In this document: positions 1-64,000 of the stretch, in pieces
Numbering within the stretch: the first letter of the stretch is position 1
How the letters are laid out: every line of letters starts with the position of its first letter
NCBI RefSeq assembly: GCF_052425735.1
Contig: NC_135766.1
Coordinates: forward strand, 26,226,001-26,290,000
Direction of reading: 5' to 3'
Source: Oculina patagonica
Taxonomy: Eukaryota
DNA length: 64,000 nt
Notes under the pieces: model-generated
Seen by the model: the letters and a program-made list of their open reading frames with translations, nothing else
What the model was told of the DNA's origin: nothing
Database searches by the model: none
Translations under genes and position numbers: made by a program

Positions 1-20
1 TCTTCAATGAACTTTCTCAC

Positions 21-930
21 CTTGGTGTGAAAGGCGTTCATGATTTTTATCCGCCTCCGGTGAGAGTGAAAAGATTTTCACAGCATTTTGTGGATCAGTC
101 TCCCAAGCGAGAGAAACCACCGTTTCATTTTGCTTGTTCGTTTCGTCAGCCATTGATTTCCCAGAGAATAACGCGTTCTGTACGAATTTCAGCAACTCGA
201 AGCCCCACGGACTGTCCCGGGCCAACATATGCAAAACAGAATCCCCGTTGTTGTCTTCGGCGGCGTTGATGACCTCTGTTACTTCATTTCTGGTGAATAT
301 GGCAGCAACTTCGAGTTCCAGCAACTTGTTAATCATGCTCTTGAAGCAGAATTGATGAAACAGCACTTTCTTATGTTTGCCGTCGGGCGAGCGATTTAAA
401 ATCATGTTTGCAGCCGCCACGTGAAAGACTGTGCGGCCATTGTTATCCGTCGCCGCCAAGATCTTGGGATGATAATCAGCAAGGATGTTCAAAATGCGCT
501 GAAATACCTTCTCTCGATCTGTATACTTGGTCAATTTACCTTCAAAAACTGCCGCTTTGTTGAATTGTGTTTGTGCAAAATGCAAAGCTGTCTCGCCATG
601 TTCGTTTACTGCGCGCGGATTAAAGTTGTTCAGTAGCAGGCCTTTTACGATGCCAATCTTCCCAAAAGCACAAGCTAGGAAAAGCAGGGGTCTCCTCAGC
701 TCTTCTAAAGGATCGGGAATGTCACTGTCTTGATCCCAACCAGACAATTTGGCAGATTCTATGAGCTTCTTTAGTGCAAGAGGCAAGTCCCCAGACCGTT
801 GGATTCTCGCATTCGCGCAACGACCATCCATAAACATCGCTGCTACCAAATCGTGATGAGAGAGGTTGCAGTTGCTTGGACAGAACGGGGTGTGACACCT
901 CGATGTTAGTGTCGGCGGTACTGAATCCAT
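21..930 (-). CDS. Ankyrin-repeat protein, one large exon (gene continues beyond the left edge)
   Basis: ORF 4..936 has ANK motifs PLLFLACAFG, GETALHFA, GRTVFHVAA, GDSVLHMLA. Donor GTGAG lies at 20..16. First ATG is at 930, but the frame stays open to the repeat terminus near 941, so the true start is uncertain. Confidence 0.8.
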
Positions 931-1055
931 TCGCAAATAATGATGTCAGTCGTTTCGCCTACAAGTATTTTCGCCTACAGGTTGATTCGCCTACAGTGAA
1001 GTCGATTCGCCTACACGACCTGAGTTGTTTCGCCTACACAAAAGTCGATTCTTTA

Positions 1056-3403
1056 CAGTGCGAATACTCGAGCTGGGTCAGTTGCAACAAAGTTAACCAA
1101 TCACAACGCTAATTGAGAACAAAGAATGGCGACCTTTTTTAGAAATGGACCAATAACGTCCAAGACCGCAAACAATAGATTTGCAACAAAATTTAAACAG
1201 TCAACAACGTTTGAAACAGTTGCGGACCTCTCAGGAAACTTGCCTTGTATTTGATTGGATAGTTTCGATCCTAAATTTTCACTGACTGCACCGAATTTTC
1301 AGTAGCGCTCGTAAAACCGTAATCAAAAGTTGGCTTTCACAGGCTGAAAAATTCTTCAAAAGAAATTTTCTGATAAAATTGTATTGCTCTTCGTTGGTGA
1401 TAGCACAGTAAAGAATAACGAAGGACGCTTTTATTCACGACAAGCGCGAAACGGGATGGAATTGTTTCAAAGGACGTCTCAAGTGCCAATTCCGTCGTAT
1501 GCAGCGTCTTATGTCGCATGTGAGCAGAAAGTGAATAGAAACGTTCTAGATTTCATGTTTGAAAAGTCAGTTGTTTTCACTCTTCTAAGTTACATACTCG
1601 TGTTTGTTGTGATTATTTTTTGTTTCTGACGAAAGACAAGGCAAAAAAGATTTGGGATGCCGCCACAGCGACAACTGACCTTGCATATTTTATTAATGGC
1701 AATTTTGCTTTCGCCGCATGAAATGAATTTTCTCCCATAAAAGTTTCAGTGACTTTAGCCTGTGGTAATTTTATGACCACAGAAAGATTGAAGACTCAAT
1801 GACGAAACGGAACAAACTCCTCTTTCACGAAAGCCGTGAGTTTACAAAGTTGTAACAGTAGATAACCGACAGAAAATGAGTCCGTGAGCAAACAAGCGAA
1901 AACAACATTCGACCTGATGTTTACATTTCACGTGGCCTCAAATCGTGTCAAAAAATGTAAAGTGGTAACTTTTGGACAGTTATACGGCATTAACCGACGA
2001 TATAAGTATTGTTTTTGTGAATTTCAAAGTCATACGAAGGTGTAAAAGCAATTTGTTAACATTGGCGAGGAAGTGACTCGCATCGATTTCAAGGCAACAG
2101 ACAGAGCAAAGCTACTGAAAAGCTAGAGCGAAATGAAAATAATTACGGCGTGAATTTGATTTCACAGTCTTCATTTTATTTCCGGAGTGAAAATTTTCAA
2201 ACAAGAGCGAACACAGTGTGGAATATTCAATTCACAGCTCCTGGCCGTGAAGAGAAAAATCACGGTTCGTAGTTTGATTTGTAAACTTTTCGCGAAGATG
2301 ATATTGTAACATACATCTTGTATAACTTGTCTAATAAGGGCCTCTTCACATGAGCCCGGTTTACGAGCTGTCTCAATTACCAGGACGAATTTTGACCTCT
2401 GTTCATATGGAAAATTTTAGCCCGGTTGACGGGGATAAAATTCAAGAAACGAAGGCAAAGTGGCGACACATAAAGTTGCATCTTTCGCGACTATCGTAGC
2501 TTTATTGACCCATGTAACTTTATTAATAAAGCTAATTCGCATATTTCTGAAGTGGAAATAGATACAAGGCAAAATTAAACCATTTGGACCGCCCAATTAC
2601 GAAAGGGAAGCTATTTTCTCAAAAAAAGTTGCGTCCCTTTAGGGCCTCTTCATATGATCCCGGTTGACCGGGCTGGCCCAGTTACCGAGATCTCGGCTCC
2701 CTCCTATTTTCTTGTAAAATTTTGGATGTGTTCATATGAGAAGGTGGGCCAGCCCGGTTACCGATATCTCGGTTTCTGCAACCGAGATCTCGACAACCGG
2801 GAAGAATATTTTCCCATATGAACGCTCCAGCCCGGTGGCCGAGACGCAACTTTTTTTGAGAAAATAGCTTCTCTTTAGTAATTGGGCGGTCCAAATGGTT
2901 TAATTTTGTCTTGTATCTATTTCCACTTCAGAAATATGCGAATTAGCTTTATTAATAAAGTTACATGGGTCAATAAAGCTACGATAGTCGCGAAAGATGC
3001 AACTTCATGTGTCGCCATTTTGCCTTCGTTTCTTGAATTTTATCCTCGTCAACCGGGCTAAAATTTTCCATATGAACAGAGGTCAAAATCCGTCCTGGTA
3101 ACTGAGACAGCCCGTAAACCGGGATCATGTGAAGAGGCCCTAACTTTATCTATCTACGATCTCTATCTACGACCTCTTGAAAATTAAGGATCGAAACTAA
3201 CCAATCAAAAACAAGGCGAGTTTCCTGAGAGGTCCGCAACTATTTGCAACGTTGTTGAGTTTTCAAATTTTTCTGTAAATCTATTGTTTGCTTTCTTGAA
3301 CGTCATTGGTCTGTTAACGAAAAAGGTCGACATCCTTTGTTCTCAATTAACGTTGTCATTGGTTAACTTTGTTCCAACTGTCCCGGTTCGAGTATTCGCA
3401 CTG
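1056..3403. mobile_element. Non-autonomous Tc1/mariner-type DNA transposon
   Basis: TA|CAGTGCGAATACTCGA...TCGAGTATTCGCACTG|TA; diverged TIRs of about 225 bp (1056-1280 vs about 3178-3403); TA TSD. Confidence 0.85.
2338..3140. mobile_element. PIF/Harbinger-type MITE, palindromic composite with three TIRs
   Basis: TAA|GGGCCTCTTCACATG...CATGTGAAGAGGCCC|TAA; inverted arms of about 300 bp; a third TIR starts at 2642. Confidence 0.85.
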
Positions 3404-3540
3404 TAATGTTCTCGCTGGTCACGCGTAATGTTTGACTAGTATGGACTAGGGGAAGACACAAGGCCTGAGACCGAGAAAGGATGTTCTCGCATCGCGCATA
3501 GCTTAGCGGTGCTACCTACGAAAAGAATTTTTTTCATTAA

Positions 3541-4527
3541 GGAGGCTCGATGTAGTTTTTTTAGCCGAAGGGTGGTTGTTTTGAAAATTAAAATTATCTA
3601 GGAAGTTAGCCTGCGAATACAGCCGCCTCTCATTCCCGTCCCGCAACGAAGAGCGAAACAGGAAGAGAGAAAGTCTCTCTTCCTGTTTCGCTCTTCGTTG
3701 CGGGACGGGAATGAGAGGCGGCTGTATTCGCAGGCTACTAGGAAGCCAATGTTCGATTTTTGCCAAAATACACCATAATGATCAAATATGACCAAATTTT
3801 AATTTTTTACTCGTCACTTTGTCACAAAGGTTACCATAGCAACCATTGACGTTTTCTTTTGTTCTCAAACAAGCTTGGTTTTCTCGAAATCTAGACTGAC
3901 ACTTGATATTCATTTTTTGATATGTTCAAGTACAGTTGATTTACTACCTGTGCTCAAAATTTTAGGAAAATCTGTAAGAGCGTTTTAGAGTAAATCAAGA
4001 ATGAAGTTTTTGGTATTTTCTTATAATTTCTTACAATCGGCAGTCGATATATTTTAACAAATTAAAGCAAAAAGTCTTTCGCTTTTAGTTAATGGTCTTT
4101 GATGGTGTAAGTATTTATATTTCAGTGAGAGAAACTGTGCTCAAATAATACGAAACAATTTTAAGGCGCCTATTTTATATTAAAATGGTGTTTTTCTGAA
4201 AATTTCATTCTTGATTTACTTGAAAACGCTCTTACAGATTTTTCTAAAATTTCGTCAACAGTTAGTCAATCTACTAAACTTTAACATATCAAAAAATAAA
4301 CACCAAGTGTCAGTCTAGATTTCGAGAAAATCAAGCTTGTTTGAGAACAAAAGAAAACGTCAATCGTTGCTATGGTAACCGTTGTGACTAAGTGACGGGT
4401 AAAAAGTAAAATTTGGTCACATTTGATCATTATGGTGTATTTTGGCAAAAATAGAACATTGGCTTCCTAGGTAATTTTAATTTTCAAAACAACCACCCTT
4501 AGTCTAAAAAAACTACATCGAGCCTCC
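3541..4527. mobile_element. Kolobok-type palindromic MITE
   Basis: TTAA|GGAGGCTCGATGTAG...CTACATCGAGCCTCC|TTAA; long inverted arms; TTAA TSD with RR termini. Confidence 0.8.
3607..3737. mobile_element. 131-bp hairpin MITE with TAG..CTA termini and 9-bp TSD (AcademH-like)
   Basis: Near-perfect palindrome TAGCCTGCGAATAC...GTATTCGCAGGCTA; TSD ctaggaagt/ctaggaagc; absent from the sister arm of the host element. Confidence 0.8.
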
Positions 4528-7500
4528 TTAAGACATGAGGCAAATGTGTTACTCTGATTGCTAATTAGCCTTCTTTGTTGAGAAACTCACAAGTATAAAC
4601 AATAGAAATATGTTTCGAACGTCGCACATGCCAAACAGTGAATGCACGCGCGAGCGAAAGTTATCTTTATGGAAAAAAATAGCTGTTACTGTCAAAAATG
4701 TCGCAAGTACAAACAATAGAAAATGTTTATACACTGTAATAAAGAAACAAAAAAAAAAATTCACAAGTACCTTCACGGGCCACTGTTCAACTGCATGGTT
4801 AAACACTTTACTTTACATCGATATCAAAGTCAACTTAGTCTGATCGCTCTTTATTTGTTTTCTTCGGCGAAAATAACACACACATACCATCAAGTTAAGG
4901 TAAACTTTATTAATATTGAACTTTATTTAGGTATTCCTTTCTTCTATCTTTCGGAACATAGCAAGCTTTGATGTAGGCGAATCGACTTTGGTGTAGGCGA
5001 AACAACTCAGGTTGTGTAGGCGAATCGACTTCACTGTAGGCGAATCGACCTGTAGGCGAAAATACTTGTAGGCGAAACTACCGGATTCCCATGTTTCACT
5101 ACCAGCAATGAGGCCTTTCCCCGGGGGCCTTCCAAGGGGTAACAGCGACAAGCGACGCAGCCCCGAGTCTTGGCGACAGCGGAATTTCTAAACAGCGACA
5201 AGCGACATGATTGCGGCATTGAAATGCGACAGCGACACAATAAACGCTAAAAAAATGACAGCGACATGATTGGAAGTTGTGCATTTATCAATAATAGCTA
5301 GAAAATGGTGAGTAAATATACCCTAAAAATAGCCAGTGAGTGCACGAAATGGCATTTCGGAGAGCTTAGATTTTAAAAATTGCCCCCACACAGGTTCGCT
5401 GCTCTTGATGAATTTGTACTAGCCTGATTAAAGTGTGGCTAAGGCCCTCTGATTCTCTGACAAAACAGTTTCTCGTGAAAAGAGAACTCAGCGATGTTTA
5501 AACCGATGACACAAACTGCCAACTGAGATGCGGCAAAAAATCGAACTTAAAATAAATCAAAGATCTCTTCGAGATATCGACTTTTTTTGCATGAAGTTAG
5601 TATGAGTAGAAGGTTTATCCTGGGCATTGTTGTTCGAACATATCATGGAAGAATTCAAACGTCTTTCAGTTCAAGCATTTTTTTATTTTCGCGGAGTAAA
5701 ATGCTGTATTTGTCAGTCGCGACGGCTGGGTGCTTTGCGACTCATATACTTTGGCTTGGTTAAAAAAGGTAAACTTTGACGTTTGCCTTTAACATGTTTA
5801 ATCGAAATAGTTGTTTCCTTTAGAGCTAGAAAGATTTCTACTCGGCTTAATGCAGAAAAATAACGCCTGATCGCAGGTTAGGTTACGCACGACAGAGTTA
5901 CCTTTTGTCTCGTCACGCAATCTTAACCCCACATTGAGAAGTAAATTTTCGTTTGGATATTACCAAAAGCCGCTTCTCCTCGCGTTATTCTTTACCTTAC
6001 GGCTACACATGCCATTTCTAACGACTACATTTCCAGCAAAACAGTTGCTGTTTATTTTTCTAATGGCGATGCATTAACTTCTGAACAGAAGAAACGTTTA
6101 ACGTTTACTGTTTCCACCGGAAGTAATTTCACAACAGGCTACAAAAACACTTATAAATATCACTTAACACATTTAATGATGTTGCAATTAGCGAAGCGCA
6201 CTAATGACGTCACAGAATTTGACCCCCGGTGTGAGTCAGATAAAATTCGGACAAACAAACCGCTCTCTGTAAGAGCAGTGTATGGTTGGCGGCCACTTTG
6301 GAGGCATATTTAGCGATTGTTTCACAAAACCATGGCCAGATTGGCTCGGAATTCGGAAAGCCTTACCTGTGCAACGTAGAAAGCTCAAACCGTGATTTGA
6401 AACAAAAGGTTTGTCAAACAGAGCGATTATTCAATAAATGTGTAAAATGTTTTACTCTCAGTTATTGAATGGATTATAAAGGCCCGATTTGCTGCCGGGA
6501 TTTGCTGAAAGAAAACATTTATTTTTATGAGAAATGCAAAACGTTTACACTGTTCTTAGTGGCACATTTTGCAACACAACAGAGCTAACCTCAGATTTAT
6601 GCCACCACAAAATTACACAAAGAAACGCTCGTGACGTCCGATCGGTCCCCTTGCTTGACCCGAATATTTAAAGAGGTCAATTTCGTTACACAATTGTCGC
6701 GGCAAATACTATTTAATATACACTGATCGAGCTCGGCAGCTGTAGCTGCAGTCTGTAATAGTAATGGGGATAAATAACAGCTTTATTAAAATCAAACCCG
6801 CCGTCAATTCCATTAGAAAGGCGTTTGAATAGCATAATATTTTCGCCCTCTATCTATCATGTGTCGAAACAGATCGGATGGCCGGCGATCAGTGCCGTCA
6901 AATTCGGGAAGAATTCTGAATTTCTTGCAACCGACGATCTTTCCGGGGCCTAAATGAAGCAAACATACAAGTGCTATCCTTCGCAATTATATAATTCGAT
7001 AGTAATTCGCTATCCGCCGCTTAAATTTCTCGGCAGCCTGAATAATTTTGCAGTGGGAATCAAGGTGTCATTGCCGGATCTTCGACTAATAAATTCAATT
7101 TTGGGCCATTTTTTGGATACCTTCAATCTGTTTTTCAATTACTAAAGCAAAAAATGCTTGGAATCTATCATTTTTCGAGCCTTTCGAGAATCTCGGCCTC
7201 AAATTGTGTCTTTCTCGCCCTTTTTTTCTTGTCAAGGATGCGTCCCCTCCATACAAAGCCTTTGCCGAAACTAAAATTGTTGTCCGACTCACGCGGGGGG
7301 GGGGGGGGGGGGGGGGGGTATCATGTGGCGAAATCTATTTTTAGTAATAGTGCGCTTCGCTAGATGATGTTGCAATTCTAAATTGTGCAACTCAGCAGAA
7401 ATAATCAATTGTCACGAAATGAGTTCCTATTAGCAACGTTTTAGTGTGTGAAAGACAAATTTGCGTTGTTAATCGTTTTAGGTTAAATTAATATTAGCGC

Positions 7501-8076
7501 CTAAAGACTTGTACTAGTAAAAATTGCGTTCTTAATCGTTTTAAACTTCGCTGCCTTCGAGCGCTGAACCCCTTACATTCTTAATTGGTTATGTGACGTA
7601 AGATTTGGGCTACTCACGTTTTTGATTCTTATATAACGTTTGTAAATTGACAAGTCACGTTTTTTCTACAAGAACGGAAGTGCTGAAGCACAACTATAGA
7701 GTGACACTTTACAAGTCACGCGCTTTGATCACCCACAGCGGAAAGTATTCCCTTGAGAAATTAAAACAGTCCCTTGAGAGTTAACAAGAATGCGATCCCT
7801 TCCGGTTCAGATTTTAGCTCATGTAAACGCTATTCTCCTACTTTTTGCTTGTAAACAAGCAAAAAAAAGTCGAAAAAAGGAAGCCAATCATAACCATCTG
7901 TAAAAGCTAACAGGGAAAACTTGAAGCTTCGGTGTCAACACTGTGATAAAACGACAGCGACATTTACAGCCGTTGGTCCTCAGAAGCATGCGACATTGCG
8001 TCACGGATACCCCCCTTAATTGGAAGGCCTCAAAACCAGACTTTTGTTTAGGGAAGAGGGAATAACTGTTCTTACG

Positions 8077-8272
8077 CTGCCTCGTCCCCAGTCGCTCGCG
8101 ATCGTTGGGAGAAACGTTAGTTAATCATTGAGGAAAGCGAGGGCGAAGGGATACCCTTCCCATCACCCACCGCTCGCGCTTCGCGCTCGCTCCCAATCCC
8201 CCTACTCGCGCTTCGCATCCCTGCCTCTCTCCAAAATCCGCGCGGCCTTGGAAAAGCCTGTGGAGGAGGCAG
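8077..8272. mobile_element. MITE with 9-bp TSD
   Basis: CTGCCTC...GAGGCAG termini; exact direct repeat GTTCTTACG at 8068-8076 and 8273-8281. Confidence 0.8.
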
Positions 8273-8477
8273 GTTCTTACGTAAAACTTCTTTTCGTCGT
8301 CACCAGTTTTTGGTGTAACTCTCGAACAGATTTTATTCCTTTGAAAATTGTATAAAATGAAATATCGATTTTCCCCAAAGATGAGAAACAATTGGAAGAA
8401 ATGCACCACTTTGAAGAGGAAAACAAAGCAGAGATGAGCTCAACGTAAAATGGTTAAACGTTTATACATCACCTTAA

Positions 8478-9716
8478 GGTGACTCGATCGAAATAAATGA
8501 CGTGTTGTATGCCTGTCAAAAATTTCTAATAGATTCGCCATTTTTGACTCGATTTCCCTGAAACTTTTAATACGCATTAATACGCATGTCAATATGTCGA
8601 TGTAATGATTGCGAGTTTTGCGCGATGTTACTTTTATTGAACACACCTATTTGGATAAAACTGCTATTTACAGAAAACTGAGCGCTAAGATTTCGTTTAA
8701 ACTACTGCAATTAGCTCATTATGACATCTTATTATGACTCTCTAAGTTTCCAAAAAATCGTCGGAACGGAAACCTCGATACAATTTTATCATCAAAATAT
8801 TAATCTTGGGCAAACTTCGAGGCTTGGAACGCACCATTGCTTAAAACAACCGGAACATTAAATTGAACATCTTACACAAACTTTGCGCTACTTTACGTTT
8901 CTGGGGCTGCCTTGATTATGGGTTAAAATGCACCCCCCTTATCCATGTGTAAATTCTTCAAATTCTCGTCAATTCCATTGAGCGTAGCTGTAGAATCCAA
9001 ACAACAACATGGCCGTGTTCACAATGGAGTTGGAGTAGTGCTTCACTTTAAAACATTATTTCATCCATATCAAGGCAGCCCCAAAAACGTAAAGTAGCGC
9101 AAAGTTTATGTAAGATGTTCAATTTAATCTTCCGGTTGTTTTAATCAATTCGTACGGTTCGTTTTCATGTAATTTAGAAAAAAGTGAATTTGGCGACCTT
9201 CCTACATTTTGACGCAAATGGTGAGTTTATAATATTTGCTCAAACTTTTTTATCGTTGCAAATAGCCGAATGTGATTTGGAGCTGTTAAAACTGATGCAT
9301 TAAACTTTCTTTGCCTTCGGTTATGATATATTTTGGGCGAAATGTGGAAGCGCTGGTGCGTTCCAAGCCTCGAAGTTTGCCCAAGATTAATATTTTGATG
9401 ATCAAATTGTATCGAGGTTTCTGTTTCGACGATTTTTCGGAAACTTAGAGAGTCATAATAAGATATTATGAGATAATTGCAGTAGTTTAAACGCTCAGTT
9501 TTCTGTAAATAGCAGTTTTATCCAAATAGGTGTGTTCAATAAAAGTAAAATCGCGCAAAACTTGCAATAATTACATCGACATATTGACATGCGTATTAAT
9601 CTTCGATAAATTTCGAGTGAAATGCGAAAGTTTCAGGGAAATCGAGTCAGAAATGGCGAAGTTATTAGAAATTTTTGACAGGCATACAGCACGTCATTTA
9701 TTTCGATCGAGTCACC
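8478..9716. mobile_element. Kolobok-type non-autonomous DNA transposon
   Basis: TTAA|GGTGACTCGATCG...CGATCGAGTCACC|TTAA; TIRs of about 360 bp plus an internal inverted repeat (about 8843-8920 vs 9065-9145). Confidence 0.85.
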
Positions 9717-10401
9717 TTAACAATGACACGAACAAGTAATTTTCGAAATTCAAGAAAATTGCGCGTTCCAATGCAAGGAAAAGAGCAACCTTGTTCCTAA
9801 GGTGTCTTTTTCATGACACCCTGCGAACGAAGTTGAGGGTCGGCTTGGAAAGCGACCCAAAATTTCACTATAGTGTGGGGGGGGGGGGGGGGATGGGGAG
9901 GCGACCAGGAGGGCTTGATCCCAAGAGAAAAGGGGAGGCGGGAGAAGAAATGGTGGGAAGTGGGATCTATCGATCCGGGTGAAACTGAGTAAAATTCCGC
10001 AACATTTTGTTATATTTTGCAATGGAAATGGGACAAAGATGAGGGAACCACTATGGAAAAGGGCGGGAAGCGCTAGTAAAAGGTAGGGAAGCGGGAGGTT
10101 CAGAACCCCCCCACCCCTCCCCATTTAGTCGGAACCTCGCTAATGCTATCACTTCTCGTGAGATACAGATATGTGTGCAAATCAGTAAGGATATTTTATA
10201 ACACGCTTGATTTTGGCACTCCAGGACGTAAATATTGATAAAGCTATTCCTCTATCTGTAAATGAGAAGGGAGGTGGAATGAAAATCCTTTGTGTAGAAC
10301 GGAACATTTGCAAATAAAAACCTTGAGAACTATCGCAGCAGCTGTTAGTCTTTATTGAACAAAAAAAATTATACACAACAGAAGAGGTTACACAGTCATA
10401 C

Positions 10402-10639
10402 ACAATCTGTGTCACAGTTACTTGGGACACTTGGCCATATGTCCCTCACCCGGAGTCAATTCGCGTCCAAGCAGGCGAAGATAGTCACGCCAGAATGTTG
10501 CAAACAGATACGTCACGTTGCTTAGCAACTTTTGCGGCGAAATCCGCAAACCAAATCAATTTTGGCGGCAAAAAATGACGTCATCAACTGGTTGGGAAGG
10601 AGTGGTACAAAGTGTCCACATAACTGTGACTTGGATTGT
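10402..10639. mobile_element. Degenerate MITE
   Basis: Imperfect TIRs acaatctgtgtcacagttacttgggacactt / aagtgtccacataactgtgacttggattgt. Confidence 0.5.
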
Positions 10640-11857
10640 AGTTTTCAAGGCGTTAAATACAGATCTTTTGCTTTTCACACTGTTTCTCGTTTCCTAATCT
10701 AATTCTTACTCAATAATAATTAAAAGTTAAAGAAATGAAAAGCGTATTGTGTTCAAATTCAACTAAAGACTGTGAGATCAGCCATTTTGCAAAAAGAAGG
10801 GATTCATGATATCTTTTTGTTAAAACTATTAAATAACAACATTGAGCAAACCTAATGTAATCACTAATCACAAACAATACTATCGCTGCTTCTACTCATA
10901 TACACTGTTACAGGTCAGGCAACATTGAGCTATAGAAGAAACTCTCCGTCTCTCTTCCGTGTCGAACAGCATAACGTGACACACCTCAGTCAAGACTGAA
11001 CGACTAAATAACCAACATTACCTTGAGTTTTCTTCTAAAATACCTCAAATAATGCTAGATTTCAAACCTAGATTGCACAAAATCAAGGACAAAAAACCGT
11101 TTTACATCATTTTCATACTTTTTCTTTTTCAAATATATACAACTTAATTTTACGACAGACACCTCTTGGCCAAATAAATCATCGCTGCTAGTGTTAGAAG
11201 CACCAGGGCAAATAATTGATGGTTATAGTTTTATACGAAATGCATAGGTAATGTAGACATAATACAATGCTTACCAACACATGTACGACGCACATTTTCA
11301 AACACACTTGTTTGAAAACACTGAGCCAATCCGTGACGGTGAGGTATTTGAACAGTTTAGAGCATATATCGAGCTCGCAACTAACGTTGTATAAGAAAGA
11401 CGGAAAGGCACGGAAAACGATACAATTAAATACGTTTGCATTAAACATTTGTCCACACATATGACTTCTAGCTTTGTATTATACGCTCTGCATGTATTTG
11501 CATCGAGCACTTCTACGATTGTGTGAAACCTTTTACATTTTTCTTTCTTTATTATACAACTATCTGTAATTAATTTATATTATTAGCTGAGATATCTAAC
11601 ATCAAGCATATTTAAATTACACCAAGATTTTTAACAATGCCAGCTAGTACCAAAATGATTAAATACTAAAATAGTGCGGCTGATATACCAGCCCAGATCA
11701 AAACGACAGAAACTTGCTATAACTGTCACAAATAGACGCATACATGCGTATCATTTAAATACGACAGGAACGTAAGGGTAATATCACTGATATGTACACA
11801 TCCAAATGATTTCTAGGTTAAATATGAGCCATAAAATATCGCCAAGATTTAAAATAG

Positions 11858-14800
11858 CTACAGTCCTGCTTGAGATTTCCGTGTCCTCAGACGGGTTCTT
11901 ACTTCATAGTTTACACCCCCCAAGTGTCCCCCTAACTCGCTTCTCCTTGGCCTCCTCTTACGCGTTCCCTGCGCCTGCAGCTGAGTTGTGTCAGCGGGTT
12001 TGTAATCCAGCGCTTCCTCCTGGCTGTGTTTAGTAGATCTCAGGCTCCGCTCATGGTGATGTTCCTCGCCTCGCATGACACTTCCGTTCTGGTGGCCGCC
12101 ATTAGCAATAGAGACGTGCTCGTGGCTTTCTTTATGGATAATGTGATTCCCGTTTGTTTTGACGTAGTTCAAGGTTTTCGTGCTCGGGTCCTCTGCTGGA
12201 ATTTCGTCCAGAAATTTAGGCTTTTTCAGTCCCTAAGAAACAAACAGGAGAAGTTTTCATTTTGGTCATACAAGTAGAGAGGTGAAGTCCAATCCAATCA
12301 AGAGACAGGTGGAACCAAGGGGGGGGGGGGTTTCTGTATCATGAAGCGACTAGTGGTATTGTTATTTTCCACCCCCACCCCCACCCCTAGCCTGCATTGC
12401 GAATGCAGGCTACCCACCCCCCTGGAATTGAAAAAGCCAATCATTACAAGAGACCACCGTGCCTGCCAAACTTATGCTGAAATCCCGCAACATTCCTGAA
12501 GTTTTGCTTGTCAATAGTGACGAAAGTCCAGTGAGGACAATTTAGCTGTACTGACAGTGACATGCAATAATGACCTGACTAGTCATGCACAATCAGTCCC
12601 GATTGAGACTAGCAGTGTGCAGTCAAAACGTCGCGCTGCACATCACAAGTGACTATATCGTGAGACAAACGACAAGACTTAACTGCTTTGTACTTTTCCA
12701 CAATGAACAACCTCATTACGCCATTGACGATGAGCTTGTAAACAAGTTCGTGGCTTTCGGATTGTTACGATTTATAAAACGCAAAATGCGATTCAAGCTC
12801 TTAAGAGCGTTTAGCCCAACACACTATATATCGGAAGTTAAGAGCTTCATCAAACGCAATTTCATACTCAAGTTTAGTTTAACATGAAAAATGTTAATTC
12901 ATTTAATATTATATGGTTATGATATGTTTATTCAATGTGGGATAAATTCAGTTACTCGACGGTAAGTTTTATAAAGCAGAGTATATTTTCGGTTTTTAGT
13001 TAACAATGTTTATAAAAAAAAAGTATTTAACATTGACAGTATCTTTAAATTGTTAAAAGTTTCAAAGCTTTAAAATTAAACCTAACATGTTTAATTCAAG
13101 ATTAATATTTCTTACGTATTTCTTGAGCATTTTTAGTTTCTCCACTATGTTGGCCTTCATTATATCACCTTCCTAAAGAAAGAGTAATAATTGATCATAC
13201 ACGAACAAACTTTACAGAACGACAAAGTTAAAGTTTCTCGTGCATGCAGTGAACGTCGATCTAATGAAGGAATTTTTCAGTTTCAAGCGAGCCATTTACT
13301 GCAGACTGTTGCAAAAAAAACCCAAAGTACTTAATGTGCTGAAACTGTGTTAAGGTGCTACGAAGCGCATTAGTGTAAAGTTACAGTTAATTAAATTAGA
13401 AAGTTTAAAAGTTTAGAATAAAAATTTCACCTTATTTTTTAATATTTTTGTAGTTTAGTTTATTCATAGTCTTGTAAGTGAGGGTGAAATTATCTTCGCT
13501 CGTATTTATTGGTTTATTTTAATTCTACATTTATTTAAGATTCATGCATGTTAGCAGTAATACGCATCACGCTTCTCAAACTCATTAATAATTCATCTAG
13601 TTAAAACAAAGGAAATCAGAACCGTGACGGAGTTTGGAAATCTGATCTTAATTAGTATAGATTTTGACGATTTTATTTTTCCGTTTTCGTGTGACAGAGT
13701 TTGGAAATCTGATCTTAATTAGCATAGATTTTGACGATTTTATTTTTCCGTTTTCGTTGTAGTTTAATAGTTTCGATTGAAAAGATATATCAACCACTCG
13801 ACAGAGTGTTTCATCACATTTCAAAACAACTCGAAGTTCATCAAAAATACTCCGCTGCGCGTCGTACTTTCAACTCTCTTCTCGGTGTTTGGAAATGTGA
13901 TAAAAAACGCTGTCTCGTGTTTGATATATTACTTAAAACGCTTTATCCACAACATCATAAACCCAGTAAACGGTTAGCATTCTGTTGATTAGAGAAGGTT
14001 TTTTATTGCACACTGTAACAGTGGTCGAGCAACTTATAACAATCACAGCACAGCCCTTACTTCATTTTGATCAAAACAATGATGCAAACAGGTTATAATT
14101 TAACCAGAAACTTGATCACCTGCTTTAATGAAAGCTGAACAATAAGCAAGATGAATGTTTATAAACATGAACTTGTTTTGCACTTACCTTTGATTTTGTC
14201 ATGACCATGAAGTACAACACCATCAAAGTGATGGCCATCTGTGAGAAAAACATAACGATGATCAAAATCAATTTTCTTTTTACAATCATCAAGCAATGTC
14301 AGCCAGGGGGGTTGTACGATAGACATAGCATCAAATTGATTTATTCTCATGACTACATCAAAAGATGTGTAAGGTAATCCATTAAAAGAACTGCTCGTTG
14401 AGAATGGGACTGCAGTTTGTGAAAATTCAAAACTCTTTGTTCTATGAAGAAGTAAGTTAATACACGGCAACATTAGCTTAGTAGCTGTTATAATTACTGT
14501 GTATAAACAAATGCTATTGATTTGACTGACTGATTGATTAATTGAAAGCAGGTTAAGGTAATGATTATTGTAATGTGTACATACAGTCACAGTTGATTCA
14601 GAGAGATAGATACAACATACTCGTTGTCCTGCTGAGAATACTAAAGACACATTATAATATGACTTGTAAGTTTTCTTTTTCTTACCTGAAAGAGCAGCCA
14701 CAAAACAATGCTGACAATTTCCGTTTTCTTGAACATGTCCAGTCCGTATTTGATACAGATAAGTGCTTCTAAACAGGTGACCACGCTAAAACAAAAGAAA

Positions 14801-17800
14801 TGCAAAAGTTAATTTATGCTGTGTAAGCAATGATAATATATACCACCAATTATTAAAAAACTAGCAATGGTATATTGCTATTCCTGAGTTTTGATTGGTT
14901 GACAGACAATGATATATGAGCTCATATACCACTGACCACAGAAATGGTAGCCGATACACGTCATTGGAAACAGTTGGGGAGCTCAAATACTGCAATTCTT
15001 AGGGCGTTTTTAATAAAACAATTATTCCTTGCGCTTGTTGGATATGAGATAGTTATAGCCAACTTGGACACTACGCGCCCTGTTGGCTATCTACCATCCC
15101 ATATCCAACGCGCACTCGTAGAATTATTGTTAAATGTTCAGAACTAACATTAACATAAATGTATGAAAATGTGTACCAGGGCTTTTGAACTTACACCAAC
15201 ACCCAAGCCTGAGTTCCAAGTCGTCTGCTTCTGGTATCCGTAACATAAACATAGTACTGCCTACAGTGACAGAGAAAAAGGTTGAATTTAGAATGGCCAT
15301 TATTGAGCCGCTATCCCGCTTAACATGACAAACAATTATCAGTGAATAGGGGGAGGTGGTAGGGAGTAAGATTAATAACCTGCCCTGATTCTTGTTCATG
15401 TTGTAGTAGTTTTGTTAGGCTATTCAAGAAGGAAGCTCCACAACTGAGCATAGAGAAGAAGAAGTTTGATGGTATCTCTGCAGAAAAGAGAAGTGCTGTT
15501 CAAAGGCACAAAAAAATGAAAACACACAGAACTTTAGTTAAAGGAGAAGTTCACTCCAGAATGGCCATTTATAATTTTCTTTATGCCAATAAAAAGTTTA
15601 CACAAAGATATGTTATTCACCAAAATTTCAGCCACCAACGGTTGCTATAACCATATGAAATCTTTCCCAAAACTCGACAACTGAACGCCGCCATCTTGGA
15701 GCTGGTAATGTATGCGTGACGTCAAAGAGCTCAGTCTGAAGTTTGGCGGGAAAATTTTTATAGTCGAAACTCCTTGTTTTTTGTATTTCTTAGAGCTCTG
15801 TTTGAACGAAATGGAGATGCACAAACAGGCATTTTGACAAACAAAAGCCACTACGAAGAAACTAGGAGTTTCGAGTACCGGTATGTAAATTTTCCAACCA
15901 AACTTTAGGCTGAGCTCTTTGATGTCACGCATACATTACCAGCTCCAAGATGGCGGCGTTCAAGTGTCAAGTTTTGGGAAAGATTTCGTAGGGTTATAGC
16001 GCACGTTGAAGGCTTAAATTGTGGTGAATAACATATCTTTGTATAAACTTTTTATTTGTGTAAAGAAAATAAATGGCCATTCTGGAGTGAACTTCTCCTT
16101 TAAAGAAGTATGACTCACCTCAAAGAGGGTGCAACCATAAGACTTATGATACCCAGGCGATAAAAATTCAGCCAATGGGATGTTGGGACAAACAGAATGT
16201 GTTTAAGGAAGAATGTGTTCAGTTCAACAATCTGGAAAACACACACAAAAAAAACATTAGCAAGCAGACAGGTTATGAGAAAGAAAATCATTTCTTAGGA
16301 GATATTGTCTTGATGGACATGAACACAAGAATTATTTGTAGAATTTTCTGTTTTGGAAGGGAAAACGAATCAGGGCTAACAGGAATTGATCACAGAACAT
16401 TAATTCATTGTGCCATGGGATGCATAAGGGCTCCACAGAACATTATTACATCATTGTTTTCTGGGAAAAAAATACAGTCAATTGGTTTTCATTTTGCCAC
16501 TTGACTTACTTGTGATATAACCAACAACTGGCATATGGCAAAGAATCGCATGTAAGAACATTTAGGGTCCATCCATCGAACATGAGTCCAGCTGAGGAGA
16601 ATAATATGACGCCAACTGGTCAGTTAATACCACAGGGGCTTACAGTTTAAAAGTGTCTTAAATTTGCTTGTTATCACCTTATCTTCTTATTCTATGTTTG
16701 TTGCTTATATTCTTATTCTAAACATATCAAAGATATGATACCTGGATACAATATAAAATTGTAACAAGGGGTTCTCTGGTAAAACCTTGTTTAAAATTAT
16801 AAGCTTTTGGCAGCCAGTCTGCTGTCTTGGATGGATAAAAAACATACCGGTAGCTTATAGTTTTAAACAATTTTTTACCAGAGAATGCCTTATTACAAAT
16901 TTATTCTTATTCTAATCTAAACCAAACTTCTTATAACATACAGTGTTGAATTGAATGAAAAGTAAGAAATGGTCTCAAGTAATAGAAACAACACCAGAAC
17001 TCCACACGGAGTACGTAGATGATTAATATTACAAGGTAAGAACATATTGCCAAAATTATGTGACTCATAACTTTTTCTGTAGCACAAATCAGAAACCCAT
17101 AAGGGTTGAACATGTAACACGCGTGCACAGCGTTTGAATATTCATTTTGCTAAGTACCATATTAGAAAACACGAAGAATTTGTACGGGAATGCTTTATAT
17201 ACGTAATGACACACGCAACATAATTTTTGGTTTTGCGGTAAGTTGCTTGAATTTCGACCTAAACGTCGTAAATTTCTTAAAGAAACTAAAGAAATACATT
17301 AAGTGTATCGAAGCGAAGTTCTCCAGACTACTTCAAGATGAAACAGGAGAATTTAACCAAATTTAACTTAATTCAAGCAAGCTTGTTCAAAAACAAGATA
17401 ACGCCATCGAGCGCAAGCTAGCACGCTGTGGATTTAATCCAAATATAGTAATTTTGATTGGTTAAATGGTTCTCATAATTTTCCAGCGAATCATAGGGAG
17501 TTACACGTTTCAACCCTTATGGGTTTCTGCACAAATACTGGTAATGATCAAGAAGCCTTTTGAGATAATATTCCAGCACTGAAATTGCAGATCGTTACTT
17601 TCATTCTACAATTTACATCTGAAATGTAACACTGCAACTTGCCACAGTGACGAAAATAAACAAACCTTGCAGGGGTAAACTGCATAGCAGCACGGCGTAG
17701 TTTTCCAGTGGTTGTATGAATATCCCTTAAAAAAAAACAGAGTATACATGTACATCTAAACAATCCACAATGTCAATACTTTAAGAAATAACTTAATAAT

Positions 17801-20800
17801 AAAATAAAGAACCTGGGAGAGCAGTGAACTTTAAAACGTAATTGCTTTCTGTGCACATCAGTTTAACTTACTTGATACTATCCCAGTGATAATTACGCAT
17901 CTCGAGTATCTTGCAGACATACAATCCAAAGTGAATTCCTAAGCCATTACAGATCAAGAAATCTAGCAAAAGTGCATCCCACCAGCATTCAGCAAAGTTG
18001 GGTAACAAGTGAGAAAAGAACACCTGAAATGCAATATGTATAATGTAATAAAATAATAAGATTGCATAAGAACGATAGGCAAAATTTAATATGTTGTGGT
18101 TCAATTTTACCCTAGGTACAATCTGGCATTTTCATTTGTTGTATAATTATTAAGATATATTACCATACAGGAACAAAGGGAAATACCAATTTTGTACCAA
18201 GAATAAAACAGAACCACAACATTATGTAATGTTAAATAATAATTTTCCTCAGAGAAATTTAGCTGAAAAGCTGTCTATGTTTGCTCAGTTTAAGAAGACA
18301 AAAGGAATGTCACATGCTAAATGTTTGCCAAACATCAATAATGTGCATGGTTTTCAAGTTTCTATGCGAATATTTCATCCTGAAATTTGAAAGTGTTGCC
18401 TTCAGCCAAAAGACCAACTGAACAAGACAAAAGGACTGTTTTAAACACTTGGACTGAAGGCATTTATGTCGTCCACAAGCGAGACCTACAAACCATGCGA
18501 TACAGGATTATAGGTACTAGATATGGACAAAAAATGTGCATCTTTATTAACCCTTTACCCCCTAAAGGGAATGATCTTTTTCGTAAAATAAAAAATATAA
18601 ACCTGATATCCATATATGATACACCATTTGAAAGTTCTTGATCAGAAAATGTCATAAAACACATGAAGAAATAAGAAGGAAGTTACCGTTTTGAAAGAAA
18701 TTGGTTGAAATATTAAAAAAAAATTAAAAAATTGTTTCTCTCCGTATGTAGTAGGTATACCCCTAAACTATAGCTTATTGTGCAGCTCTCAGTTTACTGG
18801 TTAATTACAGTAATGATGCATGTCACCTACGTGTCAGGCAAGAAAGTTGCAAAAGTTATAGGGGTAGTCAATCATGTCACAAATAGGGAGGAGGTACAAT
18901 TTTATGCTTTCAACATGCAGATCTTTTGAAGACAAGTGTGGTGTCAAAAATTCAAATAAATTGGACAAATATTGACCAAGTTATGTCACTATGTGCAAAT
19001 TGGCACTCTTAGGGGTTAACAAATCTCTAGACATTGTAATATAAAAGTTATTTACCTCAGTTACTTCCCAAGTGATACTTGCAGTCCACAAGAGACCGGC
19101 ATTGCGAATAAGTAATGCCTTTAGAGCCCAACCAAAGAAATGGGCAAAGGCAAAGATATCGCAATGAGACCATATCCTTGCTAATGTCACTTGTGAACAG
19201 TTTACAGCATATTCCTAAAGCAAAATAATGAACACCTATGTTGAAGCACATTCATATAATGGCAGGTTTACTTCAGTGTAAAACCCCTAATAAAGTTTAT
19301 CTTGTAATAGGTAGTGTTAAAAGAAATAACTGGGACCATGAAGGATGTGTTTGTTAGCAGACTTTACAGTTAGGCTCAATTTCCATAATTTGTCTTCAGT
19401 CTTAATAACAAATTAGAAAACACTCTCTGGTTAAAAAGTTTAATAATGAACCAGATGCTACTTTATGTGTCGCTATTTTGGTTTCGTCTCTTGAATTTCA
19501 TCCTGGTCAATCAGGCTGAAATTCCCCATATGAACACTGGCAGACAACAAAATTCCTCCAAGGAAATGAGAAAGCACGTTTACCAGACTCATTTGAAGAG
19601 GCCCTTAGTCAGATGCATGTAAAGTGGTCTTTCTTCATCACAAATAAAGCCCACTGTGGATAAAACTTAAAATCAAACTTGCAACTCACTGTTGTATCTG
19701 GTCCTTCTTGCTCTAATTTGGGGTCAAAGAAAAAGAGAATCTTTCTGAAGTCTTCACGAGTTTGGAACAAAGCAAATGCCAGGAACAGCATATACAGAAC
19801 ACTCATACCTAAAATCACAAACAAACAAAGTTAATTTATTATGAAAATTTATTCAGGGTTGTCAATACCTGTCAGCCAGCAAAAATCCCCAACTCTCTAA
19901 CTCTTAAGTTAAAGACTAATTCTTAATTCTCAAGTTTTGACTTTCTGTCAACCCTGTTTGTTCATCAAAATTTTAAGTTTTCTTTACTAAAAAATGCAAT
20001 CTCATAAGGAAATCATGTAGTATAACCAAAATTTACAGGCTAGGTATTGTACATTACCAAATATCAGTCTCCAAAGTGCTGGGTGAGGTCTGATAAATGG
20101 ACCTAAAATGATAAAAAATATTAAATAACCATCATATGCTGTGATATTCATGCAGGTAACATCGCAGGCTTCACCATGAATGTTACAGGAACGTTTCAGA
20201 ATGATGCGATGTTGAGGCAGATCACGGAATCGGTGATGATCAATCAAACCAAAGAGGATCAACTGATCAACACGAAAGAAGAGTGGGCGTATTTCCGGAT
20301 CCCGAGAGCTGTTGTCACGCAAACATGAAATTCTAGCTACAAGCATTTCTTTGTATTTTAATGCACAATAGAAACTGAACTCTGAACTCTGTTTTCTTAT
20401 TCTTTGGATATATTTTGAATTTTGTTTTAAGTTACTGCTATGTTTACTGCTATTCTCGTTGTTATTTTAGATTTCTTTAGCAATTATTTAATTTATGTTA
20501 TTATTATTTTTAATTTGTATTTTGATTTATATAGCGTTATAGTTGCCTAGATACTAGGGTTATTCTTTGTGCAATGTTATATGAAGTTGTCTGAAATTTA
20601 AAATTCTTAACAGCATATGGCTACCAACTGACGAGGTCTTTTGACGAAACTAGTTTTTGTAGTCGTGTAAATTGATTAATTGTGTTGAAAGTAAAATTAA
20701 TGCAAATGAGATTTTCCCATATCATTATGATAACCATCCACTTTCTCCATAAAATGAAATAACTCCCTCCGCAGAACTTAATATAAACTTTTTGTACTTA

Positions 20801-22581
20801 TGTGGGGTTCCAGTAAATATCCACACCTAACCCCAGTCTAGTAAGTTCACTGAAAATTCTGAGGGCCAGGAGATGGGGTGGGTGGATATTGATAATATTA
20901 AAGTTTCCTTCCTGACTTATTGTTATGTAATACAAGATGACCTGAAGGGGCAACTGCTGTGTGGAATTGTCAACAGTTCTTACCATTTGGCATGACAAGC
21001 AGGCTCAGAACAAGAAACACGACGGCAAGAGACACAATTCCACTCCATATATTCTCCTCACGAGTAGCAACTGGGTTTCTTAAAAAAAAAAACACCAATA
21101 AAACAATAATGGGAATTAACATTTGTGAATTTGTGACTAAGGGCCTCTTCATACGAGCCTGGTAAACAAGCTGTCTTGTTTACCAGGACAAATTTTGCCG
21201 TCTGTTCATATGTTAAAATTTCAGCAGGATTGACCGGGATGAAATTCAAGAGACAGAACCGAAATAGCAACACATTAAGTTGCATAATTTGTTCGCGACT
21301 GATGTAGATTTACCAAAACTTGCAGCTTTACTTATTTCAACTTTTTTTGAGAAAATAGCTTCCCTTTCGTAACTGGGTGGTCAAAATGGCTTAATTTTGC
21401 CTTGTGTCTATTTCCACTTCAGAAATATGCCAATTAGCTTTATTAATAAAGTTACAAGGGTCAATAAAGCTACGATAGTCACGAAAGATGCAACTTTATG
21501 TGTCGTCATTTTGGCTTCGTTTCTTGAATTTTATCCCCATCAACCGGGCTAAAATTTTCCATATGAACAGATGTCAAAATCCGTCCTGGTAACTGAGACA
21601 GCCCGTAAACCGGGTTCATGTGAAGAGACCCTGAGATATTGGTAACTGGGCTGGCCCGCCTTCTCATATGAACCCATCAAAAAATTTTCAAAGGAAATGG
21701 GAGTGGGCGAAATCTTGGTAACTGGGCCAGCCTGGTAACTGGGCTCATATGAAGAGGCCTTTACGGAGTTAAAGAACAAACTACCAGTAAACAATACCAT
21801 AAAATAACTGACAGGCATCACAGATTTGCACCACGGCATGCTAGATATAATTTATGACTTATTGTGACTTTTTAAAAAGAAAAATATTACAGGAGGTACT
21901 CAAATCATGACCACTGTTTTAAAAAGACAACTTAGCGACCAGCGCACAATAAAAACACCTGTTCTCAGTTACGGGAATATAATATTTCTTTATCATATAT
22001 CAACATTATAAAATCCACCTGTTACAAAAACAACGCAAGACTAAAAAAGTATTTTTAGACCAAGCCATTAACTTTAGAGAATATTGCTACAAAGATCAAG
22101 CACGGGTTGTGAGCGAGACTGATGTCAAGCACGCCGACTCGAGGGAAGCCTTTGTACTGCTTTGTTTTAAAATTCAGTAAAACTACAGCACCGTGGAAAA
22201 TTGATGAATTCAGCAAAGATTTGAATTTGCATGCTACTTCATGTTTTAATCCAGTGAGATAAAAAGATCCCCTTTTCGGTATTTTCTTAATTAAACTAAG
22301 CTATAAAATATCGTAGCTGATCTCGTTAAAGCAAGATGCCGGCCAAAACCGGGCATTTATAGGCGTCGGTCAGAGTAAACACAAGCTTACCTGGTGAAAG
22401 CAGAATATATCAGGTACACAACCAGGCATGCTAAAGCCGTGATTGACCGAGGCTTGTAGAAAAATTCCAGTGAAATATCTTCAACAATCTGTTCACTAGC
22501 ATCTTGATAATCGTCCGTGGAGATTGTGGACGTTGTTGAGAAGGTTCTCTTCCGACGCCGTGGACTTCGATCGTCCGCCAT
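11858..22581 (-). CDS. PTDSS1: Phosphatidylserine synthase 1, 14 exons, about 554 aa
   Basis: Exons 22581-22391, 21078-20984, 20102-20058, 19808-19690, 19214-19056, 18023-17872, 17725-17666, 16591-16510, 16231-16119, 15260-15195, 14785-14686, 14238-14188, 13172-13116, 12232-11858; all GT-AG and phase-consistent. Motifs [61 protein letters not shown] match PTDSS1. Confidence 0.93.
13624..13940. repeat. Interspersed repeat with a 67-bp tandem duplication
   Basis: 13624-13690 is repeated at 13691-13757; related sequence occurs at about 48812-48900 and 49130-49275. Confidence 0.6.
15542..16099. mobile_element. Kolobok-type palindromic MITE in a PTDSS1 intron
   Basis: TTAA|AGGAGAAGTTCACTCCAG...CTGGAGTGAACTTCTCCT|TTAA; arms of about 225 bp. 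Confidence 0.85.
17090..17529. mobile_element. P-superfamily-like MITE with 7-bp TSD
   Basis: 21-bp perfect TIR CAGAAACCCATAAGGGTTGAA; exact TSD CACAAAT at 17083-17089 and 17530-17536. Confidence 0.8.
18551..19015. mobile_element. Possible piggyBac-type MITE
   Basis: TTAA|CCC...GGG|TTAA with short imperfect TIRs. Confidence 0.4.
20137..20700 (+). mobile_element. 5'-truncated Penelope-like retroelement (GIY-YIG C-terminus plus pLTR), antisense in PTDSS1 intron 2
   Basis: 20137-20328 translates to [63 protein letters not shown], resembling a PLE endonuclease C-terminus. An AT-rich tail with a hammerhead core follows. Confidence 0.7.
20621..20670 (+). ncRNA. Minimal type I hammerhead ribozyme motif (Penelope pLTR)
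   Basis: CTGACGA (20628), stem II GTC-TTTT-GAC, GAAA (20646), stem III CTA/TAG, GTC triplet (20662-20664); stem I is degenerate. Confidence 0.6.
21141..21760. mobile_element. PIF/Harbinger MITE, same family as 2338-3140, three-TIR composite
   Basis: TAA|GGGCCTCTTCA at 21141; right-hand TIRs end at 21631 and 21760; internal sequence is homologous to 2642-3140. Another fragment lies at about 19455-19604. Confidence 0.75.
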
Positions 22582-22688
22582 TTTTCATGTAAATTTTTGT
22601 GGGCGGTTTATTAGCTCTCCCCAGTCTCTCTCGTATGTTTACTTTACTCTCCCCAGTTCTTTCTCGAACCCTTTTCGGCCGAAACAAA
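22582..22688. promoter_or_regulatory. Compact bidirectional promoter PTDSS1/RPL11 with TCT/TOP initiator
   Basis: 107 bp between divergent ATGs; TCT motif CCTTTTC at 22670-22676; both ATGs sit in AAAATGGCGG (YY1-like). Confidence 0.7.
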
Positions 22689-25600
22689 ATGGCGGTGAGT
22701 GTCTTCTGTTTGAGAAGTAAAAGCAATCCGTTTACATCGTCCTTTAATTTTTCTAAGACTAGATCAAAGTAAATATTTTCAGTCGCGTAATTATTTTTCT
22801 TTCCATCCAGCCAAATATGTGGGCTTTAGTTTTGTTATTCAGCTTTATACGAGGTATAGTTCAAGAGATAGTTTTTATTCCAATCTTTTTGTATCGTTTC
22901 TCGGTCTTTAAATCCACAAGGTTCTTGTAGACCAACAGAAAATATATTTTTTCTTTTATGATTAAAGTAGTTACTTTATTAATCGCGCTCCTCACTGTTG
23001 CTTATGAACTTTAAAATGTTTCACCGAGATTTCTTATGGCCGGTATCTACGCTTAGCTCATTGAATCAAATAATAAATAGTTAGTTATTTCCCATGTGCC
23101 ATGTGCGTTGTTGTTTGAAATACACTACAAGTATTGAGTATGTCCAGGTTCTCATTTGTGGTGTCAATGCTATAAACCAATCAATGCACTGCAAATAAAC
23201 TTTATTGTGTTAAAAAAAATTACTGATGACTCATAATAATTTTTTTTTGAACTCTAAATTATGATGTTAGTTGCATTATTTATAACTGGACAATGGCAAA
23301 GTACAATTTTAAATTGTCTTTTTCCATCGTTCTCTTATAAATACATGGATGACAAATTGTGATAAAAACAAAATATAAAGATAGCAGTACAATTAATATC
23401 CCTTTGTGAAACTACAACTTGAACATCAACAAGAATTTTTTTTGGTTTAACTTTGGTTTGGGTTTTTTTTTTTGGGAGGGGTGGGGGTTGCTTTAATCCT
23501 GCATTTTTGGATTTGATTTGTACATCCTTTTAAACCTCCCTATCACTTTAAATCCAGAGTACACGCTGGGGCTGCTGGGAGGTGTGTTGGCCTAATGGTT
23601 TGTGCGCCGGACTCCGGATCGAGTGGTCCAGGTTCGAGCCCTGGCTGGGGTCACTGTGTTGTGTTCTTGGGCAAGACACTTTACTCTCTGCCTCTAGGTG
23701 TATAAATGTGTACCGGCGAAATAATGCTGCGGGGTACCCTGCGATGGACTATCAACCCATTCAGGGGAGAAAAGAAATATTCCTAGCTGCTTAATGCTAC
23801 AGAAACCGGGATAAGCACCCGCAGTATGGGCTGCTTGGCTTGAGGCTTCCCTTTAATCGCTTTATTCTACTGAACCCGGGATAAGCTCCAGTCTGATGGG
23901 CCACTAGGCTCGAATGCAGACTTTACCTACCTACCTACTCCATGGGGTTAGTGGCCGTCATGATTTATAAAAGTGTGAAACTAATAATTTTTTTTGGTTC
24001 ACTTTAGGCTAAGGCCAAACAAAATCCCATGAAGGATCTACAAATCAGGAAGTTATGCCTGAACATCTGTGTTGGAGAGAGCGGCGACAGACTGACTCGT
24101 GCTGCCAAGGTTCTTGAACAGCTGACTGGGCAACAGCCAGTGTACTCCAAAGGTATTCCTTTTTCTGCAATCTAGGTTGCACTGTTTTTTAAAAACTATT
24201 TAACTGGTTTGAAATTAAAAGAGGGAGGCAGTGTGGACACATGGTTAGAGGGCTGGGCTCCAAATCCAGAGGTCGCAGGTTTGAATCCCATTCTGACCGC
24301 TAGCGATGTTGTTCACAGCAGTCTCGAGTTCAACTCCTCTGCTAGGGATGTAAATAGCCAACTGGTCTGCCTCCTGCCAGTTGGGATTTTTAACCATGTT
24401 ATGTTCATTTAAAATATTTTTTTCAGCTCTTATTACAATTTGCCCTAAAAGGCCCACTTGGGAAGTGGCCAATTATAATAAGTACCCTGTATTTCATTGA
24501 ATCATCACTCGCTGGTGGCCATTATGCCTGGTCTTGTAAATTCAAAAATGCACATCTCAATAATTTTAAGATGTTCTTTTACAGTAGTTGCTTAAATTAC
24601 TGGTATTGATAGACAACAATATTTTCATTTCAGCTCGTTACACAGTGAGGTCCTTTGGAATTCGAAGAAATGAAAAAATTGCCGTTCACTGCACTGTGCG
24701 TGGTCCCAAGGCTGAAGAAATCTTGGAGAAGGGCTTAAAAGTAAAGGAGTACGAGTTGCACAAAGAGAATTTCTCAGCCACAGGTTAGACTTAGGCAAAG
24801 TCACTGTTAAAATAAAGCGCAGCATGTAGTTTGCATGGTTAGTCACTAGGTACCGATAAAGGTATTATGGACTGTATGGTAAAAAGTTGACCCTGCAGCT
24901 AGCAAATGTTTGTTATAAACTTGATGTTGCTGAATATTTTTTGTAAAAGATCCTGATTGCCTGTAGATCTTGCTTGTAAAGCTCTTGCTTCCAAACTAAA
25001 CCAGCGTCCATATCTCAGGGCTGCAAATAATTTTTTTCACTTGAAAGGACATATGTCCTACTAAGACACCATCTTGGTCGGACAAAACAAAATTGTGGTC
25101 GGCCATCACCAAAAACAAAAGGTTGAATTTCATTCATTGTTGCCGTTAAATAATTAACAATCCAAAAATTGTCTGGACATCATGTCCGACCACACTTGGA
25201 ATTTTGTCAGACATGAGCAAATTTTGGTCCGCCAATGTCCGATGACCGACTGTTTTTGCAGCCCTGATATTTGAAGCAACCAGGAGTACCACTTGGTCAC
25301 CTTGCTGGAACACTGGTCCTTGGCTTCAGTAGCTATCCTTCAGCATTTTTAGAATCGTGCTCATACATTTATTCACCTAAGAGAGAGCTACTGTGCAGTC
25401 CTCAAGCTGGACCAGTCAAAACACTAGTACACTAACCTCTCTTTAGATTACTGTGCCTCAGCAAGTCTGTCACAATAATTGTTATTCATTCGAAAGCTGA
25501 CATTGTGACAGTTCAGATCTCTAGTTCTTTTCAGTCAAAGACTTCATATTCAGGCTCTAACTTCCTTTTTGTATTAGTTTACTGTGGAACCCAGGAAAAA

Positions 25601-26385
25601 GAACTCCTGAATTTTTTATTTTCAATATATTTTTTCATTAATACAGACATGTATTTATTGTTTCAGGAAACTTTGGTTTTGGAATCCAGGAACATATTGA
25701 TCTTGGTATCAAGTATGACCCAACTATTGGTATTTATGGCATGGATTTCTACGTGGTTCTTGGCCGCCCAGGGTTTAATGTAGCAAAGAGAAGAAGAGCC
25801 AAAGCTCATGTGGGTGCCCCTCATAAAATATCTAAGGACGAATCCATGAAATGGTTCCAACAGAAGGTAACAGACAAATAATAGATTCTTATACTTTGCA
25901 TAATCTGGGCAAATGCTGTTGTTTTTTTGTAGGAATCTCATTGCTAATAATCAATTGACTCAATTGGGGGTGCAGCTAATATCCAGTAGTGAGGAAGAAT
26001 TGACTCTGAATTTTTATTTTGAATTGGGAGACTGAATGGGACATCTGAATCAACAAGAAAGGGAAATGACATGTTTTCCCTGTCTTACTTTAAAAGTTGC
26101 ATCATTTTAGCTTTGCAACATACCGCTATTTTTGAAGCTTGTGTTGTGAACTTTTGCATTAGAATCAACAAACTAACATACTCATTTGGCAGTTTTTGTA
26201 TTGCTTGAGAATGCAGACGTACATACAAATCTTTAGTGTGGATACCTCATTATGACTAGAGTGCAATTTACAAAGGTTCTTCTTCTATAAATATATATAC
26301 ATGTCTTTGATGTAAAACTTTTGTTGATTTGGTGTTTTCCTTTGTTTTTCAGTTTGATGGAATCCTCCTTGCAAAGAAGAAGTAA
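22689..26385 (+). CDS. RPL11: 60S ribosomal protein L11 (uL5), 5 coding exons, 177 aa
   Basis: Exons 22689-22694, 24008-24152, 24634-24783, 25667-25866, 26353-26385. Motifs [85 protein letters not shown] at 26402. Confidence 0.97.
23577..23938 (+). mobile_element. tRNA-derived SINE
   Basis: A box TGGCCTAATGG, B box GGTTCGAGCCC, core GTGTTCTTGGGCAAGACACTT, (CCTA)n tail; same family on the minus strand at about 49803-50095 and 41556-41730. Confidence 0.8.
24222..24410 (+). mobile_element. tRNA-derived SINE, second family
   Basis: tRNA-like head GGGAGGCAGTGTGG...TGGTTAG...GGTTTGAATCC. Confidence 0.6.
25016..25266. mobile_element. hAT-like MITE
   Basis: TIR CAGGGCTGCAAA/TTTGCAGCCCTG; internal GTCGGACA-type repeats; imperfect flanking duplication atatct/atattt. 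Confidence 0.6.
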
Positions 26386-26872
26386 AAGTCCTGAAATGTA
26401 CAATAAACAAACAGAAACGAAAATGAGAGTGTTGTGTAATAGCTTAATACTGTTGTCCAGGAAGATCGTAACTAGTCTCCACACAGCCTTATTTTGGTCG
26501 TCATGCAACGCTTCCGCTTTGTGGGAAGAAGTGTGGCGTGACCACCTAAATAATGGCCGCGACGGAGACTAAGTCGTAACCTGTTACACCATAGCTAGTC
26601 GATATTGGAGTGCCCGCCAAAAAGCGCCTGTGATTACGAAATCGGCCTAGCGCGTGACTTCAAAATTACTCGCCCGATTACACCCTGAACTGTACTCCAC
26701 TCGGTCCAATTTATTACCATTACCTTTTAAGTCGTTCCACAAAGGCACCTGTCAGGAAATGTTATTCGAAGCAAATTCATGAGTGAAAATGCCCCGTTGA
26801 TAACGTGATAACCAGTAGAAACATCAATGGAAAAGCGTTCATACCGTTGTTAGTGGAACGTCACATAGAGAA

Positions 26873-27100
26873 AAAATAATAAGTCGCTGTGCAGCACTTT
26901 GTTCATGTACTATAAAATGTTTTTTTTTTCTTAAAAAGTGCTGTAATGTTTCGTTTTGCGAAACGTTTCGGGAATAACCCCTTTATCAGTCGCAAAGTTA
27001 AAACCGTTGAACTTTGCGACTGATGAAGGGGTTATTCCCGAAACGTTTCGCAAAACGAAACAACATTACAGCACTTTTTAAAAAAAAAACATTTTATAGT
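26873..27100. mobile_element. Penelope-like inverted pLTR pair (about 195-bp palindrome) carrying two hammerhead motifs
   Basis: Palindrome 26907-27102; flanking direct repeat acgtcacat(t)agagaa at 26858-26872 and 27101-27116. Confidence 0.7.
27013..27054 (+). ncRNA. Minimal type I hammerhead ribozyme with intact core
   Basis: Stem I TTTGCGA/TCGCAAA, CTGATGA, stem II GGG..CCC, GAAA, palindromic AACGTT stem III. The mirror copy at 26955-26996 (-) has CTGATAA. Confidence 0.7.
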
Positions 27101-27711
27101 ACGTCACATTAGAGAACCTGCTTTCTGCGTTCTTGCATTCTCATTACGCAACGACAGAGAAAGTAAAGGGAAGAAAATTGACCAGATCACAGGTTGGAAT
27201 TAGTGCGGTCACACATTCTCTTCCTTCCCAAGGGGCTTAAAACAAGCTCGCTCCCAAGACTTTTTCTTACGCGGTTGCACCTGGATTTAATAATTATCAC
27301 CAAAGAGTAAAAAAGTCAATGTACTTTATTTGTATTCAGTATTTTATACACACGGGTTGAAAACTACACGTTTTTATAGTTACGTTTGTTGTATAATTAT
27401 ATTTATATCTTCACACACGTCTCATACACACTTTGTAGACGATCTCGTCCCCATCGCCCGCTTTACTTTGGGTCAGCACCAATAGGCCTAAGGCATGATA
27501 GCGTCATAAGCTCAAAATTCACCACCAAGCCGCGTTTACGCAAATTATTCGCAACCTTTCGCCACCTTCATGCAGTTTTCACGTTGCCTTGGGAATTCGT
27601 TCATGATAATATTTATAATTTTGCACTTTGAAAGCGAGGCTTGGTGGTGAACAAGCCAGGTTGACGTAAACATGATAACGCTGGATTTCCACTGCGCGTT
27701 TTTTTTTTTTT

Positions 27712-27755
<44 letters not shown>

Positions 27756-27933
27756 CCATAAGGGCTATTGCAAGAACACGCTCTGGTCAAGGTCGATTTT
27801 TTGGAGAATGCTCATTTTAGATTGTCAACCAGTCAGATTTGAGCATAGACTTTCAATAAAGCTCGTGAGGTCGACTTGTAGCAAGTCTAATTTGAGCATA
27901 AACGACCGAAGTCCGTGAATCGCGGACTGACCC

Positions 27934-27988
<55 letters not shown>

Positions 27989-28664
27989 CCCCCACCCCCC
28001 CCCCCAAACCCCCGCCCATACACATCGGACTTGGTCAGAGTCCGCGTTCTTGGAAAGCGGGCTCTGGGTACAGATTGACTTTGTCCAGCCTCGTGTCCAT
28101 ACCCTGTCGATTTTATAATTTGAGGCTGTTTTCTTCACACTTGTTGCAAATATATATATTCTATTTAATTACAGCTCCATGTTCTACATGTAGGTTATAC
28201 CATCACTATTGATTCTTTTTAGTAAAATACTGTTTTCTTTGACGAGCATCAGGTTACGCCATTTTAGGCATTACTGTTACTTACAGACAGCCTGGTAAAA
28301 ATTGGAACAGATCGAGAGAAAGTAAACCATTTTAGAACTATTAGGTTGCGCGGGAGGAGGGAAAGAAACGTTCTTAGTTCAGTTTGCCCAAAACGGCTTG
28401 ACCAAGCTCCATTAGTGTAGGTTGTAATATTCTCTAAGTTTCGAGGCAATATGCTAGCAGATATCGATAAATGACCATCTACTCCTTCTACATGACGGTA
28501 TTTTTTAACCGACAACTACAAGCTACTTCAGAACAGTCTCCCTGCTTTAAACATCAAGGTTCTATTTGAACATGTAAACCGGCCGACAAAATGATCTTTT
28601 TTCTGTAAGTTGTCAACCGTCAACTCCCATTCTCAATTAATCATTTCTTTCCAGACTGTCCAGT

Positions 28665-31600
28665 TTATTCCGCAGTGCTCAGTTCACCCAGGAGAGGTTT
28701 AAGCGCCTTGTTCGATCCTTTAGATGTTCCCATGTAAGACATGATAGCTTTCTTGACGTGATACCGTGACTGCTCTGGTAACACCTTGAGTTCCGTCAGG
28801 TTCATTCGCTGCCAGTCATTCATTGTTCGAGTGTGGTCGTCTTTCATTCTTTTCTGCGCTTTGGTCTCCTTGAGACGATTCATTTCGCTTCTGAGGAAGC
28901 AAAACACGAGGGACAATTATAACTGATATCGTACTGGGAGCCCTGGTACCTACTGGAACGGAATTGCTCCCCTTCGCCTATTGGTCAGCTACGATTTTTA
29001 ATAATGTTTATCACCGCTGTTTGTTTTATATTTCAATCAAGTTAGATGGCCTAGAGTCTATATGGAACGGATCATTTTGCGAGATAAGGTTAAAGTTTCC
29101 TCCTCCTCCCCTCCCCCTCACGACAAACTTTGAGTTTCTACAATCAATGACGTCACCTCCGCGATTTTTTGAGCAGGGCGGAACAGCTGTACACAGGCTA
29201 CAATCACTCAAATAATTAAGCTAATGTTTAGTTAGTGCTGTTTGTTTGAGTGTTTCCCCAATCCAGAATAAATATGCTTATAAAACGGTCAAATCTGTAC
29301 TTTGAAAAGGAAGGAGAGGAGAAGGGGTTATTCGTGAATAATGAAATGATATTTTCTTCCGGGTTTTCTTTATGCAGTGGATCGTTTGGCCCCCAAGCAA
29401 GGCAGAGACAATCTTACCTGAATGGCTGTACATGTGAATAGTTCATGTTAAAATGTTGATATTCTTTTTGTTGGAATCTTGGATATTTTACTTTTGGTAT
29501 CGGAGGGAGCCTGGTGCTTCCCTTGCTGCTGTCTTTGCCAGACACGTTCTTGCTCCTAGAGTGCGGCGAGAAAAAAACGCATTTATAAGAATAAACTTGA
29601 TAGCTTAGTAAGCTCACGAATGTTTTATTTCACGGAATCACTAAGTTGTAACCATCTGAATGTCTTATACTAGAGCAATTTTTGATTGAGTGTCGTAAAT
29701 CCAAACACAAAGTAATTTAAAAAATGTAAGTATTGACTCTGGCCAATCATTATCGACACAGATAATCAAGTAAACCAATAGGAACTCGAAGGTAAATAGA
29801 TGTAACAGTAAAAAACAGGAAAGACAGTGAGTCAAGATTTAGCCTCCCACGCAGTCGTTCTTAGGGGCGATCGTGTTTCGTGGGGAGGAGTGAAACACGA
29901 TGGCCCCAAAGAACGACTGCGTGGGAGGCTAGTCAAGATTGGTCTTGGTTTTACTTCTGATTGGTCGAGAAAGTGTAAGGCGCGAGTGTTTTAAACCATA
30001 CATAAACAGCCAGTCACTAAGGAAAGTAAAGCAAAACCAAATTAAGCGCAAACGTACGAATGACTTTCGGCAATCGGTGAAAATCAATAAGTTTATTTTC
30101 CAAAAAGGATACATACCAAATTTGAGGCTTATAGAAACAGCGGGGTATTACTGAGTCAAATTTAGGGCCTGGGAAACTAAAAAAAAAAAAAAAGTAAAAA
30201 GACAAATTGTTAGTAAGATTTCATTTGCAGTAAAGTAACACACAGTAACTTAAGACATGATATGAGGAATCGACACTTGACAAGAAGACATCCCAATGTC
30301 ACTTACTGATCCATTCTCCAGGATTCATCAGGATCTAATGGTTAAAAACAAAAAAGAGTAACTGTTATTATAAAGTTGTTCATGCATTATTATGATATCA
30401 ATTGCAAAATGACGGGCTTCAAAACTTGCGTTACGTCAAAAAGTTCCTAGCCGTGATGAACCTCCTAGCTCACACAGCCTGCAGTCATAGTTTAACTATG
30501 CTGAGTTGAGGCGTTCTTGGCAAGAACACGTGTATCGCATCAGTCGCTCTTCTCAATTCTTCAAGGAACACTGCAGTTATTGTAGATCTAACTGTTGTTT
30601 CTGGAATGTTCTGACTGCCATACTCTAGTCTAAAATTTTGCAAGAATAAGCGGCGCACTGTTGAGACTTCATTGCTTCGATTTTAGTTTGTCATCTTGCT
30701 GTCAGCCTCAATATTCTGTAGTGATATACTAACCTACAAGCCTGAGAGACGTGGCTCTTGTACCCCACCCTGGACGGGGAACATAATCTACCTGCAAATA
30801 ATAGAAAAGCAAAAAAATCTCATTACAGCGCTAAGATAAAGTACCTACGTGTCAACTTTGTTTTCAGCCTTAACAGAGTTCTTTAATTGGTTCACGAATC
30901 TCTTGCTTCTAAACCAATCAGACAAAAGATGTTACCTTCTTAGCCAATCAAAGGCAAACTTGACGTTTGCGCGCTTGCAAGGAATGTCTTTGCTCCGATT
31001 TTTGAGCTTTCTGTGACAACACCTTGCCAGGAGTCTTGGGATTTGCTTACTTAAATTCTTACAATAATCCGATATGAATAAACAAGGAACTGATCGTTTA
31101 TATCAATTTGTACTAAAATTGATAGTGTAAATTATCGCTGTTTTAGATTTAGTTGATAATTTTAAAAATTATTCCTTCTTCCGGGCAAAAAGGATTTTCT
31201 TTTACAAGGTGTTAACGATCGAAACGTCAGCTGACAGCGAAGACGTACACCTGATGGTCACATGAGTAAAGCTAAGATACAGTACTTATTACCTACCTGG
31301 TCATTTATCATGTAATTTACAATGTAAGTGTTGTAGTAAGGTGACAGGTCATTAAAAATATCCGGAGTGTACGGCTTCCTAAAAAAATTAAAAACGACAA
31401 CAAAATTACTACAAAATACTCTTGTTTGATTGCGGGTGTCTATATGATAAAGTTAACGTGCAAAAAGGAACCACATTATACCGAAATTTCAGTTACACTG
31501 AAATGATGATGATAAGTAAATAAAGGGACTAAAAATGTTTAATAAATTAACACTGAAAATATCAGGCCAAAACTATAGGTACATGAATAACGGAAGTGTT

Positions 31601-32657
31601 TAGAACACTTTTATCTCCAAACCCTCTAGTCTTTTAGCAATACATTTGACTAGTTCATCGACGTTATCACTCACACTTCAGGTTTGCTAACAAGTGTACT
31701 GTTGTCCACCATTTCTTTTTTGACACGTTGTAGTTCACATAGCATCTGAGAGCGCATGCGATTTTCTTCTTTTTCAGTTTCTCTGGGCCCAGATTCTTCT
31801 TCTTCTTCGGGAGCAGCTTTTACCTCTAGAGAAAAAAGGCAACGAAAATGTTTTAGAATGTCATGTCCCACTTTCAAACGAGTTTTTTTGTAGGTAAATA
31901 TATAAGTAAAGCTATAAGTTTTGCGAGGATCGGGGTGAAGCGGCGAGACGATGAGGACCACGCTTTGATTACTGTATGATCGCGCATTGCACACTGCTTA
32001 ATCACTTTTTTCTTTGTAACTAATAAAGTGAACTTTGACTATTGGTTGCGTTGTGAAGAACGGTCTCCAATTTTTTTAGACAGTATTTCAGGGCTTGACG
32101 TTGACAGCATTTAATTTCATTTTTTTAGAACATTATTCAGGCTGTCAATTTTACTTTAAAACTGTAAAGCAATTGAAGTACACAAGAGAGAAGAAAAATG
32201 CCCAAATACAGGCGAACGCAAACAGGCGAAAACTATCATAGAAATTACACCCTGGCACAAGTCTTTTTTTCACACTTGTATGAATTCACGAGTTTCTTTT
32301 AGTTTTATTTTCTTGCAAAGGAAAGCTTTAATATTAGCTAAAACAGTTATTGTTTGTTCTGTGAATCGCCGACAAAGAACTTCTAATTTGTGCACGTTCT
32401 ACGGGAATTGGAGTGCTTGATCACCAGAGTCACGGGAAAAGTTGAACTAATGTATTTTGTTGACAATAGTGAAAACTTTGCGGATGTTGTTTCTGTTGGC
32501 AAGAAGCTGTGCAGCGCTTTTATTAGCTAGATATGTTTAACAAGTCCATGAATGTAAACATTTATCAATTATCGTATAACTACTGATTGTGGACACATTA
32601 AACTCTCATTACAGATCTGAACATGCCTTTACCTTGTTGAGTCTCTTCTTCGGCCAT
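28665..32657 (-). CDS. Uncharacterised protein, paralog B, 7 exons, about 235 aa (candidate ciliary gene)
   Basis: Exons 32657-32633, 31825-31675, 31378-31297, 30791-30734, 30334-30307, 29555-29418, 28890-28665; phase-consistent GT-AG; exon-by-exon homology to paralog A. Confidence 0.85.
29671..30085. mobile_element. TAGAGC-family MITE (degenerate) with a nested insertion
   Basis: Homologous to 35471-35755. Confidence 0.6.
29840..29931. mobile_element. 92-bp hairpin MITE, TAG..CTA termini, 9-bp TSD (AcademH-like)
   Basis: TAGCCTCCCACGCAGTCGTTCTT...AAGAACGACTGCGTGGGAGGCTA; exact TSD GTCAAGATT. Confidence 0.85.
30486..30500. mobile_element. Putative P-type excision footprint (15 bp)
   Basis: CATAGTT+TAACTATG; degenerate TSD ctgcagt/ctg-agt. 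Confidence 0.45.
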
Positions 32658-32953
32658 TTCTGATTGTAGCTGGAAGAACTACTTCGGCGTCCTACGAAGA
32701 AATAACTTTGTTTGAGCTAAAAGCGTTCTTTGCCAAACAGCCCTTTGTTGCAGTATCAATTTCAATGTAAACTAGCGAAGGACTTGTGTTATTTGTTTGG
32801 ACTGAAAAGCGAAAACATATCTCTTAAAACTTATAGTTATTTGAACATCAGTACTTACCCAAACTAAAGCAAATAACAAAAAACTTTCGCAGGGATCTTG
32901 CGTTTGTGTAAAAAAGTTTGTCAAGTCACTAAGCTTGTGCGGAATATTGCTTG

Positions 32954-32967
32954 GTTTCTATGGAGAT
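32954..32967 (-). promoter_or_regulatory. RFX X-box upstream of paralog B
   Basis: ATCTCCATAGAAAC (minus strand) fits RTHNYYWTRRNRAC; about 300 bp upstream of the ATG and about 100 bp upstream of a putative 5'UTR donor at 32859. Confidence 0.5.
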
Positions 32968-33210
32968 TACAGTACGGACTGGTCCCTTGGCGCTGTTACA
33001 GTAATTATGAGGGAATATTTGCATATCTATCGAAAAGTGATTAAGTATGCAAACAATAGAGAAGTGTGCTTACACTTTTGTTTAACCGCAAACACGTTTT
33101 ATTTATCTTTGAAAGCGAATACCTGTATCATTTCATTTTGAACTTAAATCAATCGCAGTTCGCAATTTTTTCACAAAAAAAAACATAACGCGAAATTAGC
33201 TGCATGGGAG

Positions 33211-33230
33211 CATAGTTACCACTAACTATG
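33211..33230. mobile_element. Putative P-type excision footprint (20 bp)
   Basis: CATAGTTA-CC-ACTAACTATG flanked by exact 7-bp TSD ATGGGAG. Confidence 0.7.
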
Positions 33231-34066
33231 ATGGGAGTCGTTTTCAGTTATAATTCCAAGCACGTGATTTCTCTCTAGCATTCAGTCAAATACTTTCTAA
33301 AAAATCGAGGGGCAAATCTATAACGAACTGAAAATGGGTCGCAGACTTCCCAAACCATGTACAAACATCATTTTGTTCAGTAAGATCTTTTCTCAAGTCT
33401 GCTTAGGATGTGAATAGTCCAATTGTGCGCCAGTTTCCAAAATGGCGAAAAAAAAAACGAACTGACAAAAACGCAAACTGGCCAATTTGAAAGAGTAGAA
33501 AATGTTTGCTACGTTTCGCAAACTTTTTAATAGAGAAAAAAGAAACAATTTGAATTCACAGCCAAGTCAAAAACACCAGAAACAAAAATAAAACTCACTC
33601 AAACATCACTCTTTATTAACACCTCTGAACTATATGATACAGTTGCACGTTCAATATCTGCCTAACTACACCTATTTACACTTACATGAAAAAATAAAAT
33701 TAAAAGAAAATCTTTCTAACTTTAATGCAATCTGCATTTAATTTTAAATTTCTTTGTTTTTTAAAAAAACTATTAATGTCAAACGCAATGTGTTTAAAAT
33801 TTTGTGTAAAATGAATTGAATTTTCTTGGTAAATGGCTGGAACAAACACTCCTTTCAGTCCGGGAACAAGCGCCTAGTGAAGCATTCAAAGGGTTTCCGA
33901 TTCTTGTTGTCCAATCACAAAACAATAGCACGACAGCATCACGTTGCGTAGCAACCTCTCTGACCAAAAACGCGGGCTCACTCATTTCTTCGACCATAAA
34001 GGTGCTTATTCTGCTGGCTGTTCTAATCATAATGAAAGTGAATTTCAACACGCAATTTGACAAACT

Positions 34067-37000
34067 TTACGACTGTGAGATTGGCGTAGGAGTGGATGCG
34101 TCCAGTTGTTTGGTCAGCGGCTTAAGTGCCTCGCTTGACCCTCGGGACGTCCCGAGATAGGACACAATGGCTTTCTTGATGTGGTATCTCGGACTGGGAG
34201 GAAGTTTCTTCAATTCAGACAAGTTCATTCGATTCCAGTCCTTGACTGTTCTGTCATAATCCGCCTTTGCTTGCTTCTCAGCTAGAGCCTCGTAAGTGTT
34301 GGTGAGATCAGTCCTGCAATAAGTGGATAATTCACTGTTGATGTAAAATACTCAAGCCTGGGGCAGTTGGGTGATGATACTGGAAGTGAATCTGTGGAGG
34401 TATCCCTACTGGGTGATGGGGAGAGGAGAGAGATGAGTGAGTGTGATGATGATTGGTTGATGACTGAATGATGATTGATTGATTGACTGATAATTGATTG
34501 ATTGATTGATTGACTGATTAATGATTGAATATTGATTGATTGATTGATTGATGAGCCTCCCACAAGCCTTCTTTCTTTTAAGTAGGGAGAAGAGGGCAGA
34601 AGGAGGGAAAGGGGAGCTTGTTCCCATCAAAAATTTGGATCAGTCAATAGCTAATGCTTATTGCATGAAGAAATAAGTTGGGATCCGATCAAAATAAAGG
34701 TAAATTGACCCCTGAAATGTTCAGTGTCAGCGTATTTCATACCTGAAGTTGGCTAACTGGTCATACGTCATTTTGTGAGGCTGATAATGTGATTGGTTGA
34801 ACTTTGGAAAATTTGGCATTGGTAAAGGAGGGAGCCTGGTACTGCCATGTTCATTACTGGACCGTGACAAATTTCTACTCCTGAAAAAAAGAAAAAAGAA
34901 ATGTTCAACGAAAGTCACTGTGACAGTGATAGACTTGCCTACAAGTTGAGCTCACAGAGCGCAAAGCGTGAAAACCAAAAAAATTGGACTCCTCGATCTC
35001 GGGTCTTCTAAAAAAAGCGAAGGAGGGGTGGGGCTAGTATTGAGAACTGAACTTCATAGTGAGCACCCGGACACTTAAATCTAAAATCTACCAGCTCTAA
35101 TGCTTCTTCTATCATTCTCTGTATATCCTTAAATACTTATATATGTATTCAAGTGAAAATGCCAGGTGCCTCAAGCAGTAAATAAGGTAATGACATTTCC
35201 AAAGTTTGTTACGAAAATAAATATCTTATTCTGAAAGGCTTGCAAAAGAAATAAGGACGAAAGTGACCATGGCCACTATCTTGAAGTTATCTTGATATTC
35301 TATGGATAGAAAAAACATAAAAGAATATATTAACATACCATTCAGCTGACTGGAAAAGCCTTCCAGGCAGTCTTGAGTGAGGAACTGGATTGGGAAAGCT
35401 GTCAAAAGTAAGATACAGGTTGACAATGGATGTTAGGAAAACTTAGGTAAGTTAAATTGAATCAAATAAATAGAGCAGTTTTCAATTGAGTGTCGTAAAA
35501 CCAAAACCAAAGTAATTACTCTGGCCAATCACAATGGACACAGACAATCCAGTGAACCAATCAAAACTCAAAGCAAATACATGTGGCTGGCAGGAAGCGC
35601 GGGAAAATGTGCGCGAGCGAGTCGCGATTGGTTTTGGTTTTAGTTCTGATTGGCTGAGAAAGTGGCGTGAGATTTTTAAGTCAATCACTGAGCGTAGTTA
35701 TGCAAAACCAAAGCAAACGCAATTTACTTTCGACACTCAAGTGAAAACCGCTCTAACAATGATACTTACTTATCCAGTTTCCAAGAGATCTCTGGATCTA
35801 AACACAGGGAAAAAATTAATATACGATTTATATTAATTACATTTTCTTTTATTGTACTCGAAAACTCAAAAAGTGATATTTAATTTTTTTTATATTAATT
35901 TTTATATTTTATAATAACATCTTATGTATTTTCTCCTGACTTATTTGCAAGAAACTTAAACATCATCAACTACTCTATATTTGTTTCACAGGACTAATGT
36001 TTTGATGAAATTCTGGAAGGAACACTAGTATGGAATGGTCAATCCAAGAATTTACCATTTATCGGTAATTCAAAATTATGATTCTCAGAATTTAAGACTT
36101 GATTCCAAATAAATTATTTTTAAAAAAGCAAAGATTTGTTGAGACCATCAGCTATACCCCTAGTGAAGACGAATATATTGGAGAAACTAAAAAGTTTATG
36201 TTATTGCCTAAGAATGCCCTTTGACAACTACCGGTAAGTGTGAGAAGCAGGAACTTATTAGGAACTACACTAATGGAAACATAACATGGAAGACGTCATT
36301 TCTTACCGACAACTCCAAGTGCTGTTGGTCTATGTCCATAACCTCTAACATGTGTTATTTCTTCCTGTTAAAGAGGAAAACAGCCAAACCAAACATGACT
36401 TTTCACTTTAAAGTTTCGGCTAACGACAATAACGTATAATTTTTTGGTTTGCGATCCTCAGTCCCTGTACTCCCATTTCCCAGTAAAAAAAATAGGTAAA
36501 TCTCTAAAGCTCCCGGCCCCTCTGATTCGGTTCACATTTTAAGACTGTTAATTAGAACACTCAGTTAACTTTTTTATGACTGACGTTGAAGGGAAGATAC
36601 TCATCATCTTCATCATTACCTGTTGAAGATCTTGGATTGTGCTGTTTACCATATACCGGTTGTAATAAGGCGACAGGCTGTTAAAAATATCAGGAGTAAA
36701 TGGCCTCCTGTAGAGAAAAATTATAATTTAATTATAATTTGCATGTGTCATCTTGCGTAACTCCCAGAATTTTAAATGAAAATAGCACAAATTATATGCT
36801 GCTGAATCTGGGCGTGTGTTAATTCTGGTCAAGTTTGACATTTTTCCTGATAAAATGTTTCTCTTTTGAGAAAGTTTAAAATTCACATTTCAATTTAGAA
36901 AATTAAAATAATGCTTTTCTGGGTAAACATACAACATCCAATATTTAACCATGGGGATCACGCTTTGCCTAATATTTTACCATTCACAAATCTCTTTATT

Positions 37001-39430
37001 ACAGAAATAAAAAACGCACCCGGGTGCATTGTTGAGTTATTTAAGCATGCGGGAATTTTTAAGAACACGAGAGAAGTGCATAGAGAAGCACGAGGCGAAG
37101 CCGAGTGCTTCTCGCACTTCTCAAGTGTTCTTAAAAATTCCCAAGTGCTTATATAACTCAACAATGCACAAGGAGAAAGTTTTTTATTTCTTTTATGAAA
37201 TGTTGAAGAAATTGCGCGCGCTAAAACTCGTGACCTAAGCAGCGTGCATTATAACTCAATAAAGCACGCACGTGACGTATGCAGCGTGCTTTATGGAGCT
37301 ATAATGAAGTCAAACTGACCAATCACAGCGCGCGCAATTAGTCAGACATTTTATAATACCCCATCAACGCCCCGCCGTCCCATGGCAACTTTTTTATCTG
37401 AATCTGCTCCTGAATGGTATTAGACAGATATAAGAGCTAAGGGTAATAGATGTCCCAGTACAGTAGTACCAGGTGCCTAAAACATTGTACATCATCTCTC
37501 ACTTCCCCTTCCACTGAGCCCTCTCTAGAACAAATCTACTTACACTGGAGGTCTGTGAATTGATTGTTGAAATTCAACCATCTGAGTCTTCAGTCTGTTC
37601 AACTCTGCTACCATTTGCTGTGTCTTTTTGTCAAGGCGTGTGGAAGCTCTGGAGCTAGTGGGCTTAGAGGATCCCTTGTCCCTCTTGTCTGTGTGCCCAT
37701 TTGTCTGTTTGCTTTCTTCACCTGCTTTCTTTGCATCGCTTCTTTTTTCTTCACCTTAAGGAAAATATTTAAATGTATGGTTTCAGATAATATCCATACC
37801 CACCCCATGGAGGAACATTGGAAGATCTGAGGGGGGGGGGGGGGGGATCTCAAAAGCAAAAGGGCCGCCGGAGCCGCACCCAGGAGACGGGGGGAGGAGA
37901 GGACAAGGGAGCCGGAGGGAGCACCACGGACCCACACCCAAAGCCGCCACGACGGACCGGCACGACGAGAGGAGGGCAGGCCCCGCCAGACCGGGGCGGG
38001 AACGGAGAAGGGGCGCGAGAGGCCCAATGACAGCCGGGGAGGAGAAGAGCGCGACAGGAGAAGGGAGAAGAGGGAGGAGGGGAGGAGAGAAGGGACCCGC
38101 CGGCCGCACCACGCACGGAGCCGAAGGAGGGAGAAGCCGCACCCGAGAGCCCAAAAGGAAAAAGGCGGAACACGAGTTACGGTATTTCAAAAGAAAGTAT
38201 GAGCTAAAACAGAATTTCTGAAGGGGTGGGGTTGGGGGATACAACCAAAAAAACCTTTATACCTACATGGTGGGGGTATGGATTTTTTCTGGAACAACAG
38301 AATAACAAAGACATTAATTTAGTTCTTCTAGATCGTCTGGGTGTGAAAATTTTCTTGACTCTGAAGATGACTTCCACTCAGGTTGTCAAAATATCAGTCA
38401 ACAACAACAATAATTATTTAATATTCTTTTTAGAACTACCCTCAACGAGATGATCACACTAGATGAAGTACACTCCTGGGCTCAAACCAACTACTATGAA
38501 GAAAACTCTTGAAGGAAAATACAAAAGGGGTAATTCAGCAATATTAAAGGGGTAGGCCACCCAGCTGTGCTTATGCTACTCATAATTTTATTATTTCAAC
38601 TGATCAGCATTCACTGATCAAAATAATGTTTCACTCAACTGTTAACTGACATGCATTGTATTTCAAAAAGCTTTGTAATAATCCTGAATATGATGATTAT
38701 ATTGGACTCATGAAACTTCTAATTACTTTCAAGAGTTAATTTTCAATTCAAGGATTGTGTGTATTCATGACCATGCATCTTCTTCCTAGATCCTGTTATG
38801 AAATTTGTAAATTTTCAAAGTACCCCGGAAATGAATTGTATTTATAGGTTCTTATTCGGTTTATCGATGCACCAGTAGCGCTTACAAACAAGCTTACACA
38901 AAAGCTTGGCCTTTATCAGGATCTGTTTTGCCGAATTCATGATCACAACATAACACACATGTCAAGTTAATTTTTTTTAGATCTTCTGGTCTATAAAATT
39001 TCAAATCTCTAGCAAAGTGTTACAAGGCGAAAAGAATTCTACAGAACGTGTATATGCAAATACATCAAGCTTTCATGACCTGTGTGAGTTAATCGGTGTA
39101 ATTAGCGACTTTACTCACTTTAGCTCAATCGCGCACGAAATTTCACAATGGCGCTGCTCGGATGCACGAATGTTGTTGTTGAAACTTGAAGTACACTTAT
39201 CTTTATAATTGTCAAAGTCTAAACGGCCTGGATTTAAAATTTTGTTTCTTGTATATCATTCAATTCATATGCATTTCCGAAATGTGACTTTTCCTATAAC
39301 AAGAAGCTTTGCGCAATTTTACGAGATATCAATTACCAGTGGTGGCTTTTGTATCATGGATGCCTTCTTCTTCATTAACTTCTTTGGCTTCTTGCTTTTC
39401 TTCGTCGTTGTGGTCTCTCTCCTTTTCCAT
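34067..39430 (-). CDS. Uncharacterised protein, paralog A, 7 exons, about 287 aa (candidate ciliary gene)
   Basis: Exons 39430-39337, 37754-37544, 36707-36620, 36364-36307, 35797-35770, 34880-34743, 34313-34067. Shares TPDIFNxLSPYYN, GSTRLPP and DWxRMNLxELKxLP..RYHxKKAIxSYxGTSxGS with paralog B. Confidence 0.85.
34440..34553. repeat. (GATT)n microsatellite
   Basis: Imperfect tetranucleotide run. Confidence 0.9.
35471..35755. mobile_element. TAGAGC-family MITE
   Basis: TIR TAGAGCAGTTTTCAATTGAGTGTCG / CGACACTCAAGTGAAAACCGCTCTA. Confidence 0.75.
38325..38495 (+). mobile_element. Penelope/retrozyme-like repeat with decayed hammerhead
   Basis: gact-CTGAAGA-tgac..gtc-AAAA-tatc-agtc at 38358-38399; the GAAA core has apparently been lost by CpG decay. 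Confidence 0.45.
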
Positions 39431-39761
39431 AGGAACAAAATTAGAAAACGTTTCAATGCAGTGTAAAGTCTAATAGCCACAAAGCTGGCTCAAAGTCATC
39501 CCCAAGAGAACAATTAAGCTGAAAAGCTTCTAAACAATAACTTTCTTTGATGCGAGAGTCTCAAAGGATTTTCCAAATTAAACATAGTTTCGGTCATCTT
39601 ACCTCTGTGTCGCTCATTGTATCGGAATTAAAGGAATCGCCGCTAAAGTTTGTTACAAGGCTGTGTTTTAAAATCCAAACGAAATTGTGAATATTTATGC
39701 TGGCTCATAGAATCATGCAGCAAATTAGAAGTAATCGAATAAGGTAAACGAACCTGATCCT

Positions 39762-39775
39762 GTTTCCATGGCAAC
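39762..39775. promoter_or_regulatory. RFX X-box upstream of paralog A
   Basis: GTTTCCATGGCAAC, a canonical X-box; about 330 bp upstream of the ATG and about 160 bp upstream of a putative 5'UTR donor at 39602. Confidence 0.65.
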
Positions 39776-40571
39776 ATTGCGTTGAAGTCACTTAAAGGTG
39801 TCACATTACGATGAGAATTATTATTTGGCAAATATTATTGTTAATGAAGTGTTGAGTTGTCTTTAATTTTCTAAAAAAGAATACATCCTATTTATTTTTT
39901 ATTGACAAGTTCTTTTCTCTTGTCATTGAAGTTGAAAATTTATGTAGACTGAAAAACAATTCACGGTCATTTATATCTGCTACGCCAGGACACGAAAGAT
40001 CACGTTTGATCAAAATATGCAAGTAATTATAAGTTTTTTTTCCAAAGTACAAAATCCTGTTCATTATAAAATCTCATATAAAGTAGCAACCTGCCGAGGC
40101 ATCGATAGAAAAAAGGTAAACAAAACTACACAGGCAGCCCAAACTCAAGATCTGAGACCATCAAAGGAATGATGAAGAACGAACTTTAAACCTCTGTAAA
40201 GATGAGTCTCCCATGAAGCAGTAAAGAAAGAAGTGACAAATTTTTTTTAGCTGACAGCTCAGAAATGTTTATGTAAATAATAGCTGGGAAGACTTTTGCC
40301 TCACAAATCACAAATCACCCTCTTTTAGCTCGGTTAGACTGACGGTAAGGACTTCTTAGAACCCATGGCTATCCCTTACTAAGAAAGCATTCGAGTTGCG
40401 TAATCATTTAGACTACTTTTCAGAGCTTTTCAAGAAGCCTTTCGACGCCAACCTGAAAGATGCTATTTGTGTCATTCTTCGACAAGGTCGTGGCCTTGCA
40501 ATGCTTGCGTGAAGTTGGTAATGCTTTTTTTTTGCACAAATCCCTTCTCACAATAACTTTTTTGCCCGGAT

Positions 40572-40604
40572 CATAGTTAGTAGAGGTCACCTCTACTAAC
40601 TATG
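40572..40604. mobile_element. Putative P-type excision footprint (33 bp)
   Basis: CATAGTTAGTAGAGGT-C-ACCTCTACTAACTATG flanked by exact 7-bp TSD CCCGGAT. Confidence 0.75.
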
Positions 40605-41791
40605 CCCGGATCAAAACCATAACTTTTAAATTTACTTTTAATCTTTTTCAAACTGTTTCTTGTTATCAACTTTGTTGGAATCCGTGGCCAACAAAAACAG
40701 ATACAGACGTTCAAAAGCCCCTCCCCGCCCTTATCAAGCTACGGCCCTTTCCCCAATCATTACCTCTTTACGAAAAGTTGCAAGTACCGTAGCGACGTAG
40801 CGTCCACTTGCCGGCCAACACTAAGTGTGAGAATTTTTGCTAATGTGTAAAAACCAAGCCTTTCAACAAAAAACGCATCTTTTATTGAATTTGACATAAC
40901 GTTAATTTGACAAATTCTTTTATGATTTCTACCGTTGAACACTTCAAACGGTACGTCAGATTTTAATATGCTGCAATCCTGCAAATTAAACCTACAATTG
41001 CTTAGCAAATAAAACAATTTAGAACTACCTACATACAAGATTTACAATATAACAGCATTGAAGAAATTAAATGCATGGACGATTAATATGAATTATTTTG
41101 TAGCTAGATTCGATTTTCTTAATTTTTAAAAGCCACATTTATAATATTTCGAATCCAATTTAATTAGATAATCTGATTTTGATTTTTGTATTCAACCTTA
41201 TACATCATAATTCTCGCTCGTGGAGTAGGTCGAGTAGTGACCGGCATAAAATATCTTCTGTACGACTTATAATTGACTGAGAAGGGAACAAATATGACTG
41301 ACACAACACTAGGCAGGAAAAATCGAGATAGTCTACCAGCTTTAGTCGGTTTCGATGGTCCGGCATATTTGCTGATAATCCGTTGTAACACTTTCAATCC
41401 ACAAGATTGACCAATATTTAATTTATCCTTACATTATCAATTAAGTCTTAAGCAAACAGGAAATGAGAATAAAAAAGTAATCAACTATAAGACAGTGTCT
41501 TGAAGTACTGTTAAATTCTCAGAAATAGCATCGACAGAAATGTATGAAAATCTGTAAAAGGTTAAGCCTGCTGTCGAGCTAAGTGGCTCATCAGGCCGGA
41601 GCTTATCCCGGTTTCAGTAGCATGAAGCGACTGGGAGTATTTCTACTCCCCCTGGATGGGACGCTAGTCCATCCGGCGCAGGATTACCCCCAGCAGAAAA
41701 TTCGCCGGTACCTATTTATACACCTGGAGAAAGCATTATGAAAATATGTAAGGAGAATTAAAAGTAAACGAAACAAAACGCGTTTATCCTT

Positions 41792-42408
41792 TCAACAAGA
41801 AGTTTCTCTGGTAACGAGGGTCTCCAGCACCATACACAGCTCACTAAACTTTGGTCTGTCATTAGGAGACGCCTGCCAACATTTTGTCATCACTTCATAG
41901 CTGAAAAGAAAAACACGAAGCGTTAGTTTTGCGTTTGCTGTTTACTGTCATTGGTTTAAAAGAACTCTTGCAACCAACCAATCAGTGTGTTTGTTAGCCA
42001 GCACGCGAATTTTCCCGCGCTTGGTACCGGTAGCACGTTTTTGCTTCGCGCGTTTTGATTGCTTTATTATGTTTCTTTGTGTTTGTTATTTCTGGACAGC
42101 GGTAATTATTTTGGTTTTAATTTGGTTCTACGAAACCGCTTTTTGAATAAACTGAAAATATAACACGATAAGTGCTGTCATGTTAGCCTGTATAAACAGC
42201 TGAAGCAAGTATTTTGGTGGTAGAGTATAAGGTGAAAATTGAATTAAAAAACTTACATGACGCTTGAACTGTTCACAGGTTTCTCCATTCTGTGTCCAGA
42301 CTTGAGACTTTGTAAAAGATCTTTTGTCTGAATCTCAGGGTAAGGAACAGCGCCTAAAACGTTAATACAGCATTACACCGTTTACACCGCGTTGACATAG
42401 AATATCAT

Positions 42409-42452
<44 letters not shown>

Positions 42453-45400
42453 AAGCTGCCCTTTTAGCGCCAGGTGATGCAAAAGGCCTCATCCATTGAC
42501 AAAAAATTACGTCAGTTGTAATTACACCAAAAAATTCCGTACTGAGGACGTGAATCAACAGTGTTTCTTATTGGTTGTTGCTAGGTAATGAATTTTCGCG
42601 CGCAAGTGGCAACCAATCGGAGAGATCACATAGGCCTATACAGTTCCACATCACCAGTTTGGAATCTTGGGTGAAATTACAGACTGAAGAATCACTCCCG
42701 GAGGATCTGAGTAAAATACAATGTTTGATTTACAGTAACCAGGGACAAACAGACAAAGCCGTTTCACTTACCTCCAGTTTCAATCTCCCATAGAAGAACA
42801 CCAAAAGACCAACTGCGATTAAAAAAGAAACCACTTTTAGATGACAAACTTTAAACAAACAGTACTTTTCAAGTGAGCCCGGTTGTTCCAAGGCAAATAT
42901 TACAAATTTAATCAAAACTCACACATCGCTTTCAGATGAGAAAGTCATCGATTCTAAAGTTTCCAGAGCCATCCACTTTGCTGCTGTCAACTTCCCCTTC
43001 AAAAAATAAAATTATATAAAAAATAATAAAAGAAAAAGGTATTGTGGATACTCGTTTACAAATCGGAAGTATATACCGAGTGCTTGCCATGTAAAAAATT
43101 ATCGTTAAATAAAACGGTCCTTTCACAATCCACGGAAAATGAAATGTTTTATACCCGGGGTGATATCATTGCATCAAAAATCTTACAGGCAAGAGAAGGT
43201 TTCAATCTACTAAAATTAGTGTGTCGTCTCTGACTAAAAAGGGCATGAAGTGCTTTCTCTTTTAGGTGATCAAGTGAGATTTAAAAATTTCCTGAAGAAG
43301 ATATTTTGGTTCCTAAATAAGTATAATCTTGTACAACATCAATTGTTTGTTTTTTCCATATAAAATACATGTTCAGAACATTTTTTTGCACGTGTTTGAA
43401 AAACCATTATCTTGGTTTTTTGGGATTTACGCTCAACATCCACGTGTTGCAGTATGTATCTAATGTGTTAAGACAGTTTTGCAGACCTGTTTTGGAACGT
43501 GATAAAATAATTAAATCAGCATATAGTAGAGCGTTTAATTTTGCACCGTTTGGTAGAACAAAAGGATAATAACATCCAGAATTTTACATTCCTATCAAGT
43601 AAAATATGAGTTAACAATCAACAAATTAGAGAATCATAAAGTTTTCGTATTTTATTTAAACTTACACTTGAAATGTCCTCATGGAACGTCTGATCATGAA
43701 TGTCACGTGAGCAGCCAATGTTGGTAACCTTAGCAACACTGTTTTTACCAAGACAAACGTTCCTTGCTGCAAGATCCTTGTGAATGCACTGTCAGGGGAC
43801 AAACAACGAAGAAGAACGTTTTTAGTTTCTTGTTTTTGTATATGTGCAACACAGCTAAACTAAGCGCCTCGAGACAATATTGTTCAAGTCGTAATAGTAT
43901 TGTATTGTAAAATAAAGTATTGATGAATAAGAACTTAAAATGTAAAGAAAGAAGTTTAAGGTTTATCGAGTTACCCCTTTTTCAGCTATATGCTTCATTC
44001 CTTTAGATACCCCTAGAGCGATCCTAAGTTTTTCCACTTTTGATAAAGTGCACACTTTTTGAGTGGAGTTTGTTTCGTCATTCGCCTGGTTTCGTTGAAG
44101 ATAGTCCAATAGATTCCCATGTTCTGCTTCTTCAAATACGAGATACGTAGGGCCTGGATCGAGTAAACAGAGTCAGACGGTTAATGTAGAGTTTATATCG
44201 TGTCAATTAAAATAACTTAAGTATGAAACTGGGATAAGGAAAGCCAATCGCCTTTGCCTTTAGCAGCGGGGATGTTTCGATCGTAAGAACAAAGAATGTT
44301 AAGTGGTTGCATTCAGCCTTTTTATTTTTCCATTCTAAAGAAACACGCAGAAGAATGAAGGTAACCAGGTGCTAGCTACTCTCCTTTTTGTACCATTTTG
44401 TTGTTAATCCTTCTTTTTTACATAGATCAAGAGATTATTTTTCAGTGTTTGCAAACAACTGAAAACAATATTATTTGACCAATAAGGTATAAATATCAAC
44501 CAATGTTAATTATGCAGCATTACAGTCAGGGGCTTGAGTGTCGAAAAAATGAACAAAGTATTAAACTGAAAGAGCTGTCGTTGATCCAATTACATGTGGA
44601 AGCTAAAGTGGCAATTTGAAATATTTTCCCTCACAAGAACAGCAAACGTTTTCCGTTAGAAAATTATTAATGTAATGTAGCCTTGTTTCTGTCAATTAGT
44701 GTTGCTCCTTGCCCCCGTGACGCATACAAACACTAACACAAACCGCAATACTTTGATCTGGTTTCTTTGTTTTTTCTTTTGGAGGGACGAGGACTCCTCA
44801 GTGTACATAGGTACCAGACCTCCGCGTGCTCACCTTTAATAGTACAAGCTCCAAAGAGGTTCAGTATGTTTGGATGGCTTCCCAAGCCGCTTAAGATTTT
44901 AAGCTCGGCTAACAGATCATTTACATCATCTAATGATCCACTTTCCTCAATGTAAAACTCTGCAAAAAGTAATTCTGTTAAGCAAGTCAAACAAGTTACT
45001 TGAGCCTACACAGTGTAATCTTCAGAAAAAGTACAAGTAACGAAATAAGTATCTGAAATAACAACAATGAACACTATTATTAAAATGATGACGATGATGA
45101 TAGTATGTCACATCAACTGAGGTAAAATGTTACTACTGAAATTGTTCTAGATTATTTTTAATTTCAATGGATTAGTCTTTGTGTAATATTTTCAATACCA
45201 CCGCTATAACTTTGAACAAAAAGAATCTAAGATGGCAAAATCGTGCTACAGTGCAACAGGTTTAACGAGTTTACTCTTCTCCCAAATTGTGTTGCGTTAT
45301 ATTTTCATTTAATACTGTAGTTGTAAAAGTTGTGTGAGGCCCTGCCAGGGGGGTTCGCGTGTCGCTTGTCTAAATTTAAAAATGTGCCATGTTGCTATTT

Positions 45401-48400
45401 TATCAAACTCCGCGTCGCTGTCGGTAGTAAAAGTGAAGGAAAATTACTTGCCCTTGTTGGAATTTAAGTTTTTCCAGATAGACGTCATTTGTTGTGATTT
45501 TATTTTTTGTTCTTTTGCTACTTTTTGGGCCAAGTCGCTTGTCGGAATTTACCCTGGGGCCTCTGTTGTCAATGACGTTTTACTGGTGAATTAAAATGGA
45601 GTCGCACTCCAATCCAACCTAGTCCCAGGGCTTTTTTCCCTTCCATCCTTGGACGAGATTGACTGTAAGTGCACTGAAACTGAAAGCGTGATCCCCACCC
45701 ACCCTCTGTAGCTACAGAAATAGCCTTCTTTTTCGTCTCTAGCGCTACCATATCACAGTGTTCGGTAAACAGGGCAGCATAGACTTACCCTTTGTCGTTT
45801 TCACAATGCAGTTTGCCATGTTTCCATTTTCCAGGCAAAGTTTCCCGTGAAATGTTGCTCCGTCAGACTCGGTCCCAATCTTCTCTCCTAGCGTGAGTTG
45901 TTCTCTTGAAATCTCGCACCAGTCTATCTCGTCGTTACCCTCGGTATCTAATTTAACATGGTAAGAGGAGTCAGCTCTCTGGAATCCTGGATTTGTTTGC
46001 CCGGTTTCTGTGGACTAAGAAAACTACGTTGTGATCTACGAATCAATTTCACTGAACAAACAGTGAAACATGGCCCGCTGTCACAGGGCGCGGGCCCCCC
46101 GGCGAGACGGCCAGCGAGAGGGCGCAGCGCGACAGACGAGAGGACAGAGGGAGGGCACGGGGCGAGACCCCAAAAGTTATTATTATTATTATTATTATTA
46201 TAGTGATCGAAAAAATAACATTTATGAATGTTAGAATCTCAGGTTGTTAGCTAGATTCCTTGTGACCATTTTATTTTGACCGAAAGCGGGGAATCGACCA
46301 TGAAAAATCCTGCTTTAGGATGTAACGTTCAGTGTAAGGTTTAACTTGCAATGCACTTCCACTGTGCAAGGCTGTCCAGGGGGGAGGTATATATACCAAT
46401 ATATCTTCACAAAACAACAACAAACAATTATCTAATACATCCTAAATTTCCCCCAAAACGCCCAAAAATATCCGAGAAAAGAAGATAAGAAATGATAACA
46501 TAAAATGTCTACGTACGAGGCTAACTTCACTCATATTCACGAATTCTCTTCTGAAGTCGTGTTCTCCTCTCTGTTTCCGGTAACACCGGAAGTAGAACGC
46601 GAAAACCAAGATCAGAAGTATAGCACCACACGCCACAGGGAGACCAATTTTCAGGGCAGTGTTCAGACTTGATTTTTCTAAAAAATAATTCATGAATTCA
46701 ATGAACTGAAGGCAATCTACTGAATCCTAAACAAGTTTAAAGCTTGTGAAAAAAAAAACAGTTTTACATGTACTGCGTTGGTGGCCAAAAATTAAATTAT
46801 TTTCGTGTTGAATCGCGCCACAATTTTCCACCAAAAGTATTTCATATTAAATTTGATGTCTAACCTGTGTTTTTAGCTGTTTCTCCCGTAGAAGGCGTAT
46901 TTGTGGAGCTACCTGAATGGCACAGAAATAGAAACAAACTTTAGATATACCCTGTGTAACATTTACTAAGAAGGTCCAGACTCAGTGATGTTTTATTGGT
47001 GCGTTCCCGAAGAAAGGAATTTTCTATATTTAGCCTATGCGACTTCCATCCTACGTCGACGCTCGCATGCTATACTTTTTTAGAGCTAAGAAACACGGTT
47101 TCCAGCTAATCACAACGAATATTTTCTATTGCAGTTGTGAGGTTTGATCATTCTTGATTGCATACTGGCCTGTTTGCTTCAGCTCATAGCTTAGCGTCAA
47201 TAACGCAGTGCTTAATGTACAGCAAGTTTTTACTTACTTGAGTGTTCAACCCGACACACCACGCCAGCGTCATTATCGTGGTCCCAGTAGATGCCTGCTA
47301 TTCTGGGCCAGGAGCATTCCCATAATGACTCTTCATGTCCCTGGCATTTAAGGTCTGAAATCCAAACAGGACCTTTTCCTTTTCCAAAGGGCCCCACAGT
47401 GGACAATATGGCGGACTCGGCTCCTGGGTAGCCCAGTTCTCTACATGCCACGTTTGAGGTGTTGAGATTCCAGCCTCTATTCCGGATTGTACCCCAGACT
47501 CCAGCAACGAAAACTTCCACACGGCCAGCAAAAGTCACATTTCCGCCAGCGAGCCTGATTTTCTTGACTATTAGAGCAATAAAAAAGTAATATGAAAAGT
47601 TTCATGAAAGTTTAGTTTTCATATTAAATTTCTAAACTCGTCAAGTTTAAACAAAGGAAATCATAACCTTCCTCAGTCGTATGGCCTGCTTCTCCATAGA
47701 AAGCGAGATGGGAACACCGTCATCATTCCCCTCTCCGCAGTCGAAGGTGAATGTGTGCTCATTCCCGTGCCGGTGTCGTCACCTGCGTCGCAGCGAGTGA
47801 AGATGAGGGAGAGGCCCACCGCCGACGCACCCGAGAGACGACGCGCGGGCGTGGGGCCAGCGCGCCAGTGGAGCGGAGCGACCGCGGGGAGGGGCCCGGC
47901 GTGAGAGGGGCGCGGGAGCCACCAGGAGGAGATGGGAGGCCCGAGGGGGACGGGCGAGGAGGCGGCGGACGACCAGGACGGGAGGCGGACGACGGGGAGA
48001 GAGAGCCGCGGGGCGAGCAGAAGGAGGGGACGCCCGAGGACGACGGGGAGAGGACAGCGGGGAGAGAGGCCGCAGGGCCGCGAGGACGCCCCCGGGGACG
48101 GCCGCGACCGCGCGCGGGAGGGGAAGGGGGAGACCGGGGACACGCGCGGGACAGGGGACGCCGGAAAAGGCAGAGGACCCGCCGAGCAGAGAGGCCCCCG
48201 CGGCCGAGGACAGCCCGCGCGGGCAGAGGGGGGACCGAGGAGACAGGGGGTGGTTAAAGGTTAGTTGGATGGAGGGAGATGCTGTGTAGCGAGAGGGATG
48301 AGGATGTTAATTGTGAGTGCTGCCTTCGAGATGTTGTTAGAGAAGTGGTAGGGGTTGAATTGTATGCATGCTCGTTCGGGTCTAGAAGTGTTCTACATAG

Positions 48401-48775
48401 TCAGGAGGGTGTAGGTGGGAGGGTAGAGGGAACTCCTGCCTGAGGGGGTGTTCTAAAATTGTTTTCTTTAGTGATCATCTCTCGTCGAGGAGTTTCTTAT
48501 TAGAGAGGTTAGTGATGAAAGATGTAGACTCGTGTGTGAGTCCTCGAGTTTTGAGGGATTGGTGAGAGGTCTAGGCGTAGACTTTGAGTACTCTTTGCCT
48601 CAGGGAGCAGAGAATGGTTTTGGACTTTTTAGGTCTGTTAGAAGTTTTCTTTGACTTTTTTTGCTTAAGCATAATACCTTTTTTTGTGTTTGAGTGTATG
48701 TTAGCTGTTTAGGAGTGTGGTGAGCGTAGGACTTGTTTTTGTGTAGTTTTTTTGTACTTGTGGAAGAAATTAAAA

Positions 48776-48806
<31 letters not shown>

Positions 48807-50842
48807 TAACCGTGACGATGGTTTGAATATCTGCCGATCTTAGAATAGATTTTTTTATCTTATTTCTCCGTTTTCGTCTTAGTTTTAGTTTCGATTAACA
48901 AAATACACTGTATAATATAATCTTAATTATAATCTTAGTTTGTTTTTCCGTTGGTTTTATTTCAATGGTTGAATTGTAATCTTGGCTGTTTAAGTTGTAA
49001 CGTTTTTCTTAGTTGTTCATTCCCTGATAAAGTCAGACCGTGCCTGACGAAATATTGGAAGGAAAATATACAAGTTCAATCCGCCTACCTCACGGTCAGT
49101 CATTCTGATTTTTATTTTTTATTTTTTCGTATTAACAAAATAAGTCAAACACTAGAAAGTATTTTATCACCTTCTAAAATCCTCGAAGTTCGTCAAAAGC
49201 TGTCAGATTTGCGTTGTATTTTCAACTCTCTTCTCGGTAATGTAATGAAACACTCTTTCGGGATTGATATAATACATCTAAATCGAGGACACCTTACCTA
49301 ACTTACTTGACGTACAGACTACACCTGCTTCAAGCACAGGTCCAGGAGTAAAGGTCAAGTTGTGCGGACACTCACTCAACGAAGATTCATTCCCAAGGCA
49401 CTGGACATTGTCTACCCATTGAATAGTCAATGCATGCGCGGTCCATTTGGCGCTAAAAATGAAAGTCGCACCGCGAATGGCAAGTTCAGCACCGGAAAAA
49501 CCCAGCTGCTTGCAAGCCACGTGAGCATCTGTGAGTTGCCACGTGGATCTGTCAATCGCGCCCCATTTTCCCGCCAAAAGTACTTCCACCCGGCCAGCGT
49601 ACGTGACCTGTGCACCGTTTAGACGAATGTGGAGATCTGGTAACGAAAAGTTGCATTTTATGCCGTCATCGATACTATCAAATACGGTAAAAGTAAAAAG
49701 GACCATACAGTACTTAGAGAATTATTTACTTAGAGTTAAAAAGGCTAAAGTCGGTATCCTCTTAGAAATGTCATGCTCCATGCCCAGAAATCTTTTGCGC
49801 AATAAAAAGGTAAAGGTCAAGTCTGCGTTCGACCTTAGTGGCCTATCAGACCGGAGCTTATCCCGGTTTCAGTAGCATAAAGCGAGTGGGAGTATTTTCA
49901 CTTCCCCGTGGATGGGATGCTAGTTCATCGCAGGGTTACCCCGAGTATTACTTTCGCAATGCCTCTTTTCACCCAGGTGTATAAATGGATACCGGCGAAT
50001 TTAAAGTGTCTTGCGCAAGAACATAGGGCCAGGGCTCGATCCCGGACCGCTCGATCCGGAGTCCAGCGCACAATCCATTACGCCACCGCGCTTGCCACGT
50101 GCAACTCAATGTACTGTCATGAAGAAATCACTCCACGAAAAGCAACATTTGTACAGTCCCACGTGTATTACGTCACTCGGGATTCCCGAGAACACGCGGA
50201 AAAGTGAGAGATTAGAGCCGCCATGTTGGCATGCTGTTGTGTTACGAAAATCCTGGTTACGAAGGAATGCTAAAGTAAAACTCGCCCAACGCGACATGTA
50301 CCTGTTTGACTTGTGTTTTGACAAACCACTCCAGCATCATAACCAAACGAGCTTCTGAACCTTTGAAACCCGTGAGTACAATTTGTCAAATAACTTTCGT
50401 TTCCAACACATTGCACGTTGTCGATCCACGTGACCACATTGCTTATTCTTGCTAGCCAGGCACTACATCTCCATAGAACTGTCAAAACATCCTGGTACCC
50501 AAGCTGTCTGCAGATCACGCGGCCATCTTCTTGATCCCAGCGAAACATCCCAACGTCGCCCCAGACCCCTGCGTACTTCACTTCCACGCACCCAGCATAA
50601 TGGAATGGGGTGTGGGATAGGCGAGCTTCTAAGGGAAAACCTAAAAATATAAGACATAAAAGGTTAGGAAGATTTTGTGTAATATTGTCTTTAATGTTCA
50701 ATTTAAGCGAGCTCTCAAGACATATCTTTTCAAACAAGCTTTTTATTAGTGTGTATTTTTTGTTTTAATTTAAGGTCATTAAGGTCATGTATTCATTGCG
50801 CTCCTTCTGCGCGTTTTTTTTGCGCGCGCTGCGGCTTTTTTT

Positions 50843-50892
<50 letters not shown>

Positions 50893-52223
50893 GGGAGGGG
50901 CAAAACCCCACCGTTATACCGTATTGGCGATCATGCATGAAAGTGGTAATTTTAGGAAAACTTGAGCCACACCCAGATTGTTCTCCTGTTGAGGTTAAAT
51001 TCAAATCTTCTGAGGAGCATCCCCGTTCTTTTTATATGGGAGTCCCCGGGGCTCTGTTATGGTCCTAAGGGTTAAAGATAACTTGAAGTTAAATAGGTTT
51101 CTGCAACCTTGCATAAGATGTAAATTGCTTTGTTGTAAACTTACTTGTTGACACGTTGGGGTTTGCACAAACCACGCTTGCAACGTCAAAGCCACTGATA
51201 CATATATTTTTACCCCAGTTCTTGTATTCGCATTCAGCAAGACTGTTTTCATTTCCTGTACATTTAACACCAGTCAACCAGAACAGACTTGTATTAGGTC
51301 CGAAAGCATTACAACATGGGGTGGCAACGGCTTGTGGGTAACCAAGCTGTTTGCATATCACGTGACCTACACTGATATTCAAGCCGTTATCACAAACCGA
51401 GCCCCAGGTTCCATTGAAATTCACTTCCACTCGACCAGCATGTCGCACTGGGCCACCAGTTAATTTCACGCTAATGTTCAGTGCTGAAAAAGTGAAACAA
51501 GTAACAACTAAAAAAAAAAAATAAAATTAAAAAACAAAGGAAAATAGATTTATCACCGTTGATAAAATTGTGAGCTGTTTATTTGTGTTTCCTGTTATGA
51601 AAACCATTTGGCTATTTCTAAAACAGCAGATTCCTGTTTTTGAGATTCCCCCTTTTAGAGATTTCCCGTTTTAGAAATTCCCCCTATTAGAGATTACCCC
51701 TTTTAGAGATTCCTCCTATTATATAGAGATTACCCCTTTTAGAGATTCCCCCTATTAGATATTTCCCCTATTAGAGATTTCCCCTTTTAGAGATTCCCCG
51801 TTTTAGAGATTACCCCTTTTAGAGATTCCCCGTTTTAGAGATTCCCCCTTTTAGAGATTTTCCGTTCCCCGTTCCTTGTTCCCCAACTCCCCAATTCCCC
51901 ATTTCCCGTTTCAGAGATAGCCAAAACCATTTCGCGACTTTCAAATCACGAGAACACGATAGAAACATGTGCGGTAGAGGTTATCTGAAAATCAGCTTAA
52001 GGAACTAATTAAAGGCGGGCGATCGACACGACACGAAATTTAAAGGATTTGGACAGATTAGATAACAGATAGGGTGACAGCTGACACGAAATCTTCATAA
52101 GCAAGAAATACAAGTTGAAGGATACAGACAAATAAGACTTTCACAAATTTTTTCTTATGGATTACCTTGTGTTGTGGCACTGAGTAGAAGGAATGTGGAA
52201 CAAAGCGTCCAACCAAGCGCCAT
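41792..52223 (-). CDS. SRCR-domain receptor tyrosine kinase-like protein (signal peptide, 4 SRCR, TM, predicted pseudokinase), 14 exons, about 840 aa
   Basis: Exons 52223-52166 (SP), 51483-51145, 50640-50302, 49636-49307, 47567-47238 (SRCR1-4), 46677-46526 (TM), 46014-45789, 44959-44834, 44153-43975, 43788-43666, 42996-42923, 42812-42772, 42353-42257, 41900-41792. Open frame throughout. TK motifs HPNILNLFGACT, HKDLAARN, KWMALE, SDVWSFGVLLWE, CWQASPNDRPKF. Confidence 0.9.
42405..42452. repeat. (CAT)n microsatellite
   Basis: Trinucleotide run in an intron. Confidence 0.9.
45337..45562. mobile_element. MITE-like repeat with GAGGCCC..GGGCCTC termini
   Basis: Short TIRs and internal GTCGC repeats; possibly related to sequence at about 5110-5290. 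Confidence 0.45.
49803..50095 (-). mobile_element. tRNA-derived SINE
   Basis: Reverse complement is homologous to 23577-23938. Confidence 0.7.
51610..51922. mobile_element. Mutator/foldback-like MITE with an internal minisatellite of about 18-bp units
   Basis: GGCTAT...ATAGCC termini; exact 10-bp TSD AAAACCATTT; about 12 copies of TTAGAGATTCCCCNTT-like units. Confidence 0.8.
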
Positions 52224-53734
52224 GATTGGTTGCTTTTAACGTGTTACGTCATGGGTGGCGCATCTGGAATAAATTAGCATAATCATTTCAAGTATCCATC
52301 TGAATCTTCCCCAAATTTATTCGTTCTTGACCCCTTTTACAACATTCTTGATATTTCTTTAACTTATTAAACTACAATTAGTTTCAGGTTTCTTCAATTA
52401 GAACCGAGGTAATTTTTTTGCAGAATATCCTGGCTGTATTGGGGCTGTATTCCTCACGAAAATGAAAATTAATCCTGACATAACTTGATACACCGCTAAA
52501 AGCTGAATTTCTTTAAGGAAAGGGGATAAAATACTTACCATGAGTTAAATTCCTTTTCATATAAACGTCTTTCAATCCTTAATCCATCAAATGACCGTAA
52601 GTTTCTTTTCAGTCAGACGTTAAATGTTTTCTCAGATAAGTTTGCAAAAATGACTACATGATTTTATTTGATTTGTAAACAAAAATCCATTAACAGTTCT
52701 TTAACCTCTTTGATTCCTATCTTAATACTTTCATAATCTAACGAAACTGAGAACTTGTTAATGATGTTTCCCATAAGCAGAAAAAAAAAAAAAAGACCAA
52801 AAGAAGTGTTGTGAATGGACGTGCAAGGACAAAATGAAAAAGTTTGAGACAGTTGTGTGGAGGACATCCTCAACCCGGGATCCTCAACATTGCGCGATTC
52901 TTGACAGAATAATCGTAGGCTAGGGGCGTTTCAAGTGTTTCTTATTACTGTTGAAATTGTTGTTAAGGATCAAGTCCAGGATTTAGTTAGCTTTCCATAT
53001 GGTCACGATATCTCGATCACAAGGAAATTTGATGAAATCGGACAAACTAATACAGGTTATTTATTAGTTGTTGCATTCCCTGTTCGCATTTGCCTTTCAA
53101 GAGGATAAGATTGACTCTAAGTGAACTGATGTATAGTTATATGGTGTGCGTGCAAGCGGCGGAAATTTGAACGACTAATTCTGTATCATGCAAGGCAGCT
53201 AGCGCTTGAAAACGCCACGATCCAAAACCAAGATTTACACTTACCTGAAAATTATCGATATCTCCTGCAATAGACGCACTGGGAGGAAGGCAGCCGAATG
53301 TTTTCCGTCAGAAAACAAACAGAAAGCTGACAAGAAAGTTGTGGGATTTGCTTTCGCTCAAAAATGTAACCTTTTAACCTTAAAACAGGTGACGTGATAT
53401 AGAGAGTCATCAATTGCGAGATAGTGTTTTGATGAAACACCAAATTCTTACAATGTTCTCGAAAAGAATAAATAATCATCAGTTAGGAGAATTTAGGAAT
53501 GAAAGCGTAAGTTGACGGCTAAGCCGTCGGGGTTATCTGATTACAGAATTAGCTAGCACTTAATGTTACAGCCAATGACGGCATTTTTAATTAACCGCAA
53601 CAATGAATTGTTACACCAACAAACACGTTTGTGCCTTTGATTCCAAACACGCTGTGCATGTTCTTGATTGATTTCTAGATAATTTGTAAAACGATGATAA
53701 CTACCTCTTAAACATATAGAAACCCTTTGAAATC

Positions 53735-54000
53735 AAATCAACTTTTGTTTTACGAGGGTTGCACATAACAGTCTTTCGACTGACAAACCTGTGGCCCTCG
53801 GATTCCCGATCGAATTGGAATTTAGAAGTGTTGGTTTTTGTGGAGGTAGGAAAACCGGAGAACCCGGAGAAAAACCCTCGGAGCAAGGACGAGAACCAAC
53901 AACAAACTCAACCCACATATGACGCCGGGTCCGGGAATCGAACCGCCGGGCCACATTGGTGGGAAGCGAGCGCTCTCACCACCGCGCCACCCCTGTTCCC
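53735..54000 (-). mobile_element. tRNA-derived SINE, third family
   Basis: Minus-strand head GGTGGCGCGGTGGTGAGAGCGCTCGCTTCCCACCAATGTGG...GGTTCGATTCCC. Confidence 0.75.
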
Positions 54001-54671
54001 CCGAAAGGGAGCAAGGAAAAAAGAAAGACTGTACATTCGCCTTTCTCTTCTGTCCCTCGGATGAGGCACTTTCTTCTAGTGACGAGACGAAATTTCTAAG
54101 CTTTTGCTATCAGTTGACAAGGCGTTTTCGAGGCATTGGGTGTGATCCATGCATTGAACAAGTTTAATTACAAAGAGATTTGAGAGTGACTAGTGTTGAT
54201 TTCCGCGTTTCCGACACCAGAAAAAGGGCTTCTTGTAGTCATCAACATCATCTGTGGAAATATTCACGAGTTGTAAAATCCCGAGAAACCCCAAATTTTG
54301 TAGTTATAAATGTATTGTGGTCCAGCCAATGCTAGCCCACACGTATGATTATCCAGTACTAAGAAATCGCTTCCTGTTTGTTTAGCTATTGAAGCATTAG
54401 CAGCTTTGCTTGAGGTTTCCTTTTAACCTTGGATAAGACCTCCCTGAATTCTAGATTTTATTTATAGCACATGTCGTGTCACGTGTTCCAAACTGAATCG
54501 TATTATATCCTTCTGTTTGGCCTGGTTAAAAATCAACATTAAATTCTAACTTGATTGGTTAATTCTTTCCTTAATCATAGTTCTTAGTCCCCTTCGTCCA
54601 GTGAGTATGCTGTAAACGCAAACAAGTCAGTAATTTTGGTATATATCCCCTAAGCAAAGTTAGTAACTTAA

Positions 54672-55054
54672 AGGCGCGTTTACACGAAAGAGAAAATTGG
54701 GTACGGACCCGTCAAAAAATTGGTCAGAACCCTTCCACTTTTGTAGAGAAACGGTCAAATCCAAACGGGGCCATAAGCCCCCAGGCCTGTGGGTACGAAC
54801 CCGTCAAAAAGTAAGTCCGGACCTGACGACTTTTGTAGGCGCGTTTACACGACAGAGAAAATTGGGTACGGACCCTTCAAAAAATAAGTCCGGACCTTAC
54901 CACTTTTGTAGAGAAACAGTCAAATCAAAACGGGGCCATAGGCGCCTATGGCCGGCCCCGTTTTGATTTGACTGTTTCTCTACAAAAGCGGAAGGGTTCG
55001 GACCGTTTTTTTGACAGGTCCGTACCCAATTTTCTCTGTCGTGTAAATGCGCCT
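54672..55054. mobile_element. PIF/Harbinger MITE, three-TIR composite
   Basis: TAA|AGGCGCGTTTACACGA...TCGTGTAAATGCGCCT|TAA; a second left TIR at 54837; 54837-55054 is itself a palindrome. Confidence 0.85.
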
Positions 55055-57935
55055 TAACCGATATTCGCGCTGCTCCTACTTGAACTAAACGAACTTCACT
55101 AACAGTTATACACTAACGTTAAATCCAGCTTTGTTTTAGCTCTTTTCTGTATTTTAACCCCAACCAAAATGGTATGTCTAATGCGGTGTGAGAATATTGT
55201 GTTACATCAAAATAATTAAGATAATTACCTTATTGTCAGTTAAACTATTAAATATATAATCCTTATTAAAGCTGGTAATGGCCAGCCGAAATATTGTATC
55301 CACGCCTATATACACGGTGTTTAATCGGTCTTTATAGGCCTGTTTTTATTTCATTTAGACTGTTCGCGATCTGTCAGTGATCCAACGTTGAACAAGTTTG
55401 ATCGTACACGGGTTTTTCTGTAGTGGTTTTTCTGAACCTTTAAACGTTGCAATCAGACTGTTGATCTTTTTCGCTGACAAGCGATTGATAGACAAGTATA
55501 ATCAAGCCGTCGATGTCCCCTAAAGTCAACAGAAATGACGTTTCACAAAAAAAATGTGCCTCTTAAGTCAACTTAACTACTATCAAATTATTTTAATAAC
55601 CCCTTCGATGGTGAACAATAATCTTGTTCGCACGAATTAACTTTGATCATTATTGGTTAAGCGTGTGCGAAACAGGACTTACAAAAAAAGCATATTATTT
55701 TTCTTTTTCTTAAGTATCTCTTAAGGTCCCGTGATTTAATTTTCAAACAGTTTATTTAGGCCTGAAGTACAAATATCACGTCAAAATTAGAAAGGTTTAG
55801 AAGAGCACGTCAAATTCCATAAATGCTTGTGTAAAAGTTTTGATCTCTAAACAAAACAATCACAGCTTTAGTGAGTAGATACAGTAACGTCTTAAGATAG
55901 TTTCAATTTAGGAAAGCGTTCATTGACGTTAATAGACTCTAACACAAGGAATTTACTAAACAAAAGAGAAAAAGTGTCTTAGTAAAAAAGTTATCAGACT
56001 TCCAAATAGTTTTCATTGTTGATGCAAATATTGTCTTGAAAGTCAGTAAATACGGCTTGTTATTACTTTCGCTGTCCATTTACTTTCCCACGCTTTGAGG
56101 TCGAAATAACTATGCATGAACGCATACCAAGAGTAGAAAATATTAAATCAATAAAAGTTCGTTTGTGAGAGCAAAGACATAACCTTGTTTGATACAATTT
56201 TTCATCTGTTCATTAAGATAATCTTTCTTATCCTGGCTCAATACAAAATACGTCACGCAATTACCTTTTTTGCACATATTTAATGAGATACAACGTACAC
56301 ACTGAGCATAAGTTGACAGAAAACTGTTTAAACTGAAACAGCGTACCGAACTCGTGCTGTACGAACCTACAGACTCCATTTCCACCAATAAGTTTTCTTG
56401 TTTTGTCGATTTCACAACCAATATTATCCCCTGACTAATCATACCCTTCAAAATGAACATTTTTTGCCTGTTATTTTCCGTGGTAATCATTTCAAATCGC
56501 CGCTTGTTTGAAAGCAGGGATTTGTGTTTTATTAATGGAAATCTTGGCTGTCTTCGAATTGGTCAGAAACAACCGCAGGGATCCACACTTGGCTAATGTT
56601 TTTGCCAGTTTTGCATCCAGTAGTTAAAGCGAAATTTAATTGTTAAAATATTGTTGCCTTACCTTGACTCCGCTTCTTTATTAGATTTGTAAAACTTCCT
56701 TCAACTTGGAGATGTGTCCATTTGTAAGATGATTCAATGCTGATTTTTCTCCTGCGGGGGCCAACGAATTTGTTGCTAATAACCTTAATCGTTATTAAGT
56801 TATCCTCGATTTTCTACAGATATTCTATCAGTGAATCTCTGGGGATTCTCCAAAGATACCTTTTACTGAATAATATGATTGTTCGACGCTCACGGAGGAT
56901 TGAGTGAGCGGGGCACTGTGTGAGCGTAGGAGTCTGGTATCTAGTATTAGGAACTGCATCTCGTCCCCAGTTCACGCTTTTTTTTGTCAGCACCATGAAC
57001 GCGGACTCTTTAGCGAACTCTGGCCGTCTGATTTTGGGGCATGCACAGAGTGCTTATTTTTGATTGTCAGCCAATCAGATTTGAGCAGGAGTCCGTTTAG
57101 CGCACACTTTAAAATCAGACCTAGGCAGAGTCCGCTGACAAAAAGAAAAACCGGGCTATTGTAGTGGTTGTAATGTGGATAAGGGTCTGTTACCTTGGTT
57201 TTTTAAAATTTCAAACCCAGAATCCATAATAAATTAACTTTCACGACATTTCATCGACGCCTCGTGATAAAAAGATAAGTCTGTTACAGTAAAGTTAGGC
57301 AATTCTTAATGGTAAGCAATTCTTGTAATTTCTCAGTGGCGAGCGATAAATTACTCTGATGTATGACGAAGGCAGAGGCAAGAAACGTATCTGCGCGATG
57401 ATTCTGAGAATCGAGTTTAATAACTGTTTTAGCGCAGAACTGCGCACGAGCGGAATATTATTTTCCGCAATGCGCAGACCATTATTTGTAGAAACTGTCA
57501 TAGAAACTTATTTGCGGGTGAGTAGGCGGTTTCTCAACCAATCAAAAGAAAGCAAAAAGATAAAGTCGGGTGATAATAATATTTATCAATGGAATAATCA
57601 ACGTTATCTTTCGTTAATGTGTGCACCTGTCCTGTTGACAATGAGCATTTCTTTTCAAACTCAACAAGCAGCTCATTTCCCTTCGCATTCATCGTAAGTT
57701 TGAAGCTTAAAAATTGAATATAATATCACACAGGTGCATAATAAAGTTGTCAATCATAAGTCAACTTCTTAAAATATCTCAGGCTATGGAAATGTCACGA
57801 CTTATTCAAATTACCTTATTTTATTAGCCTTCCGGTTTAGAATCTAGCAGCGTCAATTCGTTCAACGCTTGAATCAATCACGCAAACAAACTGTGATATA
57901 CAACTTTGTACATAAACTTCAGAGGTCACGACTAG

Positions 57936-60900
57936 ATGAAAACACTCAGGAATCTGACTTTACAGTTCAAGCTGCTTTTTGTGGGTAGGTTTTCGTATGC
58001 TGATAATTAACATTTTCCGAATCGCTCATCGTTCAGCTGGTTGTTAAAATTAAAATGATCCTTTTCGTTCAACGTTGAAAGTTTAAAGAGCAAATGTACA
58101 GACAGTGATTTTCGATGTTCTCGTGAAAGTCAAGCAAACAGTCAACAACAACAATAACAATTACAAAAAAAGTTAAGCAAGGCCGCGAGGAAGAAGAAAT
58201 CTCAAAGAAATGATCGAAAGAACGAGCCATGATAGGAGATAAAAATTCAACACGAAAGTGTTAAATGTATTTTCAGAGGGCACAGAACATAGCTGATTTA
58301 AAAATTATTTAAATATTCCCTTAACCATTAAGATCTTAACATTAGTGAGGGGACGGTTTCACAAACATAAAAAAAAATATAGAAGCCTTCTATAATTGTT
58401 TCTGAGCCTGATTGAGCATGATTTCCTAATTATATAATTATCAAAATAAAAACTAAGACATTATTTAAATAATTACAATAATACCATACACTAAAACGAT
58501 GTTAACTATGAGTTTATTTTTGGTGTGCTCTATCTTAGTTTTGTTTTGTCTTATTAATATTGAGGAAAATTCTTCAATGATGTCACGGCTTGTCTTGTTA
58601 AATTATGTTCCCAATCTTAAATTTCAAGATTTATGTAAACAGCTTTAGGCGAATCTGCAGCGAGAGCAATTCACGATATTTCAAATTTTATGCAAAGTAC
58701 GAACGATTGAAGGCAATATTACTGTATTTAATTTCTAACTAACGAATGGTTAACACGAATTTCGGGTATTTTTCTTGTCTGCTTGTAAGTGTGAATTTTT
58801 AATTACTTAGGTGTTCAGACATCACATAATAAAAAAATAACAATAAAACTTGTGTACATGTATGTGTTTGCTAACAGTGATCAAAATTATGCAAATACTC
58901 TTATCGGAAGAAATCGGATTAATCACATATTGTGAGCCTTTAGTGTCATTCGCCAGCGGCTATTACCGTGTCTGCAGGTTATTGAGGAGGAAGCTTATTT
59001 ACTTATTTATTTAGTCAGACTGGAAGCTATGGGACGGGGCTAGATTACTCCTGGAAAACTGAACACTCAAAACAACAATTTCTTAATTAAAAAGACTATA
59101 AACAATAGCTGCAAAAAACCCCAAGAATTGTAAGTTAGCAATAATTGTTTCCATGACAACCACAAATATGCACTATGTTCTATAGGAGCACTTTGGCAAA
59201 GTTTTAAAAGACGATTGATGCTGTAAAATGTGTTCGTCATATTATTCTACATGTTTTCTTTTTAGTGTTATCAAATATTACAGCTTTCCAATCTTCCATC
59301 TTTACGGAATCGCAAGGTATGGAGGCATCTCTTTATTCTTTCTATTTAATTCTTGGTAGATTAAACAAAATGTACCGAAGGAGTTGCCAACAGCCAAGCA
59401 TTTCATTTCCTGCTGTCGTCCCTTCCATTTCTTGCCCATAGGAAGGAGCCCATCACTAGGATGGTTTCGGAAAAACAATGGACATCTGAAAACTTAATAA
59501 CCTCTTACAAGCTAGGAAGAGTAGGGGAGGGACAGGTGAAGTCAGATACTTCTGACGTTAACTTGTCACAGACCTGATTAGTGGCTGCTAGACTCGCTCC
59601 AACCTAGTTCCCAGGGTCCCTCTTCCCGCCCTCCAGAGCGAGAGACCCGTCTCTCTTCTCTCGCTCTGGGGGGGGGGGGGGGGAGAGAGAACCTAGGAAC
59701 GAGGTTGGACGACGGTCCGGCTGGCTCTGTACTGTCATTGTTTGCATACGACAACCTTTTAAAACAGCTGTTAATTTTTTCTTGTTTTTTTTTTTAACAC
59801 TCGCAATTTGTGCAGCTGGTGTTATGACTTCAAGTACGTTCACAGTGGGAGTAAATCTATCAACAGTGGACACAGGCCTCCAACCAGCAAATACCTCTGC
59901 ATCCACACTGAAATTAAGCCCATCTTTCGATGCAACAGGCTTACAACGTACAAGTCCCTTTGTGTTCACACCGAGATTAAGTCCATCATTAGGCGACACA
60001 GGCTTTCAATCTGCAACTTCCTTTTTATCCGCAATGACGTTAACCTCATCCTCACGTGCCACACGGTTCACAAGTACAGGCTCATCAAACTTTACAGGGG
60101 TAAAACTCTATCATTTCATTTCTATGCAGGCAGCTGTGGATGAAATGTGAAAAATCACGTTAAAATGTTCACGATACACAGACACTGCAGCTTTCCGAAA
60201 ACTACTTTATCATTGCTCGCCTGGCGTTTGGCGGCGAAACTTTCTTCTGAAAATAGTCTACTGACATTCCAAATTGCAAATTGCACCATTAGGGCTAAAT
60301 TCCGCGTCAACAGTGTAGAAGAGTAATAAGCTAGCCAATGCAAGACAAGAAGGAACTACTGCTAAGTCCATTACGAAATCTATAAAATTTATTAAGCTAA
60401 ATATTGTTTTATGTTCTATTTATTATTAGTATTGATGTTTTTCATTTCAGAAGAATCAACAATCTCTTTCAGCCTGTCGATGGACCGCCCTTGCCAGACA
60501 GGTAGAAATAAACTGTTCCAACTAAAAAAAACTGAATAGAAACAGTTTCATAGTTGTTATTTCAAAAAATAAGGTTACTATCTTCCTATTTCAAACTTAC
60601 AGTGTCGGGCAATTTAAGTCCGACCGCATGATCAGGGTCGTTGTACTACGTGTTCGTAAAAGAATTCGAAAGAGAATATTACGGAGCTTAAGCAATGACG
60701 ACGCCGCCGCCGAGGACAACGCCTAGTGAAAAATAAATTAATATTCCGCTCGAGAATCTCGCGATTATCCAGATGTATTCAGTGTATCTCCAAATAGTAA
60801 TTCGAAAATTTAGCCGTCGTCGTTCAGGTTCTTCAAAATACGCAGAATTTGGCCATTTCAAGAAATGTACAAGATTTATGACCCACGTACAGAGTTATTA

Positions 60901-62979
60901 TTCTGCTCATTAATCTTTTTATTTGGTGACGTTTTCGTTCACGTTGCCGTCGTAGCTTGCTTAGGCTTCCTAATGGACCAGTTTTCCAGCTACCTTTAAG
61001 GTGACTAGGCAACTAGAGTTTGTAAGACGGTAACTTCATGTGCAGGGACATGTCGCAGCGACATGTAGGAGGCGCAAAAACACAACAAGTATACACACAC
61101 AAGAAAATGTAGCGGGAATGTGCCACACATGAGAGGACGTGTCCCGCAAAATGTCCCTGTAACATTTTCTTGTGGTTGCATACGATGAGACTTTGTCCCC
61201 AGGGGCGGATCCAGATCTACAATTCAGAAAGAGGGCACCGAGGATAGTGTGGCGATGGCGCAAAGCCCCCCTTCACACTCATTTTCACACAAAACGATTG
61301 CGCCAGGATTCATGAGAAACAGGGGTAAAATGAACTCAGGAATGGCTGATTAAAATTTTATTAAGCCCCTTCAGCCCACCAAGGAAAAGGGCAACCTGAC
61401 GGAACACTAACGCCGAAGAGTCGGGGGGCGGGAGATAACCTGTGTTAGCATAACCCAGCTGCCGTCTATTGGCAAATCGCGCGATCTGATTGGCTACACA
61501 GGTGCCGTCTATTTAACAATTAGACGGCAAGCTCGAGGTTTCTACCGGCTGATAGTTCACCTCCAGGCCCAAGGATTGAAATTGATTTTCACCTTTTTTA
61601 AGTTTCTTTACATGTTAAATAAACCGTCTATTTTTTAAATCGCAGTGCCACCTAAAGTCGCCTCTGGGTTTATTCCAGGCAATACTTCGTCAACAGGTAA
61701 CTGATCAATGACAACATACGGAATATAATATTTTTTTTCAAGATATGTGATTATTCTAGTTTGTAATATCTATATTTCCACTATTATTAAAAAGTTATCT
61801 ACAGACCAGGACAAAAGAACCTTTCTTTTCGTATTCATATGATTTGTTCATGGCCCAAACTGGCGAAAGATAATACCAAAAATAGGGGGCATATATATAT
61901 AGCCTCTCAGAAGGGGGGGGGGGAGACTACATATTAAAGGGCAAGGGTGCTCATCGTCCACGCTTAGTGGTGTAAATTATGGATTTTTGGTCTCACTTAG
62001 GATGTTTCGGGCAAAACGCCAAATTTTTTAGCCGTCAAGGTCTCTTTTAGGGTTGCACATGAAGAAAGATACAAATATAAATTATATTTTTAGTGTTTTG
62101 GTATCTTTTAAGGAGTTGAGCCACGCCTTGATTGGTCTCGTTTAGGGTTCATTTTAAAATTTCCATAGCGCATCCCCGCCTCTTTCTTATCCCTTACATA
62201 CGGGAGTGCCCCACCCCGAAGGCGTGATAAGTCCCTACGGCCAAATTTAATAGATCTAGAACTTGAAGGATTAAAACAGCGGAAGACTATCGGTTCAGTC
62301 TTGGCTTGTTAATGCCGGTATCTTGCCTGTACTGATGTGACGTATTTTCTAAGGTGAACCTCTGCCTCTCCTGGCTAAGATTCTTATTCCAGTGGCTGGT
62401 GTCCTGCTCATTGTTGTCGTCATGGTAACTTGGTTCTGCTGTGTACAAAGGAAGGAAACTCGAGACTGTGACGACTTCGTTATTGAATCGACTCTGATGG
62501 TGAGTTATTGCACGCATCGGAATAACAGTGAACTATAATAAAACGCCTTCCATGAAATAAAACACGCGAAGGTTACAGTATTGTCCAGTGCGGATCCAGG
62601 GAAGAGGCCTGGGTTGCCCGGGCCCCCTCCTTATTTTTGGAAAAATACATGTTTAATTACTCCCCTCACCAAATTGTATTTTGGGTACACACACACGCAA
62701 AAGGGCCCCTACCCTTAGTTCAAGGTCTGGATCCGCCACTGTTGTCTAGCTAGGGGAGCGAAGAGATTGGGAGGATATATCATGCCGAATACATGCAGAG
62801 GACTACACAGAGAGTCTATCCACAGGGAACTCTTGGGGGGGGGGGAGCAACTACACCAGAGATTACTTAGTTCGGGACTGTGATCAGGGGAACTACTTCT
62901 TATGTGAAATGTGAATCTCTTTTCTTGATTCTGTTAGGTCAGACTTGATGTGACCGAGGATCCTGGTCTGTCCTCTTAA
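57936..62979 (+). CDS. Ser/Thr-rich mucin-like type I single-pass membrane protein, about 215 aa
   Basis: Proposed exons 57936-57984 (MKTLRNLTLQFKLLFV), 59266-59316, 59816-60073 (about 21-aa S/T repeats), 60451-60501, 61646-61696, 62354-62499 (TM ILIPVAGVLLIVVVMVTWFCC), 62938-62979. The exon 3 donor is uncertain. Confidence 0.6.
59600..59707. mobile_element. CAACCTCGTTCCCAG-family hairpin MITE
   Basis: TIR caacctagttcccagggt/acctaggaacgaggttg; a 50-bp relative lies at 9786-9835. Confidence 0.65.
60681..60972. mobile_element. MITE
   Basis: Imperfect TIRs ggagcttaagcaatgacgac / gtcgtagcttgcttaggcttcc. Confidence 0.5.
62586..62741. mobile_element. hAT-like MITE with 5-bp TSD
   Basis: CAGTG(G)CGGATCCAG...CTGGATCCGCCACTG; TSD TTGTC. 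Confidence 0.7.
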
Positions 62980-63109
62980 CCCTGATATCTGCTGTTCTTT
63001 CTCTACAAACTGGCGTAATCAAATCAAGGAGTGAACATTTTCCAAAAGGAAACTTAATAAGAATAGCACAACAATAGTTAGGACTGTGTTTAGACACTAT
63101 AAAAAGTCA

Positions 63110-63910
63110 ACAAGAAAAAAGGCATATCGTGTTGTCCAGGGGGGGGGGGGAAGCAACTTCCCATACATTCTCTTATATGAAATCTGAGCGATGCTCTCAC
63201 AACTTGCAAAGCAATCATCGGGGCGGTAGTCAGCGGATGTCTCTAAGGCGCATGAGCAGCTCCTTTCTTTGTGAACTTGCCAAAACAAACATGGGACCAG
63301 TGAGAGAGTTCGATTTTTTTTATATATGTAGTAATAAAAAAGACTTTCTAAGTTTTGACTTTAAAGCAGCGAAAATTTCTCCGAAAAGGTTCTTGGTGTA
63401 ATATGTGGTGTTTGTTATGAAATAAAACCATCACGGGAATGGTAATGAAAACGTGGCGATCGAATATTCCCGCGCTGGTCGGAGCTATTGTTCTTGCTCT
63501 ATTGTTTGAGGTTGTTTGTTGACTTGGTCTTTCTTTGTTTTACTTCGTTTACAATCCCCATGTGGGCCAGTTGAAAATCGTGGTACAAACATGTCAAACA
63601 TTTGCATTTCAGCACTGAAAAGTAGCACGGCATCACAAAATTCTGCGTTCTTAAAACTACACGACGATGACGAAATTTTCGGATTTAAACACGCGCTTTT
63701 AGATTTTTAGTTAAGAGAATAGAACCCCTTTATAATAAGTGATTCCACGACATAGCAGCTTCCATTTCGCGGGAAAAGATTGCCTGTTGCATCATCGTCC
63801 AAAAACCGCTGACTACATCGTGAATGATCGCTTTGCAAGTTGTGAGAGCATCGCTACTCGGTCCCAGACCTCGTTTCTCCCCCCCCCTGGTGTTGTCAAT
63901 ATTTTTTTCG
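63110..63910. mobile_element. Degenerate TIR element
   Basis: Inverted repeat 63187-63237 vs 63806-63857, extending outward to G/C runs; termini not resolved. Confidence 0.45.
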
Positions 63911-64000
63911 TTTCTTCTTCAAGCTTTTTGATAACACTAAAGTTACCGCCATATCGCCATATTTTTTGTCTAACATTTTAAAATCAAGTCGATTCAAAAC

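Follow-up and report, generated by a model that had tools for sequence, protein, structure and literature searches.

The locus described here raises the question of what two neighbouring genes of Oculina patagonica, called A and B, encode, and whether the X-box-like sequence in front of each of them marks their products as parts of a cilium or flagellum. Both genes lie in a window of 64,000 nucleotides, which is the whole stretch of DNA that was analysed (contig NC_135766.1, positions 26,226,001 to 26,290,000) and to which the positions below refer unless another contig is named. A preliminary description, made from the letters alone, had proposed a new ciliary or flagellar family.

A and B are tandem paralogues on the minus strand that are 49 % identical over 202 amino acids (BLASTP E 2e-71), and both are transcribed and spliced. 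All splice sites are GT-AG, the shared introns have the same phases, and exons of 58, 28, 60, and 138 nt are of equal length in the two genes (Table 1). The identical phases had been recognised before, as had the conserved sequence blocks, every one of which is present. The earlier list of identical exons (58, 28, and 138 nt) was correct but lacked the 60-nt exon, which had been overlooked in both genes. Seven exons had been counted in each, while A actually has eight coding exons preceded by one noncoding 5' exon and B has nine coding exons; the seven-exon reading frames stayed open because the overlooked 60-nt exon is in frame. The start of B, formerly placed at 39430, had to be moved to the ATG at 39617, as a 15-nt first coding exon (MSDTE), which is kept in Desmophyllum, had escaped notice.

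RNA contigs revealed six of the seven coding introns of A as CT..AC joints; the joint 30176/30307 is missing from the list of RNA joints and adjoins a skipped repeat. The residues encoded by the 60-nt exon of A have homologous counterparts in Nematostella P0010 and in other family members. At the 5' end of the transcript, around 32924, an X1 contig stops and continues with Illumina adapter letters, and the depth of RNA reads is zero past 33000. The word depth of A is approximately 500-600 in run X1 versus 6-10 in X5 and X6 and its expression is, thus, strongly sample-dependent. Splicing of the last intron of B was seen in contigs of X1 and X6, in which a loose end at 34316 runs on with exon-8 letters.

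Table 1 Features of genes A and B (positions in the window)
Feature	Position	Strand	Remarks
Gene A, ACROYT_G032073, P0051 (O. patagonica, 255 aa)	28665..32924, coding 28665-32657	-	Model translation equals P0051 exactly
Gene A coding exons 1-4	32657-32633, 31825-31675, 31378-31297, 30791-30734	-	
Gene A coding exons 5-8	30334-30307, 30176-30117, 29555-29418, 28890-28665	-	
Gene A 60-nt exon, phase 2 on both sides	30117..30176	-	RNA contig joint 29554->30116 (X1, X5, X6)
Gene A noncoding 5' exon	32858..32924	-	RNA contig joint 32690->32858 (X1, X23)
Gene A 5'UTR intron	32691-32857	-	RNA contig joint
Gene A X-box-like site, ATCTCCATAGAAAC (gene strand)	32955..32968	-	One mismatch to GTHNYYATRRNAAC
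Gene B, ACROYT_G032074, P0001 (309 aa)	Coding 34067..39617	-	Model translation equals P0001 exactly
Gene B exons 1-5	39617-39603, 39421-39337, 37754-37544, 36707-36620, 36364-36307	-	
Gene B exons 6-9	35797-35770, 35398-35339, 34880-34743, 34313-34067	-	
Gene B 60-nt exon, phase 2 on both sides	35398-35339	-	
Gene B 3'UTR, probable	33718..34066	-	RNA contigs over 33718-33987 and 33958-34082
Gene B X-box, GTTGCCATGGAAAC (gene strand)	39762..39775	-	0 mismatches to GTHNYYATRRNAAC

An old duplication with selection on both copies had been suspected, and both a phylogenetic tree and dN/dS values agree with this. Sea anemones and stony corals occur together in the A clade (support 100/98) and again in the B clade (99/98), from which topology the duplication is judged to be older than the split between these two groups. 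The dN/dS ratios relative to Desmophyllum, 0.09 for A and 0.14 for B, show that both genes are under purifying selection. The introns had been described as dissimilar, which holds in general but not for a young high-copy MITE of 270 bp that inserted independently in the equivalent intron of A and B.

A and B are, in short, ancient tandem duplicates in an unnamed eumetazoan family. Its members were found in anthozoans, echinoderms, hemichordates, amphioxus, molluscs, one brachiopod, one bryozoan, and one nemertean, and a rotifer member was recognised by its fold; searches that sampled vertebrates, arthropods, and nematodes, rather than exhausting these taxa, found none there. In cnidarians and a brachiopod, the family gene is located tail-to-tail with RPL11. 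The proteins start with an acidic disordered N-terminus, which is followed by a single amphipathic helix, an extended middle region with short invariant aromatic/proline motifs (PYTPDIFN.L.PYYN, DPEVSWRMD, and GSTRLPP.P), and a C-terminal four-helix domain. The latter domain was predicted at a pLDDT of 82.5 and the full-length model at 69. Automatic annotation has named family members "myb-like protein X" and "chromatin assembly factor 1 subunit A-like".

No known domain had been recognised in the proteins before, and Pfam, PDB sequence and profile searches, and fold searches all concur. Nothing in Pfam-A scored above the gathering threshold, either with single exons or with full-length members; PLAT domains, N-terminal to the family region, are present in the brittle-star model P0068 alone. 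Comparison of PDB chains with the sea urchin member or the family profile yielded only noise at E<=1. By sequence, no match exists to a chain of any solved axoneme, the sperm doublet of sea urchin (8SNB) among them, although unassigned densities in these structures may hide family members. The full model and the C-terminal domain alone were compared with the PDB using Foldseek and VIA-align, and AFDB Swiss-Prot, AFDB clusters, and the ESM Atlas were searched in addition with the full model. Apart from members of the family, these comparisons retrieved only helical hairpins of a generic kind (Z<=6), and none was informative; the Foldseek comparison, which had been advised earlier, gave no significant match to any fold. 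Literature searches by accession of family members (one Strongylocentrotus RefSeq id, six gene and six UniProt ids) returned no mention. The preliminary description had also raised the possibility of a heterodimer, for which no support was obtained: the predicted A+B complex had a score of 0.00 and a chain pLDDT of approximately 35, values that speak neither for nor against binding.

Each of the two genes has an X-box-like sequence upstream of it. An X-box match was defined as the 14-bp pattern GTHNYYATRRNAAC or GTNRCCNNRGYAAC. The site of A precedes the observed 5' end of the transcript by approximately 30-45 bp and the ATG by around 300 bp, while that of B lies 145-158 bp upstream of the ATG. 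A distance of 300-330 bp had been given for both sites, which is right for A but not for B. The counterparts in Desmophyllum are ATCACCATAGAAAC for A and ATTTCCATGGAAAC, at -151, for B. The warning that X-box-like words also occur in local repeats applies to those at 3830 and 4366 of the window, which are in the arms of an inverted repeat, but not to the sites of A and B, as each promoter piece occurs only once in the 529-Mb genome.

Conservation of the X-box in orthologous promoters, which had been proposed as a check, was borne out with negative controls. Of 12 promoters, 11, which come from seven species, have an X-box-like 14-mer no more than 500 bp upstream of the ATG; the chance is 0.11 for each promoter. 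In the promoters tested first (A and B of Oculina, Desmophyllum, Nematostella, and Actinia, A of Exaiptasia, and those of the sea urchin Lytechinus and the amphioxus Branchiostoma), an X-box with at most one mismatch was observed within -500 to 0 of the ATG in 11/11 cases. The twelfth promoter, that of Lingula, did not pass this strict test; a half-site at -124 is all that it contains. Given 0.117 background matches in 500 bp, the binomial tail amounts to 3e-10 with all promoters included, to 2e-8 when the two from Oculina are left out, and to 1.5e-6 when those from Desmophyllum are also omitted. The same pattern was present in 0/11, 1/11, 3/11, and 1/11 of the neighbouring intervals, and none of 300 column-shuffled patterns matched more than 6 of the 11 promoters. 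All A-type sites are located 272-319 bp upstream of the ATG. The consensus of the 11 orthologous sites, GTTGCCATGGAAAC, is close to the canonical RFX palindrome, and the only feature that is present in all of them is the RFX half-site pair GTnnCC..GGnnAC at fixed spacing. An unbiased search for exact 8-mers in the 11 promoters, which is too crude for a degenerate X-box, uncovered nothing above shuffled controls and no second shared motif. Because the X-box is conserved to this extent, the controls are far lower, the site of A is near the 5' end of its transcript, and the DNA is single-copy, RFX control is well supported, and the family is predicted with considerable confidence to be a genuine RFX target.

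The RFX DNA-binding domain (PF02257) was detected at approximately seven loci in the Oculina genome (best E 4e-22). In the bona fide axonemal gene CFAP20 of Oculina (contig C4, near 28203802), a perfect X-box, GTTTCCATAGTAAC, precedes the ATG by 178 bp. By the same criterion no X-box was found at IFT20, IFT57, BBS5, and CFAP77, four of the five Oculina ciliary genes checked, some of which have uncertain start codons. Ciliary genes of Oculina are, therefore, not generally marked by an X-box, and the control is a weak one. X-boxes of C. elegans ciliary genes are frequently located 100-250 bp upstream of the coding sequence (PMC2873420).

In the mechanism proposed for A and B, an RFX dimer would bind the imperfect palindrome immediately upstream of the transcription start, and this binding would switch on both genes along with the ciliogenic programme, either in ciliated epithelial cells, in spermatids, or in both. 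The proteins would be non-enzymatic structural or adaptor proteins of the cilium or flagellum, possibly aligned along a microtubule or another filament. Screens in C. elegans and Drosophila have used a conserved promoter-proximal X-box as a criterion to find new ciliary genes. We infer a candidate ciliary or flagellar role for A and B from their RFX-type control and give it an even chance. The wider reading, to which slightly less than even odds are attached, is that A and B belong to an undescribed family of the cilium or sperm flagellum that would go back to the cnidarian-bilaterian ancestor, with RFX control maintained from then on; it would have duplicated in hexacorals and, in vertebrates and ecdysozoans, either disappeared or diverged beyond recognition. 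The lack of a detected member in vertebrates, arthropods, or nematodes, unlike what is seen for core ciliary genes, is a point against a ciliary function.

X-box conservation as such attests RFX-type control only, and RFX factors have non-ciliary targets too. A and B might, thus, be regulated by RFX in neural or secretory differentiation, in germ-cell nuclear events, or in the cell cycle, and their products could be cytoplasmic or nuclear scaffolds. The failure to match anything in solved axonemes and the apparent absence from vertebrates suit such a role, as do the two automatic names quoted above, which are drawn by the charged low-complexity N-termini. As Pfam is empty for these proteins, the names mirror composition and not homology. 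Moreover, all lineages that carry the family have motile cilia, whereas it was not found in arthropods and nematodes, which are without motile epithelial cilia, and the best-documented RFX regulon of invertebrates is the ciliary one (PMC2873420). A non-ciliary RFX function is, all in all, considered rather unlikely. That the conserved palindrome is not an RFX site at all but the site of another factor or a core-promoter element, in genes with a function unrelated to cilia, is improbable. In favour of it, a single mismatch is present in several sites, TTCN4GAA-like words, which might suit other factors, occur in some, and no such site precedes four of the five known Oculina ciliary genes. On the other hand, most orthologous sites are without TTC..GAA, the pair GTnnCC..GGnnAC alone is common to all 11, and the signal is gone in shuffled patterns and flanking intervals.

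CFAP77 is a microtubule protein at the outer junction of the ciliary doublet, and the idea that the family could be a highly divergent offshoot of it arose from an ESM Atlas feature search in which the sole named clusters near Nematostella P0010 were CFAP77, at a weak score of 0.77. The top non-significant Foldseek rows of the full-length model also include chains of doublet microtubules, and two such chains rank 9-10 for the C-terminal model. These rows have E>1 and a TM of approximately 0.1, and the CFAP77 chains in the PDB (8snb_4N and others) are different from the chains listed by Foldseek. The Pfam CFAP77 family (PF14825) gave no match at E<=1 in six members, and Oculina has its own CFAP77 on contig C1 (62.9 bits), which bears no obvious sequence likeness to A and B. 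The descent from CFAP77, which is highly improbable, was rejected on these grounds.

Vertebrates, flies, worms, and Chlamydomonas are the main sources of the lists of cilia genes in use. A family that is missing in all of these organisms, and yet has kept its X-box in species as far apart as corals and amphioxus, would be a gap in such lists. If the ciliary reading is true, A and B would represent a component of the axoneme or basal body that is restricted to certain lineages, is specific to motile cilia or sperm in marine invertebrates, reef corals included, and is invisible to vertebrate-centred ciliome studies. Corals rely on ciliary flows and on broadcast-spawned sperm. The locus is a clean example of how a cis-regulatory site can persist for over 500 million years, and the family is a good, though unproven, candidate for a cilium or sperm-tail protein that awaits description. 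Direct tests are possible in Nematostella and sea urchin, for which knock-downs, tagging, and single-cell atlases exist.

Three known systems can be compared with the A/B family. Microtubule inner proteins and other small filament-lining proteins of the axoneme, such as CFAP77 (PF14825), are likewise small, lack an enzymatic domain, and have short invariant aromatic/proline motifs and an extended region between helices, and a weak language-model proximity to CFAP77 exists; the resemblance is one of style only, as there is no significant similarity in sequence, profile, or fold, and Oculina has a separate CFAP77. The X-box of Oculina CFAP20, at -178, is in a position comparable to that of gene B (-145 to -158), but CFAP20 is an inner-junction protein of defined structure that is conserved universally, whereas the A/B family is without a solved or named relative. 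The ciliary regulon of the X-box and RFX (DAF-19, dRFX, and RFX1-3) differs in that the A/B family is outside the known ciliary families, with no member found in vertebrates, flies, or worms, and in that the link to RFX is drawn here from the DNA sequence. What the family has in common with this regulon is a 14-bp imperfect palindrome that is promoter-proximal, that has kept its position across orthologues, and that, as measured in A, is close to the start of transcription.

Genes A (ACROYT_G032073) and B (ACROYT_G032074) of the stony coral Oculina patagonica are two paralogous minus-strand genes, the splice sites of which were set by the reading frame and the GT-AG rules. The seven-exon models of the preliminary description comprise open reading frames encoding 235 and 287 amino acids, the products being 49 % identical across 202 residues (BLASTP E 2e-71). 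The annotated proteins were retrieved by an exhaustive HMMER search using the last exon of gene B as a query. The paralogy stood, but the earlier exon structures did not: a 60-nt exon had been missed in both genes and a 15-nt first exon in gene B. With these exons included, the translations are identical to the annotated proteins. The two genes have identical phases at their shared introns and equal-length exons of 58, 28, 60, and 138 nt.

Features of the gene pair and its surroundings in the window
Feature	Position	Strand	Remark
Gene B, ACROYT_G032074 (P0001)	34067-39617	-	309 aa; 9 coding exons
Gene A, ACROYT_G032073 (P0051)	28665-32657	-	255 aa; 8 coding exons
First coding exon of B	39617-39603	-	15 nt, MSDTE; kept in Desmophyllum; absent from earlier model
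60-nt exon of B	35398-35339	-	phase 2 on both sides; absent from earlier model
60-nt exon of A	30176-30117	-	phase 2 on both sides; absent from earlier model
X-box of B	39762-39775		perfect match; 145-158 bp upstream of true ATG
X-box of A	32955-32968		one mismatch; ~300 bp upstream of ATG
MITE-like element	35471-35740 (B intron) and 29671-29990 (A intron)		270 bp
Synteny neighbours	19005-26376 and 41792-52223		loci compared: L001-L005, L015

The introns of A and B had been described as lacking evident similarity, which holds except for a 270-bp MITE in an equivalent intron of each. The genome contains at least 1,829 first-look candidates for this element, 95-96 % identical, which marks both insertions as recent and independent. 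Amid the MITE-like sequence of the gene A intron lies a hairpin with 40-nt arms (29840-29931), at which RNA contigs from repeats stack (word depth 770-2,400). Two nearly T-free, G/A/C-rich stretches of ~320-340 nt, in a gene B intron (37851-38176) and in the neighbouring SRCR-kinase gene (47934-48250), have 3 T in 341 nt and 0 T in 317 nt, respectively. They have no mutual similarity and could be assembly noise, base-calling noise, or an odd repeat.

Contigs from three sequencing runs, taken as RNA because spliced forms are present in them, contained CT..AC joints at six of the seven predicted coding introns of gene A; joint 30176/30307, adjoining a skipped repeat, was absent from the joints listed. 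Joint 29554->30116 shows that the 60-nt exon of gene A is used, and an extra intron is present in the 5'UTR (32691-32857). The last intron of gene B is also spliced in these runs. In run X1, a contig breaks off into adapter letters after 32924, and raw poly-A reads have no depth past 33000, so the gene A transcript starts at 32924 or shortly upstream. The observed 5' end lies ~30-45 bp downstream of the X-box of A. Expression of gene A is strongly sample-dependent, as its word depth was ~500-600 in X1 versus 6-10 in runs X5 and X6.

X-boxes are 14-mer imperfect palindromes bound by RFX factors. The window holds six perfect sites for GTHNYYATRRNAAC against ~0.25 expected. Two of these, at 3830 and 4366, occupy opposite arms of an inverted repeat (3795-4414; 216 nt, 88 % complementary), as the caveat about X-box-like words in local repeats had anticipated; they are no evidence of RFX control, and the window count alone is thus weak proof. 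Two other perfect matches lie apart from the pair (59147-59160 and 62416-62429). The promoter X-boxes of A and B are both located in single-copy DNA.

Conservation in orthologous promoters, a check suggested in the preliminary description, was examined; the criterion was an X-box no more than 500 bp upstream of the ATG and carrying one mismatch at most. Such a site was present in all 11 promoters tested first, namely those of A and B in Oculina, Desmophyllum, Nematostella, and Actinia (Actinia A being measured from a corrected start codon), of Exaiptasia A, and of the genes of Lytechinus variegatus and Branchiostoma lanceolatum. Every A-type X-box was 272-319 bp from the ATG. The background rate in the same loci was 0.117 matches per 500 bp; the pattern occurred in 0/11 (-1000..-500), 1/11 (-1500..-1000), 3/11 (+100..+600), and 1/11 (+600..+1100) of the neighbouring windows, and none of 300 column-shuffled patterns exceeded 6/11 promoters. 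The Lingula promoter, added later as an out-of-sample case, failed the strict test and has only a half-site, GTTTCCATGGACGC, at -124, which brings the final count to 11/12. The binomial tail is 3e-10 for all promoters, 2e-8 without the two of Oculina, and 1.5e-6 when those of Desmophyllum, still alignable with Oculina's, are also left out. The consensus of the 11 sites is GTTGCCATGGAAAC.

Several RFX DNA-binding domains are encoded in the Oculina genome. The positive control, Oculina CFAP20 (contig C4 ~28203980, locus L012), has a perfect X-box, GTTTCCATAGTAAC, located 178 bp before its start codon. No X-box by the same criterion was found in the stretches read for IFT20, IFT57, BBS5, and CFAP77, some start codons of which are uncertain. 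Ciliary genes in Oculina thus do not all carry an X-box, which makes its near-universal retention in this family more notable. Position, conservation, and controls together give good support to RFX control of the family, which is likely.

The same tandem arrangement, B then A and after them RPL11 on the other strand, is also found in Nematostella, Exaiptasia, Actinia, and Desmophyllum, and an SRCR-kinase gene is located upstream of the pair in Actinia, Desmophyllum, and Oculina. In a maximum-likelihood tree the cnidarian members form a single clade, divided into clades A (100/98) and B (99/98). Both contain sea anemones and stony corals, and the duplication is thus older than crown Hexacorallia. 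By the same tree, it is younger than the split from bilaterians; the sampled bilaterians have one family gene in the loci fetched. Comparison with Desmophyllum gave dN/dS ratios of 0.09 over 149 codons of A and 0.14 over 210 codons of B at a dS of ~0.58; purifying selection thus acts on both copies. An old duplication with both copies selected had indeed been proposed. The order SRCR-kinase/B/A/RPL11 (opposite strand)/phosphatidylserine synthase is partly or wholly kept in Oculina and four other hexacorals; Nematostella retains the synthase end, and both Actinia and Desmophyllum retain the SRCR-kinase end. In the brachiopod Lingula, the family gene lies tail-to-tail with RPL11, so this small block may be older than the cnidarian-bilaterian split.

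Profile searches revealed members in Anthozoa, including an octocoral, in all echinoderm classes, hemichordates, and three Branchiostoma lineages, and in bivalves, gastropods, a brachiopod, a bryozoan, and a nemertean; a fold search added rotifer entries. Every member is labelled uncharacterised or bears a composition-driven name. Within searches bounded by word seeding and length windows, the matches included no vertebrate, arthropod, or nematode member. No Pfam model matched any exon or full-length member, no PDB chain was matched by a sea urchin member or the family profile, and fold searches gave nothing beyond the family itself and generic helical matches (Z <=6), in agreement with the earlier failure to recognise a domain. 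An AlphaFold2 model from a 34-sequence alignment (mean pLDDT 69) predicts an acidic disordered N-terminus, a helix (residues 24-51), two short helices (residues 71-84) behind the motif PYTPDIFN.L.PYYN, an extended low-confidence middle with DPEVSWRMD and GSTRLPP, and a helical C-terminal domain (pLDDT 82.5 when modelled alone). The suggested A-B heterodimer gained no support; complex prediction favoured neither outcome. In Amphiura filiformis P0068 and rotifer A0A813S1M4 (AFDB), the family region is predicted to form the C-terminal portion of a larger protein that has PLAT/LH2 domains N-terminal to it, either a true fusion in two phyla or merged adjacent gene models.

A language-model search placed clusters of CFAP77 near the family (weak score 0.77). 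Membership was rejected: the Pfam CFAP77 model has no match in the family, Oculina has a separate CFAP77 gene, and the weak Foldseek listings are of chains other than those of CFAP77 in the PDB.

In invertebrates, the RFX regulon consists chiefly of ciliary genes, and on this basis the chances that the family consists of ciliary or flagellar proteins are about even. Its absence, by sequence, from solved axonemes and the lack of a vertebrate member among the matches call for caution, and the main rival is an RFX-driven role outside cilia. A literature search by accessions of family members yielded no paper on the family. X-box-marked candidate ciliary genes are an already known kind; the protein family itself is unnamed and without a Pfam entry. 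In C. elegans, ciliary genes often have their X-boxes 100-250 bp upstream of the coding sequence (PMC2873420).

What the first reader, a model, noticed from the sequence alone, without database searches (positions are those of the whole stretch)
41792..52223. Scavenger-receptor (4x SRCR) receptor tyrosine pseudokinase
Seen: an intact 14-exon, 840-aa frame joining a signal peptide, four SRCR domains, one TM helix and a tyrosine-kinase fold. Catalytic motifs are altered: the Gly loop GxGxFG is GTESDG, VAVK is CIVK (Lys kept), HRD is HKD, DFG is NIG (Mg-binding Asp lost), the activation-loop tyrosines are replaced (QTFHED), and the short tail (RETSC*) has no Tyr. Established: none of the human RTK classes has an SRCR ectodomain; SRCR domains bind microbial ligands (DMBT1, MARCO); PTK7, a pseudokinase, also has HKDLAARN and lacks the DFG Asp. 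Inference: a catalytically dead pattern-recognition receptor acting as scaffold, co-receptor or decoy, possibly in microbe or symbiont sensing. I cannot confirm novelty without a database search.
Basis: partly seen in the sequence, partly recalled or inferred. Interest (0 to 1): 0.85.

Follow-up and report, generated by a model that had tools for sequence, protein, structure and literature searches.

The report
Coral scavenger-receptor dead-kinase receptor gene
This is a real, expressed coral gene for a cell-surface receptor that joins four scavenger-receptor (SRCR) domains to a tyrosine-kinase domain that lost key catalytic residues before corals and sea anemones split; I found no paper describing this receptor type.

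Summary
RNA contigs from four public runs show every splice junction and put the SRCR and kinase exons in one transcript. The corrected model has 15 coding exons, not 14, plus an upstream 5'UTR exon, and encodes 862 aa, not 840. CDS is 52223 to 41792, minus strand. Order: signal peptide, 4 SRCR, stalk, one TM helix, full tyrosine-kinase fold.

The kinase lacks the Gly loop (GTESDG) and the DFG Asp (NIG). It keeps the beta3 Lys and alphaC Glu.

Single relatives with the same architecture were found in five scleractinian genera, two unlabelled coral-like transcripts and Nematostella. All share NIG and a degenerate, variable Gly loop. Some also lost the catalytic Asp or Asn. The nearest active kinases all have canonical motifs.

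The kinase domains form one clade (100/99), sister to a cnidarian-only RTK radiation. The best solved match is FGFR1-3.

dN/dS is 0.26 for the kinase domain and 0.45 for the ectodomain in one acroporid-like pair, so the gene is not decaying.

Best reading: an ancient hexacorallian receptor tyrosine pseudokinase that signals without catalysis. Its ligand, its partner and any role in microbe sensing are untested. Public gene models exist but are named DMBT1-like or SRCR protein. Verdict: new variant of a known kind, moderate interest.

The parts
56663..56894 (-). Non-coding 5' exon (exon 0). Its 3' end at 56663 is fixed; the 5' extent is approximate.
   Evidence: RNA contigs continue 139-230 nt beyond exon 1. 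Their first 30 nt map uniquely to 56665-56694. The donor is AG|GTAAGG at 56663/56662.
52166..52263 (-). Exon 1: 5'UTR with two mini-uORFs, ATG at 52223, signal peptide (aa 1-20)
   Evidence: Junction 51483/52166 appears in 4 runs. An in-frame TAA lies upstream of the ATG. Translation.
51145..51483 (-). Exon 2: SRCR1 (339 nt, phase 1-1, 8 Cys)
   Evidence: Pfam SRCR E 5.8e-27; junctions; Cys count
50302..50640 (-). Exon 3: SRCR2 (339 nt, phase 1-1, 6 Cys)
   Evidence: Pfam SRCR E 1.2e-19
49298..49636 (-). Exon 4: SRCR3 (339 nt, phase 1-1, 4 Cys)
   Evidence: Pfam SRCR E 1.4e-20
47238..47567 (-). Exon 5: SRCR4 (330 nt, phase 1-1, 4 Cys), the best conserved SRCR domain
   Evidence: Pfam SRCR E 1.4e-27. 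The best solved match is CD163 SRCR domains. Identity to coral orthologs is 60-76%.
46865..46912 (-).
   Evidence: Junctions 46677/46865 and 46909-12/47235-38 appear in 4 runs
46517..46677 (-). Exon 7: transmembrane helix (aa ~493-516) and start of the juxtamembrane segment
   Evidence: Only hydropathy peak in the protein; junctions
45789..46014 (-). Exon 8: juxtamembrane segment (NPGF, DWCEI), degenerate Gly loop GTESDG (45876-45859), beta3 Lys in CIVK (45810-45799)
   Evidence: An exon-8 query found 8 homologs in 1.84 billion representative proteins.
44834..44959 (-). Exon 9: alphaC helix with the conserved Glu (LLAELKIL)
   Evidence: Pfam PK_Tyr piece
43975..44153 (-). Exon 10: hinge to alphaE
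   Evidence: Pfam PK_Tyr E 6e-06
43666..43788 (-). Exon 11: catalytic loop HKDLAARN (43782-43759), NIG in place of DFG (43722-43714), activation loop QTFHED
   Evidence: Pfam PK_Tyr E 1.1e-07
42923..42996 (-). Exon 12: P+1 loop, WMALE in place of WMAPE
42772..42812 (-). Exon 13: 41-nt exon encoding WSFGVLLWEI (alphaF)
   Evidence: Junctions in 4 runs
42257..42353 (-). Exon 14: C-lobe
41700..41900 (-). Exon 15: end of C-lobe, C-terminus RETSC, TGA at 41794-41792, 3'UTR running into a repeat
   Evidence: Pfam PK_Tyr profile positions 234-256.

Best explanation
This is an expressed gene for a type-I membrane receptor: signal peptide, four SRCR domains, short stalk, one TM helix, and a complete FGFR/Tie-type tyrosine-kinase fold with almost no C-terminal tail. 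The kinase is a pseudokinase. The Mg-binding Asp of DFG is Asn and the nucleotide-clamping Gly loop is gone. Both changes date from before the coral/sea-anemone split.

Shown here: the gene model, its transcription, the domain order, the motif losses and their conservation, purifying selection, and the position of the kinase domain as a hexacorallian clade sister to a cnidarian-only radiation of active RTKs.

Inferred: the protein signals without phosphotransfer. The SRCR ectodomain binds a ligand. The conserved dead kinase then acts through protein-protein contacts, most plausibly by pairing with and regulating an active RTK, as other receptor pseudokinases do. It probably does not act as a phosphotyrosine docking scaffold, because it has no tail and no conserved non-core tyrosine.

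The architecture probably arose by exon shuffling of phase 1-1 SRCR exons onto a TM-kinase cassette.
For: Gene and transcript: all 14 coding introns are GT-AG and every junction is seen in spliced contigs of 4 runs. Single contigs span SRCR plus kinase.

Domains: Pfam finds 4 SRCR plus PK_Tyr. Coral orthologs match the PK_Tyr profile almost end to end, E down to 1e-68.

Pseudokinase state: NIG is invariant in the window protein, 5 named scleractinians, 2 unlabelled transcripts and Nematostella. The Gly loop is non-canonical and differs between species. Pocillopora has HKG (catalytic Asp lost). Desmophyllum and Porites have DLAARS (catalytic Asn lost). The beta3 Lys and alphaC Glu are invariant. 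Of the other kinases aligned, 20 of 21 FGFR, Tie and cnidarian RTKs have all four canonical motifs.

Phylogeny: the family clade has 100/99 support and is sister (96/96) to cnidarian RTKs. The best solved matches are FGFR1-3, E about 1e-62.

Selection: dN/dS is 0.26 for the kinase, 0.45 for the ectodomain and 0.375 overall in an acroporid-like transcript pair. The window allele differs from RNA contigs at 21 synonymous and 12 non-synonymous sites. In the cytoplasmic part the count is 10 to 1, and the one change lies in the Gly loop. The kinase and SRCR4 are the best conserved parts.

Module structure: the SRCR exons are 339/339/339/330 nt, all phase 1-1.
Against: No biochemical data exist. Sequence-predicted pseudokinases have sometimes turned out to be active or to bind ATP, and Lys/Glu retention leaves nucleotide binding open. 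The ligand, the partner, the cell type and the expression conditions are all unknown here. No other kinase or SRCR exon lies in the 64-kb window, so there is no genomically paired partner. The single-copy finding and the restriction to Hexacorallia rest on capped word-based searches, not exhaustive ones. The dN/dS comes from one ortholog pair with dS of only 0.13. True PTK7, ROR, RYK and RET sequences could not be put in the tree.
Confidence: 0.75

Rival explanations
1. It is an atypical but active tyrosine kinase. Catalysis would proceed with Asn in place of the DFG Asp and without a Gly loop, as in kinases once misfiled as dead.
For: The beta3 Lys, alphaC Glu, HKD Asp and catalytic Asn are kept in the window protein, and the whole fold is under purifying selection.
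Against: To my knowledge, Asp-to-Asn at DFG is a standard kinase-dead mutation. The Gly loop varies freely among orthologs and carries acidic residues. Orthologs additionally lose the catalytic Asp (Pocillopora) or Asn (Desmophyllum, Porites) while the rest stays conserved, so catalysis is not the conserved function.
Confidence: 0.08
2. It is a ligand-sequestering decoy or dominant-negative receptor, and its intracellular domain has no function of its own.
For: The kinase is dead, there is no C-terminal tail, and no conserved docking tyrosine lies outside the kinase core.
Against: The pseudokinase is the most conserved and most constrained part: dN/dS 0.26, and 57-82% identity among corals. 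NIG, the Lys and the Glu are invariant from corals to Nematostella. A mere decoy would be expected to lose or degrade this domain.
Confidence: 0.07
3. It is mainly an endocytic or phagocytic scavenger receptor. The cytoplasmic part would serve as an adaptor platform for uptake rather than for RTK-type signalling.
For: The ectodomain contains only SRCR domains and is most like CD163. A juxtamembrane N-x-x-F motif, NPxF in most corals, resembles NPxY/F sorting signals. That resemblance is my inference.
Against: The motif is absent in Nematostella and imperfect in Porites and Montipora. Nothing explains why a full kinase fold would be kept for sorting. Uptake was not tested.
Confidence: 0.1
4. 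The model is an artefact: two adjacent genes (an SRCR protein and an RTK) fused by prediction, or a decaying pseudogene.
For: Domain-architecture novelties are often gene-prediction errors (general point of PMC3927609).
Against: Spliced RNA contigs with zero mismatches span the SRCR, TM and kinase exons. The frame is open for 862 aa. The same architecture appears in independent transcript assemblies of other species, L001 and L002, and in five annotated genomes. dN/dS is well below 1.
Confidence: 0.01

Closest known systems
Human receptor tyrosine pseudokinases PTK7, ROR1/2 and RYK
   Same: Type-I receptors with a complete TK fold. They have HKD instead of HRD, an altered DFG triplet, and retain the beta3 Lys and alphaC Glu. 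They signal without catalysis (Table 2 of PMC13259870; window motifs).
   Different: The ectodomains differ: Ig, Fz/Kringle or WIF rather than SRCR. The triplets are ALG, DLG or DNA rather than NIG. The window kinase domain groups with cnidarian FGFR/Tie-like RTKs, and FGFR1-3 are its best solved matches, so the resemblance is probably convergent. These proteins could not be placed in my tree.
Cnidarian-only RTK radiation (SEA/Ig/FN3/Frizzled/Kringle ectodomains; auto-named FGFR-like, Tie-like, ROR1-like, MuSK)
   Same: This is the sister clade of the kinase domain (96/96), at 40-45% identity, from the same phylum.
   Different: All sampled members keep GxGxxG, VAVK, HRD and DFG. None has SRCR domains.
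FGFR1-3
   Same: Best solved-structure matches over the whole kinase domain (E about 1e-62). The juxtamembrane W-E-x-P-R and the activation-loop layout align.
   Different: FGFRs have an Ig-like ectodomain and are active kinases with the YY activation-loop pair. The bilaterian FGFR clade lies outside the family-plus-cnidarian clade.
CD163, DMBT1 and other class I scavenger receptors
   Same: The ectodomain is made only of tandem SRCR domains, each on one exon. Per-domain similarity is highest to CD163. Public annotation names the orthologs DMBT1 or SRCR group B protein.
   Different: Those proteins have short tails or are secreted, with 8 Cys per domain. Here the tail is a kinase fold and the Cys counts are 8/6/4/4.
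C. elegans OLD-1/FLOR-1 (KIN-16 family RTK plus pseudokinase pair in oomycete recognition)
   Same: It is a precedent for a lineage-specific receptor pseudokinase working with an active RTK in pathogen recognition (title and abstract of PMC10523662).
   Different: It is an unrelated lineage without SRCR domains. A pairing for the coral protein is only my inference.
Hydra Sweet Tooth (RTK with C-type-lectin-like ectodomain); recalled from memory, not checked here
   Same: A cnidarian RTK carrying a domain type otherwise used in pattern recognition.
   Different: It has lectin domains rather than SRCR. As far as I recall its kinase motifs are intact.

Membership tests
Receptor tyrosine kinase superfamily (architecture) | Signal peptide, extracellular domains, a single TM helix, and an intracellular PK_Tyr fold with the TK signature DLAARN and WMAPE-type P+1 loop | tested here: met
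   Orthologs cover the PK_Tyr profile 1-257 of 258.
Catalytically competent protein kinase | GxGxxG loop, VAIK Lys, HRD Asp, catalytic Asn, DFG Asp | tested here: not met
   The Gly loop is GTESDG and DFG is NIG. The Lys, the HKD Asp and the Asn are present.
Pseudokinase (sequence definition) | Loss of at least one of the VAIK Lys, HRD Asp or DFG Asp, conserved among orthologs | tested here: met
   The DFG Asp is Asn in 8 of 8 family sequences.
Pseudokinase (biochemical definition) | No phosphotransfer activity; nucleotide-binding status | not testable with these tools
   Needs recombinant protein assays.
FGFR family | Ig-like ectodomain with acid box; kinase domain inside the FGFR clade | tested here: not met
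   The ectodomain is SRCR only. The bilaterian FGFR clade is separate from the family clade.
PTK7/CCK4 family | Seven Ig domains; HKD catalytic loop; DFG replaced by ALG | tested here: not met
   There are no Ig domains and the triplet is NIG. Only HKD is shared. Kinase-domain orthology was not tested because no PTK7 sequence was available to the tree.
SRCR superfamily | One or more SRCR domains above the Pfam threshold | tested here: met
   Four domains score 71-96 bits against a cut-off of 26.1.
SRCR group B (CD163/DMBT1 type) | Each domain on a single exon; 8 cysteines per domain | tested here: inconclusive
   Single-exon domains: yes. Cys counts are 8, 6, 4 and 4, and the pattern is conserved in orthologs.
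Class I scavenger receptor (functional) | Binding and uptake of polyanionic or microbial ligands | not testable with these tools
   No binding data.

The most novel reading that the evidence does not exclude
This gene founds an undescribed RTK class that predates the coral/sea-anemone split. In it, a scavenger-receptor ectodomain is hard-wired to a dead FGFR/Tie-type kinase. The kinase works as the ligand-binding, allosteric half of a heteromeric RTK pair. That would give corals and anemones a direct route from SRCR recognition of microbes or symbionts to phosphotyrosine signalling.
Probability: 0.2. Interest if true: 0.75.

Novelty: new variant of a known kind. Interest (0 to 1): 0.55.

Why it matters
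Receptor tyrosine pseudokinases are few and heavily studied in humans. How a dead kinase domain signals is still an open question. This is a natural, long-conserved example with an ectodomain type that no human RTK uses. It sits in animals where scavenger receptors are suspected of mediating symbiont and microbe recognition. It is apparently single-copy and present in Nematostella, which I know to be a genetically tractable anemone (gene knockout and single-cell atlases exist). So its function can be tested directly. It also shows that current annotation (DMBT1-like, SRCR group B protein-like) hides a kinase-fold receptor, which matters for surveys of the coral immune and signalling repertoire.

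Tried and rejected
1. A spliced 862-aa protein cannot be handed to the database tools by reference. I therefore searched with exon 8 alone, then with the full-length orthologs it found.

2. tblastn of the model against the whole window found no second SRCR or kinase gene, so there is no local cluster or paired partner.

3. The neighbour noted by another first-stage reading (TM exon 62353-62535, plus strand) is only weakly similar to this gene's TM exon: 34% over 38 aa, E 8e-4 for a single comparison, in hydrophobic sequence. It has no Pfam hit. A paralogous relation is unproven.

4. The long open frames in the GC-rich block 47650-48300 are not exons. RNA depth is zero in all four runs and the block lies inside the spliced-out intron 4.

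5. Nine literature searches and five papers gave no description of an SRCR plus tyrosine-kinase receptor. These included the cnidarian scavenger-receptor survey PMC5119243 and the actiniarian immunome paper PMC5094078. Only open-access text was searched.

6. PTK7 orthology was considered and set aside because of the ectodomain and the FGFR-first ranking of solved structures. It could not be tested in a tree.

7. Structure prediction was not run. Model coordinates cannot be inspected for the ATP pocket, and the sequence match to FGFR kinases is already full-length.

8. The 3-letter difference at the 42812/42923 junction in run X1 is a single SNP (D780E), not alternative splicing.
Full report

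The gene lies on the minus strand. Pfam confirms SRCR in four separate exons (E 1e-19 to 1e-27) and pieces of PK_Tyr_Ser-Thr in the downstream exons.

I found public RNA runs that hold the exons and laid four of them on the locus. Every exon-exon junction appears as a spliced contig in all or most runs. All 14 coding introns are GT-AG once the small alignment ambiguities are resolved.

One 2450-nt contig (run X2) runs from the 5'UTR through exon 1, the four SRCR exons, the stalk and TM exons, and into kinase exon 11. A 1339-nt contig (run X3) links the TM exon to the last exon. The SRCR and kinase parts are therefore one transcript.

The short exons a reader could miss are the 48-nt stalk exon (46912-46865) and the 41-nt exon (42812-42772). 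The ATG at 52223 follows an in-frame TAA. The stop is TGA at 41794-41792. A non-coding exon ends at 56663 with an AG|GTAAGG donor, 4.4 kb upstream.

**2. Anatomy**

- **Layout.** Signal peptide aa 1-20; SRCR1-4 at aa 21-469; Ser/Thr-rich stalk; one TM helix at about aa 493-516; 346 cytoplasmic residues, most of them kinase fold. Only about six residues follow the kinase, and the protein ends RETSC.
- **SRCR exons.** Each SRCR domain is one exon of 339, 339, 339 or 330 nt, all phase 1-1. This is the classic shufflable module.
- **Cysteines and glycosylation.** Cys counts are 8, 6, 4 and 4, and the pattern is conserved in orthologs. The domains are therefore neither textbook group A nor group B. 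Twelve N-glycosylation sequons lie in the ectodomain. SRCR4 matches CD163 domains best among solved structures.
- **Kinase motifs.** Gly loop GTESDG; beta3 CIVK (Lys kept); alphaC LLAELKIL (Glu kept); HKDLAARN; NIG in place of DFG; activation loop QTFHED without Tyr; WMALE; DVWSFGVLLWEI.

**3. Relatives**

Because a spliced protein cannot be given by reference, I searched 1.84 billion representative proteins with exon 8 alone. Only 8 hits came back, one of them a 655-aa protein with SRCR plus PK_Tyr.

Searching with that protein and with orthologs found the same architecture in Montipora foliosa, Porites evermanni, Pocillopora meandrina, P. damicornis and Desmophyllum pertusum. It also found two unlabelled transcript assemblies and Nematostella vectensis.

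- **Domain number.** The four full-length or near-full-length coral orthologs have 4 SRCR domains; the Desmophyllum model is N-terminally truncated. Nematostella has 6.
- **Identity to the window protein.** 75% (Desmophyllum, partial), 62% (Pocillopora, Porites), 55% (Montipora), 36% (Nematostella).
- **Copy number.** One gene per species was recovered. Nematostella has two isoforms.
- **Public names.** 'Deleted in malignant brain tumors 1', 'SRCR group B protein-like', 'unnamed' or 'hypothetical'.

**4. The kinase is dead, and has been for a long time**

In the family alignment, NIG is invariant in all eight sequences, including Nematostella. The Gly loop is non-canonical everywhere and differs between species: GTESDG, GTECDG, GSESDG, ESELTG, GTEFKA, GSELNV and TSGTIR. 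That variation indicates no constraint to clamp a nucleotide.

The beta3 Lys and alphaC Glu are invariant. HRD is kept in Nematostella and is HKD in corals. Pocillopora has HKG, so the catalytic Asp is lost. Desmophyllum and Porites have DLAARS, so the catalytic Asn is lost.

Of the other kinases aligned, 20 of 21 FGFR, Tie and cnidarian RTKs have all four canonical motifs. The exceptions are one Culex RTK model with a degenerate Gly loop, a Stylophora RTK with YRD for HRD, and one outgroup cytoplasmic kinase. The loss is thus a shared derived character of the family, followed by further decay of catalytic residues in single lineages while the fold stays conserved.

**5. Placement**

- **Solved structures.** FGFR1-3 are the best matches over the whole domain (E about 1e-62).
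- **Tree.** A maximum-likelihood tree of 33 kinase domains gives the family 100/99 support. It is sister (96/96) to a cnidarian-only clade of RTKs with SEA, Ig, FN3, Frizzled and Kringle ectodomains. Bilaterian FGFR and Tie clades lie outside.
- **PTK7 and relatives.** The family is therefore not an ortholog of FGFR or Tie. The ectodomain and the FGFR-first ranking argue against PTK7, which could not be placed in the tree. The HKD plus altered-DFG pattern it shares with PTK7, ROR and RYK (Table 2 of PMC13259870) is best read as convergence.

**6. Selection**

- **Ortholog pair.** Two orthologous transcript contigs (L001, L002; 89% aa identity) give dN/dS 0.375 overall, 0.45 for the ectodomain, 0.53 for TM plus juxtamembrane, and 0.26 for the kinase domain.
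- **Window allele versus RNA contigs.** Of 33 exonic differences, 21 are synonymous and 12 are not, a crude pN/pS of about 0.17. In the cytoplasmic part the count is 10 to 1, and the single replacement (D589V) lies in the degenerate Gly loop. In the SRCR part it is 11 to 11.
- **Per-domain identity.** SRCR4 and the kinase are the most conserved parts.

The gene is not decaying, and the dead kinase is the most constrained module.

**7. How it most likely works**

Shown: a conserved, expressed type-I receptor with an SRCR ectodomain and a catalytically crippled kinase fold.

Inferred: it signals without phosphotransfer. Three features shape the inference.

- **No docking scaffold.** There is no C-terminal tail and no tyrosine outside the kinase core that is conserved across the family. 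The activation-loop Tyr kept in most orthologs is His here. A HER3-like phosphotyrosine docking scaffold is therefore unlikely, and the fold itself must be the effector.
- **Defined conformation.** The invariant Lys-Glu pair and the invariant Asn of NIG suggest selection for a specific conformation of the domain.
- **Candidate partners.** The nearest relatives are active RTKs of the same phylum, which makes a heteromeric, allosteric partnership the most economical model. An RTK-plus-pseudokinase pair is reported to act in pathogen recognition in C. elegans (PMC10523662).

The ligand is unknown. SRCR domains of CD163, DMBT1 and MARCO bind microbial and polyanionic ligands (established knowledge). 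However, the apparent single-copy status and fixed domain number point to a specific conserved ligand rather than an arms-race receptor family. I put about 0.75 on 'non-catalytic receptor', about 0.3 on 'partners an active RTK' and about 0.35 on 'microbe or symbiont sensing'.

**8. Novelty**

Gene models exist in public databases, so the sequence itself is not new. I found no paper describing an SRCR plus tyrosine-kinase receptor. The cnidarian scavenger-receptor survey lists SRCR with CUB, trypsin, Ig and other domains but not with a kinase domain (PMC5119243). The actiniarian immunome paper does not mention it either (PMC5094078). Only open-access text was searched, and no exhaustive architecture query could be run.

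Lineage-specific RTK ectodomains are common in invertebrates, and another first-stage note reports a lectin-ectodomain RTK in this same genome (unchecked). A specialist would find this interesting but not astonishing. Verdict: a new variant of a known kind (receptor tyrosine pseudokinase with a new ectodomain class), moderate interest.

**9. Surroundings**

No second SRCR or kinase gene lies in the window. A divergently oriented neighbour on the plus strand has a Ser/Thr-rich open frame (59608-60147) and a TM exon (62353-62535). That TM exon is only weakly similar to this gene's TM exon, and neither frame has a Pfam hit.

Noticed in passing
window 42997-43665 (intron 11), minus strand: Stop-free frames here resemble a non-LTR retrotransposon reverse transcriptase with a degraded YADD box (…LLYADLIIL…). 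RNA contigs cover 42967-43517 and one crosses the exon 12/intron 11 boundary without mismatch. Junctions of exons 12-15 have 2.5-3 times the contig depth of upstream exons in runs X1, X2 and X4. This could mean intron retention or a transposon-initiated short transcript.
   Followed up: partly
window 47650-48300 (inside intron 4): A GC-rich low-complexity block has stop-free frames of 160-195 aa (Pro/Arg/Ser/Gly-rich) on both strands. RNA depth is zero in all four runs, so it is not an exon.
   Followed up: partly
window 41583-41741 and 49838-49984, plus strand: Two copies of a repeat encode …GAYPGFSS(M/I)KR(L/V)GVF… The RNA contig depth over them is in the thousands, so this is a high-copy, expressed element. 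The first copy abuts or overlaps the 3'UTR of the gene.
   Followed up: no
window 59608-60147 and 62353-62535, plus strand: A divergent neighbour has a Ser/Thr-rich mucin-like open frame and a TM exon. The TM exon is 34% identical over 38 aa to this gene's TM/juxtamembrane exon (E 8e-4 for a single comparison). There are no Pfam hits, and whether it is transcribed was not checked.
   Followed up: partly
window 52263-52224 (exon 1, 5'UTR): Two mini-uORFs (ATG CGC CAC CCA TGA and ATG ACG TAA) lie just upstream of the main ATG.
   Followed up: no
window 41809-41795; P0343 C-terminus: The protein ends RETSC. Desmophyllum ends RETTC and Nematostella isoform X1 ends KATSC, despite only 36% overall identity. 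This may be a conserved C-terminal (PDZ-type?) ligand. Pocillopora and the acroporid-like sequences end differently.
   Followed up: no
window 45993-45982 (aa 546-549): A juxtamembrane N-P-x-F motif is conserved as N-x-x-F in all scleractinian orthologs but not in Nematostella. It resembles NPxY/F sorting or PTB-binding motifs.
   Followed up: no
P0013 versus P0343 (Nematostella): Isoform X2 replaces the C-lobe after WEIETG with a short unrelated tail, giving a kinase fold truncated by an alternative 3' end. Isoform X1 has the complete domain.
   Followed up: partly
window 45863 (aa 589): The only non-synonymous difference in the cytoplasmic part between the window allele and RNA contigs is D589V, inside the degenerate Gly loop. 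A related fragment (P0001) also reads GTETVG.
   Followed up: partly
window 42399-42461, 46170-46212, 50831-50901: Simple-sequence tracts lie in introns, including a codon-like GAT/ATC run and long A/T runs. The read-laying tool skipped them as repeats.
   Followed up: no
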